Source of the DNA: Patescibacteria group bacterium
GTDB taxonomy: Bacteria; Patescibacteriota; Minisyncoccia; Phycocordibacterales; JBHPGB01
Length of the DNA stretch: 64,000 nucleotides
Assembly (NCBI GenBank): GCA_042571085.1
Contig: JBHPGB010000001.1
Location: forward strand, 3,190-67,189
Reading direction: 5' to 3'
In this document: positions 1 through 64,000 of the stretch, one piece after another
How the letters are laid out: each line of letters begins with the position of its first letter
Position numbering within the stretch: the first letter of the stretch is position 1
The notes under the pieces: generated by a model
Databases searched by the model: none
The model's input: only the letters and a program-made list of their open reading frames with translations
Told to the model about the DNA's origin: nothing
Program-made: the position numbers and the translations under genes

Positions 1-2019
1 GAGGTTCACGAAGGTGAAACAGTAACCGACTGGATGGAGCAAGAGCGTGAGCGCGGTATTACTATTACTGCCGCTGCTATTTCTTGCGGATGGATTCCTA
101 CATATGCAAATGGTGATGAAAGTGCTCGTAATACATTCAACATCATTGATACTCCAGGTCACATCGACTTTACTTCAGAGGTAAAGCGTTCTATGCGCGT
201 ACTAGATGGTGCTGTTGTTGTGTTTGATGGGGTTGCTGGTGTTGAGCCACAATCAGAAACAAACTGGCGTTATGCAGAAGAAGCTCAAGTGCCACGACTG
301 TGTTTCATAAACAAACTTGACCGAACAGGTGCCAGCTTTGAGCGTTCATATGCATCACTACTTGAGCGCCTTTCTCCAAAAGCAATGCGTGTACAAATTC
401 CAATCGGTGAAGAAGAGGCGCACGAAGGAGCTGTGGATCTTTTGACAATGAAAGCATACAAGTATGAAGGTGCGATGGGAGAGAATGTTATTGAAGAAGA
501 AATTCCTGAAAACTTGAAAGCCGATGCAGAAAAATACCGCGGAGAACTTATAGAAAAAATTGTTGAAAATGATGAAGACTTAATGAACAAATATCTTGAA
601 GGAGAAGAAATTCCTTTGGAGACTTTGAAAACAGAATTGCGTAAAGCAGTAATTGCAAATGAAGTATTCCCAGTATTTTGTGGTTCAGCTCTTAAAAATA
701 AAGGTGTGCAGCTCGTACTTAACGGAGTTGTTGATTATTTGCCAAGCCCACTTGATTTACCTGCTGCAAAAGGAACTAATCCTGACACAGGTGAAGAAAT
801 AGAACGTGAAGCAAATGATGATGCACCATTCTCTGCTTTGGTATTTAAGTTGCAAACAGACCCATTCGTAGGACAGCTTTCATTCTTCCGAGTGTATTCT
901 GGTTCTGTAGAAGCGGGTTCATATGTATATAATGCATCAACAGAAAAGAAAGAGCGTGTTGGTCGTATCGTGCGACTTCAGGCTGATAAACGTGAAGAGG
1001 TGAAAAAGGTTGGTACTGGAGAGATTGCTGCAATGGTTGGAATGAAAGAAGCAAAAATCGGACACACGCTATGTGATGAAGATAATCCTATAATTCTTGA
1101 AGAAATGACATTCCCAATTCCTGTTGTTGCTGTGCGTATCGAACCAAAAACAAAAGCAGACCAAGAAAAGATGGGTATGGCACTTGCAAAATTGTCAGAC
1201 GAAGACCCAACATTCAAAGTATCATCTGATCCAGAAACAATGGAAACAATTATTTCAGGAATGGGTGAGCTTCACTTGGATATTATTGTTGATCGTATGA
1301 AGCGTGAGTTCTCAGTGGAGGCAGATATTGGTAAACCACAAGTTGCATATCGTGAAACAATTACCGGAAATTCTTCATCAGAAGTTAAATATATAAAACA
1401 GTCTGGTGGACGTGGTCAGTATGGTCATGTGAAAATCAACATTAAACCAATGGACAAGGAAGTTGATGTGGAAGATTTGCCAAAGAATACAAGGCGAACT
1501 GAAATATTTGAATTCGTAAACAATATTAAAGGAGGTGTTATTCCACAAGAATATATTCCTGCTTGTGAAAAAGGATTTAAAGAAGCTATGGAGAAAGGTG
1601 TTGTTGCAGGATATCCGATGGTGGATGTGTCAGTAGATCTTTACGATGGTACATACCATGATGTTGACTCATCAGAAATTGCCTTCAAAATCGCATCTTC
1701 TCAAGCATTCCAAGATGCTGCTAAAAAAGCAAACGCAGTATTGCTTGAGCCAATCATGAAAGTAGAAGTACAGGTACCTGAAGAATACATGGGAGATGTA
1801 ACAGGATCTATCAACTCAAAGCGCGGACAAGTGGAATCTATGGATGATCGCGTAGGAGTGAAGGTTATTACTGCAAAAGTACCTCTTTCAGAAATGTTTG
1901 GGTATACAACAATGCTTCGCTCACAAACTCAAGGACGAGGTAATGCTGTGATGGAATTCTCACATTACGCAATTGTACCTAAGAATGTGGCTGAGGATAT
2001 TGTTTCTAAAAGAGCATAG
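1..2019 (+). CDS. fusA: Elongation factor G, 5'-truncated by window edge (reading frame open from base 1)
   Basis: Translation shows GTPase G-motifs (IIDTPGHIDF, FINKLDR) and EF-G domains IV/V; frame continues upstream of first Met at 34. Confidence 0.95.
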   Translation, partial: EVHEGETVTDWMEQERERGITITAAAISCGWIPTYANGDESARNTFNIIDTPGHIDFTSEVKRSMRVLDGAVVVFDGVAGVEPQSETNWRYAEEAQVPRLCFINKLDRTGASFERSYASLLERLSPKAMRVQIPIGEEEAHEGAVDLLTMKAYKYEGAMGENVIEEEIPENLKADAEKYRGELIEKIVENDEDLMNKYLEGEEIPLETLKTELRKAVIANEVFPVFCGSALKNKGVQLVLNGVVDYLPSPLDLPAAKGTNPDTGEEIEREANDDAPFSALVFKLQTDPFVGQLSFFRVYSGSVEAGSYVYNASTEKKERVGRIVRLQADKREEVKKVGTGEIAAMVGMKEAKIGHTLCDEDNPIILEEMTFPIPVVAVRIEPKTKADQEKMGMALAKLSDEDPTFKVSSDPETMETIISGMGELHLDIIVDRMKREFSVEADIGKPQVAYRETITGNSSSEVKYIKQSGGRGQYGHVKINIKPMDKEVDVEDLPKNTRRTEIFEFVNNIKGGVIPQEYIPACEKGFKEAMEKGVVAGYPMVDVSVDLYDGTYHDVDSSEIAFKIASSQAFQDAAKKANAVLLEPIMKVEVQVPEEYMGDVTGSINSKRGQVESMDDRVGVKVITAKVPLSEMFGYTTMLRSQTQGRGNAVMEFSHYAIVPKNVAEDIVSKRA

Positions 2020-2120
2020 TAGATTAAATTCCCGACTTTATTTTCTTAAGAGCGAAGCGAATTAGAAAATAAGAAGTACTCTTGTGGTGAAATCTCAAAC
2101 CCTAAAATCAAAAACTAATA

Positions 2121-2152
2121 AAAAAGCGCGGGCTAAAGCCCGCGCTTTTTTA
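2121..2152 (+). terminator. Rho-independent terminator after fusA
   Basis: GCGCGGGC-taaa-GCCCGCGC stem followed by TTTTTT. Confidence 0.7.
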
Positions 2153-2244
2153 TGCACACAGCATGCTTGCCCAAGGTTTTTAATAGCAGTACAATGAATA
2201 AGACAAGATTGTCTAATAATTATTAACAAAATTAACCAATAACC

Positions 2245-2868
2245 ATGCAAGATCTAATAAAAACAACAAAAATAATCGTTTTGGCATTTGTAATAGCAGC
2301 AGGGGCAAGCTATGTATATGCTTGGACAGGACCAACCTCGCAACCACCAAATGCTAACGCAGATTCGCCGATAAACGTGGGTGTAGAGAGTCAGTACAAA
2401 GATGGAGCCTTTGGTGTCGGTGGGCTTCTGCGCGGATATGCAGATTTGATTGTTGACGGTGGTGTTGGTATTGGTACTGAAACGCCTACAGCAACACTGG
2501 AAGTGGTTGGGGATATAAGAACAAATGGTTATTCCAGAAGCGATACAGATAATGGAAATTTTCGAACAACACAACAAGATGGGGGTGGACGATATCATCA
2601 AGCATGGAATGTTGAAGGTACTTCCATATATACAGGAACATATGAAGTCACTGGAGATCCGGCATTATGGATAAGATGGAGTACAGATGGATGGACATTT
2701 AAAACAGCAGCGGCTGGAACAGCAGGTGATACGATTGTTTGGACAGATGGCGCAAACCAAAATGTAGACGGTACTTTTAGAGCCAAAGGAGGTCTTGTTA
2801 TAGAAACTCGTACAAGTGACCCAGTTTCTCCAGTTTCTGGTCAAATGTGGCTACGAACAGATTTGTAA
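2245..2868 (+). CDS. Hypothetical secreted/signal-anchored protein (TLEVVG-type beta motif)
   Basis: N-terminal hydrophobic segment KIIVLAFVIAAGASYVYA; no recognisable catalytic motif; inserted between fusA and tuf. Confidence 0.5.
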   Translation: MQDLIKTTKIIVLAFVIAAGASYVYAWTGPTSQPPNANADSPINVGVESQYKDGAFGVGGLLRGYADLIVDGGVGIGTETPTATLEVVGDIRTNGYSRSDTDNGNFRTTQQDGGGRYHQAWNVEGTSIYTGTYEVTGDPALWIRWSTDGWTFKTAAAGTAGDTIVWTDGANQNVDGTFRAKGGLVIETRTSDPVSPVSGQMWLRTDL

Positions 2869-2877
2869 AATTTATAC

Positions 2878-4644
2878 ATGCATAGTTACAAAAATTATCT
2901 TACACACTTAGTTAAAGCCAGCACTCTTATGGTGTGCGCTTTATTTTTGTTGCTAAGTGCCCACTTTGCACATGCGGCAGAAATAGATCTTGGGCTACGT
3001 TTTTCTGATGGATCAGAAACATACATAGCAGCTATAGAGCCTTTTGGCACACTAACTTCTCCACTACGTATTTCTGATGAAAACGGTGATGTGTACGGAG
3101 TTATTCTGGTGGACGTAAGTGATCCTGATGCATTACCTGTTCGTATACAAACTTCAGGTGGAACTAAGGCGATAAAAAAATATAACCCATTTGATCCGAG
3201 TGTCATCACATCATGCGAGGAGCTTCAAAAGATTGGCTATTACGCGGAATATCCTGGTTCTGAAGATTACACAATTGATCCAGACCCAGCAAAAAACTAT
3301 GGTAATAATTACATAGACTGTAGAGCAACAAATCCAGCAAATCCGGAAAATGCAGGTTCTGTTTGGGATGCAACGACTGGTGGGTTATATTATTCAGCTG
3401 GAGGAAAGGGATTTTTACCATTAGCAATAGGCTCAGTCTTTACTGGCTCAATTGATGGACAGGGTAATAAGATAGTTAATCTATTCATCGATAGGCGTAC
3501 ATCATCTGACTATGGATATTCTACTGGTTTGATCTCATACGGTTCTGGTGCAAGTATAAGCAATCTAGGGCTACAAAGCACTACCATAAAAGGAGAGACT
3601 TATGTTGGAGGACTAGTTGCCAGTTGTGCAGGATGTACAATCACTAATTCTTATGTAAAAGGCACGGTTAATGGATACGGACCCTCTGGGGATAAGGGAG
3701 GTCTTGTCGGGAGGCTTATGAGCCCTTCTGTGGTTACAAATTCTTATACAACAGGAACGATGGGAATAAGAGACGGGTATTTAACTGGTGGTGTGTTTGG
3801 TAGTGTGTATGGTTCTACAATCGACGGATGTTATTCAACTGCAACCACATACGGAAAAGGAGGTCTTGCTGGTACTGTTGACTCATCCACCATCACAAAT
3901 TCATACACGACCGGACGTGTTATAGGAAAATACGGTGGAAGCATGACTGGTGGATTGGTTGGGTATGTTAGCGGCGCATCATCAATAACAAATTCTTACG
4001 CAACAGGGAATGTAACAGCCGGAGATTACGGATGGCACACAGGGGGGCTCGTTGGGGTTAATAGTGGTGGTTCAACTATTACAAATTCTTATGCAACTGG
4101 AAATGTGTTTGGTGACCAGTACAATACCGGTGGTTTGGTCGGAAAAAATGATAGATCAACAATTACAAAGTCTTATGCAAGCGGAGATGTTGATGGATTA
4201 TATGATGTGGGAGGGCTTGTTGGATATAATGATGGTAATATAACCGCCTTGACAGGCTCCACAATCACAAACTCCTATGCAACTGGAAATGTAACAGGTA
4301 CTTCATGGGTCGGAGGATTTGCAGGACTCCATCAGTACAATTCTAAAATCAATAGGTCTTACTCAACTGGACTGGTTACTGCAGGAGGACAGAGCGTAGG
4401 TGGTTTTATTGGAAGGAATATTAGTTCTACACAGGCTTATTCATACTACAATTATCAAAGCTCTGGACAAGCTAACCCGGTTGGATCCGGCTCAAGTACT
4501 GGAGTAGGTAAAAAAACAACAACACAAATGAAACAACAAGGTACTTACACAGGATTTAACTTTACAACACCTATATGGAAAATGATTTCAGGTAGGTATG
4601 CTTGTTTAAATTGGCAAACAAACGCTTCTTGCCCAATTCCTTAA
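2878..4644 (+). CDS. Secreted repeat protein with multiple GLUG-type motifs (TITNSYATGNV...GGLVG repeats)
   Basis: Signal peptide-like N-terminus; at least 8 tandem approx 25-aa repeats each containing GGLVG/GGFxG and TNSY(A/T)TG. Confidence 0.6.
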   Translation: MHSYKNYLTHLVKASTLMVCALFLLLSAHFAHAAEIDLGLRFSDGSETYIAAIEPFGTLTSPLRISDENGDVYGVILVDVSDPDALPVRIQTSGGTKAIKKYNPFDPSVITSCEELQKIGYYAEYPGSEDYTIDPDPAKNYGNNYIDCRATNPANPENAGSVWDATTGGLYYSAGGKGFLPLAIGSVFTGSIDGQGNKIVNLFIDRRTSSDYGYSTGLISYGSGASISNLGLQSTTIKGETYVGGLVASCAGCTITNSYVKGTVNGYGPSGDKGGLVGRLMSPSVVTNSYTTGTMGIRDGYLTGGVFGSVYGSTIDGCYSTATTYGKGGLAGTVDSSTITNSYTTGRVIGKYGGSMTGGLVGYVSGASSITNSYATGNVTAGDYGWHTGGLVGVNSGGSTITNSYATGNVFGDQYNTGGLVGKNDRSTITKSYASGDVDGLYDVGGLVGYNDGNITALTGSTITNSYATGNVTGTSWVGGFAGLHQYNSKINRSYSTGLVTAGGQSVGGFIGRNISSTQAYSYYNYQSSGQANPVGSGSSTGVGKKTTTQMKQQGTYTGFNFTTPIWKMISGRYACLNWQTNASCPIP

Positions 4645-4670
4645 AAATTGTAATCCTCTTAGTTTATTTA

Positions 4671-4700
4671 AAAAGCCCGGGCCAAGCCCGCGCTTTTTTT
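4671..4700 (+). terminator. Rho-independent terminator after GLUG-repeat gene; near-copy of the fusA terminator
   Basis: AGCCCGGGC-caa-GCCCGCGCT stem plus T7 run. Confidence 0.65.
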
Positions 4701-4702
4701 AT

Positions 4703-4730
4703 TGACAAAAGCCAGCTATTCATATAATAT
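4703..4730 (+). promoter_or_regulatory. Sigma70-like promoter candidate for tuf
   Basis: TTGACA at 4703-4708 and TATAAT/TAATAT at 4723-4730 (spacer 14-16). Confidence 0.4.
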
Positions 4731-4851
4731 ACGGGATACGCGCTGCGGGCTTTTTTGTTTGTGGGCGTACTTAAAAGATTAATTATTAATTATATAACGG
4801 TAAGTATTTAGGCTTTCTCGCGCTTTAAATACTTTTCGTTATCAAAACAAT

Positions 4852-6045
4852 ATGGCAGATGCATTTGATAGAACAAAGCCACACGTAAACGTAGGTACTA
4901 TTGGTCACGTTGACCACGGTAAAACTACTCTTACAGCTGGTATTTTGAACTCATTGAAGCTAGACGGACAAAACGTAAAGTTTGAAGACGTTGCTTCAAT
5001 TGATAACGCTCCTGAAGAGCGTGAACGTGGTATTACAATTTCACTTCACCACAGTGAATACGAGACAGCTAATCGTCACTACGCGCACATCGATGCGCCA
5101 GGTCACGCCGACTACATCAAAAACATGATTACCGGTGCGGCACAGATGGACGGCGCAATTTTGGTTGTTGCTGCTACTGATGGTGTGATGCCTCAGACTC
5201 GTGAGCACATCTTGCTTGCAAAACAAGTTGGTGTGCCAAAGATCTTGGTATTCATTAACAAAGTAGACATGGTAGATGATCAAGATATGATTGACCTTGT
5301 TGAAGAAGAAATCCGAGAACTTCTTACAAAGTACGGATTTGATGGTGAAAATACACCTATTGTTAAAGGTTCAGGTTTGAAAGCTGCAGAAGCTTCAGAT
5401 ATCAATGATGAATATGTACAAAAATGTCTTGAGCTTATGAAAGCTCTAGATGAATGGATTCCAACACCAGAGCGTGAATTGGACAAGCCTTTCCTTATGC
5501 CAATTGAAGACATCTTCTCAATTGAGGGACGTGGAACAGTAGTAACAGGACGTATTGAAAGAGGTCAGGTTAAGGTTGGAGAAGAAATTGAAATTGTTGG
5601 TATCAAAGATACAGCAAAGACAACAGTTACAGGTATTGAAATGTTCAACAAAAGTCTTGAGTCAGGACAGGCTGGAGACAACGCGGGAATTTTGGTTCGT
5701 GGAACAAAGAAAGAGGACATTACTCGTGGACAGGTTCTAGCTGCTCCAGGGTCAATTACACCTCACACAGAATTTGAAGCTGAAATCTACGTATTGAAGA
5801 AAGAGGAAGGTGGTCGTCACACTCCATTCTTCTCAGGTTACAAGCCTCAGTTCTACATTAGAACAACAGATGTAACAGGAGACGTTACACTTCCAGAAGG
5901 AACAGAGATGGTTATGCCTGGAGATACAGTAACATTCAAAGTTAAGCTTGTTGCTCCAGTTGCTATGGAAGACCAAATGCGCTTCGCGGTTCGTGAAGGT
6001 GGTAAGACTGTAGGTGCTGGTGTTGTTACAAAAATCATCGCTTAG
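4852..6045 (+). CDS. tuf: Elongation factor Tu
   Basis: [21 protein letters not shown] motifs; 397 aa. Confidence 0.97.
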
Positions 6046-6050
6046 TTGAA

Positions 6051-6162
6051 ATTTCCAAAATTGACGCGGAGCTTTGTTGGCTTCCTCGAAATAATACTCA
6101 CAGTACTCTTGTACAGCTCGTGTCATTTCTTGTTGCCGCCTCGCTCCACATTCAATTTGTGC
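6051..6162 (+). repeat. Copy 1 of conserved about 100-nt intergenic element (TCGAAATAATACTCACAGTAC...GTACAGCTC...GCCTCCTCG) in S10 leader position
   Basis: About 75-80% identity to copies at 9526-9627 and 18884-18996; flanking 7-nt stem covaries between copies. Confidence 0.7.
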
Positions 6163-6252
6163 AAATTTCAACGCCAATTCAAACCGTCGTGGTTTAAAAA
6201 AGTAAATTACCAGTTGTCGCTAAACCCAAGGGGTATAGGTAAATAAACATTT

Positions 6253-6594
6253 ATGGCTACAAAAAAAACTACAAAAAAAGGAGATGAGACACCAAAATTG
6301 CGTATTCGCGTAGGTGCATATGAGCACAAAGTGCTTGATGCATCTGTAAAGCAGATCATTGATACTGCTATGCGCTTAGACGCACAAATTATTGGTCCAG
6401 TCCCTCTTCCTACAGAGAAAAAGAAATATACCGTCAACCGCTCTTCATTTGTCTACAAAGACGCGCGAGAGCAGTTTGAAATGAGGATTCATAAGCGATT
6501 GATTGATATTTTGAACCCTACTCCAAAGATTGTGGAGGCGTTGACTAACCTCAACCTCCCATCAGGAGTTAACGTGGATGTTAAGATGAGCTAA
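6253..6594 (+). CDS. rpsJ: Ribosomal protein S10
   Basis: 113 aa, canonical S10 sequence ([13 protein letters not shown]...). Confidence 0.95.
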
Positions 6595-6608
6595 TTATTT
6601 AAGCATTA

Positions 6609-6656
6609 CACACAAAACAAAAGCGTCGGCTTCGCCGACGCTTTTGTTTTGTGTGT
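6609..6656 (+). terminator. Very stable hairpin/terminator after rpsJ (22-bp perfect stem, UUCG tetraloop)
   Basis: CACACAAAACAAAAGCGTCGGC-ttcg-GCCGACGCTTTTGTTTTGTGTG. Confidence 0.7.
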
Positions 6657-6660
6657 AAAA

Positions 6661-6722
6661 ACTAATCGGCTCACTCGCAGTGAGTCGATTAATATGTTGA
6701 AGAATAAGGGTAAAAAAATCGC
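6661..6722 (+). repeat. Member of CGGCTCA-palindrome repeat family (variant copy)
   Basis: AATCGGCTCActcgcagTGAGtCGATTAATAtgTTGAAGAATAaGGGT; compare 34471-34532 and 36393-36454. Confidence 0.6.
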
Positions 6723-6766
6723 ACTGGAGTAAGTCGGCAGGGGTAAATTAAATTAGGTGTGGGGGC

Positions 6767-6795
6767 TTGCACCAATTCAGCTTATGGTGTAATAT
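6767..6795 (+). promoter_or_regulatory. Sigma70-like promoter candidate for rplC (S10 separated from L3 by terminator + promoter)
   Basis: TTGCAC (6767-6772), 17-nt spacer, TAATAT (6790-6795). Confidence 0.5.
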
Positions 6796-6867
6796 GGTGG
6801 ACATTAAACAAGCGAATGGCTTACGTGAACAGATACGAAGCCAGTACGCTGTCTTTATTTTTGTACT

Positions 6868-7479
6868 ATGAAAAAGTTTATCTTAGGAACAAAAGAAGAA
6901 ATGACACAAATTTTTACCGAAGACGGTAAAGTTATTCCTGCTACAGTAGTAAATGCTGGGCCGGTTAAAGTTACTCAGGTAAAAAGCACTGACGGAAAAG
7001 ACGGATACGAAGCAGTACAGGTTGGATTTGGTTCAAAGAAAGAAAAGAGTATAAATAAGGCCGAAAGAGGTCATATGGGAAATGATGATAATTTCAGCGA
7101 TTTAGTAGAGTTTCGTACTGAAGGGTCAGAACTTAAGAAAGGAGACGAAATCACAGCTGACATTTTTGAAGAAGGAGATGACGTACAAGTAAGCGGAATC
7201 AGTAAGGGTAAAGGTTTCCAAGGTGTTGTTAAGCGTCATGGATTTCACGGAGGACCACGAAGTCACGGTCAGAAGCACTCAGAGCGTGAGCCAGGATCAA
7301 TTGGTGCTACGGGACCGCAAAGAGTATTCAAAGGTAAACGAATGGGCGGCAGAATGGGATCAGACAGAGTTACTGTTAAAGGATTGAAGATTGTGGGAGT
7401 AGATAAAGAAAATAATAAGCTTTTGATATCAGGAGCTGTACCAGGAAAGCGTGGAACACTACTTGAAATTCGCGGATAA
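6868..7479 (+). CDS. rplC: Ribosomal protein L3
   Basis: 203 aa; L3 signature around GKGFQGVVKRHGF. Confidence 0.95.
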   Translation: MKKFILGTKEEMTQIFTEDGKVIPATVVNAGPVKVTQVKSTDGKDGYEAVQVGFGSKKEKSINKAERGHMGNDDNFSDLVEFRTEGSELKKGDEITADIFEEGDDVQVSGISKGKGFQGVVKRHGFHGGPRSHGQKHSEREPGSIGATGPQRVFKGKRMGGRMGSDRVTVKGLKIVGVDKENNKLLISGAVPGKRGTLLEIRG

Positions 7480-7504
7480 TAAATTTCAAAAAATATAAAA
7501 CATT

Positions 7505-8167
7505 ATGAATAGCAAAGTATACAACCAAACAGGAAAAGAAGCAGGCAAGATTGATTTGCCAGAAGCTGTTTTCGGTTTGCCTGAAAATATGGACTTGATT
7601 CATCAGGTTGTTATTTCTATGCAAAGTAATGCTCGAACAAATGTTGCACATGCTAAAGACAGAAGTGAAGTACGTGGTGGTGGTAAAAAGCCTTGGAAAC
7701 AAAAAGGTACAGGACGAGCACGACACGGATCAAGCCGCTCACCAATTTGGGTTGGTGGTGGTGTAACACACGGACCAACAAACGAGAGAAACTACACAAA
7801 GAAAATCAACAAGAAAATGAAAACAAAAGCTTTGTTTACAGCGCTTTCAGGAAAATTGAATGACAATGAAATTCTTTTTGTAGACTCACTTGATTTTACA
7901 GAAGCAAAAACAGCAAAAGCTAGCGAAATATTTAAGGCACTAGCTGGCATTAAAGGATATGAAGCGCTTGGAGAAAAGAAGCAAAACACAGCTCTTATCA
8001 CAACACTTTCAAAAGACGAAAATGTATACAAGAGTTTTGGTAATTTCGGAAACATTGCAATTGAAGAGGTGAGAAACTTGAATCCGGTAGATGTACTTAC
8101 ATACAAGTATTTGATAGTAGTTAATCCAGAAGAAAGTGTTAAATTTTTGGAAACTAAATTAGCATAA
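7505..8167 (+). CDS. rplD: Ribosomal protein L4
   Basis: 220 aa; RGGGKKPWKQKGTGRAR motif. Confidence 0.95.
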   Translation: MNSKVYNQTGKEAGKIDLPEAVFGLPENMDLIHQVVISMQSNARTNVAHAKDRSEVRGGGKKPWKQKGTGRARHGSSRSPIWVGGGVTHGPTNERNYTKKINKKMKTKALFTALSGKLNDNEILFVDSLDFTEAKTAKASEIFKALAGIKGYEALGEKKQNTALITTLSKDENVYKSFGNFGNIAIEEVRNLNPVDVLTYKYLIVVNPEESVKFLETKLA

Positions 8168-8175
8168 TTAAAATC

Positions 8176-8649
8176 ATGGCATTTTTTACAAGAAAAGTTG
8201 AAGATACAAAAGCTAAAGGCGCAAAAGGGCGCGAGGATGCTTTGGGCGCAAAGGTGCACAGTAAAGATTCAAAAGAATTCAAAAGTGGTAAAGAAGCTGA
8301 TGTTGTTGGAGCTGACAAAGTAAAAACTGCTCCAGCTAAAAAAGTGTCTGTGAAAGCGGTATCAACAAAAGTGACAGGAAATCCAAACACATTGCTTCGC
8401 CCACGTATTACTGAAAAAGCAACACTACATGCGGAGAATGGTGCATATGTATTTAATGTAAGCACAGCAGCCTCAAAGAGTGAGATCGCAAAAGAGGTTG
8501 AGCGTGTATACGGAGTAAAGCCAGAGAAAGTAAGAACATTACCTGTGCCGAAGAAAACAGTTATCCGTAGAAACAAGAAAGGGGTGAAAAGTGGCGGAAA
8601 GAAGGCGATAGTATATTTGAAAGAAGGAGATACTATAGAGATTATATAA
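8176..8649 (+). CDS. rplW: Ribosomal protein L23 with Lys-rich N-terminal extension
   Basis: C-terminal 95 aa match L23; N-terminal about 60 aa K/A-rich. Confidence 0.9.
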   Translation: MAFFTRKVEDTKAKGAKGREDALGAKVHSKDSKEFKSGKEADVVGADKVKTAPAKKVSVKAVSTKVTGNPNTLLRPRITEKATLHAENGAYVFNVSTAASKSEIAKEVERVYGVKPEKVRTLPVPKKTVIRRNKKGVKSGGKKAIVYLKEGDTIEII

Positions 8650-8682
8650 ATATACGAATAAAGAATTTGTAATTATTATTTT

Positions 8683-9525
8683 ATGAAAAGATATAAACCA
8701 ACAACACCATCACGAAGAAATATGAGCACGGTTACATACCGAGGTGTGTTGACTGCGTCTGAGCCTAAAAAATCTCTTACAAAAGGACGTAAGCGTGCTG
8801 TTGGTCGCAACAGTGCTGGACGTATTACAGTGCGCCACAAAGGAGGTGGACATAAGCGTTTATATCGAGAAATTGACTTTAAATACAACAAAATTGATAT
8901 CCCAGCTAAAGTGGAAACTATTGAATATGATCCAAACCGTTCAGGATTTATTGCTCTTGTTGTGTATGCAGATGGTGAGCGTCGTTATATACTTGCTCCA
9001 AGTTCACTTAAGGTTGGCGATAAGTTTGTAGTTTCAGAAAAAGCAGAAGTAAAAGTTGGAAACAGAATGCCACTTAAGAATATTCCGATAGGTACTTTTG
9101 TATACAATATCGAATTGAAGCCTGGTGCAGGTGCACGTATTGCACGATCAGCAGGATCATACGCTGAAGTAGTTGCAAACTCAGAAGGATACACAAACAT
9201 CAAAATGCCTTCAAGTGAAGTACGTAAAGTATTGGAATTAGCATGGGCTACAATCGGTGAAGTTTCAAACTCAGAATACAAATTACGTAATATTGGTAAA
9301 GCTGGACGTAGTCGTCACATGGGAATTCGTCCAACGGTTCGTGGTTCAGCCATGAACCCAGTAGATCACCCGTATGGTGGTGGTGAAGGTAAAGCAGGAC
9401 GAGGACGTCGTCGCGCAGTATCTAAGTGGGGTAAGCCGACTGGAAAAGGTCAGAAGACTCGTCGCGTAAAGAAATACTCAAACAAACTTATAGTATCTCG
9501 CCGAAAAGTTGGCAAGAAGAGATAA
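8683..9525 (+). CDS. rplB: Ribosomal protein L2
   Basis: 280 aa; RHKGGGHKRLYR and GGGEGKAGRG motifs. Confidence 0.96.
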   Translation: MKRYKPTTPSRRNMSTVTYRGVLTASEPKKSLTKGRKRAVGRNSAGRITVRHKGGGHKRLYREIDFKYNKIDIPAKVETIEYDPNRSGFIALVVYADGERRYILAPSSLKVGDKFVVSEKAEVKVGNRMPLKNIPIGTFVYNIELKPGAGARIARSAGSYAEVVANSEGYTNIKMPSSEVRKVLELAWATIGEVSNSEYKLRNIGKAGRSRHMGIRPTVRGSAMNPVDHPYGGGEGKAGRGRRRAVSKWGKPTGKGQKTRRVKKYSNKLIVSRRKVGKKR

Positions 9526-9627
9526 TTCCATTTTTGGCGCAGAACTTTGTCGACTGCTTCGAAATAATACTCACAGTACCACTCGTACAGCTCATATTAT
9601 TTCTCATTGCCTCCTCGTTCTGCATCC
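9526..9627 (+). repeat. Copy 2 of conserved r-protein-operon intergenic element
   Basis: TTCCAtttttGGCG...TCGAAATAATACTCACAGTACcactcGTACAGCTC...GCCTCCTCG; closing stem GCAGAAC/GTTCTGC. Confidence 0.7.
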
Positions 9628-9653
9628 AAAAATGAAATTATCTTGAACTAAAC

Positions 9654-9686
9654 AAAAAACGACCCGCACATGCGGGTCGTTTTTTG
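9654..9686. terminator. Bidirectional terminator between rplB (+) and K+ channel gene (-)
   Basis: AAAAAACGACCCGCACATGCGGGTCGTTTTTT. Confidence 0.7.
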
Positions 9687-9701
9687 TTTATTTTTTTAAC
9701 T

Positions 9702-10475
9702 TTATTCAAGTGAGAATTCGTTCTTTATTACATGGCCACAATGCTTGCAGTGCGAAGCGTCTAGTTCGTGTCTACGTAGCCCACAATCTGGGCATTCATA
9801 TTGAATACGTGGGCGACGAAAAATACTTTGTGCAAGTCTAATAAATAAAGTAACGCCGAAAATCATAATGATAATGGAAAGCATTTTACCTGCGGTTCCA
9901 ACGGCTATAATATCCCCAAAACCGGTCGTGGTGAGTGTTGTGATGGTGAAATAGAGAGCATCAAGGTGGTTACCTATATTTGCATTGATTGAGGATTGAG
10001 AAACAAATACGATTACTGTCATTACAAAAAGGAATACAAAGAAGTTTAAAATTCCAACGATTATATTTCTATTGCGCGCGATTGCACCATTTTCTTTCTC
10101 TAGATAATCAAGTGCGCGGTATGTTCTGAAGATACGCAATGTCCTTATTACTCGAAGGATTGCAAGATTGCCGACAAGTGCAGGCATCAGAAGTGACACT
10201 ATTACAATAAAATCAGTAATCGCTAGCAGGCTAAATGCATAATTAAGCTTTTTAGGTGCAAGCCATAATCTACCGATGTACTCAAAGGTAAATATTATTG
10301 CAAAGATGATTTCAACAGCATGTACCACCGAATGCTCAGGATATACGGCCTCAATTGCGAATAGGGAAAATAGTAAAATATCTATTAAAAACAACGTTTT
10401 ATTGAATATAACACTGGTGTGTTTCTTCCCATAAAAAAGTGTCCGCAATTTCCTTTTAAATTTCCTGATAGTCAT
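9702..10475 (-). CDS. Voltage-gated K+ channel-like protein (S4 sensor + TTGFGD filter) with C-terminal CxxC-CxxC zinc ribbon
   Basis: LRVIRTLRIFRTYR (Arg every third residue), selectivity filter TTTGFGDI, C-terminal CPDCG...CKHCG. Confidence 0.75.
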   Translation of the reverse strand: MTIRKFKRKLRTLFYGKKHTSVIFNKTLFLIDILLFSLFAIEAVYPEHSVVHAVEIIFAIIFTFEYIGRLWLAPKKLNYAFSLLAITDFIVIVSLLMPALVGNLAILRVIRTLRIFRTYRALDYLEKENGAIARNRNIIVGILNFFVFLFVMTVIVFVSQSSINANIGNHLDALYFTITTLTTTGFGDIIAVGTAGKMLSIIIMIFGVTLFIRLAQSIFRRPRIQYECPDCGLRRHELDASHCKHCGHVIKNEFSLE

Positions 10476-10954
10476 TACATATATTGTACTTTGAATCTCA
10501 GATGTTTCAACTGGTAATTTGACTTAGTGTATCATTGCTGTTAATCTGTGCGAGGAGTTTGAGCTGTTCTTGTTAATTTATGAGGAGAAATTATATGGCT
10601 GAAAACGGTGTAATGCCCACAGCAGCATCTTTATTTCCGACGGAATGGAATTCCGACGGGTGTGAACACCAAAGTGTGATTCTCACAGCTTTGAACATAT
10701 CATGTCCGGAAGATGCTGGTGTTGCTTCCGTGCAGATCGATGACCTTGAACCGTTTGTTCCTGTGAAAGGTAAATACTGGAGTCTCGCTTTTGCGCGATT
10801 TGTTGCAGGTTGTTTCGACTCTGCTTTTCGCGGTGTCACGAGCTCTTCATATGCATATAGCATTAATGATGAAATGAAGGAGCTTTGTTGGGCATGCTTT
10901 GGTTTGCCTGAGGATCATGGTGGTTTTTACACAGCATTTCTTAACGGCAGTACA

Positions 10955-11815
10955 ATGCAAATTAGCTACATATCAACAGGAGAAATTGAAGTGAATGAAA
11001 ACATACAGAAAATCATCGAAGAAGCTTTTGAGCAGCGGGCAGAGATTAATCATAAGAATGCCTGTAGTACCCTTCGGCAGGCTGTTGCTATTGCTATAGA
11101 GGGATTGGATGACGGATCTGTTCGTGTTGCTGAGAAAATTGACGGCGACTGGGTCGTCAACGACTGGGTCAAGAAGGCGGTGTTGCTTTCGTTCAGGATT
11201 AACGATAATGAGCCAATATTAGGCGGTTTCACCAACTATTATGACAAAGTGCCGTCCAAGTATGCCGGTGCCAGCGACAGGCGCCTACGCGATGATGGTG
11301 TGCGCATAGTACCCCCAGCTGTCGTTCGCAAGGGCAGCCACATTGCTTCAGGTGTTGTACTCATGCCGAGCTACGTGAACATCGGCGCCTATGTGGACAG
11401 CGGCACTATGGTGGACACCTGGGCCACGGTCGGCTCCTGTGCTCAGATCGGTAAGAATTGCCACATTTCTGGCGGTGCTGGAATCGGTGGTGTATTGGAG
11501 CCATTACAAGCCAACCCAACCATCATCGAAGATAACTGCTTCATTGGAGCTCGTTCCGAGATCGTGGAAGGGGTGATTGTTGAAGAAGGTTCAGTGATTT
11601 CCATGGGCGTCTTCATCGGTCAGAGCACCAAGATCTACAATCGCGAAACCGGTGAGATCAGCTATGGCCGCGTACCTGCTGGTTCTGTGGTGGTTGCTGG
11701 TTCTTTACCATCAGCTGATGGTAGCTATAGCCTCAACTGTGCAATCATCGTCAAACAGGTGGACGAGAAAACACGTGGCAAGGTTAGCATCAACGAACTG
11801 CTGCGCGAGGCCTAG
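10955..11815 (+). CDS. dapD: Tetrahydrodipicolinate N-succinyltransferase (gammaproteobacterial type); annotated from internal Met, ORF open to 10580
   Basis: Very high similarity recalled to E. coli DapD across 270 aa (e.g. [80 protein letters not shown]); local GC clearly above flanks. Confidence 0.85.
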
Positions 11816-11855
11816 ATCTGTTCTTTCAACTAAAAAATTGACCAAATTTATGGTC

Positions 11856-11882
11856 AAAAACCCCGCAAACGCGGGGTTTTTC
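11856..11882 (+). terminator. Terminator after dapD
   Basis: CCCCGC-aaac-GCGGGG plus TTTTT. Confidence 0.6.
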
Positions 11883-12010
11883 TATGCATATATTCATGAA
11901 AAGTTTAAAACATGTTTTCAGATTGCTTGAAAGTCCAGAAAATTTGACTTTATTCTCCATTCTGCTAATATATGCGGGAAGCTCTCGTAGGGCTTTTTGT
12001 ATTTAAACTT

Positions 12011-12346
12011 ATGACAAGATCACTTAAAAAAGGACCATATCTCGACGAAAAGTTGATGAAAAAGATTTCAGGAAAGAAACCGAGTGAAACCGGCGTAATT
12101 AACACGTGGGCACGCTCAAGTCAGATTTCTCCAGACATGGTTGGATTTACTTTTGGTGTGCACAACGGACGCAAGCATATTGAAGTATTGGTAAGTGAAG
12201 AAATGGTTGGTCACAGACTAGGTGAGTTTTCACCTACAAAAACATTCCACAAGCACGGTGGTAAGATGCAGAAAGAATTAGAACAGAAGAAGAAAGAAGC
12301 AGAAATTACTGCTGCTAAAGCTGCAAAAGCAGCTGCTGATAAATAA
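12011..12346 (+). CDS. rpsS: Ribosomal protein S19 with short K/A-rich C-terminal tail (start moved to internal Met)
   Basis: [15 protein letters not shown]... canonical S19 N-terminus begins at codon 14 of the ORF 11972..12346. Confidence 0.9.
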
Positions 12347-12369
12347 TTTCAATTTTTTAAATAATAATC

Positions 12370-12831
12370 ATGCAGGCCAAATTAAAAAATTATCGACAAT
12401 CACCACGAAAAGTTCGCTTAGTTGCGAATCTTATTCGCGGTAAGAAAGTGGATAGAGCACTTGCAGAACTCACATTTTTAAATAAAAGAGCAGCTCACCA
12501 AATGAAAAAGGTTTTAGAGTCTGCAGCAGCTAACGCAAGAGATAAAGAAGAAGGTGTTGAGAATAAAGACTTAACTGTAAAAGAAATCACAGTAGATAAA
12601 GGCTTTGTATTAAAAAGATGGCGTGCGCGAGCATTTGGTAGAGCAGCTCCAATACACAAGCACACAAGCCATATAAAAATCACTCTTGGTAAGGTAGATA
12701 AGTCAGAAAAAGCGGATAAAAAGGAAGTAAAAAAAGCAGAAACAAAAAAGGCTGAGAAGAAAACAAAAGAACCAAAAGTAGAAGTGAAGAAAGAGGTAAA
12801 AAAAGAAGTTAAAAAAGAAACCAAAAAATAA
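12370..12831 (+). CDS. rplV: Ribosomal protein L22 with Lys-rich C-terminal extension
   Basis: L22 core; C-terminal KKEVKK repeats. Confidence 0.9.
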   Translation: MQAKLKNYRQSPRKVRLVANLIRGKKVDRALAELTFLNKRAAHQMKKVLESAAANARDKEEGVENKDLTVKEITVDKGFVLKRWRARAFGRAAPIHKHTSHIKITLGKVDKSEKADKKEVKKAETKKAEKKTKEPKVEVKKEVKKEVKKETKK

Positions 12832-12848
12832 AATAATATATTAAAAAC

Positions 12849-13514
12849 ATGACACACGTAGTACACCCATATTCACATAGACTAGGAATAATTAGAGATT
12901 GGAAATCTCGTTGGTTTGGTGTGCATGGTAAATATCAAACATTCCTACGCGGAGATGTTGTGATTCGTCAATATCTACAAAAACGTTTGAAAGGATTTTA
13001 TGTTTCTGGTGTAGAAATTGAGCGTGATGACAAGACTCTACGTATCATCGTTAGGTCTTCACGTCCCGGTATGATTATCGGACGATCTGGTGAGGGTATG
13101 ACCAAATTGCGCAACGATGTTGTAAAGCAATTGAAAAGAAACAAGATCGAAATGCCACAGGAGCTTAAGATTGATATAGAAGAAGTATCTAATCCAGAAG
13201 CAGATGCAGCTATCGTTGGACAAATGATTGCTGAAGGTTTGGAAAAGAGAATGCCGTTTCGTCGTGTATTGAAGCAAACACTTGAAAAAGTAATAGCAAA
13301 TCGTGAAGTTAAAGGTGCACGATTTGTGTTGTCAGGACGACTAGGTGGAGCTGAAATGGCGAGAAAGGAAGAAGTGAAAAAAGGAGGTATTCCATTACAG
13401 ACATTCCGAGCAGACATTGATTTCGCTAGAGAGCGAGCAAATTTGCCATACGGAGTGGTTGGTATTAAAGTTTGGATATATAAGGGAGAAGTATTTGATA
13501 AAGATAAAAAATAA
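12849..13514 (+). CDS. rpsC: Ribosomal protein S3
   Basis: 221 aa, KH domain, GRLGGAEMAR motif. Confidence 0.95.
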   Translation: MTHVVHPYSHRLGIIRDWKSRWFGVHGKYQTFLRGDVVIRQYLQKRLKGFYVSGVEIERDDKTLRIIVRSSRPGMIIGRSGEGMTKLRNDVVKQLKRNKIEMPQELKIDIEEVSNPEADAAIVGQMIAEGLEKRMPFRRVLKQTLEKVIANREVKGARFVLSGRLGGAEMARKEEVKKGGIPLQTFRADIDFARERANLPYGVVGIKVWIYKGEVFDKDKK

Positions 13515-13516
13515 AC

Positions 13517-13939
13517 ATGTTATTTCCTAAGAAAGTAAAATTCAGAAAATGGCAGACAGGGAGAAAGAATCCCAAGAAGCTTCTAACACCTGACACAAGA
13601 GGTACAACTATGGCCTTTGGTTCTTTTGGATTGAAATCACAGTCACAGGCTCGTATTACTTCAAACCAAATTGAGGCTGCACGTCGTGCACTTTCTCGTA
13701 AAGCTGGAAAAACAGGTAAGATTTGGATCCGTGTATTCCCTGACAGACCTATAACAGGTAAAGGTTCAGAGATGCCCATGGGTAAAGGAAAGGGTGATTT
13801 GAAGCATTATGTGATGGAAATTCGTCCAGGGAGAATTGTATTTGAAGTGGATGGTATTGAAGAAGACGTTGCAAGAGAGGCCCTTAGAAAGGCGGGCACA
13901 AAATTGCCAGTAAAGACAAAAATCATCTCAAGAAATTAA
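13517..13939 (+). CDS. rplP: Ribosomal protein L16
   Basis: 140 aa; KKVKFRKWQTGR N-terminus. Confidence 0.95.
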   Translation: MLFPKKVKFRKWQTGRKNPKKLLTPDTRGTTMAFGSFGLKSQSQARITSNQIEAARRALSRKAGKTGKIWIRVFPDRPITGKGSEMPMGKGKGDLKHYVMEIRPGRIVFEVDGIEEDVAREALRKAGTKLPVKTKIISRN

Positions 13940-13989
13940 TTGGCGCATTTCTAATTGTGTGCTAGTATGCTTGAGTGTAAACAACAATC

Positions 13990-14175
13990 ATGAAGGATAT
14001 AAAAAGCAAAACAGAAAAAGATTTAGAGAAAGAGCTTTCAAAACAGCGTGAAGGTTTGAGAGAATTTCGTTTTGGAGTTTCTGGATCTAAGGTAAAAAAT
14101 ACCAAGGAAGGCAAAAATACCAGAAAAGAAATAGCTCGCATAATGACAGAGCTAAACGCTCGTAAAAACGCATAA
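13990..14175 (+). CDS. rpmC: Ribosomal protein L29
   Basis: 61 aa, coiled-coil L29 pattern. Confidence 0.85.
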
Positions 14176-14183
14176 TATTTCAT

Positions 14184-14432
14184 ATGGAAAAAAATAATGA
14201 AAAAAAGAATAAAAGAACAGTTACAGGCGTAGTTGTTTCAGATAAAATGGATAAGACCATAAGTGTTTTGGTTGACCGATTTGTAAAGCATACAAAGTAT
14301 GGAAAATTCATGAAGAGAAGCAAGAAATACAAAGCGCATGACGAGGCTAATGTACACAAGATTGGCGATAAGGTAACGATAGAAGAATGTAAGCCAATCT
14401 CAAAAGACAAGTCTTTCAAAGTAGTAGAATAG
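14184..14432 (+). CDS. rpsQ: Ribosomal protein S17
   Basis: 82 aa; [22 protein letters not shown]. Confidence 0.93.
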
Positions 14433-14517
14433 ACCTCCAGCATTACCGTTTCACTATTAGACATTTAGACCACTGGTCTAGCGGTCTAATAGTGAAGTGG
14501 TTTAGGAATTTAAAAAT

Positions 14518-14889
14518 ATGATACAACCAGAAACAAAAGTTAAAATCACTGATAACTCCGGAGCAAAAATCGGAAAGGTATTTAAAATACTCGGAGGATC
14601 AAAGAAGCGATATGCACGCATTGGTGACGTGGTTGTATTGTCTGTAAAAGTTGCTGAACCGCGCAAGGCTACAAAGAAAAAGGATGTTGTTCAGGCTGTA
14701 GTCGTTAGACAAGTTCAACCATTCCGAAGAAAGGATGGGTCATACATTAAGTTTGATGAAAACTCAGTTGTGATTTTGGAGAAAGGTAAGAAAGATCCAA
14801 AAGCAGGACGTATCTTCGGACCAATTCCAAGAGAGTTGAGTGAATTAGGATACCAAAAGATTATTTCTTTGGCCCCTGAGGTGATTTAA
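14518..14889 (+). CDS. rplN: Ribosomal protein L14
   Basis: 123 aa; [17 protein letters not shown]. Confidence 0.95.
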
Positions 14890-14905
14890 TTTAGATATTT
14901 AAACC

Positions 14906-15211
14906 ATGAAAATAAAAAAAGGAGACAACGTAATAATAATTGCCGGAAAGGACAAAGGTAAAGACGGAAAGGTGATAAAATCAATCCCCGCTAAAGATCA
15001 GGTGGTTATTGAGGGCGCAAATATCAAAAAGAAACACCAGAAAGCTCGAAAAGGTGGTCAGAAAGGACAAGTTATAGAATTTTCTGCACCAATACATGTT
15101 TCAAATGTAATGATTAAGGATCCGAAGACAGGAAAGCCTACTAGAGTAGGGATGAAAATAGATGGAAAGAAGAAAGTAAGAGTTACGAAAGCTAGTGGAG
15201 TAGAGGTGTAA
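14906..15211 (+). CDS. rplX: Ribosomal protein L24
   Basis: 101 aa; KIKKGDNVIIIAGKDKGK KOW motif. Confidence 0.93.
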   Translation: MKIKKGDNVIIIAGKDKGKDGKVIKSIPAKDQVVIEGANIKKKHQKARKGGQKGQVIEFSAPIHVSNVMIKDPKTGKPTRVGMKIDGKKKVRVTKASGVEV

Positions 15212-15250
15212 TTAGGCACTATTAAGCTCTGATAGATTAGATATAAAATC

Positions 15251-15796
15251 ATGGAATCAACAAAACAAAAACAAAATAAAATGTTTGATACTTTAAAAGG
15301 AATTTTTGAGTACAAAAATGTTATGCAGACACCTCGCGTTACTAAGGTGATTGTTAGTACAGGAGTTGGGTCAACACAAGATAAAGACAAAATTAAACTC
15401 ATTCCTGAGCGATTGGCTAAAATTACAGGGCAAAAACCAACAGCGCGTGCGGCAAAAAAATCAATCGCAACATTCAAATTGCGAGAAGGTGATATTGTTG
15501 GATACGCTGTAACACTACGCGGACAAAGAATGCATTCATTTTTAGACAAGTTGTTTAATGTTGTATTGCCACGAACCCGTGACTTCAAAGGACTCAATCG
15601 TTCAGCAATTGATGAAATGGGCAACCTTACAATCGGTATTAAAGAACACACAATTTTCTCAGAAACATCTGATGAAGAATTGAAAAATGTATTTGGTCTT
15701 TCAATAACACTTACAACAACAGCAAAAACAAAAGAAGAAGCGGAAAAATTGTTTGAAGAAATCGGAGTTCCGTTTAAGAAAAAGGAAGAAAAATAA
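15251..15796 (+). CDS. rplE: Ribosomal protein L5
   Basis: 181 aa; canonical L5. Confidence 0.95.
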   Translation: MESTKQKQNKMFDTLKGIFEYKNVMQTPRVTKVIVSTGVGSTQDKDKIKLIPERLAKITGQKPTARAAKKSIATFKLREGDIVGYAVTLRGQRMHSFLDKLFNVVLPRTRDFKGLNRSAIDEMGNLTIGIKEHTIFSETSDEELKNVFGLSITLTTTAKTKEEAEKLFEEIGVPFKKKEEK

Positions 15797-15849
15797 AACA
15801 ACAAGTATAAAAACAAACAAAAAACTAGCCATCACGGCTGGTTTTTTGT

Positions 15850-16446
15850 TTGTTTGACTTTCGTGTTTGTATTGATAATATGTGTATAGGTTCGGTTTTT
15901 TGTTGGAGAATGTATATGAATATTCCCATTGATCAAGATCCTAGTATTCCAGAAATGGATGTTTTGGAATGTTTATCTAATGAAGAACTCGCAAGACTTT
16001 TACTAAGACAGCTTTGGCAATGCTATGACAGTGGTGGAATATCTATAGGAAGATCTCCAGAAAGCCAGTTGCTTGAAGCTGTTATGAATATCATCCCATT
16101 ACCAGATCTTGTAGATATGGATAGATTTTATTCAGATGATATTATGATAGAAGCAAGGATTCGTTTTGTCGTGATAGGGCGTGAGTCGTGTGAAATGAAG
16201 CAGTGCGCTTTGTTTCAACAAGATCCTACGTTGTCTGATAACTGTCTTGTGTATTTGCTTCTGAAAAAACTAACCAACCTTTATGAAAAGGAAGAATTTC
16301 CAAGATTGGCTGAAGTTGGACTCATAACAAATGCAATGAAACTTATTTCTATTGATCTGATTGAGAATTTGGAGTCTTTGCCCGATTTTTCTGAAAAAGT
16401 TTTGTTGCAAGAAGCAGCTGATAGAGATTGGGCTAAAAATCATTAA
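15850..16446 (+). CDS. Hypothetical protein (inserted between rplE and rpsZ)
   Basis: 198 aa, Cys-rich N-terminus, no recognised motif; stop overlaps start of next gene (TAAATG). Confidence 0.55.
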   Translation: MFDFRVCIDNMCIGSVFCWRMYMNIPIDQDPSIPEMDVLECLSNEELARLLLRQLWQCYDSGGISIGRSPESQLLEAVMNIIPLPDLVDMDRFYSDDIMIEARIRFVVIGRESCEMKQCALFQQDPTLSDNCLVYLLLKKLTNLYEKEEFPRLAEVGLITNAMKLISIDLIENLESLPDFSEKVLLQEAADRDWAKNH

Positions 16447-17439
16447 ATGAGTGTTGTTATTTTATTTTGCAGCACTCTTTTTTGTTTAATTGACTTATGT
16501 GCTTGGACGAGTATTATGATACCAGGTTTGATTTTTGAGGATTTAACAATGAGTAATCGAAAGGTAAAACTGCTGACCTATGGAACAATTCCGTGCTGGT
16601 ACGAATTAAGTTGGGACAAAAATAACCTAGCAATAATTTTTAAGTTGCACAAAAACGCAATTTTGAATAATGGGATTGGTTTCGCCAAGAACTTTCCATC
16701 CGATGCTCCGATTGTAGAGCATTTGCATAAAAGTTTGGGTCTAAATGAGTTTTGCGGCAACTTAGATACAGATTTTGGTTTCGGTGGTGTGCTTAAACAC
16801 AAAGGAGAAGAGGGTGAATTCGTTGTCTTTTCTGTTGCGCTGCCAAATATACGAAAAACCACAAATAACAAATGCCCTATCTGTAATGATAATGGTGATG
16901 AAGGGTGTCTTTTTTGCGGTGGTAGTGGTGTGGAATGGAGATTTGATCATGATCTTCTATTTAATATTTCCGCATCTTTTGTAGTTATGTTTACGGCGTT
17001 TGGTGAGTATTCTGACTACGACACTGAATGTGAATTTCCACAATTGATGACGGTTGATCTAACGATTGAGAAAAGATCTGTGTATGGAGCTTGTATTGGT
17101 GGAAAATTTGGAATTGATTTGGTGAAGTGGATGAGTACTTTTAATCCAAATACCAAAATTACAGAAATGATAGAGGCGATGAAGTGCGCGTATGGACAGA
17201 TGTCCGGTATTGTTCCTGATAAATACGAAAGGTTTCTTGCAAGCATTGACTATGAAAACGGATGGCTTAATGTTAGTTGTCCTGGAAATGCATGCGGACT
17301 GAATCCTTCTAATGGAAACGTTTGTGCCGGTGAAGGATATGGGTTTTCTCCACATAATACAGACACACCCTTACAGCAGCTTACTCTTCTTGCTGGTCTT
17401 GCGGCATTGCATGACAAAGCCCGAAAAGAAATGCCCTAA
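16447..17439 (+). CDS. Hypothetical protein with DnaJ-type CxxC-x7-CxxCGGSG zinc-finger-like motif
   Basis: 330 aa; CPICNDNGDEGCLFCGGSG; translationally coupled to upstream ORF. Confidence 0.55.
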   Translation: MSVVILFCSTLFCLIDLCAWTSIMIPGLIFEDLTMSNRKVKLLTYGTIPCWYELSWDKNNLAIIFKLHKNAILNNGIGFAKNFPSDAPIVEHLHKSLGLNEFCGNLDTDFGFGGVLKHKGEEGEFVVFSVALPNIRKTTNNKCPICNDNGDEGCLFCGGSGVEWRFDHDLLFNISASFVVMFTAFGEYSDYDTECEFPQLMTVDLTIEKRSVYGACIGGKFGIDLVKWMSTFNPNTKITEMIEAMKCAYGQMSGIVPDKYERFLASIDYENGWLNVSCPGNACGLNPSNGNVCAGEGYGFSPHNTDTPLQQLTLLAGLAALHDKARKEMP

Positions 17440-17467
17440 GTTGTTTTAAGGTTTAATTGAAGCAAGG

Positions 17468-17493
17468 GCGGTCGGATTTCCGGCCGCTTTTTT
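17468..17493 (+). terminator. Terminator after the 2-gene insert
   Basis: GCGGTCGGAtttCCGGCCGC plus T6. Confidence 0.6.
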
Positions 17494-17501
17494 CTTTGAA
17501 A

Positions 17502-17530
17502 ATACGGCTCATTTGGGCTGAGCCGTATTT
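17502..17530. repeat. CGGCTCA-family perfect hairpin (ATACGGCTCA-tttggg-cTGAGCCGTAT); second related hairpin at 17557-17581
   Basis: Perfect 11-bp stem; shares CGGCTCA/TGAGCCG arms with repeats at 6661, 34471, 36393. Confidence 0.6.
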
Positions 17531-17758
17531 TACATTCAAAAACAAGGGTTTTTGGGCAACGGCTCAGCAGGCTGAGCTGTTTAAAATATCATAGTTGCAT
17601 TTTGAGACGCTTTTTGATAGTATAGCTCTACACTTGAATTTCATCAGATCCGCCATTCTCCTCTCGTATTCCTTGTTTCGGCTCGGAATACGGAAGAATA
17701 ATGGTGTGATATCTAATGAAAATTTGAAAATAAACGTTTTTTAGCGTTTTTATTATAT

Positions 17759-17944
17759 ATGGCAAAAAAATCAGTAATCGCAAGATCACAAAAGACACCA
17801 AAATTTAGTACGCGAGGAGTAAATCGTTGTTTTAAATGTGGACGAAAGCATGGATATATGCGAGATTTTGATTTGTGCCGTATTTGCTTCAGGGAATTGG
17901 CAAACGATGGAATGATTCCAGGAATTAAAAAATCTAGTTGGTAA
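17759..17944 (+). CDS. rpsZ: Ribosomal protein S14, Zn-ribbon type (S14 type Z)
   Basis: 61 aa with CFKCGRK...CRIC. Confidence 0.93.
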
Positions 17945-17952
17945 AATTTATT

Positions 17953-18339
17953 ATGGATCCAGTATCAAACATGTTAATACAAATAAAGAATGCAGGAATG
18001 GCTGGGCTACAGTCAGTGCTTGTTCCGCATTCAAATCTTAAGTTTGAAATTGCTAACCTTCTGCAAAAAGAAGGGTATGTTGGGTCTGTAGAAAAGAAAG
18101 GAAAGAAGGTTAAGAAGCATATAGAAATCGTTATTTCATACAAAGATAAAGCGCCACGTATCAATGATTTGAAGCGTCTGTCTAAGCCGTCACGTCGTAT
18201 ATATGTTGGGGTGAAAGATATAAAGCCAGTACGTAACGGATATGGAATTTCAGTACTTTCAACACCAAAGGGAATTATGACAGACAAAGCAGCAAGGAAA
18301 GAGCACGTTGGTGGTGAATTGTTATTTAAGATTTGGTAA
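17953..18339 (+). CDS. rpsH: Ribosomal protein S8 (start at internal Met)
   Basis: MDPVSNMLIQIKNA canonical S8 start at codon 6 of ORF 17938..18339. Confidence 0.92.
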   Translation: MDPVSNMLIQIKNAGMAGLQSVLVPHSNLKFEIANLLQKEGYVGSVEKKGKKVKKHIEIVISYKDKAPRINDLKRLSKPSRRIYVGVKDIKPVRNGYGISVLSTPKGIMTDKAARKEHVGGELLFKIW

Positions 18340-18348
18340 TAAAATATT

Positions 18349-18882
18349 ATGAGTCGTATAGGAAAACAAACAATAGTAATACCAGAAAAGACAGAAGTCG
18401 TTCAAAACGATGGTGTTATTACTGTGAAAGGACCGCTTGGTGAACTTAAAAAAGAGCTTAGAGATAATATTGAGATTAAGATTGAAGGGAATGAAGTTAC
18501 GCTTGCTCCAAAAGATGAGTCAAAATCTACAACAGCATTATGGGGAACATACGCATCACATATTAAAAACATGGTTGACGGTGTTAACAAACTGTATGAG
18601 AAAAAGCTTATCGTTGAAGGTGTTGGATTCAAGGTTGATTTGAAAGGTAATGAAATTGAAATGGCGCTTGGATTTTCACATCCTGTGAAAGTAGCTATTC
18701 CAGAAGGAATAACAGTAGCCGTTGAAAAAAACACAATCAGCATTTCAAGTATTGATAAGGAGGCGTTAGGACAATTTGCCGCAAAAGTAAGAGCTTTGAA
18801 GAAACCAGAGCCTTACAAAGGAAAAGGAATTAGATACGAAGATGAGGTTGTCAGACGTAAGCAAGGTAAGAAAGCAGTCTAA
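18349..18882 (+). CDS. rplF: Ribosomal protein L6
   Basis: 177 aa; two L6 alpha/beta repeats. Confidence 0.95.
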   Translation: MSRIGKQTIVIPEKTEVVQNDGVITVKGPLGELKKELRDNIEIKIEGNEVTLAPKDESKSTTALWGTYASHIKNMVDGVNKLYEKKLIVEGVGFKVDLKGNEIEMALGFSHPVKVAIPEGITVAVEKNTISISSIDKEALGQFAAKVRALKKPEPYKGKGIRYEDEVVRRKQGKKAV

Positions 18883-18883
18883 A

Positions 18884-18996
18884 ACTTCCAAAATTGACGA
18901 ATTTCTTTGTCAGCTTCGGAAAAAATATTTTCACAGTACTACATGTACAGCTTCAAATATTTTTTCCTAGCCTCCTCGAAATTCATTCAATTTATG
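18884..18996 (+). repeat. Copy 3 of conserved r-protein-operon intergenic element
   Basis: ACTTCCAAAATTGACGaatTTCTTTGTcaGCTTCGGAAAAAATAtTTTCACAGTACtacatGTACAGCTtc...AGCCTCCTCGaaattCATTCAATTTaTG; closing stem GAATTTC/GAAATTC. Confidence 0.7.
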
Positions 18997-19018
18997 AAAG
19001 TTTAAGTTAAAATCGATT

Positions 19019-19363
19019 ATGTTAAACATAAAAACACAAAAGAAAATACGACGCCACGCGCGAATTAGAGCAAAAGTTGCCGGTACTGCCAGCAGACCTC
19101 GTTTGAGTGTGTTTAAATCAAACATGCAAATCTCTGCACAGCTAATCGATGATGAAAATGGTGTTACTTTAGGTGCTGTGAATGACAAGAGCGCAAAAGG
19201 GAAAACTAAAACAGAGCGAGCTCATGAAGCAGGAGCACAAATTGCAAAGATTGCTAAAGATAAAAAAATTGATACAGTTGTGTTTGATAGAGGTGGATAT
19301 ATTTTTACAGGACGTGTTAAAGCTTTTGCAGAAGGTGCGAGAGAAGGAGGGCTTAAGTTCTAA
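19019..19363 (+). CDS. rplR: Ribosomal protein L18
   Basis: 114 aa; RLSVFKSN... Confidence 0.93.
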   Translation: MLNIKTQKKIRRHARIRAKVAGTASRPRLSVFKSNMQISAQLIDDENGVTLGAVNDKSAKGKTKTERAHEAGAQIAKIAKDKKIDTVVFDRGGYIFTGRVKAFAEGAREGGLKF

Positions 19364-19381
19364 TTTCTAACAAAAACTAAA

Positions 19382-19939
19382 ATGACAGAAAACAAAGAAC
19401 AAAAGAATACAGTAGTTGAGAAAAAGGAGGCACCTAAGGCTTTTGCTGGTGGCGCTCGTCCTATGCGCCCTAAGAATAGAAACACAAGGCCACGCCGAAA
19501 AATAGAGCGAGTAAAGCCTGAGTTTGATCAAAAGATCCTTGATATTCGCCGCGTAACTCGTGTTGTTTCAGGAGGTCGTAGATTTAGTTTTTCTGTGGCT
19601 ATTGTTGCTGGAGATAGAAAAGGACGCATTGGTGTTGGAATTGGGAAAGCTTCTGATACAGCGCTTGCTATTGAAAAAGCATTCAAGAATGCGAAAAAGA
19701 ACATGATTAAGGTGAATTTAAATAAAGAAATGTCTATTCCACATGATGTGGAAGCAAAGCTTGGTAGTGCAAAATTGATTATTATGCCTGCACCAGGTCG
19801 CGGTATTGTTGCCGGATCTGCTGTGCGAAACATTTTGGACCTTGTTGGTGCAAAAAATGTTGGGGCAAAGATTTTGTCACGAAGTAAGAATAAACTAAAC
19901 ATTGCCCGAGCGACAATCAAGGCACTTAAGAAACTTTAA
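19382..19939 (+). CDS. rpsE: Ribosomal protein S5 with N-terminal extension
   Basis: 185 aa; VTRVVSGGRRFSFSVAIVAGD. Confidence 0.95.
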   Translation: MTENKEQKNTVVEKKEAPKAFAGGARPMRPKNRNTRPRRKIERVKPEFDQKILDIRRVTRVVSGGRRFSFSVAIVAGDRKGRIGVGIGKASDTALAIEKAFKNAKKNMIKVNLNKEMSIPHDVEAKLGSAKLIIMPAPGRGIVAGSAVRNILDLVGAKNVGAKILSRSKNKLNIARATIKALKKL

Positions 19940-19942
19940 AAT

Positions 19943-20395
19943 ATGCAATTACACGATCTACAAAGAAATAATCCAAACAAAAAAGCACGACGAGTTGGTC
20001 GTGGTGGTAAGCGTGGTAAGACGAGCGGCCGCGGTATGAAAGGTCAGAAGGCTCGCGCTGGTACAAGTGGACGCCCTGAAATGCGTGATATAATCAAGAA
20101 GTTGCCTAAGAAGCGTGGTTATGGAAAGAACCGAGCACGCACAGTAAACCCTAGTGCACTTAAGCCTGAAACAATAAACGTTTCATCACTCGAAGCTCTA
20201 TTTAATGCTGGTGAAAAGGTTACTCCTGCAGCATTACTTGAAAAGCGTTTGGTACGTCGTCAAAAGGGTAGAGCTCCAGTAGTTAAAATTTTGGGCACTG
20301 GTACTATCACTAAAAAACTAACTATCTCTGGTTGCGAATTTTCTACAAGTGCAAAAGAGAAAGTTGAAAAAGCAGGTGGAACAATCACAAACTAA
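19943..20395 (+). CDS. rplO: Ribosomal protein L15 (directly follows S5: no L30 gene)
   Basis: 150 aa; RVGRGGKRGKTSGRGMKGQKAR. Confidence 0.95.
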   Translation: MQLHDLQRNNPNKKARRVGRGGKRGKTSGRGMKGQKARAGTSGRPEMRDIIKKLPKKRGYGKNRARTVNPSALKPETINVSSLEALFNAGEKVTPAALLEKRLVRRQKGRAPVVKILGTGTITKKLTISGCEFSTSAKEKVEKAGGTITN

Positions 20396-20398
20396 TCT

Positions 20399-21667
20399 AT
20401 GGATTTAATTCAAAAAGCAAAACTCATCATTCGTGACAGCAGTTTGCGCAATCGCATCCTGTTTATTTTAGGTGCTCTTGTGCTTTTCCGTTTACTAGCA
20501 GTGATTCCGATTCCAGGAGTTGATACTTTGAAGTTGCAAGAATTTTTTGGTAACAATCAATTCCTAGGACTTTTGAATATTTTTTCTGGAGGAGGTTTGT
20601 CTAGCTTGTCTATTGTAATGCTTGGTGTTGCACCGTATATTACAGCATCTATTATTATGCAGCTTTCAACAGTAATGTCTGAAAAATTGAAGGCAATGTA
20701 TCATGATGATGGTGAAGCTGGACGAAAAAAGTTTTCACAATATTCTCGTTTCCTCACAGTACCACTTGGTGCAATTCAAGGATTTGGTTTTCTTACAGTG
20801 TTGCAAAGACAAGGTGTAATTGATCAATTATCTAGTACAGACTTCATAACAAACATAATCATTATTACCGCAGGTTCAGTACTGCTCATGTGGATTGGAG
20901 AGCTAATCTCAGAATTTGGTATTGGTAATGGTGTTTCTATAATTATTTTTGCAGGTATTGTTGCTTCGCTACCTACTACGATTAGTCAACTCGTATTTAC
21001 ATTTGATGTGTCACAAATCCCTCTATACCTAGGATTTGTTATTGCTGCTATAGCTGTTACGGCCGGTGTTGTTGCTATTACAGAAGCAGAACGCCCTATT
21101 CCTATCACATATGCAAAACGTGTACGCGGACAAAAAGTATACGGTGGAGTATCAACATACCTACCACTACGAGTGAACCAATCTGGTGTTATGCCAATTA
21201 TCTTCGCTCTGTCTATTTTGCTATTGCCACAAATGATTGTTGGATTCTTGGCAAATGCCGGTAACCCAACAGTACAGACTGTTTCATCAGCAATTCTTTC
21301 ATTCTTAGAAAATGGTTGGTTCTACTCAATTTTCTACTTCGTGTTAGTATTCCTATTTACATACTTCTACACAGCTATTACATTTGATCCACACGCAATT
21401 GCTACAAACCTGCAGAAAAGTGGAGCATTCGTACCAGGTGTACGACCAGGAAAAACAACCGAAGATTATATCGCAAAAATCGTTACTCGTATTACACTAG
21501 TAGGAGCAGTATTCCTAGGAGCTGTTGCTGTATTGCCTCTTGCTATGCAAGCAATCACAGGAATTACAGCGCTTGCCGTAGGTGGTACAGCACTTTTGAT
21601 TGCAGTGTCAGTGGTTCTCGATCTTGTTAAAAAGGTTGAAGCACAAATCTCAATGCGCGAGTATTAA
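20399..21667 (+). CDS. secY: Preprotein translocase subunit SecY
   Basis: 422 aa, 10 TM pattern, canonical SecY. Confidence 0.95.
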   Translation: MDLIQKAKLIIRDSSLRNRILFILGALVLFRLLAVIPIPGVDTLKLQEFFGNNQFLGLLNIFSGGGLSSLSIVMLGVAPYITASIIMQLSTVMSEKLKAMYHDDGEAGRKKFSQYSRFLTVPLGAIQGFGFLTVLQRQGVIDQLSSTDFITNIIIITAGSVLLMWIGELISEFGIGNGVSIIIFAGIVASLPTTISQLVFTFDVSQIPLYLGFVIAAIAVTAGVVAITEAERPIPITYAKRVRGQKVYGGVSTYLPLRVNQSGVMPIIFALSILLLPQMIVGFLANAGNPTVQTVSSAILSFLENGWFYSIFYFVLVFLFTYFYTAITFDPHAIATNLQKSGAFVPGVRPGKTTEDYIAKIVTRITLVGAVFLGAVAVLPLAMQAITGITALAVGGTALLIAVSVVLDLVKKVEAQISMREY

Positions 21668-21775
21668 AAAAGAGCTTCTAGTGAGTAGTGTAAACCTTTT
21701 TATTTCAAAAGCGCCGGCATAGCTGGCGTTTCTGCATACTTGATACCTTATACCTAATATCTTATACTTAAAAAC

Positions 21776-22378
21776 ATGACTAAACCACAAACATTCATAT
21801 TCTTTGGACGTTCTGGCTCTGGAAAGGGTACACAGGCGCGTCTTTTGGTGAAAAAACTTACTGAAACAAATTCTCATAAAGTTTTATTTTTTGAAACTGG
21901 AAAAAAATTCAGGGAATTTATGGAGTCTGATTCACACACAGCTAAGATTACAAAGGAAATAATCAATTCAGGAGGTTTGCTGCCAGAGTTTTTACCAATT
22001 TGGGTATGGACTGATTTTTTTGTAAAAAATCTGACAGGAAATGAACACTTGGTACTTGATGGAGTATCACGTGACAAAGACGAAGCTGATATTTTAGACA
22101 ACGCTCTTAAGTTTTATAAAAGAGAAAAGCCATTTATAATCAATATAAACATGTCGCGAGAACGTGCGACTGAGCTGATGAAAGGCAGAGGGCGTGCTGA
22201 TGATGAAGATGAAGATATTGCCAAAAGACATGATTGGTATGATTCTGATGTGGTTCCATCAATAGAATATTTTCGTACAAATCCAGACTACATATTTTTG
22301 GATATAGATGGTGAAAAAGCAATTGAAGAAGTGCAGGCTGAAATTTCAAATAAAATCGCTTCTGCCCAAGTAGAATAG
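21776..22378 (+). CDS. adk: Adenylate kinase-like nucleoside monophosphate kinase
   Basis: P-loop FFGRSGSGKGTQ; position after secY. Confidence 0.8.
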   Translation: MTKPQTFIFFGRSGSGKGTQARLLVKKLTETNSHKVLFFETGKKFREFMESDSHTAKITKEIINSGGLLPEFLPIWVWTDFFVKNLTGNEHLVLDGVSRDKDEADILDNALKFYKREKPFIININMSRERATELMKGRGRADDEDEDIAKRHDWYDSDVVPSIEYFRTNPDYIFLDIDGEKAIEEVQAEISNKIASAQVE

Positions 22379-22382
22379 TTTT

Positions 22383-23147
22383 ATGAAACCGTACTCACAA
22401 AAAGAAATAGATTTGTTGAGAGAGGGTGGTAAAAGACTTGCTAATATTTTACACACAGTTGCGCGTGAAGTGCGACCAGGTGTAACAACAAAAGAATTAG
22501 ACACTCTTGCCGAGAAATTAATTCGTGATGGTGGCGATGAGCCAGCCTTTTTAAACTATAAACCAGAGGGTGCCAGTAGGCCCTATCCGGCGAGTTTGTG
22601 CGTGTCTGTTAACAATGAGATCGTCCACGGTCTCCCGGGTGATAGAGTATTAGAGCAAGGTGATATCGTAGGACTTGATCTCGGTTTGACTCATGGCGGA
22701 CTTGTCACAGATTCTGCAATTACAGTGCCTGTTGGAAATATAAGTAAGGAAAAACAGTGGCTCTCTGACGCCACACTAGGCGCCCTACACGCCGGTATTG
22801 ATGCAGCACGTGCCGGGAACACTATTGGAGATATTGGGCACGCAATAGAGGAGTTTATAAAGCCATATGGTTATGGACTCATAGAAGAGCTTGGTGGGCA
22901 TGGCGTTGGTAGGAAAGTGCACGAAGAGCCGTTTATCGCTAATTATGGCAAGAAAGGTACTGGTATGAAATTGATGCCTGGAGTGGTAATAGCTCTTGAG
23001 CCAATGTTTACTCTTGGAGGAAAAGATGTGATTTTGGCCAAAGATGGTTTCACATTTAAAACAGCCGATCGCTCTACATCTGCACATTTTGAACACACAA
23101 TATTAATCACAGAAGACGAGCCAGAAATATTAACACAATTACAATAA
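22383..23147 (+). CDS. map: Methionine aminopeptidase type I
   Basis: 254 aa; metal-binding D/D/H/E/E pattern (HGVGRKVHEEP). Confidence 0.93.
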   Translation: MKPYSQKEIDLLREGGKRLANILHTVAREVRPGVTTKELDTLAEKLIRDGGDEPAFLNYKPEGASRPYPASLCVSVNNEIVHGLPGDRVLEQGDIVGLDLGLTHGGLVTDSAITVPVGNISKEKQWLSDATLGALHAGIDAARAGNTIGDIGHAIEEFIKPYGYGLIEELGGHGVGRKVHEEPFIANYGKKGTGMKLMPGVVIALEPMFTLGGKDVILAKDGFTFKTADRSTSAHFEHTILITEDEPEILTQLQ

Positions 23148-23256
23148 TGTTGATTTGGGGAGAGAGTGATGTTAGTATGTGTGAATTCAGTCATCGAAAA
23201 TTAAATTTTCATTTTTTTAGTGATAGATTTTTGCACAAATTGCATTTATGAAAAAC

Positions 23257-23289
23257 GAGATATAGCCTTAGCTACATTGAGTTTTGAAT
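23257..23289 (+). promoter_or_regulatory. 33-bp motif GAGATATAGCCTTAGCTACATTGAgTTTTGAAT upstream of ndk; inverted copy upstream of comFC at 57433-57465
   Basis: 34/35 identity between two sites 34 kb apart, each 30-90 bp upstream of a gene start. Confidence 0.6.
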
Positions 23290-23378
23290 GGATGTAAGAG
23301 GTGTGAAAATATACACTAAAAATGTGGAAATTTTGTTTGAGGAGACTGATCTATTAATAAAATAAAATTTAAAGTAAA

Positions 23379-23855
23379 ATGGAAAATCCAAAAGAAGAAC
23401 AGACATTAATAATTATGAAGCCTGATTGTTTGCAGAGAAGTTTGGCTGGAGAAATCTTGCGCCGCTTTGAAAGAAAGGGCCTTAAGATTATTGGATTGAA
23501 GATGATGCAATTAGAAGATGCGGTTCTTGAGGCACATTATGCGCACATCAAAGACAAACCATTTTTTGGTGGGATTAAGAATTATATGAAATCTGCACCA
23601 GTTATCGTAATTGCACTTTCAGGAATTAATGCTGTTTCTGCCGTACGGCTGATCGTCGGACCAACTAAAGGGCAAGAAGCAGACGCAGGAAGTATTCGTG
23701 GAGACTTTTCAATCAGTGGGCAATCAAACATTGTACACGCATCAGATTCAGTTGAAAACGGAGAAAAAGAAATCGAAAGATTTTTCTCTAAAGAAGAATT
23801 GTTTGAGTATAAAAAGTTAGGCTACGAATATATCTACGCCGACGAGTCTTTCTAA
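23379..23855 (+). CDS. ndk: Nucleoside diphosphate kinase
   Basis: 158 aa; active-site region NIVHASD. Confidence 0.9.
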   Translation: MENPKEEQTLIIMKPDCLQRSLAGEILRRFERKGLKIIGLKMMQLEDAVLEAHYAHIKDKPFFGGIKNYMKSAPVIVIALSGINAVSAVRLIVGPTKGQEADAGSIRGDFSISGQSNIVHASDSVENGEKEIERFFSKEELFEYKKLGYEYIYADESF

Positions 23856-23943
23856 AAAATAGAAATCATTTATTGGGTTACGTCAAAAGATATTATTCTT
23901 CAAAGTGAAAAAGAAGGTGCGGGCATAGCCCGCGCCTTCTTGC

Positions 23944-23973
23944 TTGACTATGAAATACAGAATGGAATATACT
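23944..23973 (+). promoter_or_regulatory. Strong sigma70-like promoter (TTGACT-18-TATACT) driving a non-coding transcript
   Basis: TTGACT 23944-23949; TATACT 23968-23973. Confidence 0.55.
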
Positions 23974-23979
23974 GCAAGT

Positions 23980-24133
23980 AGGGTTACCTGGGATATTATC
24001 TAGGTTAAACAAATTTTTAAGGGAGTCTAATCGCGCTGCGACAAGGTCGTAGTGTTGCGGACACCCACCTAGTATCACGCTAGGTTAATATTCTGGGAAT
24101 CCTACATAAAAAATCTGCTTTTGCAGATTTTTT
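23980..24133 (+). ncRNA. Candidate small RNA (about 150 nt) of unassigned family, bounded by consensus promoter and intrinsic terminator
   Basis: No ORF of note; ends in ATCTGC-tttt-GCAGAT plus T6 at 24108-24133; region contains short direct repeats CTAGGTTAA. Confidence 0.45.
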
Positions 24134-24233
24134 ATGTAAGAGTCTCAGCAAACTGATAACTAATCATGAAAAATTCGCACTAAAGTTTTATTTGCGCGAA
24201 TTTTTCATTATATATTCATGATATAATATATTC

Positions 24234-24626
24234 ATGATTACTCCGAAACGCAAAACATTCGCCCTGCTAGCGGCGCTGTTGTATGTGATACTTACACTAC
24301 ATTTACTAGCGCTATATTTTTATTGGTATTGGATGTTCTGGTGGTATGACATATTACTACATTTTCTTGGTGGTTTGTGGCTTGGCGGTACCGCATTATG
24401 GTTTTTGCAGTATGTTAAAGAGAAGCCAATGAGTCGCTTTAAACAATATATGTTTCCTGTCGCTATGGTAATACTTATAGGGCTAGGATGGGAACTCTTT
24501 GAATTTAGTTTAGACACATTCGTTATTTTCCAAACAAATGATATCATAGATACTATAAGCGATTTGTGGATGGATGTTGCAGGAAGTCTCACAGCAACAA
24601 TTTTTATGATAAAAAATTACAACTAA
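24234..24626 (+). CDS. Hypothetical integral membrane protein
   Basis: 130 aa, 4 predicted TM helices, Trp-rich. Confidence 0.5.
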   Translation: MITPKRKTFALLAALLYVILTLHLLALYFYWYWMFWWYDILLHFLGGLWLGGTALWFLQYVKEKPMSRFKQYMFPVAMVILIGLGWELFEFSLDTFVIFQTNDIIDTISDLWMDVAGSLTATIFMIKNYN

Positions 24627-24627
24627 T

Positions 24628-26028
24628 ATGGAAGAAAATAATCAAAAAAGTAAAACAAAAAATACTTCAACCATAACATTCTATGGCGGTGCGAATACTG
24701 TAACCGGTTCTAATTTTATGTTTAAAGATGATGTTAGTGGCACTACAATACTTATTGACTGTGGACTCTTGCAAGGTAAAAAAATAGCAGCTGATGAAAA
24801 CCGTAAGCCATTTGCATATGATCCGACTAAGGTTGATATTCTTTTTATTACACATGCGCACATTGATCACATCGGCCTTATTCCTAAGTTAGTAAAAGAG
24901 GGTTTTCATGGAAAAATTTACTCCACACCACCAACAAGAGAAATAGCAGAACACATGCTGGTAGACAGTATGGGTGTGCTCGGTAAAGAAGCGAAGCGTG
25001 ATGGTTTGCCTGTAATCTATGATGCAGAAGATGTGCGCAAGGCAATGGCTTTGTGGGAAACGATTCCGTATCATAAGGCGACGGATATGCCTGGTGGATT
25101 TCAGATTACTCTACTCGACGCAGGGCATATACTAGGATCAGCAATGGTTGAAATTGTGCGCGATGGTAGAAAAATTGTATTTACTGGTGACCTTGGCAAC
25201 TCACCAGCGCCACTTTTGCGCGATACTGAAAAGCTGAAAGGAGTGCACTATCTAATAATGGAAAGTGTATATGGAGATCGTAATCACGAAACAAGAGCCG
25301 AGCGAAAACAAATGCTTGAGGATGTGATTGAGGAGACTGTTCTAGCCGGTGGTACGCTTATGGTTCCAGCCTTTTCTCTTGAACGAACACAAATATTACT
25401 TTTCGAAATAAAAGACCTTGTTGATAATGGTCGCATTCCTAAAGTACCGATTTTTCTTGATTCGCCACTCGCTATAAAAGTTACGGGAGTATATAAAAAA
25501 AGTGCTGAATATTTTAACACCAATGCGCACGACATAGTAACTGGTGGTGAAGATGTGTTTAAATTTCCAAACCTAAAGTTTTCAATGGAAACAGAAGAGT
25601 CAAAAGCAATAGCTGGCGTGCCGAGTCCTAAAGTAATAATTGCTGGATCTGGAATGTCTAACGGCGGTCGTATTATTCACCACGAAAAAATGTATCTTCC
25701 AGATCCAAAAAATACACTATTGATAATTGGATATCAGGCAGCTGGCACACCAGGTAGAATGTTGGCAGACGGTGTGAAGAATGTAAAGATTTTAGGTACA
25801 GAAGTTCCTGTGAACGCTCGTATTGCAAAAATAAGTGGATATTCTGCACACAAAGATTCAGACGGACTTGTTGATCTTGTGAAAGACACGGCTGATTCGT
25901 TAGAAAAAGTATTTGTAACAATGGGTGAGCCCAAATCAGCAACCTTCCTTGCTCAAAGATTGCGAGATTACTTAGGAGTACAAGCGGTTCTTCCGGAGCA
26001 GTGGCAAAGTATACAGGTTGATGTGTAG
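24628..26028 (+). CDS. MBL-fold beta-CASP family RNA-metabolising hydrolase (RNase J-like)
   Basis: ILFITHAHIDHIG metallo-beta-lactamase motif plus beta-CASP region. Confidence 0.75.
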   Translation: MEENNQKSKTKNTSTITFYGGANTVTGSNFMFKDDVSGTTILIDCGLLQGKKIAADENRKPFAYDPTKVDILFITHAHIDHIGLIPKLVKEGFHGKIYSTPPTREIAEHMLVDSMGVLGKEAKRDGLPVIYDAEDVRKAMALWETIPYHKATDMPGGFQITLLDAGHILGSAMVEIVRDGRKIVFTGDLGNSPAPLLRDTEKLKGVHYLIMESVYGDRNHETRAERKQMLEDVIEETVLAGGTLMVPAFSLERTQILLFEIKDLVDNGRIPKVPIFLDSPLAIKVTGVYKKSAEYFNTNAHDIVTGGEDVFKFPNLKFSMETEESKAIAGVPSPKVIIAGSGMSNGGRIIHHEKMYLPDPKNTLLIIGYQAAGTPGRMLADGVKNVKILGTEVPVNARIAKISGYSAHKDSDGLVDLVKDTADSLEKVFVTMGEPKSATFLAQRLRDYLGVQAVLPEQWQSIQVDV

Positions 26029-26104
26029 AATCCCTGTCAGCTCTGTTTTTGGGTGCAAAATATGGTATAATCTTCTCAAGGTAATTTAAAAAATATTTTA
26101 TAAT

Positions 26105-26734
26105 ATGTTAGAACAACAAAATAAACAAAAATTTAGAATTTGTGTATCTGGTGCTGCAGAAACTGGGCATTGCGGTATTGATGCGCTGGATAAAGCAAAA
26201 AATTTAGGACGCGAAATTGTGAAGCAAGACGGAATTCTTTTAACTGGCGCAACCACAGGTTTCCCACTATGGTCTGCCATGGGTGCTAAAGAGGAAGAAG
26301 GTGTTTCTATCGGTATTTCACCAGCGGCGTCTCCTAAAGAACATGTAGACGCGTACCGTCTACCACTTGAATACACTGATTTAATCATGTACACAGGATT
26401 TGGGTACGCCGGAAGAGATTTATTGCTCGTGCGTTCGTCAGAAGCAGTAATTGTTGGATGTGGACGTGTTGGAACAATACATGAATTTACAGTTGCCTTT
26501 GAAGATGATAAGCCAATTGGAGTATTGGAAGGAGATTGGGAAATGGATGAGACAATCAAAAGAATTATTGAAAAAAGTAATCGTAAGCATGAAAAGATTG
26601 TGTTTGATGCTGATCCTAAAACTTTAATAAAAAAGATCATTGCTTTAATCGAAGAAGATAGGGGCTCAGATAGAGAAACCTATAGCTACCGTCCAGCAGA
26701 AGATGCGGCAGCAAAGCCAGAAGTTAGAGGCTAA
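26105..26734 (+). CDS. LOG/TIGR00725-like Rossmann-fold protein
   Basis: ICVSGAAETGHCG...LLTGATTG...YTGFGYAGRDLL pattern. Confidence 0.55.
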   Translation: MLEQQNKQKFRICVSGAAETGHCGIDALDKAKNLGREIVKQDGILLTGATTGFPLWSAMGAKEEEGVSIGISPAASPKEHVDAYRLPLEYTDLIMYTGFGYAGRDLLLVRSSEAVIVGCGRVGTIHEFTVAFEDDKPIGVLEGDWEMDETIKRIIEKSNRKHEKIVFDADPKTLIKKIIALIEEDRGSDRETYSYRPAEDAAAKPEVRG

Positions 26735-26809
26735 ATAATTCAATTCTTTTTGAAAACCACCGACAAGTCGGTGGTTTTCATTTGCTATCTTGGGATGTAC
26801 AATATACAC

Positions 26810-27385
26810 ATGAATGTAGAATTAGAAAAACTAGCTGAACAAATACGTATTTGTGAAAAATGTCCACTTGCTGAAGGACGCTTATATGCTGTGCCAGGGT
26901 CAGGTAGTGGAAAATCTGGAATTGTATTTATAGGCGAGGGGCCAGGCGCGAGAGAAGATAAGATTGGAGAACCATTTGTCGGTGCTGCTGGAAAATTTTT
27001 GGATGAAATGCTCGCTGACATTGGGCTCAAAAGAGCGGATGTGTTTATTACCAATATTGTGAAGTGTCGCCCACCAAACAACAGAGACCCTCTTCCTGAT
27101 GAAGTGAAGATTTGTACAGAAAATTTTTTGTGGAAACAATTGGAAATCCTTAATCCAAAAGTAATTATTACGCTAGGTAGACATGCTATGCATAGATTTA
27201 TTCCGTCCGACAAAAAGATAGGAGAGGTGCACGGTATGTTGTTTCATCTCACGAGCCCAAAAACAGATAAAAAGTTTAATATTTTACCACTCTATCATCC
27301 TGCCGCTGCATTATATAATGGAGGTCTGCGCAAAACACTTAAAGAAGATTTTCAAAATGTGCCTAAAATAATTAAGGAATTATAA
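26810..27385 (+). CDS. Uracil-DNA glycosylase, family 4 (start at internal Met)
   Basis: GEGPGAREDKIGEPFVGAAG and ITNIVKCRPPNNRDP motifs; 4Fe-4S Cys ligands. Confidence 0.85.
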   Translation: MNVELEKLAEQIRICEKCPLAEGRLYAVPGSGSGKSGIVFIGEGPGAREDKIGEPFVGAAGKFLDEMLADIGLKRADVFITNIVKCRPPNNRDPLPDEVKICTENFLWKQLEILNPKVIITLGRHAMHRFIPSDKKIGEVHGMLFHLTSPKTDKKFNILPLYHPAAALYNGGLRKTLKEDFQNVPKIIKEL

Positions 27386-27687
27386 AAAAGCCCCCGCCTA
27401 GTGCAATGGGACTCATGGGAGAAGTTTGGTCCCGATACAGCACGTTGGCGGAGGAAAACAGTGAGTGCACTCACTAAAACTAACGCAAATGGTTATATAC
27501 ACAGTATACCTTATTTTAATTTATAAAAAAAAGACCCATCCGGGGAGAGAGGGATGGGTCTGAAAAGCGCTGTTAGGCGCTGGAGGAGGATAGTTGGTTA
27601 ATGTTCAACCTGTTACATATACTACACCATATCTGAAAAAAAGCAAGCCCCTAAAAAACAGCCGGAGTAGGCTGTTTTTTCGTATAT

Positions 27688-28029
27688 TTATGCAACTTCC
27701 TTAACAATTTTTACAAATGTTTCAGGGTTGTTTTCTGCCAAATCTGCAAGAATTTTTCTATCAAGTGCAACTTCTTTCTTTTTAAGTGCACCGATTAGCT
27801 TGCTGTATGAGATGCCGTTTTCACGTGCTAGAGCATTTATCTTGATTTGCCATAAACGACGGAAGTCATTTTTCTTTTTACGACGGTGTGCAAAAGCGTG
27901 TACTCCAGCGTGAACAATAGCTTCCTTGGCTTGTCGTTCTTTTGTACTGCGTCCAAAACGATACCCTTTAACTGCTTTAAGGATATTGCGACGACGCTTC
28001 ATTGATGTTGTTCCTCTTTTTACTCGCAT
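27688..28029 (-). CDS. rplT: Ribosomal protein L20
   Basis: 113 aa canonical L20. Confidence 0.93.
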   Translation of the reverse strand: MRVKRGTTSMKRRRNILKAVKGYRFGRSTKERQAKEAIVHAGVHAFAHRRKKKNDFRRLWQIKINALARENGISYSKLIGALKKKEVALDRKILADLAENNPETFVKIVKEVA

Positions 28030-28052
28030 GATTTTTAAGTTATTTTATATAA

Positions 28053-28241
28053 TTATTTCTTTGGAAGAAATTGGCTCTTATCTTTATTGCTGATTTTAAA
28101 CTCAACCGCTTTCTTTCCGTGTAGCTGTGTCTTACGAGACTGTTTTGCATTGAAATGGTTAAAGCCCGGTTTGCGCGCTAGCACCTTGCCGGTTTTTGTT
28201 ACTTTAAGTCTTTTTGATAGTGATTTGTTTGTTTTTGTCAT
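28053..28241 (-). CDS. rpmI: Ribosomal protein L35
   Basis: 62 aa K/R-rich. Confidence 0.85.
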   Translation of the reverse strand: MTKTNKSLSKRLKVTKTGKVLARKPGFNHFNAKQSRKTQLHGKKAVEFKISNKDKSQFLPKK

Positions 28242-28278
28242 ATTACTTATTTAAAAACTTTCATAAATTTTGGAAGTT

Positions 28279-28785
28279 TTACTTGCTCTTCTCTAATATT
28301 ACGGTTAGACCCTTTGGGCTCTTCTTCGGACCATCAGCTATTTTATAGTTTTCGGTTATAAGTACCAAAAGTCTATCCATACGCTCTTTAAGAAAATCTT
28401 GCTTCATGTATTTAGCACGTCCTGCAAGGAAAAGATCAAGTTTGATACGGTGTCCTTCCTTAAGCCACTTAGAAGCATTCTTTGCCTTCAGGTTAAGGTC
28501 GTGTTCCCCAGTACCAATTTTTACCTGTAGTACTTTTGTTTCCGTTACACTTGCTTTTGCCTTAGTTTCCTTTTGCTTTTTCTTCTGATCGTACTGAAAT
28601 TTTCCGTAATCGGTAATTTTAACAATCGGCGGCTTAGCATTTGGCGATATTTCAATAAGATCAAGCCCGTCAGCTTGTGCTTTGCTTATGGCCTCTCTTG
28701 TTGGCATTGTGCCGAGATTTTCCCCGTCGTCATTCAATACGCGTACTTCAGCGGCCCTTATTTGATTGTTTATTCTTACTTTCAA
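28279..28785 (-). CDS. infC: Translation initiation factor IF-3
   Basis: 168 aa; N and C domains of IF3. Confidence 0.92.
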   Translation of the reverse strand: MKVRINNQIRAAEVRVLNDDGENLGTMPTREAISKAQADGLDLIEISPNAKPPIVKITDYGKFQYDQKKKQKETKAKASVTETKVLQVKIGTGEHDLNLKAKNASKWLKEGHRIKLDLFLAGRAKYMKQDFLKERMDRLLVLITENYKIADGPKKSPKGLTVILEKSK

Positions 28786-28894
28786 AATACTTTAAAAAAT
28801 CCCGATTTCGGGATAATGGTGATATATTACAGGAGTTATGCAAATAAGTCAAATTCATGACAGGGTCATATAATATAGACTTTTTGACTATAAT

Positions 28895-29353
28895 ATGCGA
28901 TTATTTGAGCAGTTTGATCCCTTAAGCAGCCAAGGAGATATCATGGATATATTCACTCTAATTATTTTGTGGGTAGTAATAGGCATTCTTGTGGGTAAAT
29001 ATAGATGGGAACTTGCCTATGGTGTGGATTTTAAAAATTTGAAATTAGGTGATCGTTTTTTGCTTTCGATAAATTGGCCAGTCACGTATGTTGTGTGCGG
29101 CCCGGATATTTCGTGGTTTATCAGACATCCTAAAAAGCCATCACTTGCTTTTGATTGTTTTTCTGATGAAGATGCATTTATCAAAACATTTGAGACTAAA
29201 TATGGATATTGTGCAGCCATGATGTTTTGGGGGTTTCCTTGTTTCATATTTTCAACTACTGTCTTTGTGCTTGGTTGCATCTTAAGGATTATGTATGAAA
29301 TGTTAGTACCTGTTTATAAAATATGCATGTGGTGCATTAAATGCATCATATAG
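28895..29353 (+). CDS. Hypothetical membrane protein (Cys-rich C-terminus)
   Basis: 152 aa; 3-4 TM; ...CMWCIKCII. Confidence 0.45.
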   Translation: MRLFEQFDPLSSQGDIMDIFTLIILWVVIGILVGKYRWELAYGVDFKNLKLGDRFLLSINWPVTYVVCGPDISWFIRHPKKPSLAFDCFSDEDAFIKTFETKYGYCAAMMFWGFPCFIFSTTVFVLGCILRIMYEMLVPVYKICMWCIKCII

Positions 29354-29409
29354 TAATAATGATGAATATGTTGTATTGTTAATACTGCTCGGGATGAGCA
29401 GTATTTTTT

Positions 29410-30246
29410 ATGGAAAAAGTCAAATTAAATCAGTATATAGCTCAGGCCACTGGCATGTCCCGTAGGGAGGCCAGTGAGGAGATAAAAGCTGGGAAAATCA
29501 AGATAAATGGGCGCAAAGCTCTTTTTTGGGAGGAAATTGACCCTAAAGAGGACAGTATTCTATACCAAGGCAAGAAAATCACCTTACCAGAGCATACTAC
29601 TACAATTATCCTAAATAAGCCTGTTGGGTATGTAACAACCCGAGATGATGAATTTGGAAGGGATATCGTGATGGATTTGTTGCCAGAAAATTTACAATAC
29701 CTAAAACCGGTTGGCCGACTTGATGCGGATAGTGAAGGTCTGCTTATCCTCACTGATGACGGAGATAAGATATATGAATGGACACATCCAAAATTTGAAC
29801 ACGAAAAAGAATACGTCTTAACGCTCAAAAAACCAATTACCGAAGAATTGCTGCAAAAATTTATAAAGGGTGTGAAGCTACAGGAGGGAATTGCCGTGGC
29901 TGACTATGTAGAGCCTATCTGGAAATCTCATTCCGGCTCTATGTCTCCAAATTTTGCTCGGAAACTCGTAAAAAATTCTTCAAAATATCCCGATATTCCT
30001 CAGAAATTTTTTACTTCGTCCCGAACCAAATTTGAAAACATATCCTCGAAAGCAGATTCCCAGACAGGCTCTGAAAAGATCAGTACAAAAGAATTAAACA
30101 TAGTGATCCACCAAGGATGGAAGAGGCAACTGCGCCGCATGGCAGAAAAATGCGGGAATGAAGTGACAAAACTAAAGCGTATTCGTATGGGAGACATTAC
30201 TCTAGATGACTTGCCAAGTGGTGAGTGGAAGAAGGTTGATTTGTAA
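29410..30246 (+). CDS. S4-domain pseudouridine synthase (RsuA/RluB family) with C-terminal extension
   Basis: S4 RNA-binding N-terminus; GRLDADSEGLLILTDDG catalytic motif. Confidence 0.85.
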   Translation: MEKVKLNQYIAQATGMSRREASEEIKAGKIKINGRKALFWEEIDPKEDSILYQGKKITLPEHTTTIILNKPVGYVTTRDDEFGRDIVMDLLPENLQYLKPVGRLDADSEGLLILTDDGDKIYEWTHPKFEHEKEYVLTLKKPITEELLQKFIKGVKLQEGIAVADYVEPIWKSHSGSMSPNFARKLVKNSSKYPDIPQKFFTSSRTKFENISSKADSQTGSEKISTKELNIVIHQGWKRQLRRMAEKCGNEVTKLKRIRMGDITLDDLPSGEWKKVDL

Positions 30247-30323
30247 TGTCTCGTTGATATAAATTATTTTTGGTGTATAAATATCTTAACAAATCATTTT
30301 TATAATAATTTAATAACACCTCT

Positions 30324-33300
30324 ATGAAGAATAAAATATTTAGCAAGGGTCTCTATTTCTTAATTTTTACGGCAATTTTTGCTGTTTTGCCTTTATCTGC
30401 TTCAGCTGCAACATATGTGAGCGGCACAATTTCCACCGATACCGTTTGGACTGCTTCAAGTAGTCCGTATGTGGTGCAGGGTATTGTTGCTTTGGATCAA
30501 TACAGAACTCTTACAATAGAACCTGGTGTGGTTGTTAAATTTGATACTGGCGCATTGTTGCATGCACACGGTACACTTAACGCTCAAGGTACCACAGAAG
30601 ACAAAATATATTTCACCTCAATCAAAGACGACAGTATCGGTGGCGACACAAATGGAGATGGAGATGCTTCAGTGGCAGCGCCTGGTGATTGGGGTTTTTT
30701 AAATATTTCTACCTATCTGCCACGCAGTCCCCTTTCTTCCATTAAAAATATAGTGGTTCGATATGGTGGAGGTGTTGATTATAATACTACCGGTGCAGCG
30801 GTTATAATTTCTGATTCCGGGCTAGAGTCTATAGATAATTCTGAATTTGCATACAATAAAGTTGGACTTTACAACGAGTATGACAGTGTTGAGATAACTA
30901 ATAGTAATTTTCATCACAATGAAATCGGTGTGTATTCAGCTCCAAGACATCGTGGTTGGGGTGCGACAAGAATACTTACTTTTAATAACAACACAATTTC
31001 TGACAACTCATTATACGGGGTAGATATAGGATATTACAAGCCAACTTACGGTGTTGTGTCCAGTAGTTTTGATTTTAATAATAATATTTTCACAAATAAT
31101 CCAACAGCTTTGCGTGTGTATAGTAATACTATATTATCTCATTCAAACAATTCTGCTTCTGGTGGTGATAAAAATGGAATATTAATTGGTGATGGAATAC
31201 ATCCAAATACAAATTGGAATGCCGATAATATTCCATATATTATTGATGGTAATATTTATTATCGCGGTGGTACTCTTACCATTGATCCTGGAACTGTAAT
31301 TAAATTTACTTCTCCCGAATCTATTTTAGATATACATGCTCGTGTTTTTCTTCATATAAATGGAACTCAAGATGAACCAGTTTATTTTACTTCTATCAAA
31401 GACGATAGTGTCGGTGGCGACACAAATGGAGATGGGTCTGCTTCAGTACCAGCAGCAGGTGACTGGGGATATGTTTCTATAGGAGAGGGATCTTCTAATA
31501 TAGGTTTGGATATAAATTATATGAAAGTGCGCTATGGAGGTGGCTCTTTTTTCCGAAATAATATTTACCCTGCTCTAGCCCTGTCTTTTAATTGGTATCA
31601 ATATACTTTAGTTAAAGATTATTACTTGGAAAACATTGAAGTTTCAAATAGTAAATCTGGTCTCTATGTGCATTCTGTTAAACACAGATTTCATCTTTCA
31701 AACAGTAGTATCCACGATAATGAAGACTATGGGCTGTATGCATATACATATTTTAGATACGGACCTAACGGAGAAGTAGATGCACAAAATAACTGGTGGG
31801 GAGATGCTTCAGGGCCATATCAAGTGGATCAAAATCCTTCTGGTCTTGGAAATGAAATTTCTGGTGATGTCCCAACAAATGCATCATTTGATCCATGGCT
31901 TACAGAGGATCCGCTTGTTTCAACACCAACATGCTGTTCTAGTGTGGTGTTTTTGCCAGGTTTGGAAGCAAGTCGTTTGTACCGACCTGGGTTAACGCTA
32001 TTTTCAGAAGACCAATTATGGTATCCGAATACCACAAACGATATACAAAACCTCTCACTCTCTACAACCACTGGTGAGAGTATTGATCCAAATGTTTACA
32101 CGCGTGATGTGCTTGATGAGGTTGCTGGGACAGTAAATATATACAAAGGCTTTTTGTCTGATATGAATAAGCTTGTAGATTCTGGAACAATAGCGCAATT
32201 TGAACCTATGCCATACGATTGGCGTAAAGATCAGAAAGATGTTGCAATGCAACCTGTTGTGATTGGAAGAAATGGAGAAAGTTATTCAATGGTACAAAAG
32301 ATTGAAGAATTGGCGTCGACATCACAAACAGGAAAAGTTACGATCATAACACACAGTAACGGAGGGTTAGTTGCAAAAGAGCTTATTGAATTACTTCGTA
32401 AGGCTGGAAAGAGTTCTTTGGTGGAACAGCTTATTATGGTAGCAGCACCAGAATTAGGAACACCAAAAGCGGTTTTGTTAATGTTGCATGGAGAAAATCT
32501 TACTGGGCCACCTGATTATGTAAACACTCGTGAACTCGGAGAAAATATGAAAAGTGCGTACACCCTCCTGCCTTCCAGTGCGTATTTTGATCCGAGTAGA
32601 ACAGGATTATTACCTAGTCAAAATATTATAGAATTTAGTACTACAACTTCCGCAACGCAATATTTCCGCGATTTGTATGGAGAGAGTATTTCAGATTACG
32701 ATACATTACGAAAGTTCTTGCTTGGGGACAATGGATTGCGTATCGAGCCTATAGCGAGTGCAGTCAGTGAGCCAAATGTTCTGAAAGAAAATTTCTTGGA
32801 GAATGCTGAAACTCGCCACAGTTTTCAAGATACATGGACTCCTCCTGAAGATATTAAAGTAACAGAGATTGTTGGATGGGGCCTTGATACTGTGAATGGA
32901 ATTCGTTATGATGCAACACAAAAAACCATATGTAATGAAGACAAGTCTGTATGCACCAAACAAGATATTATTGATCCGCAACCATTAGTTACTGTAAATG
33001 GAGACGGAACGGTTGTGCATTTGTCGGCAGAGGCGACAGAAGGAGCGGATAGGTATTGGGTTGATATAAGCGAGTATAATGCAGGACCAAAAGTTAATCG
33101 TGATCATAAAAATATTCTAGAAGTTAAACCCTTAATTGCTCTTTTGTCTACTCTTGTTAAAAATGATGAGGTTACAATTCTGCCTGATGACTATATAAAA
33201 TCAGATCAGCCACAACTTTCTGATGCAGAGTCACGATTGCGCATCGGTGTTCATTCACCTGTAACGCTACATCTTTATGACAACTATGGTCGTCACACAG

Positions 33301-33959
33301 GACCAGCTGTAAATCCAGATCCAGACTCAGATCTTCCATTTGTAGAAGAGCAGATTCCAAATACTTACTATTGGAATATTGGAGAAGGTCAGTATGCAGG
33401 TGTTGGTGTAGACACAATAACTACAATAAAATTAACAGGGAAAAAACTCGGCACATTTACTGTTGATATTGATGAGGTTGTTGGTGATGAGTCTGTATCC
33501 ACAAACATATTTGCTAATATACCAACTACTGAAAATACTATCGCACATATTGCAGTGGGTGAAACAGTACATACACCAGTACTTCTGGTTGATATAGATG
33601 GTGATGATAATAATGATGTAGAAATCAACCCTAATGAAGAAGTGTCTGACACAGACTATCTTGTACTTTTGCGCGGCGTCATAACAACAATGGATTTGTC
33701 AGAGAAAAAAGAGGAAAAGCTTATTAAAGCAATAGATCGTATTCTTAAGTCTGTTGAGAAAGAAGAAAAGTGTGTAAACAAAAAAGAAGAAAATGCACAA
33801 AAGAAGTGTGATATACATTTTGATCATAAGTTTGGAAAAAGGTTTGACTACTTTGTAAAAATAATTGAAAAATTTGAAGAACGAGAAATATTGTCTGATA
33901 TCGAAGCGAGAGAACTAATTGATGTTATTGGTAAAATTGAGGGTGAGATGGTAATATAA
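30324..33959 (+). CDS. Giant secreted multidomain protein: duplicated N-terminal module, right-handed beta-helix (NosD-like) repeats, central LCAT/PGAP1-like alpha/beta-hydrolase (lipase/acyltransferase) domain, coiled-coil C-terminal tail
   Basis: Signal peptide; repeat YFTSIKDDS(I/V)GGDTNGDG.ASV.A.GDWG twice; CCSSVVFLPGLEASRLYRP and ITHSNGG lipase-like nucleophile; C-terminus ELIDVIGKIEGEMVI. Confidence 0.65.
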   Translation: MKNKIFSKGLYFLIFTAIFAVLPLSASAATYVSGTISTDTVWTASSSPYVVQGIVALDQYRTLTIEPGVVVKFDTGALLHAHGTLNAQGTTEDKIYFTSIKDDSIGGDTNGDGDASVAAPGDWGFLNISTYLPRSPLSSIKNIVVRYGGGVDYNTTGAAVIISDSGLESIDNSEFAYNKVGLYNEYDSVEITNSNFHHNEIGVYSAPRHRGWGATRILTFNNNTISDNSLYGVDIGYYKPTYGVVSSSFDFNNNIFTNNPTALRVYSNTILSHSNNSASGGDKNGILIGDGIHPNTNWNADNIPYIIDGNIYYRGGTLTIDPGTVIKFTSPESILDIHARVFLHINGTQDEPVYFTSIKDDSVGGDTNGDGSASVPAAGDWGYVSIGEGSSNIGLDINYMKVRYGGGSFFRNNIYPALALSFNWYQYTLVKDYYLENIEVSNSKSGLYVHSVKHRFHLSNSSIHDNEDYGLYAYTYFRYGPNGEVDAQNNWWGDASGPYQVDQNPSGLGNEISGDVPTNASFDPWLTEDPLVSTPTCCSSVVFLPGLEASRLYRPGLTLFSEDQLWYPNTTNDIQNLSLSTTTGESIDPNVYTRDVLDEVAGTVNIYKGFLSDMNKLVDSGTIAQFEPMPYDWRKDQKDVAMQPVVIGRNGESYSMVQKIEELASTSQTGKVTIITHSNGGLVAKELIELLRKAGKSSLVEQLIMVAAPELGTPKAVLLMLHGENLTGPPDYVNTRELGENMKSAYTLLPSSAYFDPSRTGLLPSQNIIEFSTTTSATQYFRDLYGESISDYDTLRKFLLGDNGLRIEPIASAVSEPNVLKENFLENAETRHSFQDTWTPPEDIKVTEIVGWGLDTVNGIRYDATQKTICNEDKSVCTKQDIIDPQPLVTVNGDGTVVHLSAEATEGADRYWVDISEYNAGPKVNRDHKNILEVKPLIALLSTLVKNDEVTILPDDYIKSDQPQLSDAESRLRIGVHSPVTLHLYDNYGRHTGPAVNPDPDSDLPFVEEQIPNTYYWNIGEGQYAGVGVDTITTIKLTGKKLGTFTVDIDEVVGDESVSTNIFANIPTTENTIAHIAVGETVHTPVLLVDIDGDDNNDVEINPNEEVSDTDYLVLLRGVITTMDLSEKKEEKLIKAIDRILKSVEKEEKCVNKKEENAQKKCDIHFDHKFGKRFDYFVKIIEKFEEREILSDIEARELIDVIGKIEGEMVI

Positions 33960-33963
33960 ATGT

Positions 33964-34410
33964 ATGTTGAATCATAAAAAAGTCGCAATATTTTTGTTTA
34001 CAGCAACCGTCATTATAAATTATATTGTCTATTTAATCTGGGAACCTCCATACGATAGTTTGTGCGGTGGTGGAATTCATGAAAATAGAGATTGTGTTAA
34101 TTTAATAAACAACTTAAGCGAACCTGTTTTTTGGTCTTTTCTAGCACTTCTTCCAGTTACTATAGCTCTTTTCTTCCTACGTCGTGAAGTATTTGTGGCT
34201 TGGGTAAAGTTTGCAGCTATTGGATTTCCTATAATGCTTGCAGGACTTCTCTATACATTCAACATGCCACAATCTACAGGATCATTTATGGGAGGTCCAT
34301 CAGAATCAGAAATTGCATCTGTTGTTCTTCCAGGCCTCTTCCTCATTATCTCCCTCTTAATCATCGCAATAAAATCTTGGAAGTTGAGGAAAATGAATGG
34401 TGCTGAATAA
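33964..34410 (+). CDS. Small 4-TM membrane protein, paralog A (C-terminal 27 aa identical to paralog B)
   Basis: ...GLFLIISLLIIAIKSWKLRKMNGAE; followed by the same terminator as paralog B. Confidence 0.6.
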   Translation: MLNHKKVAIFLFTATVIINYIVYLIWEPPYDSLCGGGIHENRDCVNLINNLSEPVFWSFLALLPVTIALFFLRREVFVAWVKFAAIGFPIMLAGLLYTFNMPQSTGSFMGGPSESEIASVVLPGLFLIISLLIIAIKSWKLRKMNGAE

Positions 34411-34470
34411 ATATAAAATACAACAAAAAACCGCCCTCAAGCGGTTTTTTTATACCCACAGGGCACAGGT

Positions 34471-34532
34471 ATAAATTAATCGGCTCAACCGGGTTGAGCC
34501 GATTAATAGTTTGAAGAATATGGGTTTTTTGA
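34471..34532. repeat. 62-bp repeat containing perfect palindrome ATTAATCGGCTCAACCGGGTTGAGCCGATTAAT
   Basis: Near-identical copy at 36393-36454; variant at 6661-6722. Confidence 0.75.
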
Positions 34533-34553
34533 CACTCAAATATCACAGGCCAA

Positions 34554-34796
34554 ATGGATATTCAACACGGACTTAAAACAGATATACAAGAAAAATTAAA
34601 AATTGCTCAAAAGGAATTCAGTAAAGAAAAACAAGATAATGCTATTAAGAAGCTTGATGATACAATAAGAAAACTAGAGGATGAAGTTCATCAAAATATT
34701 AAGCGTACTGAAAAAGAGAAAAAGATAAAAATATCAACAGAAGATGCACAAAAATTGATTGATATTATTGTGAAAATAATAGATGGAATGGTATAA
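34554..34796 (+). CDS. Small coiled-coil protein sharing C-terminal motif with the giant secreted protein
   Basis: 80 aa; C-terminus KLIDIIVKIIDGMV vs giant protein ELIDVIGKIEGEMVI. Confidence 0.55.
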   Translation: MDIQHGLKTDIQEKLKIAQKEFSKEKQDNAIKKLDDTIRKLEDEVHQNIKRTEKEKKIKISTEDAQKLIDIIVKIIDGMV

Positions 34797-34804
34797 TAAA
34801 AGTA

Positions 34805-35212
34805 ATGTATAAAAGAAATATTATAAAATACCTTGAGATATCTTTTGTTGGAATTATTCTTAGTCTAATATTGTTAAATGCACCAGAAATTGGTTTTTGT
34901 GTTAATTGTTACGGTTTGGCAGATGTTGGGCAGCCTTTAAGTTTGTTGTTTTTGTCACTCGTTGTTATTTTTACGTTTTTGTTTTTCGCAAAGAAGATGG
35001 TTTTCACAACATGGAAAAAGTTTGCAATTCCATACCTCATATTTTCCACGATCATTCTTCTAATACCATCTGGTGGCATGGGTGGATTTATGGGGGGAGG
35101 GCCTGACAATGAATTTTTTGCAATAATACTTTCTGGTCTCTTCCTCATAATCTCCCTCCTAATCATCGCGATAAAATCTTGGAAGTTGAGGAAAATGAAT
35201 GGTGCTGAATAA
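34805..35212 (+). CDS. Small 4-TM membrane protein, paralog B
   Basis: Same architecture and identical C-terminal 27 aa plus identical terminator (AAAAAACCGCCCTCAAGCGGTTTTTT) as 33964..34410. Confidence 0.6.
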   Translation: MYKRNIIKYLEISFVGIILSLILLNAPEIGFCVNCYGLADVGQPLSLLFLSLVVIFTFLFFAKKMVFTTWKKFAIPYLIFSTIILLIPSGGMGGFMGGGPDNEFFAIILSGLFLIISLLIIAIKSWKLRKMNGAE

Positions 35213-35265
35213 ATACAAAACTCAACAACAAAAAACCGCCCTCAAGCGGTTTTTTGTTGTTGGAA

Positions 35266-35301
35266 ATATCGTTCTAAATTAAAGAAATGGGTGAGGTGTT
35301 G
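35266..35301 (+). promoter_or_regulatory. 36-bp duplicated upstream module TATCGTTCTAAATTAAAGAAATGGGTGAGGTGTTGA (copy 1), ends in -35-like TTGAC
   Basis: Identical copy at 35795-35830; each followed about 70-165 bp later by a small ORF. Confidence 0.55.
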
Positions 35302-35373
35302 ACGAAATAGTGTATATGTGATAATGTTTACTTCAGAAATTTCCCATTCAATAAAACTCTATAGGAGTTTCAG

Positions 35374-35703
35374 ATGAAAAAAACTGATTTGGAAAAATTG
35401 AGAAGTGGGCCTAGTAGCAGAGTCCGTGAAAGTGCTGGTACGAATGCTTTTGTAGTAACTGAAAAACTTGGGCTACACGAAGCAACCGTTCAAAGAACCT
35501 TAAGAATAATGAACCCGCTTGAATGGTTGGCCAACGGCAAACCATTCGACAAGATTGGTGATTTAAGGAGTGGTGACACTCTTAAACATGTAACTTTCGG
35601 TAGTACTTTTGTAGTAGAAGAAGTTGGTGAAATTTCTGCTTTCTCTGTAGAAACAAAAACTATCAATCTCAACAATTTTGATCAATGGGATATTATTTCT
35701 TAA
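35374..35703 (+). CDS. Hypothetical small protein (cassette 1)
   Basis: 109 aa; own promoter module and terminator (GGCCGTTCGCTTGAACGGCC plus T-run). Confidence 0.5.
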   Translation: MKKTDLEKLRSGPSSRVRESAGTNAFVVTEKLGLHEATVQRTLRIMNPLEWLANGKPFDKIGDLRSGDTLKHVTFGSTFVVEEVGEISAFSVETKTINLNNFDQWDIIS

Positions 35704-35794
35704 TTTAAGTACTTGTTGATAGAGGCCGTTCGCTTGAACGGCCTTTTTTATATTTACACAACCAGACGGAGGAATGTTACGTTTGTGTGGTAAG

Positions 35795-35830
35795 TATCGT
35801 TCTAAATTAAAGAAATGGGTGAGGTGTTGA
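35795..35830 (+). promoter_or_regulatory. 36-bp duplicated upstream module (copy 2)
   Basis: Exact repeat of 35266-35301. Confidence 0.55.
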
Positions 35831-35995
35831 TATAAATTGCTTTTAGGTGTATAAACAATATTAGTAAGTATATTTGCTAATGAGGATTGTGACGGAAAGA
35901 TAGGGTCACAAGCAAGATTTTGTGGTGGGTCCATTGATGTCAAAAAAGATGTTGATTCTTGGCGGTGTCAATTACAGTATAATAGGAGATGTGAA

Positions 35996-36322
35996 ATGAG
36001 CTACAAGGCAAGAGCTACTACCGACGGAAAAGGTATGCGTCCGATATGCGGAGGATTATTTCGTACGGATCTTAAAGCTCAATCTTTAGGGCAGGCTGGA
36101 GTAGACATTTGGTCGATTGATATTACTCTTTACTCAACCATATTGGTTAAGTTACTCAATCAAGATAAATTTAATCTGTTGGCCAGTCGGCTAATAAATG
36201 TTGAGGGGTACCACCCAAATACTGAAGTGATGGCTGGTCATAAACCAAGTCTTACTGCCATTGAAATTGGCGATAAAAAATATCGTGCGCGTGGGAATAC
36301 TATTTATGAAAAAAAAGTATAA
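35996..36322 (+). CDS. Hypothetical small protein (cassette 2)
   Basis: 108 aa; no similarity to cassette 1 protein. Confidence 0.5.
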   Translation: MSYKARATTDGKGMRPICGGLFRTDLKAQSLGQAGVDIWSIDITLYSTILVKLLNQDKFNLLASRLINVEGYHPNTEVMAGHKPSLTAIEIGDKKYRARGNTIYEKKV

Positions 36323-36392
36323 AGGCTCACGTTGCAAATGGCCCTGCTTGAGTTTAAGTAGGGCTATTCTTTTTATAAACTTGCTTTTTTAT

Positions 36393-36454
36393 ATAAATTA
36401 ATCGGCTCAACCGGGTTGAGCCGATTAATAGATTCGAGAATATGGGTTTTTTGA
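36393..36454. repeat. 62-bp palindrome-containing repeat, second copy
   Basis: ATAAATTAATCGGCTCAACCGGGTTGAGCCGATTAATAGaTTcGAgAATATGGGTTTTTTGA. Confidence 0.75.
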
Positions 36455-36458
36455 ATAT

Positions 36459-37727
36459 TTATTTTGACTTTTCTGCCATATCAGTACCAGCTACCCAGCC
36501 GGTGGTCCAGCAGAGTTGTAGAGAGAAGCCTCCTGACGGACGATTGATGTCTAATATATCACCGAGTAGATATAGGTTTGGATATAATTTTGAGGTCATG
36601 TTTTTAAAATTAACCTCTTCAAGGATGATGCCACCGTCTGTAACGACGGCTTTTTTGTGTCCGAGTGTACCTGTGATTTCAAATGTTAGATTTTTAAGTT
36701 TTTTCACAAGAGTTTTTCGCTCTTCTTTTGTGATGGAGTTGATTTCTAAATCGTCCATTTTAACATCTGGTAGATTTAATATTTCTCTCGCCAAGTTCTC
36801 CGGAAGTAATTCAGGTAGTACGTTTCTCAACTTTTTATTTTTGTTTTGTTCAAAAAGTTTTAATACTCTCTTATCTAAAACATTTTCTTCTGTATCGGGG
36901 AAAAGATCAATAGATGCTTCCACTGCACCTTTCTTTAACAGCTCCTTCACTTCGTATGCAGAATTTAAAATGAGCGGTCCTGAAACACCAAAGTGTGTGA
37001 AAAGAATTTTACCAGTCTTTTTGAGTGCAGATTTACCCTTTTGCATAAAGCGGATAGTCATGAATGAAAGATCCAGCCCAGATAATCTATGTACCCACTC
37101 ATCAGATGTAGTAAGTGGTACTACGTTTGGATTTGGCTCTTTGATTGTGTGCCCTAGGTTTTTTAGGAAGTTGAAACCGTCACCACTTGATCCTGTTTGA
37201 GGTGCAGCAACACCACCCGTTGCGATTGCAAAATTTTCTGCAGAAAATTCAGCTCCTTTTTTGGTGGTGATTGATACAATCTTGTCTCCATCTTTATTTA
37301 TAGATGCCACGCGGTTGTTTGTGATTATTTCCACATCATTTCTGCGCATGTATTGTTCAAGTACTAAGAATACATCAGACGCCTTTTGTGATTTTGGAAA
37401 TACTCTGTTGCGGGCCTCTGTTACTAAAGGTAGTTTAAGATTTTCAAAGAATGTAAAAGTATCTTTCGCAGAGAATTTTGAAAAGGGGGAGTATAGAAAA
37501 TCTTTTGCACTTGGGAAATTATCTAAGAATTTACGCACATCAAATTCGGCGTTGGTGATATTGCACCTGCCGCCGCCTGTTATTTTAAGCTTTTCCCCAA
37601 GCTTTTTATTACGTTCAATAAGTAGTACTTTTGCACCCAGCTCTGCAGCGCGTCCTGCCATCATCATTCCGGATGGCCCGCCACCTATTACTATTAGATC
37701 GTATTGTCCTTTTCTGTTATTTGCCAT
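36459..37727 (-). CDS. HI0933-like FAD-dependent flavoprotein (aminoacetone oxidase family)
   Basis: YDLIVIGGGPSGMMMAGRAAELGAKVLLIERN dinucleotide-binding motif; 422 aa. Confidence 0.8.
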   Translation of the reverse strand: MANNRKGQYDLIVIGGGPSGMMMAGRAAELGAKVLLIERNKKLGEKLKITGGGRCNITNAEFDVRKFLDNFPSAKDFLYSPFSKFSAKDTFTFFENLKLPLVTEARNRVFPKSQKASDVFLVLEQYMRRNDVEIITNNRVASINKDGDKIVSITTKKGAEFSAENFAIATGGVAAPQTGSSGDGFNFLKNLGHTIKEPNPNVVPLTTSDEWVHRLSGLDLSFMTIRFMQKGKSALKKTGKILFTHFGVSGPLILNSAYEVKELLKKGAVEASIDLFPDTEENVLDKRVLKLFEQNKNKKLRNVLPELLPENLAREILNLPDVKMDDLEINSITKEERKTLVKKLKNLTFEITGTLGHKKAVVTDGGIILEEVNFKNMTSKLYPNLYLLGDILDINRPSGGFSLQLCWTTGWVAGTDMAEKSK

Positions 37728-37788
37728 AATGAGTGCAGTGTAGCATTATTTTATATAATTACTAGGTTATTTTATTTAAATACCCATT

Positions 37789-37817
37789 AAAAAAGGCCCC
37801 GAGTTGCTCGGGGCCTC
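37789..37817. terminator. Bidirectional GC-rich hairpin between flavoprotein gene and ilvC
   Basis: GGCCCCGAGTTGCTCGGGGCC. Confidence 0.6.
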
Positions 37818-37836
37818 TCCGATTACTGTAATCGGG

Positions 37837-38865
<1,029 letters not shown>

Positions 38866-38892
38866 TTATTAAGAACAATGTAAATGTTTGTT

Positions 38893-38915
38893 GATTATCA
38901 ACAAACACAGTTTTT
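38893..38915. promoter_or_regulatory. Perfect palindrome TGTTTGTTGATtATCAACAAACA just upstream of ilvC start (operator-like)
   Basis: 11-bp arms, 1-bp centre; 35-55 bp upstream of ilvC start codon. Confidence 0.5.
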
Positions 38916-39071
38916 ACACCTCGGTAAAGCTACATGTAGTATAAGAATAAATCGGGTTGTGTCAAATATCCTCTCTAAACACTATGATTTTGTAGTTATT
39001 GCGCAAAGTGGGTGCGGGGGTGTACAATAATAGTAAATTAATCTTATTACTAATAATCTAATAAACATATT

Positions 39072-40226
39072 ATGACTAAATTAAAACAATTTTTTACTGC
39101 TACACTTGCCGTTGCAGTACTTATGCCAGTCTTGGCATTTGGTGCCACTATTGAAGCAGGCGAGGAGGTTTTTATAAAAAAGGGTGAAAATATCAGAGAT
39201 AATGTATATGCTGCTGGCGGGAATGTTTCTGTGAGCAGTGCCGTATTTGGTGATTTGCTTACTGCTGGCGGTAATATTCTAATTTCAGAAAATGTGTCTG
39301 AAGATATCGCGGCGGCTGGTGGCGCTATTACAATTCTAGGTGATAGCAATGGAGATGTGCGTGTTGCCGGTGGGAACGTTTTGATTGCTGGTGATGTTGC
39401 TGGTGATTTGATTGTGGCTGGTGGTACCGTTACTGTTTCTTCTGATGTTTCTATCGGAAAAGATTTGGTGCTTGCTGGTGGACAGGTTTTATTTGATGGG
39501 AATGTTGCCGGAGATGCGCAGATTGCCGGAGGAATTGTGACTCTAAACGGTCACATAAAAGGAAATGTAAAAGCAGATATTGATGAGAAATTAACAATAG
39601 GTGACAGTGCTGTAATTGATGGAACTTTGGAATACGGCGCACGAAGTGAAGAAGTATTGGTCATTAGTGACAACGCAACAATAACAGGAGAGATCACATT
39701 TAAAGAAATGGAAAGAGTGAACACGGAAGGTGTGAAAAATTTTGTATTTGCAGCTGTTGGCGCTTTTGTACTCTTCAAACTAATTTCGTTCATTGTTGTA
39801 GCACTTATACTTGTGCTGCTCTTTAGAAATTTCTCAAATAAGGTTGTTGAGAAAGCCGTGCGTAAGCCACTCAAAATGCTCGGGAAAGGATTTGCAGTGC
39901 TCGTGCTCGTGCCCGTTGCGTCAGCAATACTATTTGCAACATTATTTGGCGCACCTCTTGCTTTAATAGCTTTGTCTATATATGGATTACTTCTAATTCT
40001 TTCTAGTATATACGGCGGTGTTGTTGTTGGAGCATGGCTTGCTGGTCTAATAAGTAAATCAGATCGTGTAAAAATAACATGGCAGAATGTAATTGGAGGT
40101 ATGTTTTTAATTACAGTGGTGAAATTCATACCGCTTATCGGATGGATTGCATGCCTGCTTGTGCTTTTGGTTACACTTGGAAGTATTTCACACATAGCGA
40201 GTAAAAAAATGTGGGGAGATAGATAA
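39072..40226 (+). CDS. Membrane protein with N-terminal extracytoplasmic bactofilin-like beta-helical repeats and C-terminal multi-TM region
   Basis: Signal peptide; repeats (D/N)VxxAGG(N/T)VxIxG; C-terminal 4 TM helices. Confidence 0.55.
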   Translation: MTKLKQFFTATLAVAVLMPVLAFGATIEAGEEVFIKKGENIRDNVYAAGGNVSVSSAVFGDLLTAGGNILISENVSEDIAAAGGAITILGDSNGDVRVAGGNVLIAGDVAGDLIVAGGTVTVSSDVSIGKDLVLAGGQVLFDGNVAGDAQIAGGIVTLNGHIKGNVKADIDEKLTIGDSAVIDGTLEYGARSEEVLVISDNATITGEITFKEMERVNTEGVKNFVFAAVGAFVLFKLISFIVVALILVLLFRNFSNKVVEKAVRKPLKMLGKGFAVLVLVPVASAILFATLFGAPLALIALSIYGLLLILSSIYGGVVVGAWLAGLISKSDRVKITWQNVIGGMFLITVVKFIPLIGWIACLLVLLVTLGSISHIASKKMWGDR

Positions 40227-40250
40227 GTATTAATCTTTGTAAGAAAAGTT

Positions 40251-40520
40251 ATGGAAACAAAATCAAAAATAAAGGAAATAATTGTATACTCAACACCACC
40301 ATGTCCATATTGCAAAATGGCAAAACAATTACTTTCAGAAAAAGGAATTGAATATAGCGAAGTGGATGTTTCAACACAAGATGGTCTTAAGGCAATGCAG
40401 ACAAAAGGAGATTTCAGAACAGTGCCTCAAATATTCATAGGCGAAGAGCATATTGGTGGATATGATGAATTGTCAAAATTGAATAATGAAGGAAGGTTAG
40501 ACGACATGCTGAAAGAATAA
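40251..40520 (+). CDS. Glutaredoxin/NrdH-like thioredoxin-fold protein
   Basis: CPYC active site, 89 aa. Confidence 0.85.
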   Translation: METKSKIKEIIVYSTPPCPYCKMAKQLLSEKGIEYSEVDVSTQDGLKAMQTKGDFRTVPQIFIGEEHIGGYDELSKLNNEGRLDDMLKE

Positions 40521-40647
40521 AACGTAATATTAAAAAACTCCCGAGCTTGCTCGGGGGTTTTTAATATATAAAGACAAAAAGCTGGCATATAGACGAAATG
40601 AATCGTTTTTATGCCAGCTCATGGTATACCTTGGTTGTACTAGATAT

Positions 40648-41001
40648 CTATTTTATTATCTGGACGCTTTGGAGTATGCCGCACATTACTGTGTGGCGAA
40701 TAAATCTCTTAGCGTCAAAGCCTTCTAGTATTGTCGCAAGGTATTTCCTAAAGAAGTCGTGCCCCCATATCCCGTGTTCAACTGCACAAAGCAGGCTGTC
40801 TGCGTTTATGGGTCCGACATCAATTGCATTTCCATTTGGGGCACACATTTGCACCACTGCATTGAAGTGTGCTGCATTCCCAGGTTTTTTTAAGCCATCT
40901 TTAGCAAAAACTATAATTAATTTGTTGCCTGGCTTAGCTTTTGTGATGATTGTACGTATTTCGTCTGGAGACATCCCGACACACTCTGGTTGAGTATTCA
41001 T
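40648..41001 (-). CDS. Hypothetical protein (start at internal Met with AGGTGA RBS); longer ORF to 41160 is probably not translated
   Basis: AAGGTGAtcgtgATG context; Cys/His-containing 117 aa. Confidence 0.4.
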   Translation of the reverse strand: MNTQPECVGMSPDEIRTIITKAKPGNKLIIVFAKDGLKKPGNAAHFNAVVQMCAPNGNAIDVGPINADSLLCAVEHGIWGHDFFRKYLATILEGFDAKRFIRHTVMCGILQSVQIIK

Positions 41002-41276
41002 CACGATCACCTTTACAATTAAAACATCATAAAAGAAAGGAAGTGCAAGGAGAGCATGTTTGGAAACTGTTGACGTTGCGAGAAATTGTATTGTGAGGCG
41101 AGAATGTGGTGAGGAAAACGAGTCATAGCCGTAGCTATGATGAGTTTTTTGAACCGTCATTCGCAGCCCATAATACGATTTTGCAGTAGTCTAGAGTTTC
41201 CTAAATATGCTCGCGGTTAAAAACACCTAACCTACCTATACTGTACAATGGATTAAAATAATATGTCAAGCAATAA

Positions 41277-41720
41277 TTGTTTGTTTTGTGTATAATATTA
41301 CATAATATGAGAGAAGAACAAGAAATAAGAAAATCATTTAAAGTTGAGGTGAATAAAACAGGATTTCTTCGCGTGAGCTTTTTTGAAGATATAATAGATA
41401 TAGAAGAAAATGCACGACGTGCAGAATTGGTTGCTGCTGATTTTTACAATATTTTTGATAGAGAACCTGATAAAAAATTTAATATACTTATTGATATATC
41501 AAAAATGAACAAAAGTCATATATCTGAAAAAGCAAACGAAATATATAGAAATGTTGCTAGAAGAGAGCAGGTTATAAAAGTTGCAATTATCGGCAGGCCA
41601 GGACTTCAATCTCGTGTTTTGTCGTTCGTACTGCCTTTTATGAAGGGTGAAGGTAAAAAAGTTTTGTGGTTTTTGGATGAAAAAAAAGCTGTCTCGTGGC
41701 TCGGAATCAGTAAAGAATAA
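41277..41720 (+). CDS. Hypothetical protein
   Basis: 147 aa; no confident motif. Confidence 0.4.
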   Translation: MFVLCIILHNMREEQEIRKSFKVEVNKTGFLRVSFFEDIIDIEENARRAELVAADFYNIFDREPDKKFNILIDISKMNKSHISEKANEIYRNVARREQVIKVAIIGRPGLQSRVLSFVLPFMKGEGKKVLWFLDEKKAVSWLGISKE

Positions 41721-41744
41721 TTATTAGTTAATATATAAATTATC

Positions 41745-42212
41745 ATGGATAGAAAAAATATACTTACTTTAATAATCGCTGTTCTTGCTGTTGTTGGCGC
41801 TGTCTATTTCCTCGCACCAACACTCCTGAATAATGTAGATCGATTGCCTGCAGAGGAAGAGATTCAAGAAGAAATCGATGAACAAGTCGGCATTGAAACA
41901 GTTTCTTTGGATCCAGAAAGAATAGACAGAGAAGTGTTTGTTGGCGAAGCTATACTTGTAGATGTGAGAACGGATGCTGAGCTGGAAGAAACTGGATATG
42001 CAGCTAACTCAATACATTTTGATCTTGCGCGTCTTGAGGCGGGTGAACTCCCAGAATTTCCACAAGATATAAAAGTGTATACATACTGTAAAGCAGGTAC
42101 GCGTGCTGGTAAGGCAAATGACATCCTTGAAGCCAATGGATTTACTAATGTAGTAAATATCGGCGGGCTGATTGACTGGGAGCAAGCTGGCGGGCTTGTT
42201 GTGAAAGAATAA
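41745..42212 (+). CDS. Membrane-anchored rhodanese-domain sulfurtransferase
   Basis: N-terminal TM; active-site CKAGTRAG. Confidence 0.8.
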   Translation: MDRKNILTLIIAVLAVVGAVYFLAPTLLNNVDRLPAEEEIQEEIDEQVGIETVSLDPERIDREVFVGEAILVDVRTDAELEETGYAANSIHFDLARLEAGELPEFPQDIKVYTYCKAGTRAGKANDILEANGFTNVVNIGGLIDWEQAGGLVVKE

Positions 42213-42393
42213 GCGAGCTAATTGACTTATTGTATAGAGTATGTTAATATCAACATACTTTTATTGAAGACGTTTCAGCAGGTTTACAGACCTGATACTT
42301 GAAGACCTCTTTATAGGGGTCTTTTTGTATGTAGTATTGATGTCTAAATTTCTCTATGTACAGATACGGTTATAAATACAGTTTAAAAATAAA

Positions 42394-43674
42394 ATGATGA
42401 AAACTAAAACATCCGCAAAGCGGTACAGTGGCGGCCCTCGTTCTAAGGGCAATTCTCCACGAAAAAGAAAATTTTCAGGATCTTTTCGAAAAGGTCCTTC
42501 TTCTGGTGGGCGAAAATCACAAGGGGGTAGATCACAAGGTGGTAGAGGTAGATACAATAGTAAAAAGAAAACGAGTTTTGATTATAATTTGTTTATAAAT
42601 AAAGCGGTGACATCAACAGAAACCGTTGAGCATTTTGTGCCTGACAACGCTTTTGCTGATTTTGATGTTGATAAGCAAATAAAAGAAACACTTGCGAATC
42701 GTGGGTACGAAAACCCAACTCCAATTCAAGATAAAATTATTCCTCATATTTTAAAAGGTGAGGATGTTGTTGGTCTTGCAAATACTGGTACAGGTAAAAC
42801 AGCAGCATTTCTTATACCTATCATTCACAAATTATTGAATAATAGAAAACAAAGAGTATTGATACTTGCGCCAACACGAGAGCTGGCACTTCAGATAGAT
42901 GAGGAATTGAGCATTTTCGCAAAAAAATTGCATTTGTGTTCGGTTGTTTGTGTTGGTGGTGTGCGCATCGGTGGACAGATAAAGCAATTAAGATCACATA
43001 ATCATTTCATCATAGGAACACCAGGGCGTGTTATAGATTTAATGAAACAAAAGTATCTTAATCTTTCAGACGTAAAGACTGTGGTATTAGATGAGGCTGA
43101 TAGAATGCTAGACATGGGATTCATTAATGATATACGGTTTATCTTGGGGCAGGTTCCAGAAGAGCGACAATCACTTTGTTTTTCAGCAACCATGGCGCCA
43201 GAAATAGAAAGATTGGTAAAAGATTTTCTAATTGAGCCGGTTAAGATATCAGTGAAGACTCGAGATACATCAAAAAATATTGATCAAGATATTGTGCGTA
43301 TTGGCGGGAGAGATAAAACGGATATTCTTTCAGGCTATCTTGCACAGGATGAGTTTAAAAAGGTTATTGTGTTTGGGCGAACTAAGCATGGCGTAAGAAA
43401 ACTTTCTACCGTGCTAAATAAACGCGGATTAAATACAGAATCAATTCATGGAGACAAGAGTCACGTACAAAGACAATTGGCACTTAGGAAATTTAAAGAA
43501 GGTCGCTTAACGGCGCTTGTTGCAACTGATGTTGCTGCACGTGGACTTGATATCAGCGGAGTTACACACGTGATTAATTATGATCTTCCTGAAAGTTATG
43601 ATGATTATGTGCACCGCATCGGTAGAACAGGCCGAGGTGAGAATAAAGGAAAGGCACTCACATTTGTTGGATAG
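42394..43674 (+). CDS. DEAD-box ATP-dependent RNA helicase with N-terminal Arg/Gly/Ser-rich extension
   Basis: Q-motif region, GTGKT, VLDEADRMLDMGF (DEAD), SAT, HRIGRTGR. Confidence 0.9.
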   Translation: MMKTKTSAKRYSGGPRSKGNSPRKRKFSGSFRKGPSSGGRKSQGGRSQGGRGRYNSKKKTSFDYNLFINKAVTSTETVEHFVPDNAFADFDVDKQIKETLANRGYENPTPIQDKIIPHILKGEDVVGLANTGTGKTAAFLIPIIHKLLNNRKQRVLILAPTRELALQIDEELSIFAKKLHLCSVVCVGGVRIGGQIKQLRSHNHFIIGTPGRVIDLMKQKYLNLSDVKTVVLDEADRMLDMGFINDIRFILGQVPEERQSLCFSATMAPEIERLVKDFLIEPVKISVKTRDTSKNIDQDIVRIGGRDKTDILSGYLAQDEFKKVIVFGRTKHGVRKLSTVLNKRGLNTESIHGDKSHVQRQLALRKFKEGRLTALVATDVAARGLDISGVTHVINYDLPESYDDYVHRIGRTGRGENKGKALTFVG

Positions 43675-43844
43675 GCAAATTTTGCAACGCAAAATTTTTG
43701 ACCAAAAGAAAAAATTTAAAAATAGCCATGTTTATCGCATGGCTGTTTTTTATTCAGTATTTATTTGATGAAATATGTAATTCCTGTATTATTAAGTAGA
43801 TATATTTCGCGCTTATTATTTGCGATAAATGTAATTAAATCTAT

Positions 43845-44231
43845 ATGAAATACCGCATACTTATTATTGAAGATGATAAATTTTTCAGAAATATCGTAAC
43901 TCATAAATTTGAGGAATCAGATTTGGTTGAGGTTGATTTTTTGGAAAATGGAAAGGGGGCTGTAGAAAAGATAAAGAAATACACGCCAGATCTTGTATTG
44001 TTAGACTTACTAATGCCTGATGTTGGTGGATATGAAACTCTCAAAGCCGTTCGTTTTGATGAGGATGTGAAAGATACACCAATAATAATTTTGAGTAATC
44101 TTAGCAAGCAAGAAGATATAGACAAATGTAAAGCATATGGGAGCGTTGATTTTATGGTGAAGGCCATGAGCTCACCTCAGGAGATAGTTGATAGGACACT
44201 TGAGTTTTTGGAAGGGCAGGCGAAGCAATAA
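43845..44231 (+). CDS. Single-domain response regulator (CheY-like receiver)
   Basis: D-D...D(LLDLLMPD)...T...K pattern; 128 aa. Confidence 0.8.
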   Translation: MKYRILIIEDDKFFRNIVTHKFEESDLVEVDFLENGKGAVEKIKKYTPDLVLLDLLMPDVGGYETLKAVRFDEDVKDTPIIILSNLSKQEDIDKCKAYGSVDFMVKAMSSPQEIVDRTLEFLEGQAKQ

Positions 44232-44295
44232 ATTATTTGAAAACAACCACGCGGAAGCGTGGTTGTTTTTTTGTTTGTGGACTGGAATATACAAT

Positions 44296-44994
44296 TTAAT
44301 ATTCCTCAGTAGTATTTAGAAAATATTCAGCAAAAAAATGATTTTTTGATTTTGAAAGCAATTTGATTATTTGTGCAACACCAGGCATAAGTTTTCTTTG
44401 CTTCATATCATTTGTACTCATCCATGAACAAGTTCCTATAGATGAATCTTCTATAAATTTTCCAACAATATTTTTTCCTACAAAAATATGACAGAGCATG
44501 TGTGTGATTAATTTTTCCTCATCGCTAATATGTAAATAGATATCTCCTCTATGTTTCAAGACCCCTGTTAAACCAACTTTTTCTTTTAATTCACGCCCTG
44601 CGCTTTCTTGTATTCTCTCTTCAAGATGAATTTTTCCATAGGGGAATCCGAACTGGTTAATCAGAGGTTGACGCTTTCTCTTGTAGATAAGATACTCACC
44701 TTTTTTGTTTGTTAAGACTAAAAGGGTCACGATTTTTGGCTGAATGCGCTCGTCAAAGCTTTTCAGAGTCACCCTGTCTACATATTGTTTACCTTTTGCA
44801 GATAGAACATACGCGCCTGTTTGTTTAGAAATGTAGCCACTGGAAATTATCTTTTTCAGGTGATACATGAACATATTTCCTTCAACCGATTTTGGTTTCA
44901 GGTCTCTATATCTTGCTTTTCCGAGTAATGTGAGTTTTTTCAATATGTGTTTTTGTAAATCGTGCATAGTAGTTAGAGTATACGTAAAACTCAA
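44296..44994 (-). CDS. Winged-HTH plus Nudix-domain protein (regulator-like; Nudix box with E-to-K substitution)
   Basis: N-terminal wHTH; Nudix box GKIHLEERIQESAGRELKEKVGL. Confidence 0.7.
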   Translation of the reverse strand: MSFTYTLTTMHDLQKHILKKLTLLGKARYRDLKPKSVEGNMFMYHLKKIISSGYISKQTGAYVLSAKGKQYVDRVTLKSFDERIQPKIVTLLVLTNKKGEYLIYKRKRQPLINQFGFPYGKIHLEERIQESAGRELKEKVGLTGVLKHRGDIYLHISDEEKLITHMLCHIFVGKNIVGKFIEDSSIGTCSWMSTNDMKQRKLMPGVAQIIKLLSKSKNHFFAEYFLNTTEEY

Positions 44995-45077
44995 TTTGAG
45001 TCAATTTTTTTTGACTAGACTCCATATAAGGTCGAGGGCTATCATGATTATGGGTGTTCTTTTCAAAAGCATAGGAG

Positions 45078-45959
45078 ATGATCATGACATGCATAGATCG
45101 TATTTATAGTGTATCCGCACTGGTCGGATCCGGAACCTGTAATGGGAAATGTGCCTTTTGCGCTGGTGAGTATTTGCGACCTCAGGCAGAAAATCCCGAT
45201 ACGGAAAAGTATTGGAAAAATTTTAAGTCTGCGATCAGGCTTTGTGCGAGATATGGCGGGTGGTCTTTATCGCTCACAAGTAGCGGTGAGCCGACTTGCG
45301 ATCCGAATGCGGTAACAAAAGCGCTTGAAGCTTATCAAGAGTGTGCGCAAGAAGGCGCCTACTTTCCTAATGTAAATTTGTTTACGAATGGAATTGAATT
45401 CGGTAGAGACAAATTTTGCGATAAATGGTTGCCAATTTGGAAGGGTCTTGGTCTGACAAATATTGCCGTCTCAATACACTCCACAAGTATTGAAAAGCAA
45501 GCTGAAGCTTATGGTCTACCAAAGTACCCAGAGTTTAACACCATATTCAACAATATTCGCAAACATGGTGTTGGGCTAAGGTGCACATTGTTGCTAAGAA
45601 AAGGAGAGGTGGATAATGCTGCTCGTTATAAAGAAGCTGTTCATCATTTGATAGAGCGACATGGTGTAGACAACATTACGTCTTGGCCCGTAGCTGAACC
45701 AGATGGTGTACGAAGTGAATTTACTCCATCACGGCTTGGTATGCTATCAATACGTAATTGGCTTAGGAAAAATACCATATTGTGCCACGGGCATTCGTGG
45801 GGTGGTGGAGTCTATGACTACAATGGCAACATTCTCAGACTGACCGACTATGTGACAAAACATAATCGACGAAAGGATTTTGTGAGGCAGCTCGTAGTGT
45901 TCCAGGATGGAACAGTTGCTTATTCGTGGATTAAAGAAGGTGCGTTGTGCATGAAGTAA
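45078..45959 (+). CDS. Radical SAM enzyme, paralog 1 (unassigned subfamily)
   Basis: CNGKCAFC (CX3CX2C), SSGEPT glycine-rich SAM motif, TNG ribose motif; 293 aa. Confidence 0.75.
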   Translation: MIMTCIDRIYSVSALVGSGTCNGKCAFCAGEYLRPQAENPDTEKYWKNFKSAIRLCARYGGWSLSLTSSGEPTCDPNAVTKALEAYQECAQEGAYFPNVNLFTNGIEFGRDKFCDKWLPIWKGLGLTNIAVSIHSTSIEKQAEAYGLPKYPEFNTIFNNIRKHGVGLRCTLLLRKGEVDNAARYKEAVHHLIERHGVDNITSWPVAEPDGVRSEFTPSRLGMLSIRNWLRKNTILCHGHSWGGGVYDYNGNILRLTDYVTKHNRRKDFVRQLVVFQDGTVAYSWIKEGALCMK

Positions 45960-46032
45960 CATATTCGGGCGGTGGATGTATTTATGTTCATCGCCCATTA
46001 TTGTTTATCCGACTACTTATATGAGGTGAGTT

Positions 46033-46833
46033 ATGGAAAATAGTCTTTCACTTTTTGTTGGTACAAGAAAATGCAATGCTCATTGTGGACACTGTGCTGG
46101 CAAGGTTCATCGTAGGCATGCTCCTACCAAAGATGGGATTGTGGATGAAGAGTTGGTAATTAAAACACTTAGAGACTGCTATGTCAGTGGAGCGCGACGC
46201 TTAACGATCAGCAGTAGTGGAGAACCAACACTGTCTCCAATTTCAGTGACTAAAGTATTTCAGATCATTGATAATATGCGAAGAAAGGAAGGTGTTGTAT
46301 ATTCGCCAATAAGTCTTTACTCAAATGGTATTAGGATTGGAGAAGACCAGTGTTTTTCTGAAGAATATCTTCCATTGTGGAAGGCACTTGGTTTGACTAA
46401 GGTTTATATAACAATCCATGATATCAACGAGCATGAAAATGCTAAGATTTATAGAATTGCAGAATATCCAAAATTGGTGACGATAATTGAGAGGATTCAC
46501 GATGCAGACTTGTTGATGAGAGCAAATCTTGTACTCAGTCGTAACACAACGTGTGAACTTGGGAAATTCATTTCAATTGTCAAACATTTGGAAGATATTG
46601 GCGCAGATAGTATTTCCGCGTGGCCAATTCGTGGGATTGACGATGAGGTTGATAAGGAAAGAGCTCCTATTGCTTCTGAGATGAATAAAATGAGTGAGTG
46701 GGCTTTGCAATATTCCAGACCAGGATTTGAATTGCGTGTGTTGGGGGAGGAGAATCGAATCGCATATCAATCAGGTCAGAAGTTAACATTATTTCCCGAC
46801 GGTAGTTTATCGGGGACATGGTGTAATAACTAA
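46033..46833 (+). CDS. Radical SAM enzyme, paralog 2
   Basis: CNAHCGHC, SSGEPT, SNG; 266 aa; same motif spacing as paralog 1. Confidence 0.75.
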   Translation: MENSLSLFVGTRKCNAHCGHCAGKVHRRHAPTKDGIVDEELVIKTLRDCYVSGARRLTISSSGEPTLSPISVTKVFQIIDNMRRKEGVVYSPISLYSNGIRIGEDQCFSEEYLPLWKALGLTKVYITIHDINEHENAKIYRIAEYPKLVTIIERIHDADLLMRANLVLSRNTTCELGKFISIVKHLEDIGADSISAWPIRGIDDEVDKERAPIASEMNKMSEWALQYSRPGFELRVLGEENRIAYQSGQKLTLFPDGSLSGTWCNN

Positions 46834-46894
46834 ACATAATCTATCTAAATGATATTCCGCCACGTCTGTGGCGGATTTTTTTTGTTTGTGGAGA

Positions 46895-46914
46895 TGGGGA
46901 GAATGTCCCGCAGT
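46895..46914 (-). repeat. Duplicate of the 3'-terminal 20 nt of the tmRNA gene (attachment-site-like direct repeat)
   Basis: TTTGTGGAGATGGGGAGAAT identical to 47137-47156. Confidence 0.6.
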
Positions 46915-47074
46915 TACTAATCTTTTTGCTTGAAGGAATGCTTCACATGCTATTTGATAGAGAATCGGGGTCAAGTCACATCAATATTTTGTTCGTGCTT
47001 CGCACTCCAAAATATTGTGTGCTTCCTCCCCGGACTCGCTTCCCATTCTTCCAGAATGGGTCCCGGCTCCGTCT

Positions 47075-47160
47075 TTCGATTCTCCCCATCTCTCACAAAC
47101 GCAAACGCCGCCAAAGCAATGCTTTGGCGGCGGCGTTTTGTGGAGATGGGGAGAATCGAA
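47075..47160. repeat. About 85-bp near-perfect palindrome built from inverted copies of the tmRNA T-arm/acceptor (TTCGATTCTCCCCATCTC) around an 11-bp GC hairpin
   Basis: Left arm 47075-47117, loop AAT, right arm 47121-47160; inner GCCGCCAAAGC/GCTTTGGCGGC. Confidence 0.65.
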
Positions 47161-47685
47161 CTCCCGTGCAAATAATGCTTCTGAATGAGTCTACAAAGGT
47201 TAGTACACTTTGGTTTGTTTAGAAGAGTGAGCTAAAAAGTGAACAAAATTTCTCACACCTCGATTCTCTATGTTTCGGTATTGTATCGAGAAATAATACT
47301 CTTTCCGATTAAATACTTCTTAAGAAAACCTCAGAATTTTAGACGAGACAAAGTAAAAAATATAAAGAATATCCTTAGATATTTTGAATATTTTTTGCAA
47401 AGTCGTAGTCAAAATTATGGTGTTTTCAAGGAGTAGTTAATCGGAAAGGGTATAAAACAAGACCTAGTCTGAAAAATATTACACTCAGATTTCACCTATC
47501 AAACTTTAGTGAACTGAACGCCGGCTTAGGCTAAAGCGTAAGCTGGAGAAGCAAAGTATGGGCTAACCATTGCTTTTGCTTTTTGTGACAAGTTTGCACT
47601 TATCGTGTGTAGCCTTTTGAATAGTTACTACAGCTATCCTTCGCACATGCAAAAGGGAAATCATCTGTCGATACCGATCACCCCC
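47141..47685 (-). ncRNA. ssrA: tmRNA (ssrA) candidate, unusually long (about 545 nt) with about 200-nt AT-rich insertion before the T-arm
   Basis: 5' GGGGGUGAUCGGUAUCGACAG (tmRNA 5' consensus), acceptor pairing GGGGGUG/CAUCUCC with G3-U wobble, tag ORF ending ...ASPAYALA-UAA, 3' GGGAG-UUCGAUU-CUCCC T-arm; adjacent to smpB. Confidence 0.6.
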
Positions 47686-47736
47686 AATCTATATAATTAA
47701 TTAACTGTGCAGCTAATTATATAGATTGGAAGAAAT

Positions 47737-48183
47737 CTAAAATTGCTTAATATCTCTAGCAACCTCTCTTTCAACGTCTCGTTTTTTAATGCTCTCGCGT
47801 TTGTCGTATTTCTTCTTTCCTTTAGCTATAGCCAGCTCAAGCTTTATCTTATTACCCTTAGTATAAACACTTATTGGCACTATTGTCAAGCCCTTCTGGC
47901 TTTCTGCTCCAGCAAGCTCTTTCAGTTCCTTCTTATTTAGCAAGAGTTTTCTGGTGCGTGCAGGGTCGTAGTCTTTCGGTGTATTTGCTGGCTGATATGG
48001 TGGAATTGTTGCCCCAACCAAAAATGCTTCATTTCCGCGTATAATCACGTGCGCACCTTCAAAAGAACCCTGATTATTCTTCAGACTTTTCACTTCAAAA
48101 CCGAGTAAAACCATACCGGCTTCAAATTTATCAAGCAGCTCATAATTGAAACGTGCTTTTTTGTTTTGTATCAATGTAGGCAT
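47737..48183 (-). CDS. smpB: SsrA-binding protein SmpB
   Basis: 148 aa; canonical SmpB (KARFNYELLDKFEAG...). Confidence 0.93.
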   Translation of the reverse strand: MPTLIQNKKARFNYELLDKFEAGMVLLGFEVKSLKNNQGSFEGAHVIIRGNEAFLVGATIPPYQPANTPKDYDPARTRKLLLNKKELKELAGAESQKGLTIVPISVYTKGNKIKLELAIAKGKKKYDKRESIKKRDVEREVARDIKQF

Positions 48184-48263
48184 ACGTTTAGTATACTAGT
48201 ATATTAATAAATAAAAAACAAAGGCCCCGCATGCGGGACCTTTTTCTTTTATACCTGTACCTA

Positions 48264-48476
48264 TTATATTCTTGCGGAGAGGGTGAGTGAAAAGGCAAGT
48301 GTTGCCAAGAAGCCGACTACGACACTCGTTCCAAAAAATTGAAGAATTTTGTGGATGAACGGCTCATGAGGTTTTGGTGCCAGCTTATTGATGAGTGTTT
48401 GCCAAAGCTTCCCTCCCCAAACAAAAAATTTGTAAATGATATACAGGTGTTGTGCTTTGTTAATAATGTACTGCAC
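48264..48476 (-). CDS. Small hypothetical membrane protein
   Basis: 70 aa, C-terminal TM helix. Confidence 0.3.
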   Translation of the reverse strand: MQYIINKAQHLYIIYKFFVWGGKLWQTLINKLAPKPHEPFIHKILQFFGTSVVVGFLATLAFSLTLSARI

Positions 48477-48610
48477 TTGCTTCGTTCCTTATGTTTAAAG
48501 TTAAAAAAGTGTTAGTTCCCGCTATATTTATATCATAAGCACAGCCCTTTTGTATAGCCATATTTGGTGTATAATAGGGAAACCTTAAATCATCTAATAT
48601 TAAACACATT

Positions 48611-50536
48611 ATGAAAACAAATAATCAAAATAAAAGAAAAGGAAGAAAGAAAAAGCCAACGATGTGGCAGGCTTTTTTGGCGAATATTGTGAGCATCATA
48701 TTGGTGTTTGTGCTTATTATTTCCACATATTCTCTTTTAAGTGAGAATCAGAAAGATATTGAAAAAATTTCTATTTCAGATCTAGCAGGACAAATCGTTG
48801 ATGGTCGTGTGGAGAGTATTGTTGTTGAAGGAGAAAAATTGAAAATTACTAGTGTAGAGGAAATTGTGTTTGAATCTAAAAAAGAAACAGAGGCGGCACT
48901 TTCCGAAACACTTGCCAACTATGGTGTCACACCAGAGCATCTTGCCAGTGTAAATATTGAAATAAAAAATCCGAGCGGTCTTGGATATTGGCTAATGAAT
49001 CTCGCGCCATTCCTTTTTCCAATCATTTTCTTAGTATTTCTATTTTGGCTGCTTACCCGACAGGTGAAAGGTGCTGGTATGCAGGCATTTAGTTTTGGGC
49101 AAAGCAAGGCCCGTGTAATTGATCCAAAAGATAAAGGTCAAAAAATTACTTTTGCGAATGTTGCAGGTGTGAAAGAGGCCAAAGAAGAATTGAAAGAAAT
49201 TGTAGATTTTCTAAAAAACCCAAAGAAATTTATTGAAATTGGTGCACGTATTCCAAAGGGTGTGCTTTTGATGGGTGCACCAGGGACTGGTAAAACATTG
49301 CTCGCACGAGCGGTTGCCGGAGAGGCGAATGTGCCATTCTTCATTATCTCAGGATCTGAATTTGTGGAGATGTTTGTGGGGGTTGGAGCAAGTCGTGTGA
49401 GAGATCTTTTTAAAATGGCGAAAAAATCAGCACCTGCAATTATATTTATTGATGAGATAGATGCCGTGGGACGTGTTCGTGGCGCTGGTATGGGTGGAGG
49501 AAATGATGAGCGCGAACAAACTCTTAATCAAATTTTGGTTGAGATGGATGGTTTTGAGCCACAAGAAAAAGTAATCGTAATGGCAGCAACAAACAGGCCA
49601 GACGTACTTGATCCCGCACTTTCTCGCCCAGGAAGATTTGATCGTCGAGTGACTCTTGATTTACCTGACCGTAATGACCGTGAGGAAATTTTGAAAATTC
49701 ACGCAGTTAAAAAACCATTTGCTGAGGATGTGGACTTGCGCGTGATCGCTGAGCGCACACCTGGATTTTCAGGAGCTGATTTATACTCGCTTATGAATGA
49801 GGGAGCAATTTTGGCAGCGCGTGAAGATCGTAAAAAAGTTTCACAGTTTGATTTGATCCGTTCTATTGAAAAGGTAATGCTTGGCCCTGAGCGTAAGAGT
49901 CATATACTTTCTAAAAAAGAAAAAGAAATTACCGCATATCATGAAGCGGGACATGCGCTTGTGTCTTCAGTGCTTCCTTATGCTGATCCTGTACACAAGA
50001 TTTCTATTATTGCGCGTGGACGTGCAGGTGGATATACATTGAAGCTTCCAATTGAAGAGAGAAAGCTGCAATCAAAGAAAGAGTTTCTTGATGATATTGC
50101 GATGTCGCTTGGTGGTTATGCTGCTGAAAAAATGATATTTGGTGATATTACTACAGGACCATCAAATGATTTACAGGTTTCTACTGCGCTTGCACGAGCG
50201 ATGGTGACACGCTGGGGAATGAGTGACGAGCTTGGTCCTGTGGCGCTTGAGGGTTCTGGCGGAAAAGCGATGTTTGGGAGAGGTTTAGATGGCAAGGAGT
50301 ATTCAGAGAAAGTGAGTGCAGATATTGATCGAGAAGTTTCAAAAATTATGAATGAAGGTATTACACGTGCCACACAAACCCTGACTGATCATCGCAAAGC
50401 ACTTGAGGCAATTGCAAAGAAGCTTATTGAGGTGGAAACAATTGAACGAGAAGATTTTGAAAAGCTTTTGGTTGCAAATGGGATTACCCTGAAAGAAGAC
50501 ACAGATAAATCAAGCCCTTTACAAGATACTAAATAA
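48611..50536 (+). CDS. ftsH: ATP-dependent zinc metalloprotease FtsH
   Basis: Walker A GPPGTGKT, SRH, HEAGH zinc site; 641 aa. Confidence 0.95.
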
Positions 50537-50555
50537 GTTTTATTATCATTGTATT

Positions 50556-50586
50556 GCGCGTAAGCGGCATTGGTAGAGCGCAGAAG
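50556..50586 (+). pseudogene. Degenerate 5' half of a tRNA paralog (to anticodon stem), interrupted by IR-bounded insert
   Basis: GCGCGTAagcggcaTTGGTAGAGCGCAGAag vs intact GCGCGTAtagctcagTTGGTAGAGCGCAGAgc. Confidence 0.5.
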
Positions 50587-50605
50587 TATATCAAAATAAT
50601 TTTAA
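50587..50605. repeat. Left 19-bp perfect inverted repeat TATATCAAAATAATTTTAA flanking the tRNA
   Basis: Exact reverse complement at 50719-50737. Confidence 0.8.
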
Positions 50606-50627
50606 AATAATATATGGAAATATGAGT

Positions 50628-50700
50628 GCGCGTATAGCTCAGTTGGTAGAGCGCAGAGCTTATACCTCTGTGGTCCTAGGTTCAAGTCCTAGTGCGCGCA
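50628..50700 (+). tRNA. tRNA with anticodon UAU (tRNA-Ile decoding AUA by anticodon; 73 nt, no encoded CCA)
   Basis: Cloverleaf: acceptor GCGCGTA/TGCGCGC, D-arm GCTC-AGTTGGTA-GAGC, anticodon stem CAGAG/CTCTG loop CTTATAC, T-arm CTAGG-TTCAAGT-CCTAG. Confidence 0.85.
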
Positions 50701-50718
50701 CTCATCATTTCATATAGA

Positions 50719-50737
50719 TTAAAATTATTTTGATATA
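50719..50737. repeat. Right 19-bp perfect inverted repeat TTAAAATTATTTTGATATA
   Basis: Reverse complement of 50587-50605. Confidence 0.8.
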
Positions 50738-50763
50738 CCTCTGTGGCCCTAGGTCTCCCTGAG
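50738..50763 (+). pseudogene. Degenerate 3' portion of the interrupted tRNA paralog
   Basis: taCCTCTGTGGcCCTAGGTctccc vs intact taCCTCTGTGGtCCTAGGTtcaag. Confidence 0.45.
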
Positions 50764-51082
50764 AATGGGTATCAAAACAAAACTGGAGCTATGGCTCCGG
50801 TTTTGTTTTGCATATAAAAAATAAGGCGAATCATGGATATGTTCGCCTTATGTAATTACGCTATATACAATTATTTTTTCGGCTTGTGTTTAAACAAAAA
50901 TTTAATAAACAAGCCAAGTAAAAACCAGATAGAGATTATTAGAAACCAAGGTATCAACCATGGTTTTTTTATACAACCAATGCCTGATTTACTAGATCGA
51001 TGTCTTTTGATAGGAAGATCTTTCACGACGTATCCCCCTTATAGAACATACATGATTTAATTGTACAACATTTACTACCAAA

Positions 51083-53257
51083 TTACTCAAGGTGTATTTC
51101 GGTGTTGCGGGTTTTGAGTTGCTCGGCTATTTTTGGATGGCCTATTAGCTCCGGATCTTCTCCAAGAAGCTTTTGCGCCTCCGTACGAGCAGCTTCTACC
51201 ATTTTTATATTCTTAATCGCTTCCATACCGATATCTGATACACCCCACTGTTTATTTCCAGCGAGTTCGCCAGCGCCACGCAGTTGCAAATCAAGTTCAG
51301 AAAGCTCAAAACCATTTTTTGCCTTACTTAATGCCTCCAATCTCTGAAGAGCTTGTTTTGAATTTGAATTATCACTCGTAAATAAATAGCAGTATGATTG
51401 ATGTGTACTTCGCAGAACCCTACCACGCAATTGATGAAGCTGCGCTAAACCAAAGCGCTCGGCTCCTTCAATAATTATTACCGTTGCGTTTGGTACATTC
51501 ACACCTACTTCCACAACAGAAGTCGCAACCAAGATGTCAATTTCACCATTTGCATAGTCTGCCATCACCTCATCTTTTTCTTTTGGAGTCATCTTGCCAT
51601 GTAGAATTTCTATATTTTTATCTTTAAATACTTTTTCTTTTAGGCGCTCGGCTTCTGCTTTGACTGATTTAAGTCGCAGAGCAGATTCTTTTTCTGGGTC
51701 TGGCTCATCAATACGAGCGCAAATCACATAGACTTGTCGTCCTGCATCCATTTCTTTTTTAATTTCATCGTATCTTTTTTCTCGTTTTGTTGGTGGGACT
51801 ATTTCCGTGATTACCTTTTTTCTTCCTGCTGGCATTTCATCAAGTATTGTTAAATCCAAGTCGCCATAAATAGTTAAAGCAAGTGTGCGAGGAATTGGTG
51901 TGGCTGTCATCGACAACAAATGAGGTATACGCTTATCTTTCTGCGGCAACTTTGCTCTTTGGTTTGTGCCGAAGCGGTGTTGTTCATCAATAATTACATA
52001 TGCTAAATCTTTAAATTCTACCGTCTTTTGAATAAGTGCATGTGTACCAATAAGTATTGGGATTTCTCCGTTGGCAACCCATTTTAAAAGTTGGGCTCGA
52101 GAAATTTTTGTCCAAGTACTTGGATCATTTTTTGAAGGGAATTTTCTACAGCCGCTCCCTGTAATTAAACCGATTTGAATAGGGAGGTGTTTAAAATATT
52201 CGATAAAAGATTCATATAATTGAGTCGCTAATATTTCCGTGGGTGCCATGTATGCAACTTGTAGATTTCCGAAATCTTGTCCATTTGGACGGGTGCTGAT
52301 TACTGCATATGCAGTGGCTGCTGCAACAGCTGTTTTACCAGACCCCACATCACCCTCGAGCAGACGGCTCATTGGTTCGTTTTTAGAAAAGTCATTCAGT
52401 ATTTGATTAATTGCATTATCTTGCGCGTTTGTTAGTGGGAAATCAAATCGATCCAAAAATTCCTTTTTGTCATTTTCTTGTGCATTAATTATGTATGATG
52501 GATTACTTTTGTATTCTTTTCTCGCAATTTGTCGAGTTAATTGAATAAAGAAAATTTCTTCAAAGGCAAAACGCTTGCGCGCTGCCTGTGCATCCGCATC
52601 ATTTTTAGGCATATGAATCCACACAAGCGCTGTTTGCAAGCTAGGCAAATTATATTTTTTCAGTATTTCAGATGGGATTGGGTCTTTTAATTGTTCTGGA
52701 ATTTTATGCGCAATTATTTTTTGTATTGCATGATAAAACCAGCGGCTTGTGATGCCGCGGCGCTCGGGATACACAGCGTAGGCATATATCTCTGACTCAT
52801 CACTATTATCTTTTTTGAAAATAGAATCCCCGACATCAATCGGCAATTCTTTTGTTTGTTCAAACTCAGGATTGGCGAGATAGAGCGTGCCACTTTTTTG
52901 CTTCGTAACTTTACCAGCAAGTTTTACAAACTGATCTTTCTTGAGCATTTTTGCAGCATAGGGTTGATTAAACCACGTCGCTTTTATTTTCCCGGTCTTG
53001 TCTTCAATCGTAACCTCACCAATAGGAATTTTTGTGCGATATGCTTTGCTCATTTTAGTATTTAAAACTTTCCCGTATACAACAGCCTCATCATGCTCAC
53101 GTAAGTCCGCAATATTTTTTATTTCAGAGATATGATTATAGCGAGTAGGGAAATGGTATAGCAGGTCTTGCACGGTTGTAATGCCGAGTTTTGTCAGCGC
53201 CTTTTTCTGCTCTGACTTTAAGCGAAAGTGTTTTTCTGTTAGGTCCGTTGGAGTCAT
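51083..53257 (-). CDS. recG: ATP-dependent DNA helicase RecG
   Basis: 724 aa; wedge domain, Walker A GDVGSGKT, DEQH box, helicase C motifs. Confidence 0.93.
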   Translation of the reverse strand: MTPTDLTEKHFRLKSEQKKALTKLGITTVQDLLYHFPTRYNHISEIKNIADLREHDEAVVYGKVLNTKMSKAYRTKIPIGEVTIEDKTGKIKATWFNQPYAAKMLKKDQFVKLAGKVTKQKSGTLYLANPEFEQTKELPIDVGDSIFKKDNSDESEIYAYAVYPERRGITSRWFYHAIQKIIAHKIPEQLKDPIPSEILKKYNLPSLQTALVWIHMPKNDADAQAARKRFAFEEIFFIQLTRQIARKEYKSNPSYIINAQENDKKEFLDRFDFPLTNAQDNAINQILNDFSKNEPMSRLLEGDVGSGKTAVAAATAYAVISTRPNGQDFGNLQVAYMAPTEILATQLYESFIEYFKHLPIQIGLITGSGCRKFPSKNDPSTWTKISRAQLLKWVANGEIPILIGTHALIQKTVEFKDLAYVIIDEQHRFGTNQRAKLPQKDKRIPHLLSMTATPIPRTLALTIYGDLDLTILDEMPAGRKKVITEIVPPTKREKRYDEIKKEMDAGRQVYVICARIDEPDPEKESALRLKSVKAEAERLKEKVFKDKNIEILHGKMTPKEKDEVMADYANGEIDILVATSVVEVGVNVPNATVIIIEGAERFGLAQLHQLRGRVLRSTHQSYCYLFTSDNSNSKQALQRLEALSKAKNGFELSELDLQLRGAGELAGNKQWGVSDIGMEAIKNIKMVEAARTEAQKLLGEDPELIGHPKIAEQLKTRNTEIHLE

Positions 53258-53367
53258 GATGGGTATTATATCACGTCGTTTATTAATGATGTGAGAACTT
53301 GATATTTACCGTGTGTCTGGTAATGTGGACTGCAGATATAATCTATAGGCAATTATGGAGAACGCTG

Positions 53368-53772
53368 ATGAATAAGGTTATTGTTATTGTAAATAATGGA
53401 AGACTCATTGCAGAAAGGATTGCAACTGTTCTCGCCAAAGAGCTGTTGGGTGATGTTAATAAAAAACATCTTATATTATGTAGGAGCAATAGTTATCTTC
53501 AAATGTATTTTGCCAAATGGATCACTGTTAGTTGGGATTTCTTTGGATTGGCTTATGTAATAAGGTTTGATACTGAAGATCCTGACTCTGTTTGTGTCGA
53601 TAGTGAGATGCTTGAAAAAATCAAGACAGAAGTGTGCATCAAGTGTGACATCTGTGAACTAAATGGAATTAGTATTACTGATGAGCATGATGATATTGAA
53701 GCTCTTATGATAGACGAAGCCCAAAATGGTGATGAGGCTGTGCTTATTGGGCGTCCTGATACAGAAAAATAA
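53368..53772 (+). CDS. Hypothetical protein (start at internal Met)
   Basis: 134 aa acidic C-terminus; followed by GC hairpin terminator at 53786-53812. Confidence 0.4.
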   Translation: MNKVIVIVNNGRLIAERIATVLAKELLGDVNKKHLILCRSNSYLQMYFAKWITVSWDFFGLAYVIRFDTEDPDSVCVDSEMLEKIKTEVCIKCDICELNGISITDEHDDIEALMIDEAQNGDEAVLIGRPDTEK

Positions 53773-53869
53773 TCCTTTTTTTCAGCAGCGCGCTCTGCGC
53801 GCTGCTGAAAACAGACTCGCTTTAATAGCGGGTTTTTTGTTTAAGTAATTTTAGTATATACTATCTAAC

Positions 53870-54655
53870 ATGACAGAAATCTATATTTATACATTTGCAA
53901 GCGTTTTCATTGTGAGTTTGATTTCACTTATTGGAGCAATTGCAATTTCCATGAGCAAGCGTTTTTTGGGCCTCATTGTGCCTGTATTGGTAAGTCTTGC
54001 TGCTGGAGCATTGTTGGGTGATGCTTTTATTCACCTCATACCTGAAGCGTTTGAAGAAAGTGAAAGTTCTTTAGTAATTTCTCTGTTGATAATTCTTGGT
54101 ATATTGGTATTTTTTGTTTTTGAAAAATTTTTACACTGGCACCACTCACATGGAGAGAGTGATATAGATGAATATTGCGATTGCGATCATGTGGACGAAG
54201 AAGGAAGGGTGCGTCCAGTAGGTCGTATGGTCCTCGTGTCAGATGCATTTCATAATTTTATAGATGGTTTGATTATTGCTGCAAGCTTTCTTGTGTCTGT
54301 GCCGGTTGGAATTGCGACAACAATTGCAATTTTATTTCATGAAATACCGCAAGAGCTTGGAGATTTTGGTGTGCTTTTGCATGCTGGGTACTCAAAGAAG
54401 AAGGCTTTGTTTATGAATTTCCTTTCAGCGGTAACAGCGTTTCTCGGTGCTGCTACTGTACTCTTTTTTGGATCGGTGGTGGAGGGTGCAATAATATGGC
54501 TTATCCCTATTGCTGCCGGAGGCTTCATTTATATTGCGGCAGTGGATTTGATCCCAGAACTGCACAAAACAACAGAGGTTAAACGATCATTGCTGCAATT
54601 TTTTGCTTTCTTGATTGGTATCATAGCTATGATGGCTCTCATGCTTCTAGAATAA
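53870..54655 (+). CDS. ZIP-family metal (Zn/Fe) transporter
   Basis: HNFIDGLIIAASF and HEIPQELGDFGVLL signature; His-rich loop. Confidence 0.85.
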   Translation: MTEIYIYTFASVFIVSLISLIGAIAISMSKRFLGLIVPVLVSLAAGALLGDAFIHLIPEAFEESESSLVISLLIILGILVFFVFEKFLHWHHSHGESDIDEYCDCDHVDEEGRVRPVGRMVLVSDAFHNFIDGLIIAASFLVSVPVGIATTIAILFHEIPQELGDFGVLLHAGYSKKKALFMNFLSAVTAFLGAATVLFFGSVVEGAIIWLIPIAAGGFIYIAAVDLIPELHKTTEVKRSLLQFFAFLIGIIAMMALMLLE

Positions 54656-54656
54656 T

Positions 54657-55451
54657 ATGAAACAAAGTAACAAAAAAACCATATTATTTGTTCATGGCAT
54701 TATGGTTGGTGGATGGTGCTGGGATAAATACAAAAAATTTTTTGAAGAACGTGGATATAGATGCATCGCACCGAATTTACGTTATCACGACGGTGGCCAA
54801 AGCGTGAAACCAGATTCACGACTCGGGTCACTAAGTATACTTGATTATGTGGATGATTTGGAAAAAGAAATTCGCGCACTCAATTTACCACGCGGTGAAA
54901 AGCCAATCATTATCGGACACTCAATGGGAGGGCTTTTGCTGCAAAAGCTTGCAGAGCGGGGATTAGCCGAAATCGCTATTGCTATTGCGCCAGCTCCTCC
55001 AAGAGGAATATCACCAATATCAAGATTCACACTCAAAAACTTTTTTGGAATGAGGATACCGTTCACATTTTGGAAAAGCCCTATCGGAATTACTTTTAAT
55101 GGGCTAAAGTTTATGGCGCTTGAGTTTACACCACCTGAAGAACAAAAAACTGTATTTGAAAAAACAGGATATGAATCAGGTCGTGTCATGCTGGAGCTTT
55201 CACTATCATTTCTGGATCCACACAAGACTATAGGGGTTGATGAGAAAAAGGTTGCTTGCCCGATGCTTGTTATGTCTGCAGAAAATGACAAAATTTTAGT
55301 CCCTGCTACTGTGAAGAAAATTGCTAAGAAATATAATGCAGAGTATAAAAATTTCCCTGGTCATGCTCACTGGATTATTTCAGAGCCAAATTGGGAAGAG
55401 GGGGCAGAGTATGCTTATGACTGGATCGTAAAGAATGGGGATGAGTCATAA
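54657..55451 (+). CDS. Alpha/beta-hydrolase fold protein
   Basis: GHSMGG nucleophile elbow; C-terminal His. Confidence 0.8.
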   Translation: MKQSNKKTILFVHGIMVGGWCWDKYKKFFEERGYRCIAPNLRYHDGGQSVKPDSRLGSLSILDYVDDLEKEIRALNLPRGEKPIIIGHSMGGLLLQKLAERGLAEIAIAIAPAPPRGISPISRFTLKNFFGMRIPFTFWKSPIGITFNGLKFMALEFTPPEEQKTVFEKTGYESGRVMLELSLSFLDPHKTIGVDEKKVACPMLVMSAENDKILVPATVKKIAKKYNAEYKNFPGHAHWIISEPNWEEGAEYAYDWIVKNGDES

Positions 55452-55545
55452 TTAAACCCGGCTATATTGAATAATCACTACACTGTTGACAAAACTGCCT
55501 ATGAGATGTATTCTCAAGGCAGCTTAGTTTTTTAAATAATTAGAC

Positions 55546-56085
55546 ATGGGGGATATAATCATGCTTACGCGACTTTTTGTTGTTTTGGGAGTACTTATTC
55601 TGGTTCCGGGGTGTGCTGCTATGCAGGACACAATGCAAACAATCAGTAATGATCACAGCCATGGTGTTGTAAAAGAGGTTGTGGTATCGTCTGATGTGCA
55701 GGAGAAAAACAGACTGCTCGGCAGTTTCGACAAATCCCGGAGAGGTTTTTTGGGGAGGTTTCCAATAAAAGATCTGAGGTTGATTGTCGGGCAATTTGAT
55801 AAATCATTCGCGATTAAGCTTGAAGAAGATTCAGAAATATCTAAAGAATGGCCATCTGTCATTTATGATGATAAGGATAATAAGCTCGAGTTGCACTACG
55901 ATAATAAACTCACTGTGCAAAGAGAAGGGGACTATTGTGTGGCGTTTACACTGACCATGGAGAAGGTTGGTGGTGCTGCTCATTTGTATAGAGCACACGA
56001 ACAATATGCGTATAGAAACAAGGCTGGTGTCTGGAGTAGTTTAAAAAGCTACTCAATCCATCATTGGTGTTATAAGGATTCTTAA
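55546..56085 (+). CDS. Putative lipoprotein
   Basis: Signal peptide with lipobox LVPGC. Confidence 0.5.
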   Translation: MGDIIMLTRLFVVLGVLILVPGCAAMQDTMQTISNDHSHGVVKEVVVSSDVQEKNRLLGSFDKSRRGFLGRFPIKDLRLIVGQFDKSFAIKLEEDSEISKEWPSVIYDDKDNKLELHYDNKLTVQREGDYCVAFTLTMEKVGGAAHLYRAHEQYAYRNKAGVWSSLKSYSIHHWCYKDS

Positions 56086-56167
56086 CACAAAAATTCCACC
56101 AAGTTCAAAGGGGCAGGATTTATATCCGGCCCCTTTTTTGTATGACGTAATTGGTAGATAAAATGCA

Positions 56168-56197
56168 GTGCGGAGAGTGAGGGATTCGCCCCTCACA
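56168..56197 (-). repeat. Degenerate copy of tRNA-Ser 3' end (T-arm with 6-nt loop + acceptor + 3' flank)
   Basis: GAGGGgcgaatCCCTCACTCTCCGCACTG vs intact GAGGGttcgaatCCCTCACTCTCCGCACTG. Confidence 0.6.
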
Positions 56198-56264
56198 AAT
56201 CAAAGATTTGTTCCGAAACGCACTGTAAATATATTCGCTCCGCTCATTATTTACAGGCGCCTAC

Positions 56265-56285
56265 GGTTCGAATCCCTCACTCTCC
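56265..56285 (+). repeat. Inverted-orientation copy of tRNA-Ser 3' end
   Basis: GGTTCGAATCCCTCACTCTCC on + strand. Confidence 0.6.
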
Positions 56286-56353
56286 TTTATACGTTGTTGC
56301 GAAAATATTATTAATCGAGCAGTGTTTCGAAGACTGGTAAATAAACTACAGTG

Positions 56354-56440
56354 CGGAGAGTGAGGGATTCGAACCCTCGGTCCGTTTTCACGAACACATC
56401 CTTAGCAGGGATGCGCTTTCGACCACTCAGCCAACTCTCC
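56354..56440 (-). tRNA. tRNA-Ser (anticodon GCU), class II with long variable arm
   Basis: GGAGAGT-TG-GCT-GAGTGGTCGAA-AGC-G-CATCC-CTGCTAA-GGATG-TGTTCGTGAAAACGGACC-GAGGG-TTCGAAT-CCCTC-ACTCTCC-G. Confidence 0.88.
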
Positions 56441-56574
56441 GCACTATATTCTATTATTTAATTTTTGTTTTGTTCGGGATTCTCTCCATGGCTTGGCAGG
56501 GTAGAGATACTCTTTCGAACCCTAAAGGACTGCTGTTTGCAAATCAATCGCTTCGCTCTTGAGCAAACAGGGAG

Positions 56575-56591
56575 CACTCAGCCAACTCTCC
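56575..56591 (-). repeat. Isolated copy of tRNA-Ser 5' 17 nt (GGAGAGTTGGCTGAGTG) followed by unrelated hairpin
   Basis: Exact match to tRNA-Ser positions 1-17; remainder does not fold as tRNA. Confidence 0.55.
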
Positions 56592-56683
56592 AAATTAACC
56601 AATAACAATACGTTTGTAGTTGATTTAATAGGCAAAATATAGCATGTTTTTGCCTGTTTATCCATACTTTGGAGATGCTGTTT

Positions 56684-57409
56684 TTAATGCGCAATTGTGA
56701 AAGCTGTCACTTTTTTTGCACCAGATTTTTTCAAAACACGCTTCGCTTCTCTAAGAGTGGCGCCGGTTGTTACAACATCATCTATCAGAATAATATTTCG
56801 CCCTAGCACGCGCTCGGGATTTTTTACCTCAAAACATCCGTGTAAATTTTGCAGGCGCTTTTTTCTGTCTTTTATCTCCATTTGATTTTTTGTGTCCCTT
56901 GTCTTGTAAAGGACATCTTTTTCAAGTTTGAAAGATGAATCATCTATAAAAGACAAATGTTTTGCTATAAGGGCAGATTGGTTATATCCGCGCTTAGCTA
57001 AGCCCTTTGTTGATAGGGGGATTGGAATTATCAATGGTCGTTCCATGCTACCAAATGTGTGCATGTCTTGTAATTCATCAAGAATGTGTTCATACAAAAG
57101 CTCAGCCAACGGCTCAGCAAACATAGTCTTCTCGCGGTATTTTAATCTCCAGATTACTTTTTTTATAATTTTATTTCTGTAGTCAAATAGTGGATATATC
57201 CATGAGTATTTTTGGGGCGCTATTGTGCGCGTAATTTTTGCGGCACAATCATTACATAATATTTCGTTGTATTTTTTGCATCCAATACAAAAAACTGGAA
57301 ATAAAAAATTTAGAAATCCATTGTATGTTGGAAAAACATGTTTCTTTAAAAAGCTTTTCATTATATAATAGTATAGCCCCTTCAAAATAAATTCGCACAT
57401 TTTTGTCAT
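56684..57409 (-). CDS. comFC: ComF-family competence protein (double zinc ribbon + phosphoribosyltransferase domain)
   Basis: N-terminal CxxC pairs; PRTase motif IILIDDVVTTGAT. Confidence 0.85.
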   Translation of the reverse strand: MTKMCEFILKGLYYYIMKSFLKKHVFPTYNGFLNFLFPVFCIGCKKYNEILCNDCAAKITRTIAPQKYSWIYPLFDYRNKIIKKVIWRLKYREKTMFAEPLAELLYEHILDELQDMHTFGSMERPLIIPIPLSTKGLAKRGYNQSALIAKHLSFIDDSSFKLEKDVLYKTRDTKNQMEIKDRKKRLQNLHGCFEVKNPERVLGRNIILIDDVVTTGATLREAKRVLKKSGAKKVTAFTIAH

Positions 57410-57432
57410 ATATTTTCGTCTGTATCACACTG

Positions 57433-57465
57433 ATTCAAAATTCAATGTAGCTAAGGCTATATCTC
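57433..57465 (-). promoter_or_regulatory. Inverted copy of the 33-bp ndk-upstream motif, here upstream of comFC in the comFC/pilM divergent region
   Basis: GAGATATAGCCTTAGCTACATTGAaTTTTGAAT on minus strand. Confidence 0.6.
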
Positions 57466-57527
57466 ATTTCTCATCAGCACAATACAAACAAAAATCTATT
57501 GCCAAAAATACACTAATTTATTTTGAA

Positions 57528-58715
57528 GTGACTACCAATAAACTTTATATGGAAAACCCTCTAAAAAATATTTTAAAAACAGGGACAGATTTTTTTAAAA
57601 AAGAAGACAGTGTTATCGGTATTGATATCGGCTCTTCTTTTTTAAAGGTTGTGCAGTTGAAAAAAAAGCACGGGAAGGCTGTACTAGAAACATACGGTGA
57701 GCTTGCTCTTGGTCCCTATGCTGGTTTAAGTGTTGGGCAAGCAACAAATCTTGATGTCCCTAAAATAGCTGAAGCTCTCGATGATCTGTTGAGAGAATCA
57801 AATGTTACTACAAAAAATAGCGCATTATCTATACCTCTGTCTTCGAGCTTGTTATCTATAATGGAAATGCCAGATCTTGATACTAAGCAGCTTGCAAAAA
57901 TGATTCCTGTTGAGGCGCGAAAATATATTCCTGTGCCAATAACAGAAGTAACGCTTGATTGGTGGATCGTACCTAAGACCCCACAGGCAATCGGTGTAGA
58001 AACAACAACAGAACCAGTCGTTATTCCCAAAAAAGAAAAAATAAAAACAAAGAGGGTTGGCAAGGTGGATGTTTTGGTTGTTGCGATACACAATGATGTT
58101 GTAAGTAAATATCAAGAAATTATAAAAGCGTCTGGGCTACAAAACTCATTTCTTGAGCTAGAGGTTTTTAGTACTACACGATCAACATTTGGTAGTCACG
58201 CAAGCCCAGTTATGATTTTAGATGTCGGGGCAGGTAGTACCAAAATAGCTGTTGTTGAATATGGAATAATAAAGAATCAGCACATCATAAATAAGGGGTC
58301 TCAAGATATAACAGTTGCTATTTCAAAGTCACTCGGTGTTGATATGAAAAGAGCCGAAGAATTAAAGAAAGAGGTTGGGCTCAAAGGATCTAACGAAGAT
58401 GAAATCAATAAAAAGGTCTCAGAAATCGCGCAGCTAACAACAGATCATGTGTTTTCAGAAGTAAGTCGAGTATTATTGTCATACCAGAGACAGCACAACA
58501 AAACCATAGGGCAAGTTATCTTATCAGGAGGAGGTGCGCTACTTAAAGGATTACACGAATTTGCTGTAGAGCGACTTGAAACAGAAGTGGTGTTTGCTGA
58601 TCCGTTTTCAAAAATTGATGCACCTGCATTTCTTGAGCCCGTATTAAAGGAGGCGGGTCCTGAGTTTGCGGTTTCTCTTGGTTTGGCTCTTAGAAAATTA
58701 CAGGAATTTGAATAG
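57528..58715 (+). CDS. pilM: Type IV pilus assembly ATPase-fold protein PilM
   Basis: Actin-like fold; VIGIDIGSSFLKVV N-terminus. Confidence 0.85.
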   Translation: MTTNKLYMENPLKNILKTGTDFFKKEDSVIGIDIGSSFLKVVQLKKKHGKAVLETYGELALGPYAGLSVGQATNLDVPKIAEALDDLLRESNVTTKNSALSIPLSSSLLSIMEMPDLDTKQLAKMIPVEARKYIPVPITEVTLDWWIVPKTPQAIGVETTTEPVVIPKKEKIKTKRVGKVDVLVVAIHNDVVSKYQEIIKASGLQNSFLELEVFSTTRSTFGSHASPVMILDVGAGSTKIAVVEYGIIKNQHIINKGSQDITVAISKSLGVDMKRAEELKKEVGLKGSNEDEINKKVSEIAQLTTDHVFSEVSRVLLSYQRQHNKTIGQVILSGGGALLKGLHEFAVERLETEVVFADPFSKIDAPAFLEPVLKEAGPEFAVSLGLALRKLQEFE

Positions 58716-58865
58716 TTGTTAAGTGGATAGTTGTTAAGTGGATAACATTCGTTGTTGTTTGCAGCTATTTAAAATATAATAATAGTGTAATAAACATTTT
58801 GAATTACGAACTTATTTTTTGTAATTCAAAATTATAAAATAATTTTTTATCTATAGTATCATTCT

Positions 58866-59456
58866 ATGCCCCTAGATCAGCCACAACAATCTTTCGTTCC
58901 AAAGAAACCAATCACAGCCCAGAGGAAAGTTAAAAAAGCTTCCGGGGGACTTTTTTTTGGTATTTCTCTTATAATATTTATTCTAGCAGCAGGATCAGCA
59001 GGCTCAGTGTATTTTTATGAATTGTATCTGGAGAAAAAGGTTGAAAATATGAGAACTTCACTAGAGCGTGCAAAAGAAGCATTTGAACCATCTTTAATTC
59101 TTGAATTGAAAAATCTGGATGCACGCATAAAGTCAGCTGAAAATATTTTAAATAATCACATAGCCTTCTCAGAATTTTTTACCTTATTGGAGAAAGATAC
59201 ATTAAAAACAGTTAGATTTAATAATTTTGATTATTCTGTTGATGGTACTGGAGAAATAAATATTCGTCTGAGCGGGGAGGCAAAGAGCTATTCATCAGTT
59301 GCTCTGCAGTCCGACATTTTTGGAGAAAGTAAGTTTATAAAAAATCCAATTTTTTCTGATTTGAGTTTAGATGATGGAGGGAATGTAACATTTAATGTTA
59401 CAGCGGATGTCGACCAAGAATTAGTTTTGTACAGCAAATCGTTAGATAAAAAGTAA
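58866..59456 (+). CDS. PilN-like pilus assembly protein (bitopic)
   Basis: Single N-terminal TM then periplasmic coiled coil; position after pilM. Confidence 0.55.
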   Translation: MPLDQPQQSFVPKKPITAQRKVKKASGGLFFGISLIIFILAAGSAGSVYFYELYLEKKVENMRTSLERAKEAFEPSLILELKNLDARIKSAENILNNHIAFSEFFTLLEKDTLKTVRFNNFDYSVDGTGEINIRLSGEAKSYSSVALQSDIFGESKFIKNPIFSDLSLDDGGNVTFNVTADVDQELVLYSKSLDKK

Positions 59457-59472
59457 ATCTTAAATTATTATT

Positions 59473-60006
59473 ATGAAAATCATATTACCATTATTTTTTC
59501 TTATTGCTTCCGGGGGCTTGTTTTGGGGTGTTGTAGATCCTTCGTATGCTGAAGTGCAAAAATTGCAAAAGGATGAAAAATTGTTTGATGATGCACTCGA
59601 TAATTCAAAAATGTTGCAACAAATGCGTGATGATTTACTTGCGCAGTATAATTCATTTCCTACAGCAGATTTAGAAAGATTAGAAAAAATATTACCTGGT
59701 CATGTAGATAATGTGCGTTTGGTTCGCGATATAGACGGTATTGCTATGAGGTATGGCATGTCTTTACGCGGAGTAAGTGTTGAAATGACAGAAGAAACAT
59801 CCGCAGATATTAATGTCGGCGATGAAAAATACGGATCAGTTATACTAACATTTTCAGTTACTGGACCATACAAAACATTCTTACGATTTTTGACAGATCT
59901 AGAAAAGAGCCTACGTATTGTTGATGTTGTGAGAGTAGCTTTTTCTTCATCAGAAAAAGATTTATATGAATATAACGTATCAATAAAAACATATTGGCTT
60001 AAGTAA
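59473..60006 (+). CDS. PilO-like pilus assembly protein
   Basis: N-terminal TM, coiled coil; gene order. Confidence 0.5.
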   Translation: MKIILPLFFLIASGGLFWGVVDPSYAEVQKLQKDEKLFDDALDNSKMLQQMRDDLLAQYNSFPTADLERLEKILPGHVDNVRLVRDIDGIAMRYGMSLRGVSVEMTEETSADINVGDEKYGSVILTFSVTGPYKTFLRFLTDLEKSLRIVDVVRVAFSSSEKDLYEYNVSIKTYWLK

Positions 60007-60017
60007 CAATCTTAAAT

Positions 60018-60323
60018 ATGGATATATCTAAATATAAAAAACCAATAATTACAATCGTGATAATAGTTGTTGCGTTTGTTGCTTACAATAACTTTTTAAA
60101 ACCAAACGGTGTTGGAAATGATCAGTTTATTGTGAGTAGTGCTGCCGCAGAATCTTTGGCTGACGGCAGAGAGGTCCTCTTGCTATTAGAGGATTTGCAA
60201 TCTATAAATTTAAACCCAGATTTTTTTGCGGGTAAGACTTTTGTAAGTTTGCAGGATTTCAGTATTCCACTGGATCCAGAACCATCAGGAAGGACAAATC
60301 CTTTTTCTCCTATAGGGGAATAG
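60018..60323 (+). CDS. Small bitopic protein in pilus cluster (PilP-like position)
   Basis: 101 aa with N-terminal TM. Confidence 0.4.
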   Translation: MDISKYKKPIITIVIIVVAFVAYNNFLKPNGVGNDQFIVSSAAAESLADGREVLLLLEDLQSINLNPDFFAGKTFVSLQDFSIPLDPEPSGRTNPFSPIGE

Positions 60324-60345
60324 TGTTCAAATTTCATAAATAAAA

Positions 60346-62097
60346 TTGGTCATGGCATTTTTAGATAATCTTGCTGACAAAGGAATAATAAAACAGGGTG
60401 ATGTTGAAAGCATTTCACGCAAATCAGAAAAAGAAGGTATCGGGATAGATGAGATATTGCAAGAGTCCGGGGTTAAGCCCGATGAAATGCTCCGTCTTAA
60501 AAGCGAATATTTCAACATTCCAGTAAAACCAGACGGAGAGATAGAAGTCTCTTTTTCCGTATTGGAGTACGTGCCAGAAGAATCTTCTGCATACTATAAA
60601 TTTATACCGCTTGGAGTTGAAGACGGTGTGCTTGAGGTTGGGGTATTGAATCCTGAGATAGAAGGATTGCGTGATGCTATAGGATTCATCGCGACAAAAT
60701 TAAATGTGCCGTACAAGATGTTTCTTATTTCTTCTGTGAGTTTTGACAAGGTGGCTGAACAGTATGGTGGACTAAAAGGAGAAGTAACAAAAGCGTTGTC
60801 AGAATTAGAAACAGAATTGGTAAGTGATAAGGACATGTTTTCCCCAAGAAAAATGGAAGATGTGTCCGCTGAAAAAGTTGTTGCAGACGCCAATGCGGGT
60901 AAAACACAAATCATAGAAGATGCACCAGTAACAAAAATTGTTGCTGTTATTTTGAGGCACGCTATTGAAGGTAGGGCATCAGATGTACATATTGAACCAA
61001 TGGCACAAAAGATACGCGTACGATTCCGTGTTGATGGTGTTATGTATACCAGCTTAACATTACCAATAAGTGTTTCTAATGCTGTTGTTGCTCGTATAAA
61101 AATCCTTACAAAAACAATGAAGCTGGATGAAAAACGTAAGCCGCAAGATGGTAGGTTTTCAGCACGTATAGAAGGTAGAAAAGTTGACTTCCGTGTGTCT
61201 ACATTTCCTACATACTATGGTGAAAAGGTTGTTATGCGTATTCTTGATCCTGAAAAAGGTGTAAAGGTACTTGAAAAACTTGGTATATCTGATGAGAATA
61301 CAGCAGCCATTAGAGAAGCGCTAGGGCGTCCATATGGCCTTATTCTTCTGACTGGACCTACTGGGTCTGGTAAGACAACCACTTTGTATTCTATGGTCAA
61401 CGAACTTGGGCGTGACGAAAAAAATGTAGTTTCTCTGGAAGACCCTGTTGAATACAATATTGAAGGAATGAGCCAATCACAAGTGCGTCCAGAGATTGGG
61501 TATACATTCGCAAGTGGTTTGAGAAGTATTTTGCGTCAGGACCCAGACGTTATTATGGTTGGTGAAATACGAGATAAAGAAACTGCTCAGCTTGCTATAC
61601 AAGCAGCTCTTACTGGACACTTGGTTTTAGCAACACTTCACACCAATAATGCTGCCGGCGTAATTCCACGTTTGGTTGATATGGGAGTTGACCCATTTCT
61701 TATTGCTCCGACGCTTATCCTTGCAATAGCACAGAGATTGGTTAGGAGATTGTGTGATGACTCAGGAAAGGCTGTGCCTGTTGCAGATTCCATAAAACTA
61801 ATCATTGATAAACAAATTGCCGATTTGCCAGAGGATAAAAAACAAGCATTTCTTTCTGCAAAAGAAGTATACGAGGCAGAACCAACAGCGACTTGTTCGA
61901 CAGGGACACGCGGAAGAATTGGTGTGTATGAAGTGTTGAAGATTGATAAAGACATAGAGAGGGCGATTCTTACAAACCCTGTTGAAGATGAAATATATAA
62001 GATTGCTCGTGACAAAGGGATGTTAACAATGAAAGAAGATGCATTTCTGAAAACGTTCAAAAAGGAAATACCTTTTGAAGATGTGAATAAATTGTAA
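60346..62097 (+). CDS. pilB: Type IV pilus assembly ATPase PilB (GspE family)
   Basis: Walker A LTGPTGSGKTTTLYS, Asp box, His box, C-terminal zinc Cys-less variant; 583 aa. Confidence 0.9.
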   Translation: MVMAFLDNLADKGIIKQGDVESISRKSEKEGIGIDEILQESGVKPDEMLRLKSEYFNIPVKPDGEIEVSFSVLEYVPEESSAYYKFIPLGVEDGVLEVGVLNPEIEGLRDAIGFIATKLNVPYKMFLISSVSFDKVAEQYGGLKGEVTKALSELETELVSDKDMFSPRKMEDVSAEKVVADANAGKTQIIEDAPVTKIVAVILRHAIEGRASDVHIEPMAQKIRVRFRVDGVMYTSLTLPISVSNAVVARIKILTKTMKLDEKRKPQDGRFSARIEGRKVDFRVSTFPTYYGEKVVMRILDPEKGVKVLEKLGISDENTAAIREALGRPYGLILLTGPTGSGKTTTLYSMVNELGRDEKNVVSLEDPVEYNIEGMSQSQVRPEIGYTFASGLRSILRQDPDVIMVGEIRDKETAQLAIQAALTGHLVLATLHTNNAAGVIPRLVDMGVDPFLIAPTLILAIAQRLVRRLCDDSGKAVPVADSIKLIIDKQIADLPEDKKQAFLSAKEVYEAEPTATCSTGTRGRIGVYEVLKIDKDIERAILTNPVEDEIYKIARDKGMLTMKEDAFLKTFKKEIPFEDVNKL

Positions 62098-62193
62098 GAC
62101 CCACTTGCTTCAAAAGTGTATAACTTTGAACTTAAGACATTAAATTTGGTATAATAGTCGTGTGAAAGAACAAGTTTTACAGACACTAATCTT

Positions 62194-62577
62194 ATGGAAG
62201 ATAAAAAATATAAAATTTTAATAGTAGATGATGATAGGTTTTTACTGGACATGTATCCGGTAAAATTTACTCAACTTGGTTTTGATGTGGCAACTTCTCT
62301 TGGAAGCGTGGATGCGCTTGCGAAATTGAGAGAAGGGTTTGTTCCTGATGTCATACTCACAGACCTTTTGATGCCAACAATGGACGGCTTTGAATTGTTG
62401 GAAAAAATTAAAGAAGAGAAGTTGGCCCAGGGTTCTAAAATAATTATCTTATCAAACAAAGGCGAGAGAACCGACATAGATAGAGGTATTGCACTTGGTG
62501 CAGATGGATACATTATCAAAGCAAGCGTCATTCCTTCTGAGGTGGTAGAGAAGGTAATGGAGGTTTTGAAAAAATAA
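62194..62577 (+). CDS. Response regulator receiver protein (PilH/CheY-like) within pilus cluster
   Basis: VDDD...DLLMP...K receiver signature. Confidence 0.8.
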   Translation: MEDKKYKILIVDDDRFLLDMYPVKFTQLGFDVATSLGSVDALAKLREGFVPDVILTDLLMPTMDGFELLEKIKEEKLAQGSKIIILSNKGERTDIDRGIALGADGYIIKASVIPSEVVEKVMEVLKK

Positions 62578-62630
62578 CATTTTAAATAATTGAAGAATTT
62601 TAATAGTATTTCGTTAAACAAAATTGGTAC

Positions 62631-63695
62631 ATGACTGATTACAAAAAAGAGCTAGAAGATTTAATACTTACGACGATTCAGCAAGGAGCATCAGACCTTC
62701 ATTTGTCTGTTGATCGTCATCCAACAATACGTGTTTCCGGAACGCTTATTCCACTTGTTAAAAAAGAAGCTCTTACAGACGAAAGTGTTTCTGGTTTGTT
62801 GTCAGGACTCTTAACAGAAGAGAAGATGCAGGAATTTCTTATAAAAAAAGAGATGGACTTTTCGTATGGTTTTGGAGAAGAGGCGCGTTTTCGTGGTAAT
62901 GCATTTTTTCAAAGTGGGCATATTGGAGTTGCTCTCCGTCTTATACCAAAAGAGATACGAACATTTGCCGAGCTTGGTTTGCCTGAAATTTTAACTGATT
63001 TCGCCAGAAGAAAACAGGGTTTCTTTTTGGTAGTTGGTCCTGTTGGACAAGGTAAGTCTACGACTCTTGCTGCTATTATTGATTTGATTAATAAAGAAAG
63101 GACAGAGCACATCGTAACGATTGAAGATCCTATTGAGTATATGTTTGAGCCAGATAAATCAATTATTGATCAGCGAGAAGTGCGCATTGATACAAAAGAT
63201 TTTGCCACCGCTCTTCGTAGTGCATTTAGGCAAGATATTGATGTGATGATGATTGGGGAGATGCGAGGAAAAGAAACAATATCAACGGCTGTAACAGCTG
63301 CTGAGACAGGTCACCTCGTGCTTTCTACTTTGCACACAAATAATGCCGCACAAACAATAGATCGAATCATTGATTCATTTCCTCCAGACGGACAAGATCA
63401 AATTAGGGTTCAGCTTGCTGGGAGTTTGCTAGGTATTTTTTCTCAAAGACTTATCCCACGCGTTTCAGGAGGAATGATACCTGCGTATGAATTGCTTATA
63501 AATAACAAAGCAGTTGCTAATCTAATACGAGAGGGAAGGACGCATGAAATTAATGTTGTTATAGAAACAGGTCTTGAACACGGCATGGTTGATATGAATA
63601 AATCACTTCTAGAGCTTGTTAGAGCCGGAGAAATAACACCAGAAGATGCGAGATTATACTCATCTAATCCAAAAGGGTTGGAAAGATTGATGTAA
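62631..63695 (+). CDS. pilT: Twitching-motility retraction ATPase PilT
   Basis: Walker A VVGPVGQGKSTTLAAII, AIRSAFRQDIDV, GHLVLSTLHTN motifs. Confidence 0.9.
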   Translation: MTDYKKELEDLILTTIQQGASDLHLSVDRHPTIRVSGTLIPLVKKEALTDESVSGLLSGLLTEEKMQEFLIKKEMDFSYGFGEEARFRGNAFFQSGHIGVALRLIPKEIRTFAELGLPEILTDFARRKQGFFLVVGPVGQGKSTTLAAIIDLINKERTEHIVTIEDPIEYMFEPDKSIIDQREVRIDTKDFATALRSAFRQDIDVMMIGEMRGKETISTAVTAAETGHLVLSTLHTNNAAQTIDRIIDSFPPDGQDQIRVQLAGSLLGIFSQRLIPRVSGGMIPAYELLINNKAVANLIREGRTHEINVVIETGLEHGMVDMNKSLLELVRAGEITPEDARLYSSNPKGLERLM

Positions 63696-63754
63696 AATTT
63701 CGCTCGCGGATTCTGTACCGAGCTTGCTCGATATAGAATCCGCGATTCGCGAAA

Positions 63755-63897
63755 TATTACCCGCCTAAGTTTTACGGAGGGGAACGAAGTAAAAATTTGG
63801 CGGGTGTAAGAAGTTTAAATTTAAATATATGAGTGCGGTGATGGTGATTACCCGCCAAACTTTCGGCAAATAAATTTACCGAAACTTAGGCGGGTGA
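63755..63897 (+). promoter_or_regulatory. Two tandem imperfect stem-loops (ACCCGCC..GGCGGGT arms) preceding a gene starting at 63987
   Basis: ACCCGCCtAAgTTTT...AAAaaTTTGGCGGGT and ACCCGCCAAACTTT...AAACTTAGGCGGGT; AAGGAG RBS at 63966. Confidence 0.35.
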
Positions 63898-64000
63898 TTA
63901 AAAACATAGTCGCTTCACTCCTTGTTTTTAATCATGCAATTTAAATATAAAGTAATAACAAAAGAAGGAGAAGAGAAAGAAGGTATGATAGACGCCGTTA

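Follow-up and report, generated by a model that had tools for sequence, protein, structure and literature searches.

The region downstream of a giant secreted protein in a Patescibacteria group bacterium is probably the recombination-scarred 3' flank of a polymorphic lipase locus

Background

Patescibacteria of the Candidate Phyla Radiation (CPR) live attached to other microbes and are not known to make their own membrane lipids. How these bacteria attack or tap the membranes of their hosts is little understood. In the genome of one Patescibacteria group bacterium (contig JBHPGB010000001.1), a gene for a giant secreted protein is followed by a run of small genes, terminators and repeats. The question raised by this locus is whether the small genes form a system of their own or belong to the history of the giant gene. 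A sequence-only reading had described them as a repeat-bounded region (33960-36455) with a C-terminal motif in common with the giant protein, possibly an export, immunity or cargo-cassette system. In the collection of papers that we searched, there was no paper joining LCAT with the Candidate Phyla Radiation and nothing relevant on Patescibacteria lipases, surface proteins or polymorphic toxins; for the FIMAH domain, no relevant literature was found, the matches concerning fimAH.

In this work, comparative analysis was applied to a stretch of 64,000 nucleotides of this contig, referred to below as the window. We propose, with a probability of about 0.7, that this region forms the 3' flank of a polymorphic secreted-lipase locus and has been scarred by recombination, with the history of allele exchange and the roles of the lipase and of its four-transmembrane (4-TM) partner that are set out below.

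Results and discussion

The C-terminal half of the giant gene

In the giant protein (~1,200 aa), a signal peptide and a beta-helix are combined with an LCAT-type lipase domain and a helical tail. Its gene is divided as follows:

30324-33959, plus strand: giant gene; the C-terminus of the protein reads ELIDVIGKIEGEMVI
30324-31981, plus strand: constant N-terminal part, with the signal peptide and the right-handed beta-helix region (about aa 1-552)
31982-33959, plus strand: variable C-terminal module A, with the LCAT-type alpha/beta-hydrolase, a beta-rich region and helical tail A

The constant part matches Beta_helix in Pfam, and module A matches LCAT (E 3e-16) and contains the catalytic motifs HSNGG (Ser677), GDGTV and NRDHKNILE; no recognisable cell-wall anchor was found in the giant protein by the Pfam scan. 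The strain comparison rests on one close relative, a sister MAG represented by two contigs, L017 and L011. In L017, infC and the pseudouridine-synthase gene flank the giant gene in the same arrangement as in the window, with 95-97% identity. Amino acids 1-542 of the two giant proteins are 100% identical, up to the FLPGLEAS motif, and the DNA at 30073-31981 matches L017 830-2738 at 98% identity, while the C-terminal halves (~660 aa) share 37% amino acid identity and no DNA similarity. The breakpoint between the constant and variable parts is a conserved CCS(S/N)VVFLPGLEASRLY motif, and the junction (31981/31982) lies in unique sequence, outside the repeats. The Ser, Asp and His motifs are intact in the alleles of both strains, and the LCAT domain is present in all alleles examined. 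The comparison of the two strains shows a C-terminal half that is exchangeable between them, the N-terminal part for secretion and presentation being kept. The functional unit is larger than the region first outlined, starting at 31982 inside the giant gene.

In wider searches, a scan of genome contigs with the giant protein retrieved distant beta-helix relatives only, and a metagenome contig search with the constant N-terminal half found no close relatives. The giants are frameshifted or fragmented in some other assemblies (L015 and L016).

A family of 4-TM partner proteins

Two genes of the region encode 4-TM proteins:

33964-34410, plus strand: 4TM-1, 148 aa, cognate partner of module A, starting 4 nt after the stop codon of the giant gene
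34805-35212, plus strand: 4TM-2, orphan partner gene from a displaced allele, here called B

In nearly every retrieved locus, a 4-TM gene lies immediately 3' of the gene for an LCAT-type giant, with a gap of 4-9 nt; wider gaps occur in L015 (23 nt) and L023 (137 nt, with a 97-aa call). The pair was seen in L012-L018, L020-L026, L034 and L035, distant members of the family included. The identity of the 4-TM partner follows that of the C-terminal half of the giant and not that of its N-terminal half, and these alignments show a lipase half and an adjoining 4-TM gene that appear to be inherited as one unit.

The 4-TM family comprises 1,248 clusters at 50% identity, which are without annotation, and its proteins have no match in PHROGs, PADLOC, NCBIfam or Pfam. 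The AF2 model of 4TM-1 consists of four helices (pLDDT 73.8), for which a Foldseek search against the PDB returned no match at E <= 0.001. The database protein P0001 is identical to 4TM-1, and an exact look-up of the 4TM-1 sequence gave no record. The cytoplasm-facing motifs RREVF and KSWKLR are strongly conserved across the family, as is TM4, whereas the extracellular loops are variable and short (about 25 and 17 aa). 4TM-1 and 4TM-2 are paralogues with 46% identity over 107 aa, and 4TM-2 differs by one amino acid from P0011, the partner of the full-length allele B in L017.

The 80-aa ORF as a probable remnant of allele B

Between the two 4-TM genes lies a short reading frame:

34554-34796, plus strand: orphan tail B, the 80-aa ORF, a truncated FIMAH-like helical tail whose C-terminus reads KLIDIIVKIIDGMV

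The resemblance of this ending to that of the giant protein, noticed from the sequence at the outset, was confirmed for both proteins. When all six frames of the window were searched, a relaxed form of the motif turned up nowhere but at these two sites; the motif was found again in further proteins. Its proposed role as a free-standing targeting signal was rejected: the 80-aa ORF comes from the 3' end of an alternative allele of the giant gene, from which it was displaced, and has the same sequence as the final 80 aa of the giant in L017. The DNA at 34551-35225, corresponding to L017 4429-5103, is 99.7% identical, and the 80-aa ORF also matches the tail of the L018 giant (43% identity, E 3e-17). 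The start codon of the ORF is an internal Met of the parent gene and lies within the FIMAH profile (Pfam PF22888), of which positions 16-68 of 81 are matched at 20.0 bits. Since this match is partial and below the cut-off of 24.8, which the full homologous tails exceed (L012, 31.0 bits; L018, 29.2 bits), the 80-aa ORF is a truncated relative of FIMAH and not a full member. It has a weak ribosome-binding site and is placed 3' of a strong hairpin.

Homology to allele B begins at ~34540-34551 and includes none of the constant region of the giant. In L011, the same junction between hairpin and orphan is found with a diverged orphan, so the junction is no artefact of assembly. A second lineage (L020-L022, three samples) has the order giant, 4TM, 47-aa tail fragment and second 4TM. 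Judged by the match to L017, the 80-aa ORF and 4TM-2 are an orphan remnant of a displaced C-terminal allele, and the motif common to the giant and the 80-aa ORF is a reflection of homology.

Homogenised 3' ends, promoter-like modules and hairpins

The noncoding and small-gene features of the region are listed below:

34425-34450: terminator hairpin of 4TM-1, common to 4TM-2, within the homogenised 3' block 34327-34450
34470-34532, plus strand: hairpin module copy 1, a 16+1+16 palindrome with a AAGAATATGGGT(T)n box behind it, ~20 nt from the orphan junction
35223-35262: terminator hairpin of 4TM-2, with a core identical to the 4TM-1 terminator
35258-35302, plus strand: promoter-like module copy 1, with TTGAC at its 3' end and TGTGATAAT downstream
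35374-35703, plus strand: ORF109, a strain-specific ORFan; ribosome-binding site AGGAG, separate terminator at 35721-35746
35786-35867, plus strand: promoter-like module copy 2, with TTGATA, 17 nt and TATAAA
35996-36322, plus strand: ORF108, a strain-specific ORFan; ribosome-binding site AGGAG, separate terminator at 36337-36368
36392-36454, plus strand: hairpin module copy 2, between ORF108 and a convergent HI0933-like gene (36459-37727, minus strand)
6656-6718, plus strand: diverged hairpin copy (78.6 bits), 3' of the terminator of a gene ending at 6594
17494-17556, plus strand: diverged hairpin copy (64.2 bits) with compensatory stem changes, 3' of the terminator of a gene ending at 17439

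The two 4-TM genes had been said to encode the same last 27 amino acids; the last 25 are identical, and over the 27 there are 26 matches, with one P/S difference. The corresponding DNA contains a 104-nt block of 90% identity in which the last 14 codons are identical at the nucleotide level, and the terminators, as claimed, are identical over 31 nt. The TM4 segments of 4TM-1 and 4TM-2 agree at 54/60 nt, compared with 43-49/60 nt in other lineages, where 16-18 of the 20 amino acids of the peptide are identical.

The repeat in front of ORF109 and ORF108 and their individual terminators were found as described, but the assignment of the 36-bp repeat as a promoter did not pass a strict promoter consensus scan in either copy, a result that counts against the explanation we prefer. 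The two copies, at 35267 and 35795, agree in all of 36 nt and at 93% over 45 nt, and shuffled sequences predict no such match. Copy 2 matches L011 796-882 at 94% identity; in that contig, another ORF, of 149 aa, lies behind it. In L011 the module follows 4TM-1 and in the window 4TM-2, with different ORFs behind. The sequence-only reading is supported in that the locus varies among strains: both the slot of the module and its ORF differ in the sister MAG. ORF109 and ORF108 have gene-like codon scores (0.36, within the range of the training genes, and 0.31, respectively) and no detectable similarity to each other. ORF109 found itself alone among 5.8e9 proteins, has no match in Pfam, PHROG, NCBIfam or PADLOC and only chance-level sequence matches in the PDB; its single-sequence AF2 model is unusable (pLDDT 39). 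For ORF108, the database search likewise returned the self-match only, and no significant family or PDB match was obtained, only weak sub-threshold ones. The small ORFs of L011 have no match in PHROGs, PADLOC, NCBIfam or Pfam.

The palindromes at the two ends of the region, taken before for identical 62-bp repeats, are a near-identical pair of 63 nt with 95% identity (3 mismatches) and an identical 33-nt palindromic core, and two further, diverged copies exist. The module is present in four copies in the 64-kb window and one in L011, with fold z-scores from -4.2 to -6.7 (copy 1, -24.2 kcal/mol as RNA, z -5.7). A covariance model found no copies beyond the five from which it was built, and Rfam gave no match in the region at gathering thresholds. 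Because the diverged copies adjoin ribosomal-protein operons, the module is a dispersed intergenic element and not a dedicated boundary of a cassette region. It resembles REP-like extragenic palindromes, which are likewise short, strongly folding, intergenic, located after terminators and present in several diverged copies with compensatory changes, but differs from them in that only four copies occur in 64 kb and no RAYT-type transposase was seen.

Proposed history and function

These features are probably explained by the landing of an incoming unit, consisting of module A, 4TM-1, its terminator and the hairpin module (31982-34550), in a resident giant gene of allele B. The left crossover would have taken place at the FLPGLEASRLY motif, within the N-terminal half that is conserved; most of allele B would have been removed and its last 80 codons left with 4TM-2 as an orphan. 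Homologous recombination or gene conversion has probably left its traces in the near-identical terminators and 3' ends of the two 4-TM genes, in the repeated promoter-like module and in the two hairpin modules, all of which would also serve it as substrates, and the same recombination would shift small strain-specific genes (ORF109 and ORF108, or the 149-aa ORF of the sister MAG) between slots. We infer the direction and number of these events from one close relative, with L017 and L011 belonging to the same MAG.

With regard to function, the lipase half would act extracellularly on membranes, either those of a host bacterium or those of competitor strains. As its cognate membrane partner, the 4-TM protein would most likely shield the producer's own membrane in an immunity-like manner, with specificity given by the variable extracellular loops and with the TM4/KSWKLR segment as a common core. 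Such an immunity-like logic is plausible, with lipase toxicity and 4-TM protection as candidate roles. Several observations argue against the proposal. The two alleles have the same LCAT fold and not unrelated toxin domains. Strong conservation of RREVF and KSWKLR is not expected in a pure immunity protein. Tail A does not co-vary with loop 1 of 4TM-1, because between the window and L011 the tail is ~90% identical and TM1 with loop 1 only ~25%. As only 80 codons are kept and homology to the constant region is absent, the orphan could not be re-fused or reactivated by a simple crossover.

Comparison with known systems

The closest analogue of the locus is provided by the orphan modules of Rhs/CDI systems. 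In Salmonella Rhs, what is an orphan in one strain forms the C-terminal end of the main gene in a second strain (PMC3967940). In the same way, the main gene here is constant in its N-terminal part and variable in its C-terminal part (as in CdiA) and is followed by a small cognate gene and by a displaced C-terminal fragment with a cognate gene of its own, and this alternative C-terminus appears at full length elsewhere, as the end of the main gene in L017. The breakpoint falls at a conserved motif in both cases, FLPGLEASRLY here and DPxGL or VENN in Rhs/CDI. The differences are that the giant has a Sec signal peptide, T6SS, T5SS, RHS repeats and filamentous haemagglutinin repeats being absent; that the variable part is ~660 aa long and its enzyme family is always LCAT; that the orphan has kept just its last 80 codons and none of the constant-region sequence by which Rhs/CDI orphans can be fused to the main gene again; and that the partner is a 4-TM membrane protein with a candidate immunity role.

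In polymorphic toxin systems, recombination exchanges the C-terminal module and leaves the trafficking part in place; the export routes include the Sec-dependent one, and lipase-like alpha/beta-hydrolase toxin domains have been described (Zhang et al. 2012, PMC3482391). The giant gene is similar in that the secretion part is retained and the C-terminal part replaced between the window and L017. The small gene that lies immediately downstream in nearly all retrieved loci, the identity of which follows the C-terminal module, would be a candidate immunity gene, and the LCAT-type hydrolase with its intact Ser, Asp and His motifs a candidate toxin. However, LCAT (PF02450) is not among the families named in PMC3482391. 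The alleles differ in sequence and not in fold, unlike the diverse unrelated toxin folds of polymorphic toxins, and the extreme C-terminus is a helical FIMAH-like tail and not the enzyme.

Membrane attackers encoded beside a small protector are known from T6SS Tle/Tli, T7SS TslA/TilA and the pore-forming colicins, whose immunity proteins have 3-4 TM helices. The Tli proteins are found in the periplasm or as lipoproteins and are not known to have four TM helices. The 4-TM family has no Pfam, NCBIfam or PADLOC match and no PDB fold match that would relate it to any of these proteins. In LipA-Lif operons, the gene for a secreted lipase is directly followed by a small gene whose product is membrane-associated. 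Lif consists of a single TM helix and a large helical domain in the periplasm; a Lif-type foldase was rejected as the identity of the 4-TM protein, which has four TM helices with short loops (about 25 and 17 aa).

Alternative explanations

The function of the 4-TM protein may be sought in docking instead of immunity: as an anchoring or maturation partner, it would hold or activate the lipase at the cell surface, could receive lipid products for uptake by a lipid-auxotrophic CPR cell, and the exchange of alleles would amount to host-range or antigenic variation of a surface enzyme. The tight coupling of the genes, the conservation of the cytoplasmic and TM4 motifs beside variable loops, the same enzyme with an intact triad in both alleles and the lack of a recognisable anchor in the giant are all in line with this. 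Loops this short, however, offer little surface for docking a protein of 1,200 aa, the keeping of an orphan partner in the absence of its enzyme speaks more for retained protection than for docking, and no structural analogue was found by Foldseek in the PDB; we regard docking as rather unlikely. Neutral decay of a second giant/4TM pair, tandem or acquired and since mostly deleted, would account for the 80-aa ORF, 4TM-2 and the repeats as non-functional debris; ORF109 and ORF108 would be unrelated accessory genes and the system the conserved lipase/4TM pair alone. The ORF beginning within a domain, with its weak ribosome-binding site behind a hairpin, the absence of any relatives of ORF109 and ORF108 and the broken giants of other assemblies would suit such decay, which nevertheless appears unlikely: no damage is seen in the orphan and 4TM-2, which match the active allele of the sister MAG at 99.7% identity, the layout of tail fragment plus 4TM recurs in a second lineage, even noncoding 3' ends are homogenised, and ORF109 and ORF108 have the codon usage, ribosome-binding sites and terminators of genes.

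Two further explanations concern the repeats and are very improbable. A dedicated cargo-cassette system, with the palindromes as site-specific recombination sites as in an integron or shufflon, is suggested by the two near-identical hairpin modules flanking a 1.9-kb segment and by the identical 5' module preceding different ORFs in different slots of two genomes. Diverged hairpin copies with compensatory changes beside ribosomal-protein operons contradict it, and individual cassettes are not bounded by the hairpin module, of which there is no copy between ORF109 and ORF108. The scan of neighbouring proteins revealed no integrase, recombinase or transposase; it included 10 of the ORFs between 24 and 44 kb; the ORFs between them, including ribosomal-protein and translation-factor genes, were read only. 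Integron gene cassettes were rejected on these grounds, and also because each cassette has its own promoter-like module and terminator, whereas those of integrons are promoterless ORFs, each with an attC site behind it, beside an intI integrase. Similarly improbable is a chimeric contig in which two co-occurring strains were joined at repeats. The source is a MAG, and the contigs of the sister MAG break at these repeats, L017 ending 13 nt past its 4TM gene and L011 starting inside a tail; yet the left junction lies in unique sequence and not in a repeat, and the independently assembled L011 has the junction of hairpin and orphan at 94.6% identity, followed by a different insert and a different 4TM.

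Conclusions

The recombination history preferred here leads to a broader proposal, which we make tentatively and at less than even odds: Patescibacteria may possess a widespread, undescribed two-gene system, made up of a Sec-exported beta-helix/LCAT lipase effector and a cognate 4-TM protein for self-protection. If true, this would be a polymorphic effector/immunity system of CPR bacteria in which recombination swaps the half comprising enzyme and partner between strains and orphan partners are left behind; it would attack the membranes of hosts or competitors and possibly harvest the lipids that these bacteria cannot make. The strict pairing of LCAT lipase and 4-TM protein across many CPR lineages, the swapping of enzyme half and partner between near-identical strains and the retained partners are together a signature of conflict-driven diversification. 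The 4-TM proteins define a large unannotated family of membrane proteins, and the locus is a testable candidate for a host-interaction or strain-competition effector together with its protection factor.

Replacement of the C-terminal half of the giant gene

The region studied here belongs to a metagenome-assembled genome (MAG) of Patescibacteria (Candidate Phyla Radiation, CPR), where it is preceded by ribosomal-protein, secY, adk, map, infC, rpmI, rplT and pseudouridine-synthase genes; its base composition is not atypical. It contains the following features:

30324-33959, giant gene, with a constant N-terminal half and an exchangeable C-terminal half (module A, 31982-33959)
33964-34410, 4TM-1, four-transmembrane (4-TM) protein of 148 aa, identical to NCBI protein ACFL0K_00235
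34470-34532, hairpin module
34554-34796, 80-aa ORF (the orphan)
34805-35212, 4TM-2, second 4-TM protein
35374-35703, ORF109
35996-36322, ORF108
36392-36454, second hairpin module

The giant begins with a signal peptide, after which come a right-handed beta-helix region and an alpha/beta-hydrolase domain of LCAT type (PF02450, E 3e-16); the HSNGG, GDGTV and NRDHKNILE motifs of the protein are all intact. A contig of the sister MAG GCA_042577165.1 (L017) is syntenic with the window over infC, the pseudouridine-synthase gene and the giant gene. The two giants share 100% amino acid identity across the 542 aa preceding the FLPGLEAS motif, and window positions 30073-31981 are 98% identical to L017 in DNA, whereas the LCAT, beta-rich and tail half has 37% identity and no DNA similarity; the high identity breaks off where the LCAT domain begins, at the conserved CCS(S/N)VVFLPGLEASRLY motif. 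Identity resumes downstream, with 99.7% DNA identity between window 34551-35225 and L017 4429-5103. Given these boundaries, window 31982-34550, comprising module A, 4TM-1, its terminator and the hairpin module, replaces L017 2739-4428. The comparison demonstrates both the modular architecture of the giant and an allele swap that left an orphan: the 80-aa ORF matches the L017 giant's final 80 residues exactly, and 4TM-2 differs from the L017 4-TM partner by one residue. Judged by these identities, the 80-aa ORF is the remainder of the displaced alternative C-terminal half (allele B), with its partner, 4TM-2, still downstream.

Upstream of the giant, the window also carries a 550-bp insertion relative to L017 (28856-29407, between infC and the pseudouridine-synthase gene), which holds a Cys- and TM-rich ORF of 152 aa with a weak coding score (0.13), and about 160 extra nt (29912-30073) in the 3' part of the pseudouridine-synthase gene.

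The C-terminal peptides of the 80-aa ORF and the giant resemble each other as the sequence-only reading had described, and a relaxed form of the motif turns up solely in the giants' C-terminal ends, 5-7 residues ahead of the stop. The motif had been proposed as a targeting or interaction signal; it is instead shared because the ORF is a truncated FIMAH-like tail of allele B. In full-length relatives this tail scores as a FIMAH domain (31.0 bits in locus L012 and 29.2 bits in L018; cut-off 24.8). The 80-aa ORF, which starts from a Met codon internal to the parent gene, matches profile positions 16-68 only, at 20 bits, below the cut-off. Among the region's best sigma-70-like sites is one at 34768-34797 (TTGTGA, 18 nt, TATAAT, upstream TG; 10/12), which lies within the last part of the sequence encoding the tail and precedes the start codon of 4TM-2 by 8 nt. 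By this prediction, 4TM-2 could have its own internal promoter.

A second contig of the sister MAG, L011, carries tail A, a 4TM-1 counterpart (4TM-1'), the promoter-like module with an ORF of 149 aa that differs from those in the window, the same hairpin module, the same junction and a diverged orphan, in which the first 30 residues are as in the window orphan and a His/Asp/Lys-rich insert follows; it ends with another 4-TM gene with the same 3' end, unrelated small ORFs and a different flank. Since L011 has it too, the hairpin/orphan junction is real and older than both genomes. The cassette turnover for which a comparison of the locus had been advised is thereby observed, the module-bearing cassette occupying different slots, with different ORFs, in the window genome and the sister MAG. 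In a second lineage, represented in three samples (L020-L022), the order is giant, 4-TM protein, 119-aa membrane protein, 47-aa tail fragment and second 4-TM protein.

The 4-TM partner family

No family in Pfam, NCBIfam, PHROG or PADLOC matched the 4-TM proteins. Searching with a profile built from 14 relatives (E <= 1e-3) brought up 1,248 clusters (50% identity), and almost all of them are 130-155 aa long. The AlphaFold model has four helices (pLDDT 73.8) and no fold match in PDB. TM4, the KSWKLR motif following it and the RREVF loop are conserved family-wide, and TM1 and both short outward loops are variable.

The pairing with LCAT-domain proteins is conserved: in nearly every locus retrieved (L012-L016, L017, L018/19, L020-22, L023, L024/25, L026, L034 and L035), 4-9 nt separate a large LCAT-domain ORF from the 4-TM gene downstream, the wider gaps being 23 nt in the frameshifted L015 and 137 nt before a truncated 97-aa call in L023. 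Distant members of the family are among them (E 1e-21, 1e-15), and flanking genes differ between loci. Across lineages, 4-TM identity follows that of the C-terminal half of the giant and not that of the N-terminal half. The 4-TM genes are themselves mosaics (window 33964-34120; L011 313-470). Window 4TM-1 and the L011 copy are identical from about residue 52 on, with only ~25% identity in TM1 and loop 1, and the relative P0003 joins a window-like N-terminal half to a different C-terminal half. The giant gene is frameshifted in L015 (9650-9763), at a K/E/D-rich tail-coding repeat, and lies in several separate ORFs in L016 (6801-9995); slippage-prone low-complexity DNA or assembly errors could account for both.

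Repeats and homogenised 3' ends

The 4-TM 3' repeats, the promoter-like repeat and the hairpin repeat are all beyond chance expectation. 4TM-1 and 4TM-2 are paralogues (46% identity across 107 aa). They share a 104-nt block (90% identity), their final 14 codons agree in every nucleotide, and their 31-nt terminators are identical. The last 27 residues had been reported as identical; 26/27 match, and the final 25 are identical. In the TM4 segment, 54/60 nt are common to both window paralogues, versus 43-49/60 nt for other lineages encoding nearly the same peptide (16-18/20 aa identical), and the identity reaches into the noncoding terminator. This pattern indicates homogenisation of the 3' ends at the DNA level, on top of purifying selection.

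The presumed 62-bp identical palindromes are a real repeat with an identical 33-nt palindromic core, but the unit is 63 nt long and 95% identical overall. Nor is this hairpin module confined to the locus: at 6656 and 17494 there are diverged copies whose stem changes are compensatory, each after the terminator of a housekeeping gene and before the next promoter region. All copies fold strongly (z-scores -4.2 to -6.7), and a covariance-model search of the window and related loci gave no further ones. Among the neighbouring proteins scanned (10 of the ORFs between 24 and 44 kb, plus others, with those in between inspected by reading only), there was no recombinase or integrase. Rather than specific sites, the repeats are best taken as homologous-recombination substrates and footprints.

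The 36-nt identical stretch upstream of ORF109 and ORF108 was confirmed, as were the lack of mutual similarity between these ORFs and a terminator-like hairpin after each. Both have AGGAG ribosome-binding sites, and their in-frame codon scores (0.36 and 0.31, respectively) lie within the range of the window's known genes (0.13-0.72). Each hit only itself among 5.8 billion proteins, with no significant match to protein families or PDB, and the AF2 model of ORF109 was unusable (pLDDT 39). From these signals they look like real strain-specific genes.

Other elements were observed elsewhere in the window. A second structured repeat (some 110 nt long at 71-80% identity; 6040-6160, 9513-9630 and 18873-18990), with the palindromic core CACAGTAC..GTACAGC, lies directly 3' of tuf, rplB and rplF and looks like a second dispersed intergenic element within ribosomal-protein operons. 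A tmRNA gene (47138-47685, minus strand), just above the Rfam threshold (50.2 bits versus 47) and missed by ARAGORN, includes a hairpin some 160 nt long (47296-47453). In L011, the AI-2E transporter gene is preceded by a long hairpin (3084-3239) to which one arm of the tmRNA-gene hairpin is 85% identical; this could represent a MITE-like element. At 50628-50701 there is a tRNA-Ile gene whose anticodon is TAT. The ilvC gene for ketol-acid reductoisomerase (37837-38859, minus strand) lies within a 1-kb block with a GC content of 0.49, versus ~0.38 for the rest of the window, and may be a recent horizontal acquisition.

Relation to known systems and proposed mechanism

In polymorphic toxin systems, which include Sec-exported proteins and lipase-like alpha/beta-hydrolase toxins, the C-terminal module is recombinationally replaced and the trafficking part is kept (PMC3482391), and the locus pattern fits this logic. 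The likeness to Rhs/CDI orphan modules, where one strain's orphan is part of another strain's main gene (PMC3967940), is especially close, the window orphan being the end of the L017 giant. Unlike in these systems, all alleles here keep the same LCAT fold, the orphan has no constant-region homology and the partner is a 4-TM protein. The toxin and immunity roles are putative here. The region follows an exchange pattern of known type, and the new kind of cassette system suggested by the sequence-only reading is not supported. In the literature collection searched, no paper combined LCAT with the Candidate Phyla Radiation, and a wider query for Patescibacteria lipases and surface proteins gave nothing relevant.

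We propose that module A and its partner were acquired together, by crossing over within the constant half and by illegitimate joining at the right-hand end. More tentatively, the lipase might act on foreign membranes, and the 4-TM protein would be its cognate partner, most likely protective; the main rival explanation is that the 4-TM protein serves in docking or uptake. The finding holds up as real, and its interest exceeds that of a set of repeats.

What the first reader, a model, noticed from the sequence alone, without database searches (positions are those of the whole stretch)
44296..46880. wHTH-Nudix regulator adjacent to two tandem paralogous radical-SAM enzymes of unassigned subfamily, next to the tmRNA hotspot
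Both radical-SAM proteins (293 and 266 aa) share CN..C..CAG cluster motifs, SSGEPT and (T/S)NG, but lack SPASM/twitch extensions and do not match the signatures I know for QueE, PflA, NrdG, MoaA or viperin. The adjacent, separately transcribed protein has an N-terminal winged helix and a Nudix box with the second catalytic Glu replaced by Lys (GKIHLEERIQESAGRELKEKVGL), suggesting a nucleotide-sensing regulator. Radical SAM plus Nudix pairings occur in modified-nucleotide and antiviral (viperin-like) systems. The locus abuts ssrA-derived repeat scars, which is consistent with acquisition.
Basis: partly seen in the sequence, partly recalled or inferred. Interest (0 to 1): 0.7.

Follow-up and report, generated by a model that had tools for sequence, protein, structure and literature searches.

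The report
Nucleotide-regulated radical-SAM pair, function unknown
A mobile three-gene cassette in an ultra-small bacterium encodes a nucleotide-sensing-type repressor and two uncharacterised, very strongly conserved radical-SAM enzymes, shared with tiny archaea and their viruses, that other bacteria place beside the regulator of DNA-building-block synthesis.

Summary
A wHTH-Nudix gene (44296-44967, minus strand) is transcribed divergently from two paralogous radical-SAM genes: rSAM-A (45084-45959) and rSAM-B (46033-46833). The block lies next to ssrA and is bracketed by an exact 16-nt repeat derived from the tmRNA 3' end.

rSAM-A is exceptionally conserved: 63-78% identity across Patescibacteria, DPANN archaea and 12 viral contigs. 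In viruses it sits beside DNA polymerases, and once inside a split polB gene.

In 10 related loci, nine of them adjacent, rSAM-A is paired with NrdR, the dATP/ATP-sensing repressor of ribonucleotide reductases. NrdR-box palindromes are enriched there (15 seen, 2.4 expected). In DPANN the pair follows a P-loop kinase and a CYTH gene.

The window's regulator belongs to a Patescibacteria family. Its second Nudix-box Glu is an invariant Lys, and a TTGASTCAA operator occurs upstream of 66 of 74 members.

Best reading (inferred, about 0.35): a nucleotide-regulated enzyme acting on NTP ribose that supplies deoxynucleotides. A viperin-like defence role is less likely. Whether these genomes also carry canonical RNR could not be tested.

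The parts
44266..44281 (.). Left copy of the exact 16-nt direct repeat TTTTTTTGTTTGTGGA. It contains 8 nt of the tmRNA 3' end and follows the terminator hairpin of the upstream response-regulator gene.
44296..44967 (-). wHTH + Nudix-fold regulator, 223 aa (the ORF could extend to 44994). The Nudix box is GKIHLEERIQESAGRELKEKVGL, with Lys replacing the second Glu of REUXEE.
   Evidence: Pfam NUDIX 37.4 bits. Winged-helix Pfam hits PF14947 and PF24038 in homologues. The Lys is invariant in 40 relatives.
44996..45017 (.). Probable operator: the palindrome TTGAGTCAA (44996-45004) plus the half-site TTGACT (45012-45017). Together they form AGTCAA-N7-TTGACT.
   Evidence: TTGASTCAA is present in 66 of 74 upstream regions of family members. 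It occurs once in the 64-kb window. Sequence.
44977..45004 (-). Sigma-70-like promoter of the regulator gene (TTGACT-16-TATACT, 10 of 12 matches). Its -35 hexamer overlaps the operator.
45016..45045 (+). Weaker promoter-like site ahead of rSAM-A (TAGACT-18-TATCAT, 9 of 12 matches).
   Evidence: This is a consensus match only; the region holds about as many such sites as shuffled sequence.
45084..45959 (+). rSAM-A, the core radical-SAM enzyme (291 aa). It has the cluster motif CNGKCAFC, SSGEPT, TNG, the CHGHSWGGGVYDY hairpin, and extra conserved Cys (C5, C74, C89, C236, C291 in 293-aa numbering; C74 near-invariant, the others invariant).
45967..45996 (+). Hairpin between A and B (13 pairs, T-poor tail). 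It may be a partial terminator or an RNA-processing site.
46033..46833 (+). rSAM-B, an accessory paralogue (266 aa). It has CNAHCGHC, SSGEPT and SNG but lacks the CHGHxWGGG hairpin.
46856..46883 (+). Intrinsic terminator of the rSAM operon (8-bp GC-rich stem followed by T8).
46877..46904 (.). Right copy of the 16-nt repeat (46877-46892), overlapping an exact 20-nt copy of the tmRNA 3' end (46885-46904).
47075..47109 (.). Inverted, degenerate copy of the tmRNA 3' end. It forms a 35-nt-arm inverted repeat with the true 3' end.
47138..47685 (-). tmRNA gene (ssrA), full length, with a 156-nt insertion in one arm. Its 3' end faces the cassette.
   Evidence: ARAGORN did not detect it.
47737..48183 (-). 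smpB

Best explanation
Shown:
- The three genes form a horizontally acquired cassette next to ssrA.
- The regulator has a winged helix and a Nudix fold whose Nudix box carries an invariant Lys in place of the second catalytic Glu.
- A palindromic operator, TTGASTCAA, sits in the shared divergent promoter.
- rSAM-A and rSAM-B are full-length paralogues of an unassigned radical-SAM family. Their folds are closest to viperin and MoaA.
- The family is confined to Patescibacteria, DPANN archaea and viruses.
- In other Patescibacteria, rSAM-A is paired with NrdR and NrdR boxes.
- In DPANN archaea, it follows a P-loop (AAA_28) kinase and a CYTH triphosphate-tunnel gene.

Inferred mechanism:
- The regulator binds TTGASTCAA and represses both its own gene and the rSAM operon.
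- A nucleotide bound in the Nudix pocket, but not hydrolysed, sets the level of repression. This role is analogous to the ATP-cone of NrdR.
- rSAM-A cleaves SAM reductively at its CX3CX2C [4Fe-4S] cluster.
- The resulting 5'-deoxyadenosyl radical abstracts a ribose hydrogen (3' or 4') from a nucleoside triphosphate.
- The reaction feeds the deoxynucleotide pool. The most direct version is loss of the 2'-OH followed by reduction, which would be RNR-like chemistry without an RNR.
- The conserved non-cluster Cys/His residues (C89, C236-H237-G-H239) and the flexible-tail cysteines C5 and C291 are candidate hydrogen or electron donors.
- rSAM-B is an optional partner, either a second substrate class or a heteromer subunit. 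Many relatives carry A alone.
For: 1. NrdR linkage.
- A Zn-ribbon-NrdR + ATP-cone protein was verified by Pfam in L011.
- Its BLAST cluster is present in 10 rSAM-A loci. It lies directly next to rSAM-A in nine of them (divergent in eight, same strand in L045). In L022, labelled Parvarchaeota, it lies two genes upstream. The other labels include Paceibacterota, Moraniibacteriota, Dojkabacteria and Collierbacteria.
- The flanking genes of these loci are otherwise unrelated: gatAB, dnaKJ, nusA, trmD.

2. NrdR boxes. NrdR-box-like palindromes number 15 against 2.4 expected in those intergenic regions (Poisson P 5e-8). Box pairs are spaced 42 bp apart in three loci.

4. Conservation typical of core nucleotide enzymes.
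- A is 63-78% identical across bacteria, archaea and viruses, with 76% mean column identity.
- The family collapses into about four clusters at 50% identity among 1.84 billion representatives.

5. Viral context.
- 12 IMG/VR contigs carry A.
- It lies beside family B, family A and PolIII-alpha DNA polymerases and a SNF2 helicase.
- In L077, A and B lie inside a split polB gene.

6. Operon partners handle nucleotide phosphates: AAA_28 kinase, CYTH, Metallophos, HD and AAA_33 kinase.

7. Triangulation between regulator and enzymes. The commonest neighbour of the wHTH-Nudix family elsewhere is an AAA_28-CYTH fusion, in 11 of 77 loci. These are the same two genes that precede rSAM-A/B in DPANN.

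Against: - No biochemical data exist, and no literature on the family was found.
- I could not test whether genomes carrying rSAM-A lack canonical RNR genes. The 64-kb window has none, but that proves nothing.
- The window itself has neither NrdR nor NrdR boxes.
- The boxes in relatives could serve only to autoregulate nrdR.
- AAA_28 is also the fold of NadR's ribosylnicotinamide kinase, and one wHTH-Nudix locus has an NMNAT-like neighbour. An NAD or ADP-ribose theme is therefore possible.
- The family is rare: 58 of 185,579 species representatives in a pattern-limited scan. It is also associated with mobile elements: the tmRNA island, TnpB, and the split polB. Both features would also fit conflict genes.
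Confidence: 0.35

Rival explanations
1. Viperin-like conflict system. The kinase makes an NTP. rSAM-A/B dehydrate it to a 3'-deoxy-3',4'-didehydro chain terminator, or a similar poison, that blocks a competitor's polymerase. Nudix, CYTH and phosphoesterase proteins sense or detoxify the product.
For: - pVip models give weak hits.
- A neighbouring nucleotide kinase recalls the CMPK2-viperin pairing.
- The cassette is mobile, the family is rare and patchy, and it occurs in viruses.
- A distant relative sits in a phage island with Apyc1, Macro and NAMPT-like genes.
Against: - The viperin HMM cutoffs are missed by a large margin: 26 bits against 180.
- Sequence conservation is extreme.
- NrdR and NrdR boxes accompany rSAM-A in other Patescibacteria.
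- In DPANN the operon sits in stable synteny with topA and aminoacyl-tRNA synthetase genes.
- Viruses place the genes next to, or inside, their own DNA polymerase genes.
Confidence: 0.15
2. A different nucleotide or cofactor transformation within salvage metabolism. Examples are chemistry on nicotinamide riboside, NAD or ADP-ribose, with the wHTH-Nudix acting like NrtR. Other options are folate-independent thymidylate formation or a DNA-base hypermodification precursor.
For: - AAA_28 is the NadR ribosylnicotinamide-kinase fold. One AAA_28 protein gave a weak nadR_NMN_Atrans hit.
- One wHTH-Nudix locus has a CTP_transf_like neighbour.
- NADAR lies next to rSAM-A in viral locus L071.
- The regulator resembles NrtR in combining a degenerate Nudix domain with a wHTH.
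- Phage radical-SAM enzymes often serve base modification, for example QueE.
Against: - NrdR is a dATP/ATP sensor tied to deoxynucleotide synthesis (established knowledge of the family), not to NAD.
- There is no hit to QueE, RlmN/Cfr-type or other modification families.
- No NAD-pathway gene is conserved next to rSAM-A across the 58 genome and 12 viral loci.
Confidence: 0.2
3. NrdG-like activase. rSAM-A would install the glycyl radical on a class III ribonucleotide reductase, or another glycyl-radical enzyme, encoded elsewhere in the genome.
For: - The NrdR linkage.
- JGI names one distant relative an 'organic radical activating enzyme'.
Against: - No NrdG or PflA model matched, even at E <= 1.
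- No recurrent neighbour cluster and none of the about 50 neighbours scanned with Pfam or NCBIfam is a glycyl-radical enzyme, across the 58 genome and 12 viral loci.
- The proteins are larger than typical activases and have a conserved C-terminal beta domain.
- Activases are not normally this conserved.
- The operon partners are kinases and phosphohydrolases.
Confidence: 0.1

Closest known systems
Viperin (RSAD2) and prokaryotic viperins (pVips)
   Same: - Both are single-domain enzymes of about 260-290 aa with no SPASM domain.
- Viperin's substrate is a nucleoside triphosphate.
- Both are often found next to a nucleotide kinase.
   Different: - Identity is only 14-18%.
- NF038283 scores 15.9 and 26.3 bits against a cutoff of 180.
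- The family has its own signature motifs (CHGHxWGGGVYDY, VRQLVVFQDG, C-terminal Cys).
- Here the genes are paired with NrdR, a TrmB-like regulator or a wHTH-Nudix regulator.
- Viruses carry them beside DNA polymerases.
MoaA (GTP 3',8-cyclase)
   Same: - It gives the best NCBIfam hit of B (35.8 bits).
- It abstracts the ribose 3'-H of an NTP.
   Different: - The score is far below the cutoff (35.8 against 284).
- There is no C-terminal auxiliary-cluster motif in B.
- No molybdopterin genes are nearby.
- The host organisms have minimal metabolism.
Ribonucleotide reductases and their NrdR regulon
   Same: - rSAM-A shares the regulator NrdR and NrdR-box-like operators in the nine adjacent loci.
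- It is spread horizontally across domains and carried by viruses beside replication genes.
- The chemistry would be started by a 5'-deoxyadenosyl radical, as in class II RNR, or by radical SAM, as in class III activation.
   Different: - There is no sequence or fold relation to the RNR ten-stranded barrel.
- The protein is about 290 aa, against 600-1000 aa for RNRs.
- Ribonucleotide reduction has not been demonstrated.
- The window locus lacks NrdR.
NrtR (Nudix-related transcriptional regulators)
   Same: - Both combine a Nudix fold carrying a degenerate catalytic box with a winged helix.
- Both have palindromic operators next to the genes they control.
- In NrtR the Nudix domain is used as a ligand sensor.
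   Different: - The domain order is reversed: the wHTH is N-terminal here.
- The operator is different (TTGASTCAA).
- The neighbours are AAA_28-CYTH or rSAM genes.
- The effector is unknown.
tmRNA (ssrA)-targeted genomic islands
   Same: - The cassette lies at the 3' end of ssrA.
- It is flanked by direct repeats that contain the tmRNA 3' end.
- A second, 232-bp remnant is flanked by a 20-nt repeat.
   Different: - There is no integrase in or beside the block.
- The island is only 2.6 kb.
- Half of the 16-nt repeat is a T-run that also belongs to terminators.

Membership tests
Radical SAM superfamily (PF04055) | CX3CX2C cluster motif and a profile match above the gathering score | tested here: met
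   The motifs are CNGKCAFC and CNAHCGHC. Scores are 33.7 and 45.3 bits against 29.5.
Radical SAM superfamily (PF04055) | Partial TIM-barrel fold shared with solved members | tested here: met
   [not shown]
Viperin / pVip | Match to the family HMM at its curated cutoff (NF038283, 180 bits) | tested here: not met
   Scores are 15.9 bits (A) and 26.3 bits (B). PADLOC pVip models give 11-24 bits.
Viperin / pVip | Makes 3'-deoxy-3',4'-didehydro-NTP | not testable with these tools
   This needs an enzyme assay.
MoaA | HMM cutoff (TIGR02666, 284 bits) and a C-terminal auxiliary [4Fe-4S] cluster | tested here: not met
   Scores are 15.3 and 35.8 bits. B has a single conserved C-terminal Cys. A has four invariant and one near-invariant non-cluster Cys, but not in the MoaA arrangement.
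SPASM/twitch radical SAM | C-terminal Cys-rich SPASM or twitch domain | tested here: not met
   There is no SPASM Pfam hit at E <= 1. The C-terminal region is a beta-hairpin domain.
Glycyl-radical activases (NrdG/PflA) | Family HMM match and adjacency to a glycyl-radical enzyme | tested here: not met
   No NrdG or PflA model appears at E <= 1. No recurrent neighbour cluster and none of the about 50 neighbours scanned with Pfam or NCBIfam is a glycyl-radical enzyme, across 58 genome and 12 viral loci.
QueE | Family HMM match | tested here: not met
   [not shown]
Nudix hydrolases | Nudix fold (PF00293) | tested here: met
   The score is 37.4 bits against 21.1, covering residues 89-211.
Nudix hydrolases | Intact catalytic box GX5EX7REUXEEXGU | tested here: not met
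   The box reads RELKEK. The second Glu of the EE pair is Lys, invariant in 40 relatives.
NrtR-type Nudix regulators | N-terminal Nudix domain followed by a C-terminal winged helix | tested here: not met
   The order is reversed here: wHTH at residues 1-75, Nudix at about 80-215.
NrdR regulon | NrdR gene nearby, or NrdR boxes upstream | tested here: inconclusive
   Relatives meet this: 10 loci have NrdR, and boxes number 15 against 2.4 expected. The window does not: it has no NrdR gene and no box scoring 16 or more.
tmRNA-targeted integrative island | Direct repeats of the ssrA 3' end flanking the insert | tested here: met
   The 16-nt and 20-nt exact repeats.
tmRNA-targeted integrative island | Integrase gene in the island | tested here: not met
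   Only the three cassette genes lie between the repeats.

The most novel reading that the evidence does not exclude
rSAM-A is a stand-alone radical-SAM ribonucleotide reductase of about 290 residues. It would be a fourth, evolutionarily unrelated way of making deoxyribonucleotides. It would be used by genome-reduced Patescibacteria and DPANN archaea and by their viruses, and controlled by NrdR or by analogous nucleotide-sensing repressors. rSAM-B would be a specificity or partner subunit.
Probability: 0.22. Interest if true: 0.97.

Novelty: new variant of a known kind. Interest (0 to 1): 0.7.

Why it matters
Ribonucleotide reductase is regarded as the only de novo route to DNA building blocks. 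A small radical-SAM enzyme under NrdR control, moving between bacteria, archaea and viruses, is a concrete and testable candidate for an alternative route. At the least, it is an unknown step in deoxynucleotide supply.

Even if the chemistry proves different, three things stand:
- It defines a portable module that could be expressed and assayed directly.
- The wHTH-Nudix family, with its TTGASTCAA operator, is a previously undescribed regulator class widespread in Patescibacteria.

Tried and rejected
- Curated families. Pfam, NCBIfam and PADLOC gave only generic or sub-threshold hits. NrdG/PflA, QueE and SPASM membership were rejected.
- PDB by sequence, with single proteins and with profiles: nothing significant.
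- BFVD viral structures: only generic radical-SAM folds, TM 0.5-0.67.
- The AFDB50 library was unavailable.
- Cultured phage genomes (INPHARED, tblastn): no match.
- Six literature searches and one paper read found no description of the family.
- The first strict NrdR-box scan of the bare intergenic regions found boxes in only three loci. Extending 20 nt into the coding starts gave the significant enrichment.
- GC content of the cassette is 0.40-0.43, against 0.33-0.38 in the immediate flanks. Other native genes such as ftsH reach the same values, so this is not evidence of foreign origin.
- Recurrent neighbour clusters 6 and 9-15 in the relatives turned out to be unrelated housekeeping genes: topoisomerase, tRNA synthetases, Lon-like protease, 2-hydroxyacid dehydrogenase, ABC exporter, patatin, eRF1.
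- Co-occurrence with canonical RNR genes could not be tested.
Full report
**1. What is in the window**

The window comes from a Patescibacteria (CPR) metagenome-assembled genome. The rSAM-B protein is identical to an NCBI protein of assembly GCA_042577165.1, contig JBHPEC010000006.

Three ORFs occupy the reported interval.
- The first is a 232-aa ORF at 44296-44994 on the minus strand. Its family consensus and NCBI annotation start at Met10, giving 223 aa and a start at 44967.
- The second, rSAM-A, is at 45078-45959 on the plus strand. Its likely start is 45084, because the family consensus begins MACIEK and a GGAG lies 6 nt upstream.
- The third, rSAM-B, is at 46033-46833 on the plus strand.

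Downstream lie a full-length tmRNA gene at 47138-47685 (minus strand) and smpB.

**2. The two enzymes**

Both enzymes pass the Pfam Radical_SAM gathering score and match nothing else. No NCBIfam model comes near its cutoff. The best scores are MoaA at 35.8 bits against 284, and viperin at 26.3 bits against 180.

They are full-length paralogues. BLASTP gives 32% identity. Profile-profile comparison gives probability 100 over 266 columns. B lacks a 14-residue hairpin that carries the rSAM-A signature CHGHxWGGGVYDY.

AlphaFold models are confident, with pLDDT 90.1 for B and 81.7 for A.

- Identity is only 12-18% in these top matches.

No solved structure is related at the sequence level.

**3. 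Distribution and conservation**

rSAM-A is remarkably conserved. Forty-four relatives from CPR bacteria and DPANN archaea are 67-78% identical to it, with a mean column identity of 76%.

A profile search of 1.84 billion cluster representatives found only 38 hits below 1e-30. The rSAM-A type proper collapses into about four clusters at 50% identity.

rSAM-B relatives are 53-63% identical.

A pattern-based scan of one genome per species found 58 loci. All were in Patescibacteria (Paceibacterota, Moraniibacteriota, Collierbacteria, Dojkabacteria) or in DPANN-type archaeal genomes, some of which carry evidently wrong bin labels.

Twelve IMG/VR viral contigs carry rSAM-A, four of them also B. One contig labelled as a genome is a Mu-like phage. 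Cultured phages have no homologue.

A more distant full-length group of about 290 aa also exists (E 1e-22 to 1e-33). One member lies on a phage-like contig directly upstream of an adenylosuccinate-synthetase-like gene, near IMPDH, NAMPT-like, Macro and Apyc1 genes.

**4. Gene neighbourhood**

I called ORFs in all loci and clustered them.

In archaea the recurring layout is as follows.
- A divergently transcribed protein of about 279 aa with an N-terminal HTH occurs in 34 loci.
- An AAA_28 P-loop kinase follows, in 16 loci.
- A CYTH triphosphate-tunnel protein is next, in 12 loci.
- An unknown 170-aa protein follows.
- Then come rSAM-A and rSAM-B.
- A convergent Metallophos phosphoesterase closes the layout.

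In CPR bacteria, rSAM-A usually stands without B. In 10 loci a protein cluster accompanies it whose verified member is a Zn-ribbon-NrdR plus ATP-cone protein, that is, NrdR. It lies directly next to rSAM-A in nine of them and two genes upstream in L022, which is labelled Parvarchaeota. The genes around these pairs differ from locus to locus: gatAB, dnaKJ, nusA, trmD. The pair itself is therefore the conserved unit.

NrdR-box-like palindromes (consensus acaCwAtATaTwGtgt, recalled from the comparative-genomics literature) are enriched in the nrdR/rSAM-A intergenic regions. I counted 15 against 2.4 expected (Poisson P 5e-8). Box pairs are spaced 42 bp apart in three loci.

In viral contigs the genes lie beside family B, family A and PolIII-alpha DNA polymerases and a SNF2 helicase. 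In L077, rSAM-A, rSAM-B and a 222-aa ORF sit between two halves of a family B polymerase. The split falls exactly at profile position 146. In L072 they are followed by an AAA_33 kinase and a TnpB gene.

**5. The regulator**

The C-terminal two-thirds of the protein is a Nudix fold. The N-terminal 75 residues give weak winged-helix hits. Homologues carry precomputed winged-helix families.

The Nudix box is GKIHLEERIQESAGRELKEKVGL. The Lys that replaces the second Glu of REUXEE is invariant in 40 relatives. It is therefore a family trait, not a local mutation.

The family is widespread in Patescibacteria.

In 74 upstream regions of family members, the palindrome TTGASTCAA occurs in 66. In the window it occurs once in 64 kb, at 44996-45004. 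That position overlaps the -35 hexamer of the best promoter-like site of the regulator gene, about 80 nt upstream of rSAM-A. This supports an autoregulated DNA-binding protein that also controls the divergent operon.

Among 77 other loci of this family, none has rSAM genes. The commonest neighbour is an AAA_28-CYTH fusion, in 11 loci (Pfam confirms the AAA_28 part). These are the same two functions that precede rSAM-A/B in DPANN.

So NrdR, the wHTH-Nudix protein and the archaeal HTH protein are interchangeable dedicated regulators of one functional network: kinase, CYTH and rSAM-A/B.

**6. The ssrA scars**

The last 20 nt of the tmRNA gene recur exactly at 46885-46904. No such match occurred in any shuffle. 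An inverted, degenerate copy lies at 47075-47109.

An exact 16-nt repeat, TTTTTTTGTTTGTGGA, at 44266-44281 and 46877-46892 brackets precisely the three genes and their terminator. This is the pattern expected for tandem islands at an ssrA 3' end.

Two cautions apply. No integrase remains, and half of the repeat is a T-run shared with terminators. GC content is not informative.

Together with the split polB and the TnpB neighbour in viruses, these features indicate that the module is mobile.

**7. Interpretation**

The following points are shown.
- The enzymes belong to an unassigned radical-SAM family of the viperin/MoaA structural neighbourhood.
- rSAM-A is extremely conserved.
- The family is confined to ultra-small prokaryotes and viruses.
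- It is mobile.
- It is linked to nucleotide-sensing repressors and to enzymes that handle nucleotide phosphates.

The following is inferred. The substrate is the ribose of a nucleoside triphosphate, and the product feeds the deoxynucleotide pool.

The reasoning is that NrdR is, by established knowledge, the dATP/ATP-sensing repressor of ribonucleotide reductase genes. Viruses also place the gene where they normally keep RNR and other dNTP-supply genes. The most direct version is RNR-like 2'-deoxygenation started by the 5'-deoxyadenosyl radical.

rSAM-A has four invariant Cys outside the cluster motif and one near-invariant Cys (C74). Two of the invariant ones lie in flexible termini, so they could deliver reducing equivalents. 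This is speculation, because I could not inspect model coordinates.

I give this explanation 0.35.

The rivals are weighted as follows.
- Another nucleotide or cofactor transformation, with NAD or ADP-ribose hints: 0.2.
- A viperin-like conflict weapon: 0.15.
- An NrdG-like activase: 0.1.

The decisive missing fact is whether carrier genomes lack canonical RNR.

**8. Novelty**

No paper in the searchable library describes the family.

As it stands, this is a new variant of a known kind: a radical-SAM enzyme with a ligand-sensing repressor. If the RNR-substitute reading is right, it would be categorically new.

Noticed in passing
window 47138-47685 (-): The tmRNA gene is 548 nt long. The Rfam alignment shows a 156-nt insertion in one pseudoknot arm and about 30 extra nt after the tag region. 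A 35-nt-arm inverted repeat (47296-47330 / 47419-47453) lies in the inserted part. ARAGORN missed the gene entirely.
   Followed up: partly
L077:6331-11417: A viral family B DNA polymerase is split exactly at Pfam profile position 146. The N-terminal part is 6331-8004 and the C-terminal part is 10311-11417. rSAM-A, rSAM-B and an unannotated 222-aa ORF lie in the gap, so the cassette behaves like a mobile insertion in polB.
   Followed up: partly
L015, L018, L019, L023, L049, L063 intergenic regions upstream of rSAM-A: The DPANN loci share the motif TACAAC(T/A)CT-N4-GACA-N6-8-TGT(A/G)CAG, with a second TACAACTCT downstream. It lies between rSAM-A (or the kinase gene) and the divergent HTH gene of about 279 aa. 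This is probably the operator of that uncharacterised archaeal regulator, which gave only a weak HTH_11 hit.
   Followed up: no
L084:1-12882: A phage-like contig carries a distant relative of rSAM-A (P0397). Its stop overlaps the start of an adenylosuccinate-synthetase-like gene (PurA/PurZ type). It lies near IMPDH, a QRPTase_N (NAMPT-like) protein, a Macro domain and anti-Pycsar Apyc1.
   Followed up: no
L040:29-7935: A contig labelled as a Pseudomonadota MAG is a Mu-like phage. A portal gene and a 746-aa protein fusing a Mu-like prophage protease to a Nudix domain follow directly after rSAM-A.
   Followed up: no
L082:2301-5654: In another Patescibacteria genome, a wHTH-Nudix gene with a divergent unannotated 232-aa partner also lies just downstream of smpB and tmRNA. 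Cassettes of this regulator family may therefore recurrently occupy the ssrA site with different cargo.
   Followed up: no
window 47075-47160: The true tmRNA 3' end and its inverted copy form a long hairpin (35-nt arms, 80% complementary, GC-rich 12-bp core at 47106-47132). The hairpin draws spurious microRNA hits in Rfam. It may act as a bidirectional terminator.
   Followed up: no
window 40251-40520 (+): A glutaredoxin-like 89-aa ORF with a CPYC motif lies 4.5 kb upstream of the cassette. Glutaredoxins are classic hydrogen donors of ribonucleotide reductases, but no linkage was tested.
   Followed up: no
window 50628-50701 (+): A tRNA-Ile gene with a genomically encoded TAT anticodon.
   Followed up: no
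L068:6818-7639: This viral contig carries a third, more divergent radical-SAM gene (273 aa) just upstream of rSAM-A and rSAM-B.
   Followed up: no

What the first reader, a model, noticed from the sequence alone, without database searches (positions are those of the whole stretch)
46880..47280. ssrA 3'-end fragments in direct and inverted orientation forming an about 85-bp palindrome: integration/excision scars
The terminal 20 nt of the tmRNA gene recur as a direct repeat at 46895-46914 (immediately after the radical-SAM terminator). An inverted copy of the T-arm/acceptor (47075-47092) plus an 11-bp GC hairpin makes a near-perfect long palindrome with the real 3' end. A further partial copy (CTCGATTCTCT) sits at 47258-47270. 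tmRNA 3' ends are classic att sites for islands and phages. This pattern suggests repeated site-specific recombination at ssrA, with the radical-SAM/Nudix locus lying just beyond the outer repeat.
Basis: seen in the sequence. Interest (0 to 1): 0.6.

Follow-up and report, generated by a model that had tools for sequence, protein, structure and literature searches.

The report
Structured mini-insertion at tmRNA gene end
The repeated tmRNA-end fragments are real, but they are the ends of a small (about 250 bp) protein-less, highly folded insertion element that sits in the 3' end of the tmRNA gene; its family recurs behind tmRNA and tRNA genes of many ultra-small (Patescibacteria) bacteria and matches nothing in Rfam or the papers I searched.

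Summary
The repeats exist and are far beyond chance: 3 copies of a 14-mer against 0.02 expected. The tmRNA gene lies on the minus strand (47685-47138). Its last 20 nt recur directly at 46885-46904, not 46895-46914, and inverted at 47075-47092.

They are not decayed phage scars. The same layout follows tmRNA or tRNA genes (Ile-UAU, Gly, Ser-GCU) in about 30 loci from divergent Patescibacteria. In order it is:
- the gene's 3' end
- a terminator hairpin
- an inverted copy of that end
- a core of covarying hairpins
- a direct copy of the end

In every copy the arms match whichever gene lies upstream. A covariance model gives 89% paired cells, with compensatory changes in 32 of 36 pairs.

Empty and occupied sites in relatives (L034/L040 vs L051; L024/L031 vs L013) show it is an insertion. 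The outer direct copy keeps the original flank. The gene-proximal end, terminator and inverted copy arrived with the element.

The window holds about 1.3 units at ssrA and a mini copy at tRNA-Ser. No integrase, transposase or reverse transcriptase is in the 64 kb. Rfam and the literature gave nothing.

The movement mechanism is inferred: recombination at the T-loop, catalysed in trans. Whether the fold acts as RNA or as single-stranded DNA is open.

The parts
47737..48183 (-). smpB, directly upstream of ssrA (context)
   Evidence: Pfam SmpB, E 1e-51. The same order smpB-ssrA is seen in relatives.
47138..47685 (-). ssrA (tmRNA gene). The discriminator A is at 47141, and the CCA positions are encoded as CAA.
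   Evidence: Rfam RF00023, 50.2 bits, full length. The tag reading frame ends ...PAYALA*, as read from the alignment.
47137..47160 (-). C: the T-loop, T-stem 3' strand, acceptor 3' strand and 4 nt of trailer of the tmRNA. Direct-repeat copy 1 is 47137-47156. I infer this is the element-borne replacement end.
   Evidence: In relatives the flank continuity lies with copy A, not with C.
47106..47132 (.). X: a 13-bp GC hairpin with A- and T-rich flanks, at the centre of the 86-bp palindrome. It is terminator-like on both strands.
   Evidence: An equivalent hairpin sits at this position in most family members.
47075..47100 (-). B: inverted copy of C, matching rc(C) at 24 of 25 positions. The perfect 14-mer is 47079-47092. 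The window copy lacks the P1a hairpin that splits B in most relatives.
   Evidence: In all 14 copies compared, B matches rc(C) at least as well as rc(A).
47030..47071 (-). P3 hairpin of the core (CGGAGC...GAGUCCG)
   Evidence: MFE fold. Aligns with P3 of L007 and L019. P3 pairs covary in the family.
46973..47024 (-). P4 long hairpin with the apical GAG-UGC-GAA-GCA-CGAA motif (tandem G.A)
   Evidence: The model R1 match covers 46960-47087 at 19.7 bits, E 0.004. P4 covaries and has a conserved G-U at its base.
46957..46972 (-). Degenerate first displaced end (GACCCCGATTCTCTAT), equivalent to the 3' strand of the closing stem of unit 1
   Evidence: Aligns with GTGACCGATTCTCCC of L019 and GTGACCAATTCTCCCC of L007. 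Inverted-repeat pair I4.
46905..46956 (-). Truncated second unit: a short hairpin plus the right-end motif UUAGUAACUGCGGGAC
   Evidence: Aligns with the inter-unit segment of the L019 tandem array. The L288 array has the same layout.
46885..46904 (-). A: direct-repeat copy 2, identical at 20/20 to the tmRNA 3' end from inside the T-loop. I infer this is the displaced original end.
   Evidence: By analogy with L051 and L013, where A carries the ancestral flank.
46856..46875 (.). Second terminator-like hairpin, shared with the convergent radical-SAM gene that ends at 46833
56166..56285 (-). Second, miniature family copy behind tRNA-Ser(GCU), whose gene runs 56440->56353. B is 56285->56265, followed by a P4-like hairpin with GAGCG-GAG-CGAA, then A at 56188->56166. 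Both arms match the tRNA-Ser 3' end.

Best explanation
The repeats are the ends of a miniature, non-coding, highly structured insertion element lodged in the 3' end of ssrA.

The element belongs to a family found in Patescibacteria directly behind tmRNA genes and some tRNA genes. Read on the gene's strand, one unit has four parts:
1. C: a replacement copy of the host gene from the T-loop to a few nt past the 3' end.
2. X: a terminator hairpin.
3. B: an inverted copy of C. In most members it is split, exactly at the acceptor/T-stem boundary, by a conserved hairpin P1a with loop AACUGCUU or CUGC.
4. A core of two covarying hairpins: P3, and P4 with tandem G.A and the 3' motif UGUGACC.

A, the displaced original 3' end, follows the unit and still carries the original flank.

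Shown here:
- The family exists.
- Its helices covary.
- Its arms track whichever gene lies upstream.
- It is an insertion relative to empty sites.
- The host gene stays intact.
- B co-evolves with C rather than with A.
- Tandem and partial units occur. The window has one full unit without P1a plus one truncated unit.

Inferred:
- The element enters by recombination between its own copy of the gene end (C) and the chromosomal gene, with the exchange in or near the T-loop.
- That reaction would be catalysed by an enzyme supplied in trans, such as a tyrosine recombinase or Xer-type enzyme.
- The functional form would be a fold in which B pairs with C (or with A once integrated) to close the core. 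That fold could be single-stranded DNA, as in the folded attP of CTX phage or integron attC sites. It could instead be an RNA whose closing helix imitates the acceptor/T-arm helix of a tRNA.
For: Family:
- Inverted plus direct copies of the gene end follow tmRNA genes in L006, L007, L013, L016, L019, L021, L050, L051, L053 and in L090, L092, L106, L137.
- Model R1 adds L047, L064, L069, L129, and copies behind tRNA-Ile(UAU) in L005/L107, L016, L027, L053 and L142.
- A repeat scan adds tRNA-Gly (L037, L049), tRNA-Ile (L008) and tRNA-Ser in the window.

Structure:
- 89.1% of cells are paired, against 38-44% when partners are slid.
- 32 of 36 pairs show changes on both sides, and 0 of 500 shuffles reach this.
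- Single-sequence folds have z-scores of -6.6 to -8.4.

Insertion:
- L051 differs from L034 and L040 by 158 nt that include a 28-nt duplication starting inside the T-loop.
- In L013, the flank that follows the tmRNA in L024 and L031 follows copy A instead.

C, X and B behave as one unit:
- B matches rc(C) at 24/24 in L007 and L050, 23/24 in L013 and 24/25 in the window.
- Its match to rc(A) is shorter and poorer.
- Copy A encodes CCA or CC where the gene-proximal copy does not in L013, L021, L047 and L069.

Window copy:
- It aligns end to end with L019 unit 1 plus its inter-unit segment, and with L007.
- G+C peaks at 0.46 in a genome of about 0.38.

Strain variation:
- L284 has an identical SmpB and 99.9% identical DNA up to window position 47457.
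- Beyond that point it has a diverged tmRNA 3' third and a different flank.

Not a described family:
- Rfam gives no match at E up to 10 apart from chance miRNA-type hits and sub-threshold tmRNA_permuted.
- Five literature searches returned nothing.
Against: - No recombinase, transposase or reverse transcriptase is in the 64-kb window.
- No excised form or empty site has been seen for this genome itself.
- The start of the duplication varies across T-loop positions, and its length varies from about 17 to 28 nt or more. There is therefore no sharp, fixed crossover point.
- Presence or absence could reflect repeated loss by recombination between the direct repeats rather than gain.
- The closest host pairs carry the most similar elements (L069/L129, L047/L069), which fits vertical descent at short range.
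- Only 1 of 2.9 million viral contigs carries the family, so a phage vehicle is unlikely.
- How the arms come to match three or four different host genes is not explained by simple integration.
- The window copy scores only 19.7 bits with the model, because it lacks P1a and carries an extra module.
Confidence: 0.6

Rival explanations
1. It is a resident non-coding RNA gene with tRNA-like ends. The unit B-core-A would be transcribed by read-through of the tmRNA/tRNA terminator, or from an AT-rich promoter overlapping it. The B:A helix copies the acceptor/T-stem helix of the neighbouring gene, so RNase P, RNase Z and the CCA-adding enzyme would trim it. The core (P1a loop, tandem G.A in P4) would bind an unknown partner. 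The family would be old, inherited vertically, kept similar to the neighbouring gene by gene conversion, and lost often by recombination between the direct repeats.
For: - The helices covary strongly.
- G-U pairs outnumber A-C by 35 to 19 on the gene's strand, including a conserved G-U at the base of P4.
- P1a emerges exactly at the acceptor/T-stem boundary, where the D and anticodon arms leave a real tRNA.
- A terminator often follows A.
- Some A copies encode CCA.
- G+C is raised in an AT-rich genome.
- The closest hosts have the most similar copies.
Against: - B is tied to C, not to A. A functional B:A helix would keep B complementary to A, yet L007, L013, L019 and L050 have mismatches there while B matches rc(C) at 23/24 or 24/24 in L007, L013 and L050, and by eye in L019.
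- A strong terminator separates the unit from the only evident promoter, and no conserved promoter was seen.
- P1a is Watson-Crick in 174 of 176 cells with a single G-U. That is unusual for an RNA helix varying this much.
- The A3-U70 pair in place of G3.U70 rules out alanine charging (sequence).
- Occupied and empty sites differ by clean insertions.
- The alignment was fitted to a sense-strand model, which inflates the G-U count.
Confidence: 0.25
2. One reading: these are decayed att-site scars left by repeated integration and excision of phages or islands at ssrA. On this view the sequence between the repeats is non-functional debris, for example fused attL and attR arms after loss of the island interior.
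For: - Displaced 3' fragments in direct orientation are the classical mark of integration into tmRNA or tRNA genes (Islander abstract, PMC4383910, listed).
- The repeat starts in the T-loop, a known crossover site (PMC1762012).
- The spacing of about 250 bp is close to the size of a complete lambda-type attP (my own knowledge).
- A partial extra unit is present.
- The locus varies between strains.
Against: - Debris would not keep four helices with compensatory changes across hosts whose SmpB proteins are only 41-86% identical.
- Debris would not keep conserved loop sequences shared between the tmRNA-linked and tRNA-Ile-linked copies.
- No integrase gene or pseudogene lies between or beside the repeats. 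The longest ORFs there (66-98 aa) overlap the hairpins.
- The inverted copy is not produced by integrase-type recombination.
Confidence: 0.08
3. It is an over-grown bidirectional terminator. A terminator hairpin behind the gene would have been extended outward by template switching at quasi-palindromes. That would copy the gene's end first in inverted and then in direct orientation, with no function beyond termination.
For: - The C-X-B palindromes are near perfect, up to 60 nt in L050 and 86 bp in the window.
- The hairpins score as terminators on both strands.
- P1a and X are almost purely Watson-Crick.
Against: - It does not explain the conserved core (P3 and P4, GAAAG, GGGGUCG...UGUGACC).
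- It does not explain the homology between copies at different genes and in different hosts.
- It does not explain the tandem units.
- It does not explain the clean 158-nt difference between occupied and empty sites.
Confidence: 0.05

Closest known systems
Genomic islands and prophages integrated into tmRNA/tRNA genes by tyrosine integrases, and their integrase-less derivatives (cis-mobilizable elements)
   Same: - The inserted DNA brings a copy of the gene's 3' end that restores the gene.
- The displaced fragment marks the far end (PMC4383910 abstract).
- The duplication begins in the T-loop.
- Occupied and empty sites both exist.
- Tandem units occur.
   Different: - It is only 130-250 bp, with no integrase, no cargo and no ORF.
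- It carries an inverted copy of its own attachment sequence.
- It has a core of covarying hairpins.
- The same core family is adapted to several different target genes.
Folded single-stranded attachment sites: CTX-phage attP(+) recombined by host XerCD, and integron attC
   Same: - Two copies of a target-like site in inverted orientation can fold into a stem that imitates the double-stranded target (PMC4246890).
- After integration the order is direct copy, inverted copy, spacer, direct copy, which is the order seen here (C ... B-core-A).
- Catalysis is by a host enzyme in trans, so no recombinase gene is needed on the element.
- The helices are almost purely Watson-Crick, while the sequences differ between copies.
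   Different: - There is no resemblance to dif or attI/attC sequences.
- The target is a tRNA-like gene end.
- The whole element is little more than the folded site.
- No Xer or IntI involvement has been tested.
- The core is more elaborate than a plain hairpin.
Group I introns in the T-loop of tmRNA genes
   Same: - A small, non-coding, structured element uses the tmRNA T-loop as its entry point. That is known at four T-loop subsites in 21 phyla (PMC11915505).
- The host gene remains functional.
   Different: - The tmRNA here is not interrupted. A complete 3' end (C) precedes the element, and the exon sequence is duplicated.
- There is no group I core and no Rfam Intron_gpI match at E up to 10.
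- No U at -1 / terminal G boundary rule can be satisfied (sequence).
Circularly permuted (two-piece) tmRNA genes
   Same: The order T-arm, acceptor 3' strand, loop, acceptor 5' strand gives repeated sub-threshold matches to RF04321 across the C-X-B junction, at 19.7-25.8 bits.
   Different: - A full standard tmRNA with its tag frame is present.
- All scores are below the 47-bit threshold.
- B is the exact complement of C, giving A3-U70 rather than G3.U70.
- No coding piece follows.
MITEs and REPIN-type palindromic repeats
   Same: It is short, non-coding and hairpin-forming, has terminal inverted repeats (a perfect 14-mer at 46891-46904 / 47079-47092), and depends on an enzyme in trans.
   Different: - The ends are copies of the local target gene, not of a transposon.
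- Copies sit only behind tRNA-like genes.
- The duplication is long and variable in length.

Membership tests
Integrase-mediated island in a tmRNA gene (Islander-type definition) | An intact gene plus a displaced 3' fragment in direct orientation | tested here: met
   A 20/20 direct repeat at 47137-47156 and 46885-46904
Integrase-mediated island in a tmRNA gene (Islander-type definition) | A tyrosine integrase gene inside the element, next to the gene | tested here: not met
   Only 232 bp lie between the repeats, and they hold no credible ORF. No integrase, transposase or RT domain appears in any window ORF of 170 aa or more.
Integrase-mediated island in a tmRNA gene (Islander-type definition) | Occupied versus empty sites, with the original flank attached to the displaced fragment | tested here: met
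   Met for family members L051 vs L034/L040 and L013 vs L024/L031. For the window itself there is only a variant allele with a different flank (L284).
Structured RNA (or folded single-strand) family | Helices kept by compensatory changes across homologues | tested here: met
   32 of 36 pairs have changes on both sides. 89% of cells are paired, against about 40% when partners are slid, and 0 of 500 shuffles reach this.
Structured RNA (or folded single-strand) family | Transcription and defined RNA ends | not testable with these tools
   No expression data are available. The promoter scan shows nothing convincing ahead of B.
Any Rfam 15 family | A match at or above the family's gathering score | tested here: not met
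   Only RF00023 for the tmRNA itself reaches threshold. The element gives chance miRNA-type hits and tmRNA_permuted at 19.7-25.8 bits, against a threshold of 47.
Group I intron in the tmRNA T-loop | The gene is interrupted, the exon sequence is present once, the boundaries are -1 U and terminal G, and there is a group I core | tested here: not met
   The tmRNA is complete before the element. The exon end is duplicated. There is no Intron_gpI hit.
Permuted two-piece tmRNA | An acceptor piece followed by a coding piece, no standard gene, and RF04321 at 47 bits or more | tested here: not met
   A standard gene with its tag frame is present. RF04321 scores 19.7 bits in the window.
Folded single-stranded att site (CTX attP(+) / attC type) | Two inverted target-like sites able to fold into a mimic of the target, giving a direct-inverted-direct order after integration | tested here: met
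   C, B and A are in that order. B is complementary to C at 24/25 positions and to A at 20/21.
Folded single-stranded att site (CTX attP(+) / attC type) | Recombination by Xer or IntI on a single-stranded substrate | not testable with these tools
   This needs biochemistry or genetics. No such gene is in the window, and the rest of the genome was not available.
MITE | Terminal inverted repeats of a parent transposon, a fixed short target duplication, and dispersed copies | tested here: not met
   The inverted repeats are copies of the adjacent gene and differ between loci. The duplication runs from about 17 to 28 nt. Copies occur only behind tRNA-like genes.

The most novel reading that the evidence does not exclude
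This would be a previously unrecognised class of protein-less, self-folding miniature integrative elements specific to the T-loop-to-3'-end segment of tRNA-like genes. Each element would carry a replacement gene end, its own terminator and an inverted copy of its attachment sequence, so the element folds into a mimic of its target. It would be mobilised in trans, possibly as single-stranded DNA or through an RNA intermediate, in the reduced genomes of Patescibacteria.
Probability: 0.35. Interest if true: 0.85.

Novelty: new variant of a known kind. Interest (0 to 1): 0.7.

Why it matters
tRNA and tmRNA gene ends are the classic landing sites for mobile DNA, but the known occupants are kilobase-sized and bring their own integrase. 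A 130-250 bp, non-coding, strongly structured occupant would be a new lowest tier of that traffic. It restores the gene, carries a terminator, and holds a hairpin copy of its own attachment site.

It could matter in three practical ways:
- It could explain some of the stray tRNA and tmRNA fragments that confuse annotation of CPR genomes.
- It gives a concrete candidate for host-enzyme-driven (Xer-like) or RNA-mediated mobility in organisms with minimal genomes.
- It offers about 30 aligned copies with clear covariation for structural and biochemical work.

If it proves instead to be a resident RNA, it is a new tRNA-end-mimicking RNA class linked to the trans-translation locus.

Tried and rejected
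1. **Inverted duplication of the tmRNA body.** The element cores show no significant similarity to the reverse complement of the tmRNA body in 7 of 8 loci. Only the window has one 14/15 match, at z = 3.1. Rejected.

2. **Group I intron and permuted tmRNA.** Both rejected; see the membership tests.

3. **Phage-borne attP.** Four pattern scans of 2.9 million viral contigs were run. They gave chance hits (L161, L162-L241, L289-L327) and one true tandem array, on a contig whose ORFs look cellular to me (not Pfam-checked) (L288).

4. **Cognate integrase in the window.** None found. ORFs without a Pfam match remain at 2245-2868, 15058-15816 (-), 15850-17439, 39072-40226, 40648-41160, 55546-56085 and 58866-59456.

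5. **Closer relatives of the window genome.** The best SmpB identity is 70% in the genome collection and 73% in metagenomes. Exact-protein look-ups returned the same MAG (GCA_042577165.1) plus three short contigs. No empty site for this genome could be obtained.

6. **Element similarity versus host SmpB similarity.** The correlation is weak (r = 0.30), so it does not decide between vertical and horizontal spread.

7. **Hammerhead-like reading of the P4 GAG...CGAA motif.** Rejected by eye, because the motif is not preceded by CUGA.

8. **Literature.** Five searches found no description of the element. One further search call failed on syntax.
Full report
**1. Checking the observation**

Rfam places a full-length tmRNA on the minus strand at 47685-47138 (RF00023, 50.2 bits). 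It lies directly downstream of smpB at 47737-48183. ARAGORN misses it.

The repeat finder gives TTTGTGGAGATGGGGAGAAT twice, 20/20 identical, at 46885-46904 and 47137-47156. The second site is the tmRNA 3' end. An inverted copy has its perfect 14-mer at 47079-47092. The palindrome spans 47075-47160 around a 13-bp GC hairpin at 47106-47132.

The 14-mer occurs 3 times in the window against 0.02 expected. The 20-mer occurs twice against 0.02 expected.

Three corrections apply:
- The central hairpin has 13 bp, not 11.
- The 'partial copy' at 47258-47270 lies inside the tmRNA body and is also present in a variant allele.

**2. Host organism and relatives**

A SmpB-based search shows the organism is a member of the Patescibacteria (CPR). 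The closest relatives have only 70-73% SmpB identity. In all relatives checked, ssrA directly follows smpB.

**3. The pattern recurs in relatives**

The same layout follows the tmRNA in L006, L007, L013, L016, L019, L021, L050, L051, L053, L090, L092, L106 and L137. Read on the gene's strand, it is:
1. The gene's 3' end (C).
2. An A-rich stretch, a GC hairpin and a T-rich stretch (X).
3. The reverse complement of the acceptor 3' strand.
4. Usually a 25-55 nt hairpin (P1a).
5. The reverse complement of the T-stem 3' strand and T-loop. Items 3 to 5 together are B.
6. GAAAG, then a hairpin beginning CGGAGC (P3).
7. GGGGUCG, then a long hairpin with an apical GAG...CGAA motif, then UGUGACC (P4).
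8. A direct copy of the gene end, starting inside the T-loop (A).

Single sequences fold far better than shuffles, with z-scores of -6.6 to -8.4.

**4. Family and structure**

A covariance model built from seven copies (A1, R1) finds further copies.
- At tmRNA genes: L047, L069, L129.
- Next to an unidentified gene at a contig end: L064.
- Behind tRNA-Ile(UAU) genes: L005/L107, L016 (two units), L027, L053, L142.

A direct scan of every tRNA and tmRNA in the held loci adds tRNA-Gly (L037, L049), tRNA-Ile (L008), and tRNA-Ser(GCU) in the window itself.

In every case the arms B and A match the gene that lies immediately upstream.

On the 21-sequence alignment:
- 89.1% of cells are paired, against 38-44% when partners are slid.
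- 32 of 36 pairs show changes on both sides.
- No shuffle out of 500 reaches the observed values.

P1a is Watson-Crick in 174 of 176 cells. P4 has a conserved G-U at its base and tandem G.A near its tip. Overall, G-U outnumbers A-C by 35 to 19 on the gene's strand. The alignment was fitted to a model of that strand, so this count is biased.

Rfam has no family for the element. Only sub-threshold tmRNA_permuted matches (19.7-25.8 bits) cross the C-X-B junction.

**5. The element is an insertion**

BLAST of the sequence beyond copy A against all held loci found two informative sets.

Set 1:
- L034 and L040 have ...GGGTTCAATTCCCGCCATCTCCACCA(A/T)AATAA... running straight into ...AAACCCTTGCGCATTTCAAG....
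- L051 has the same tmRNA and the same flank.
- In L051 they are separated by 158 nt, which end in a second copy of the 28-nt AATTCCCGCCATCTCCACCAAAATAATT.

Set 2:
- The flank ATGGAAATATAT(A/G)GAAGAATATG... follows the tmRNA in L024, and a diverged version of it follows the tmRNA in L031.
- In L013 it follows copy A.

A is therefore the displaced original end with its original flank. C, X, B and the core are the inserted material. Three further points agree with this:
- B matches the reverse complement of C at least as well as that of A in all 14 copies compared. The figures are 24/24 in L007 and L050, 23/24 in L013 and 24/25 in the window.
- In L013, L021, L047 and L069, copy A encodes CCA or CC while the gene-proximal copy does not.
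- The hairpin X is absent from the empty sites.

**6. The window copy**

The window copy aligns end to end with L019 unit 1 plus its inter-unit segment, and with L007 up to the first pseudo-end. Its parts are:

| Part | Coordinates (minus strand) |
|---|---|
| B | 47100-47075 (no P1a) |
| P3 | 47071-47030 |
| P4 | 47024-46973 |
| Degenerate displaced end | 46972-46957 |
| Truncated second unit | 46956-46905 |
| A | 46904-46885 |
| Second terminator-like hairpin | 46875-46856 |

Model R1 matches 46960-47087 at 19.7 bits, E 0.004. Tandem full and partial units also occur in L019, L016 and L288.

A miniature copy follows tRNA-Ser(GCU). The gene runs 56440-56353, B is 56285-56265 and A is 56188-56166.

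**7. Variation at this locus**

Three other samples carry the identical SmpB protein.
- One contig (L284) is 99.9% identical up to window position 47457. Beyond that it lacks the 156-nt hairpin insertion of the window's tmRNA and has a diverged 3' third (acceptor CACTTCC). It ends in a different flank.
- A second contig (L285) breaks exactly at that point.

The radical-SAM and response-regulator proteins were found only in the same MAG as the window.

Upstream synteny (recG, tRNA-Ile, ftsH, smpB, ssrA) is shared with relatives. None of the five genes downstream of ssrA (two radical-SAM genes, NUDIX, response regulator, DEAD-box helicase) appears behind ssrA in any of the 160 related loci. No further tmRNA fragment bounds those genes.

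**8. Mechanism**

Shown: a small non-coding element inserted between the tmRNA body and its original end. It preserves the gene, carries a terminator and an inverted copy of the gene end, and has conserved helices.

Inferred: entry is by recombination between the element's copy of the gene end and the chromosomal gene, in or near the T-loop. The enzyme would act in trans, since no integrase, transposase or reverse transcriptase is in the window.

The order C-X-B-core-A is what integration of a small circle with the order (gene end)-X-B-core would produce. It also parallels the direct-inverted-direct arrangement left by CTX phage. That phage's folded single-stranded attP is built from two inverted dif-like sites and is recombined by host XerCD (PMC4246890).

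The nearly pure Watson-Crick helices P1a and X fit a folded-DNA reading. So does the tie between B and C. The G-U and G.A features of P4 fit an RNA reading. So does the position of P1a at the acceptor/T-stem boundary. I cannot decide between the two.

**9. Rivals**

- A resident tRNA-end-mimicking RNA gene remains possible (0.25).
- Decayed island scars (0.08) and an over-grown terminator (0.05) are contradicted by the conserved, covarying core shared between hosts and between different target genes.

**10. Comparison with known systems**

The closest kinds are:
- Islands integrated in tmRNA/tRNA genes (PMC4383910).
- Folded single-stranded att sites.
- Group I introns of the tmRNA T-loop (PMC11915505).
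- Permuted tmRNA genes.

The element shares the target with each of these, or the architecture, or both. It fails at least one defining feature of every family tested. The literature and Rfam searches found no description of it.

Noticed in passing
window 47296-47453 (minus strand, inside ssrA): The tmRNA carries a 156-nt self-complementary insertion whose arms are 83% complementary. This makes the gene 548 nt long and lowers its Rfam score to 50 bits. A near-identical strain (L284) lacks the insertion, and a second contig (L285) breaks at its border (47457).
   Followed up: partly
window 50570-50760: The tRNA-Ile(UAU) gene (50628-50701) lies in a 150-bp segment bounded by 19-bp inverted repeats (50587-50605 and 50719-50737). 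That segment splits an older tRNA-Ile copy at its anticodon loop, leaving fragments at 50570-50584 and 50734-50760. It looks as if a cassette carrying a tRNA gene was inserted into a tRNA gene.
   Followed up: partly
window 56166-56285 (minus strand): A miniature copy of the same element family sits behind tRNA-Ser(GCU). Its arms match the tRNA-Ser 3' end.
   Followed up: yes
L007 303-630 (-) and L006 about 740-800 (-): Second tRNA-Ile-like copies lie downstream of the functional gene. The L007 copy carries three insertions, and the L006 copy has a 20-nt palindrome inside the T-loop. The tRNA-Ile(UAU) locus appears to be a hotspot of rearrangement in this group.
   Followed up: no
window 44296-46833 and 42394-44231: Two radical-SAM genes, a NUDIX gene, a response regulator and a DEAD-box helicase lie downstream of ssrA. 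None has a counterpart behind ssrA in 160 related loci, whereas the upstream block recG-tRNA-Ile-ftsH-smpB is conserved. G+C of the radical-SAM genes is slightly raised (0.42-0.44).
   Followed up: partly
window 15850-17439: Two ORFs of 198 and 330 aa with no Pfam match lie inside the ribosomal-protein gene cluster.
   Followed up: no
L288 2842-3319 (-): An IMG/VR contig (GC about 55%) holds a tandem array of at least three units of the family. Its ORFs in the stretch held (ORF listing) look like ordinary cellular enzymes to me (acetyltransferase, epimerase, deaminase); they were not Pfam-checked. It was the only true hit among the viral contigs.
   Followed up: partly
L029 4813-4881; L002 1944-1978 (-); L005 4970-5090: Other oddities behind tRNA-like genes were seen. 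L029 has a plain tandem duplication of the tmRNA 3' end 44 nt apart, with no core. L002 has a 12-nt copy of the tRNA-Ile acceptor strand 10 nt downstream of the gene. L005 has a 35-nt direct repeat behind its tmRNA.
   Followed up: no
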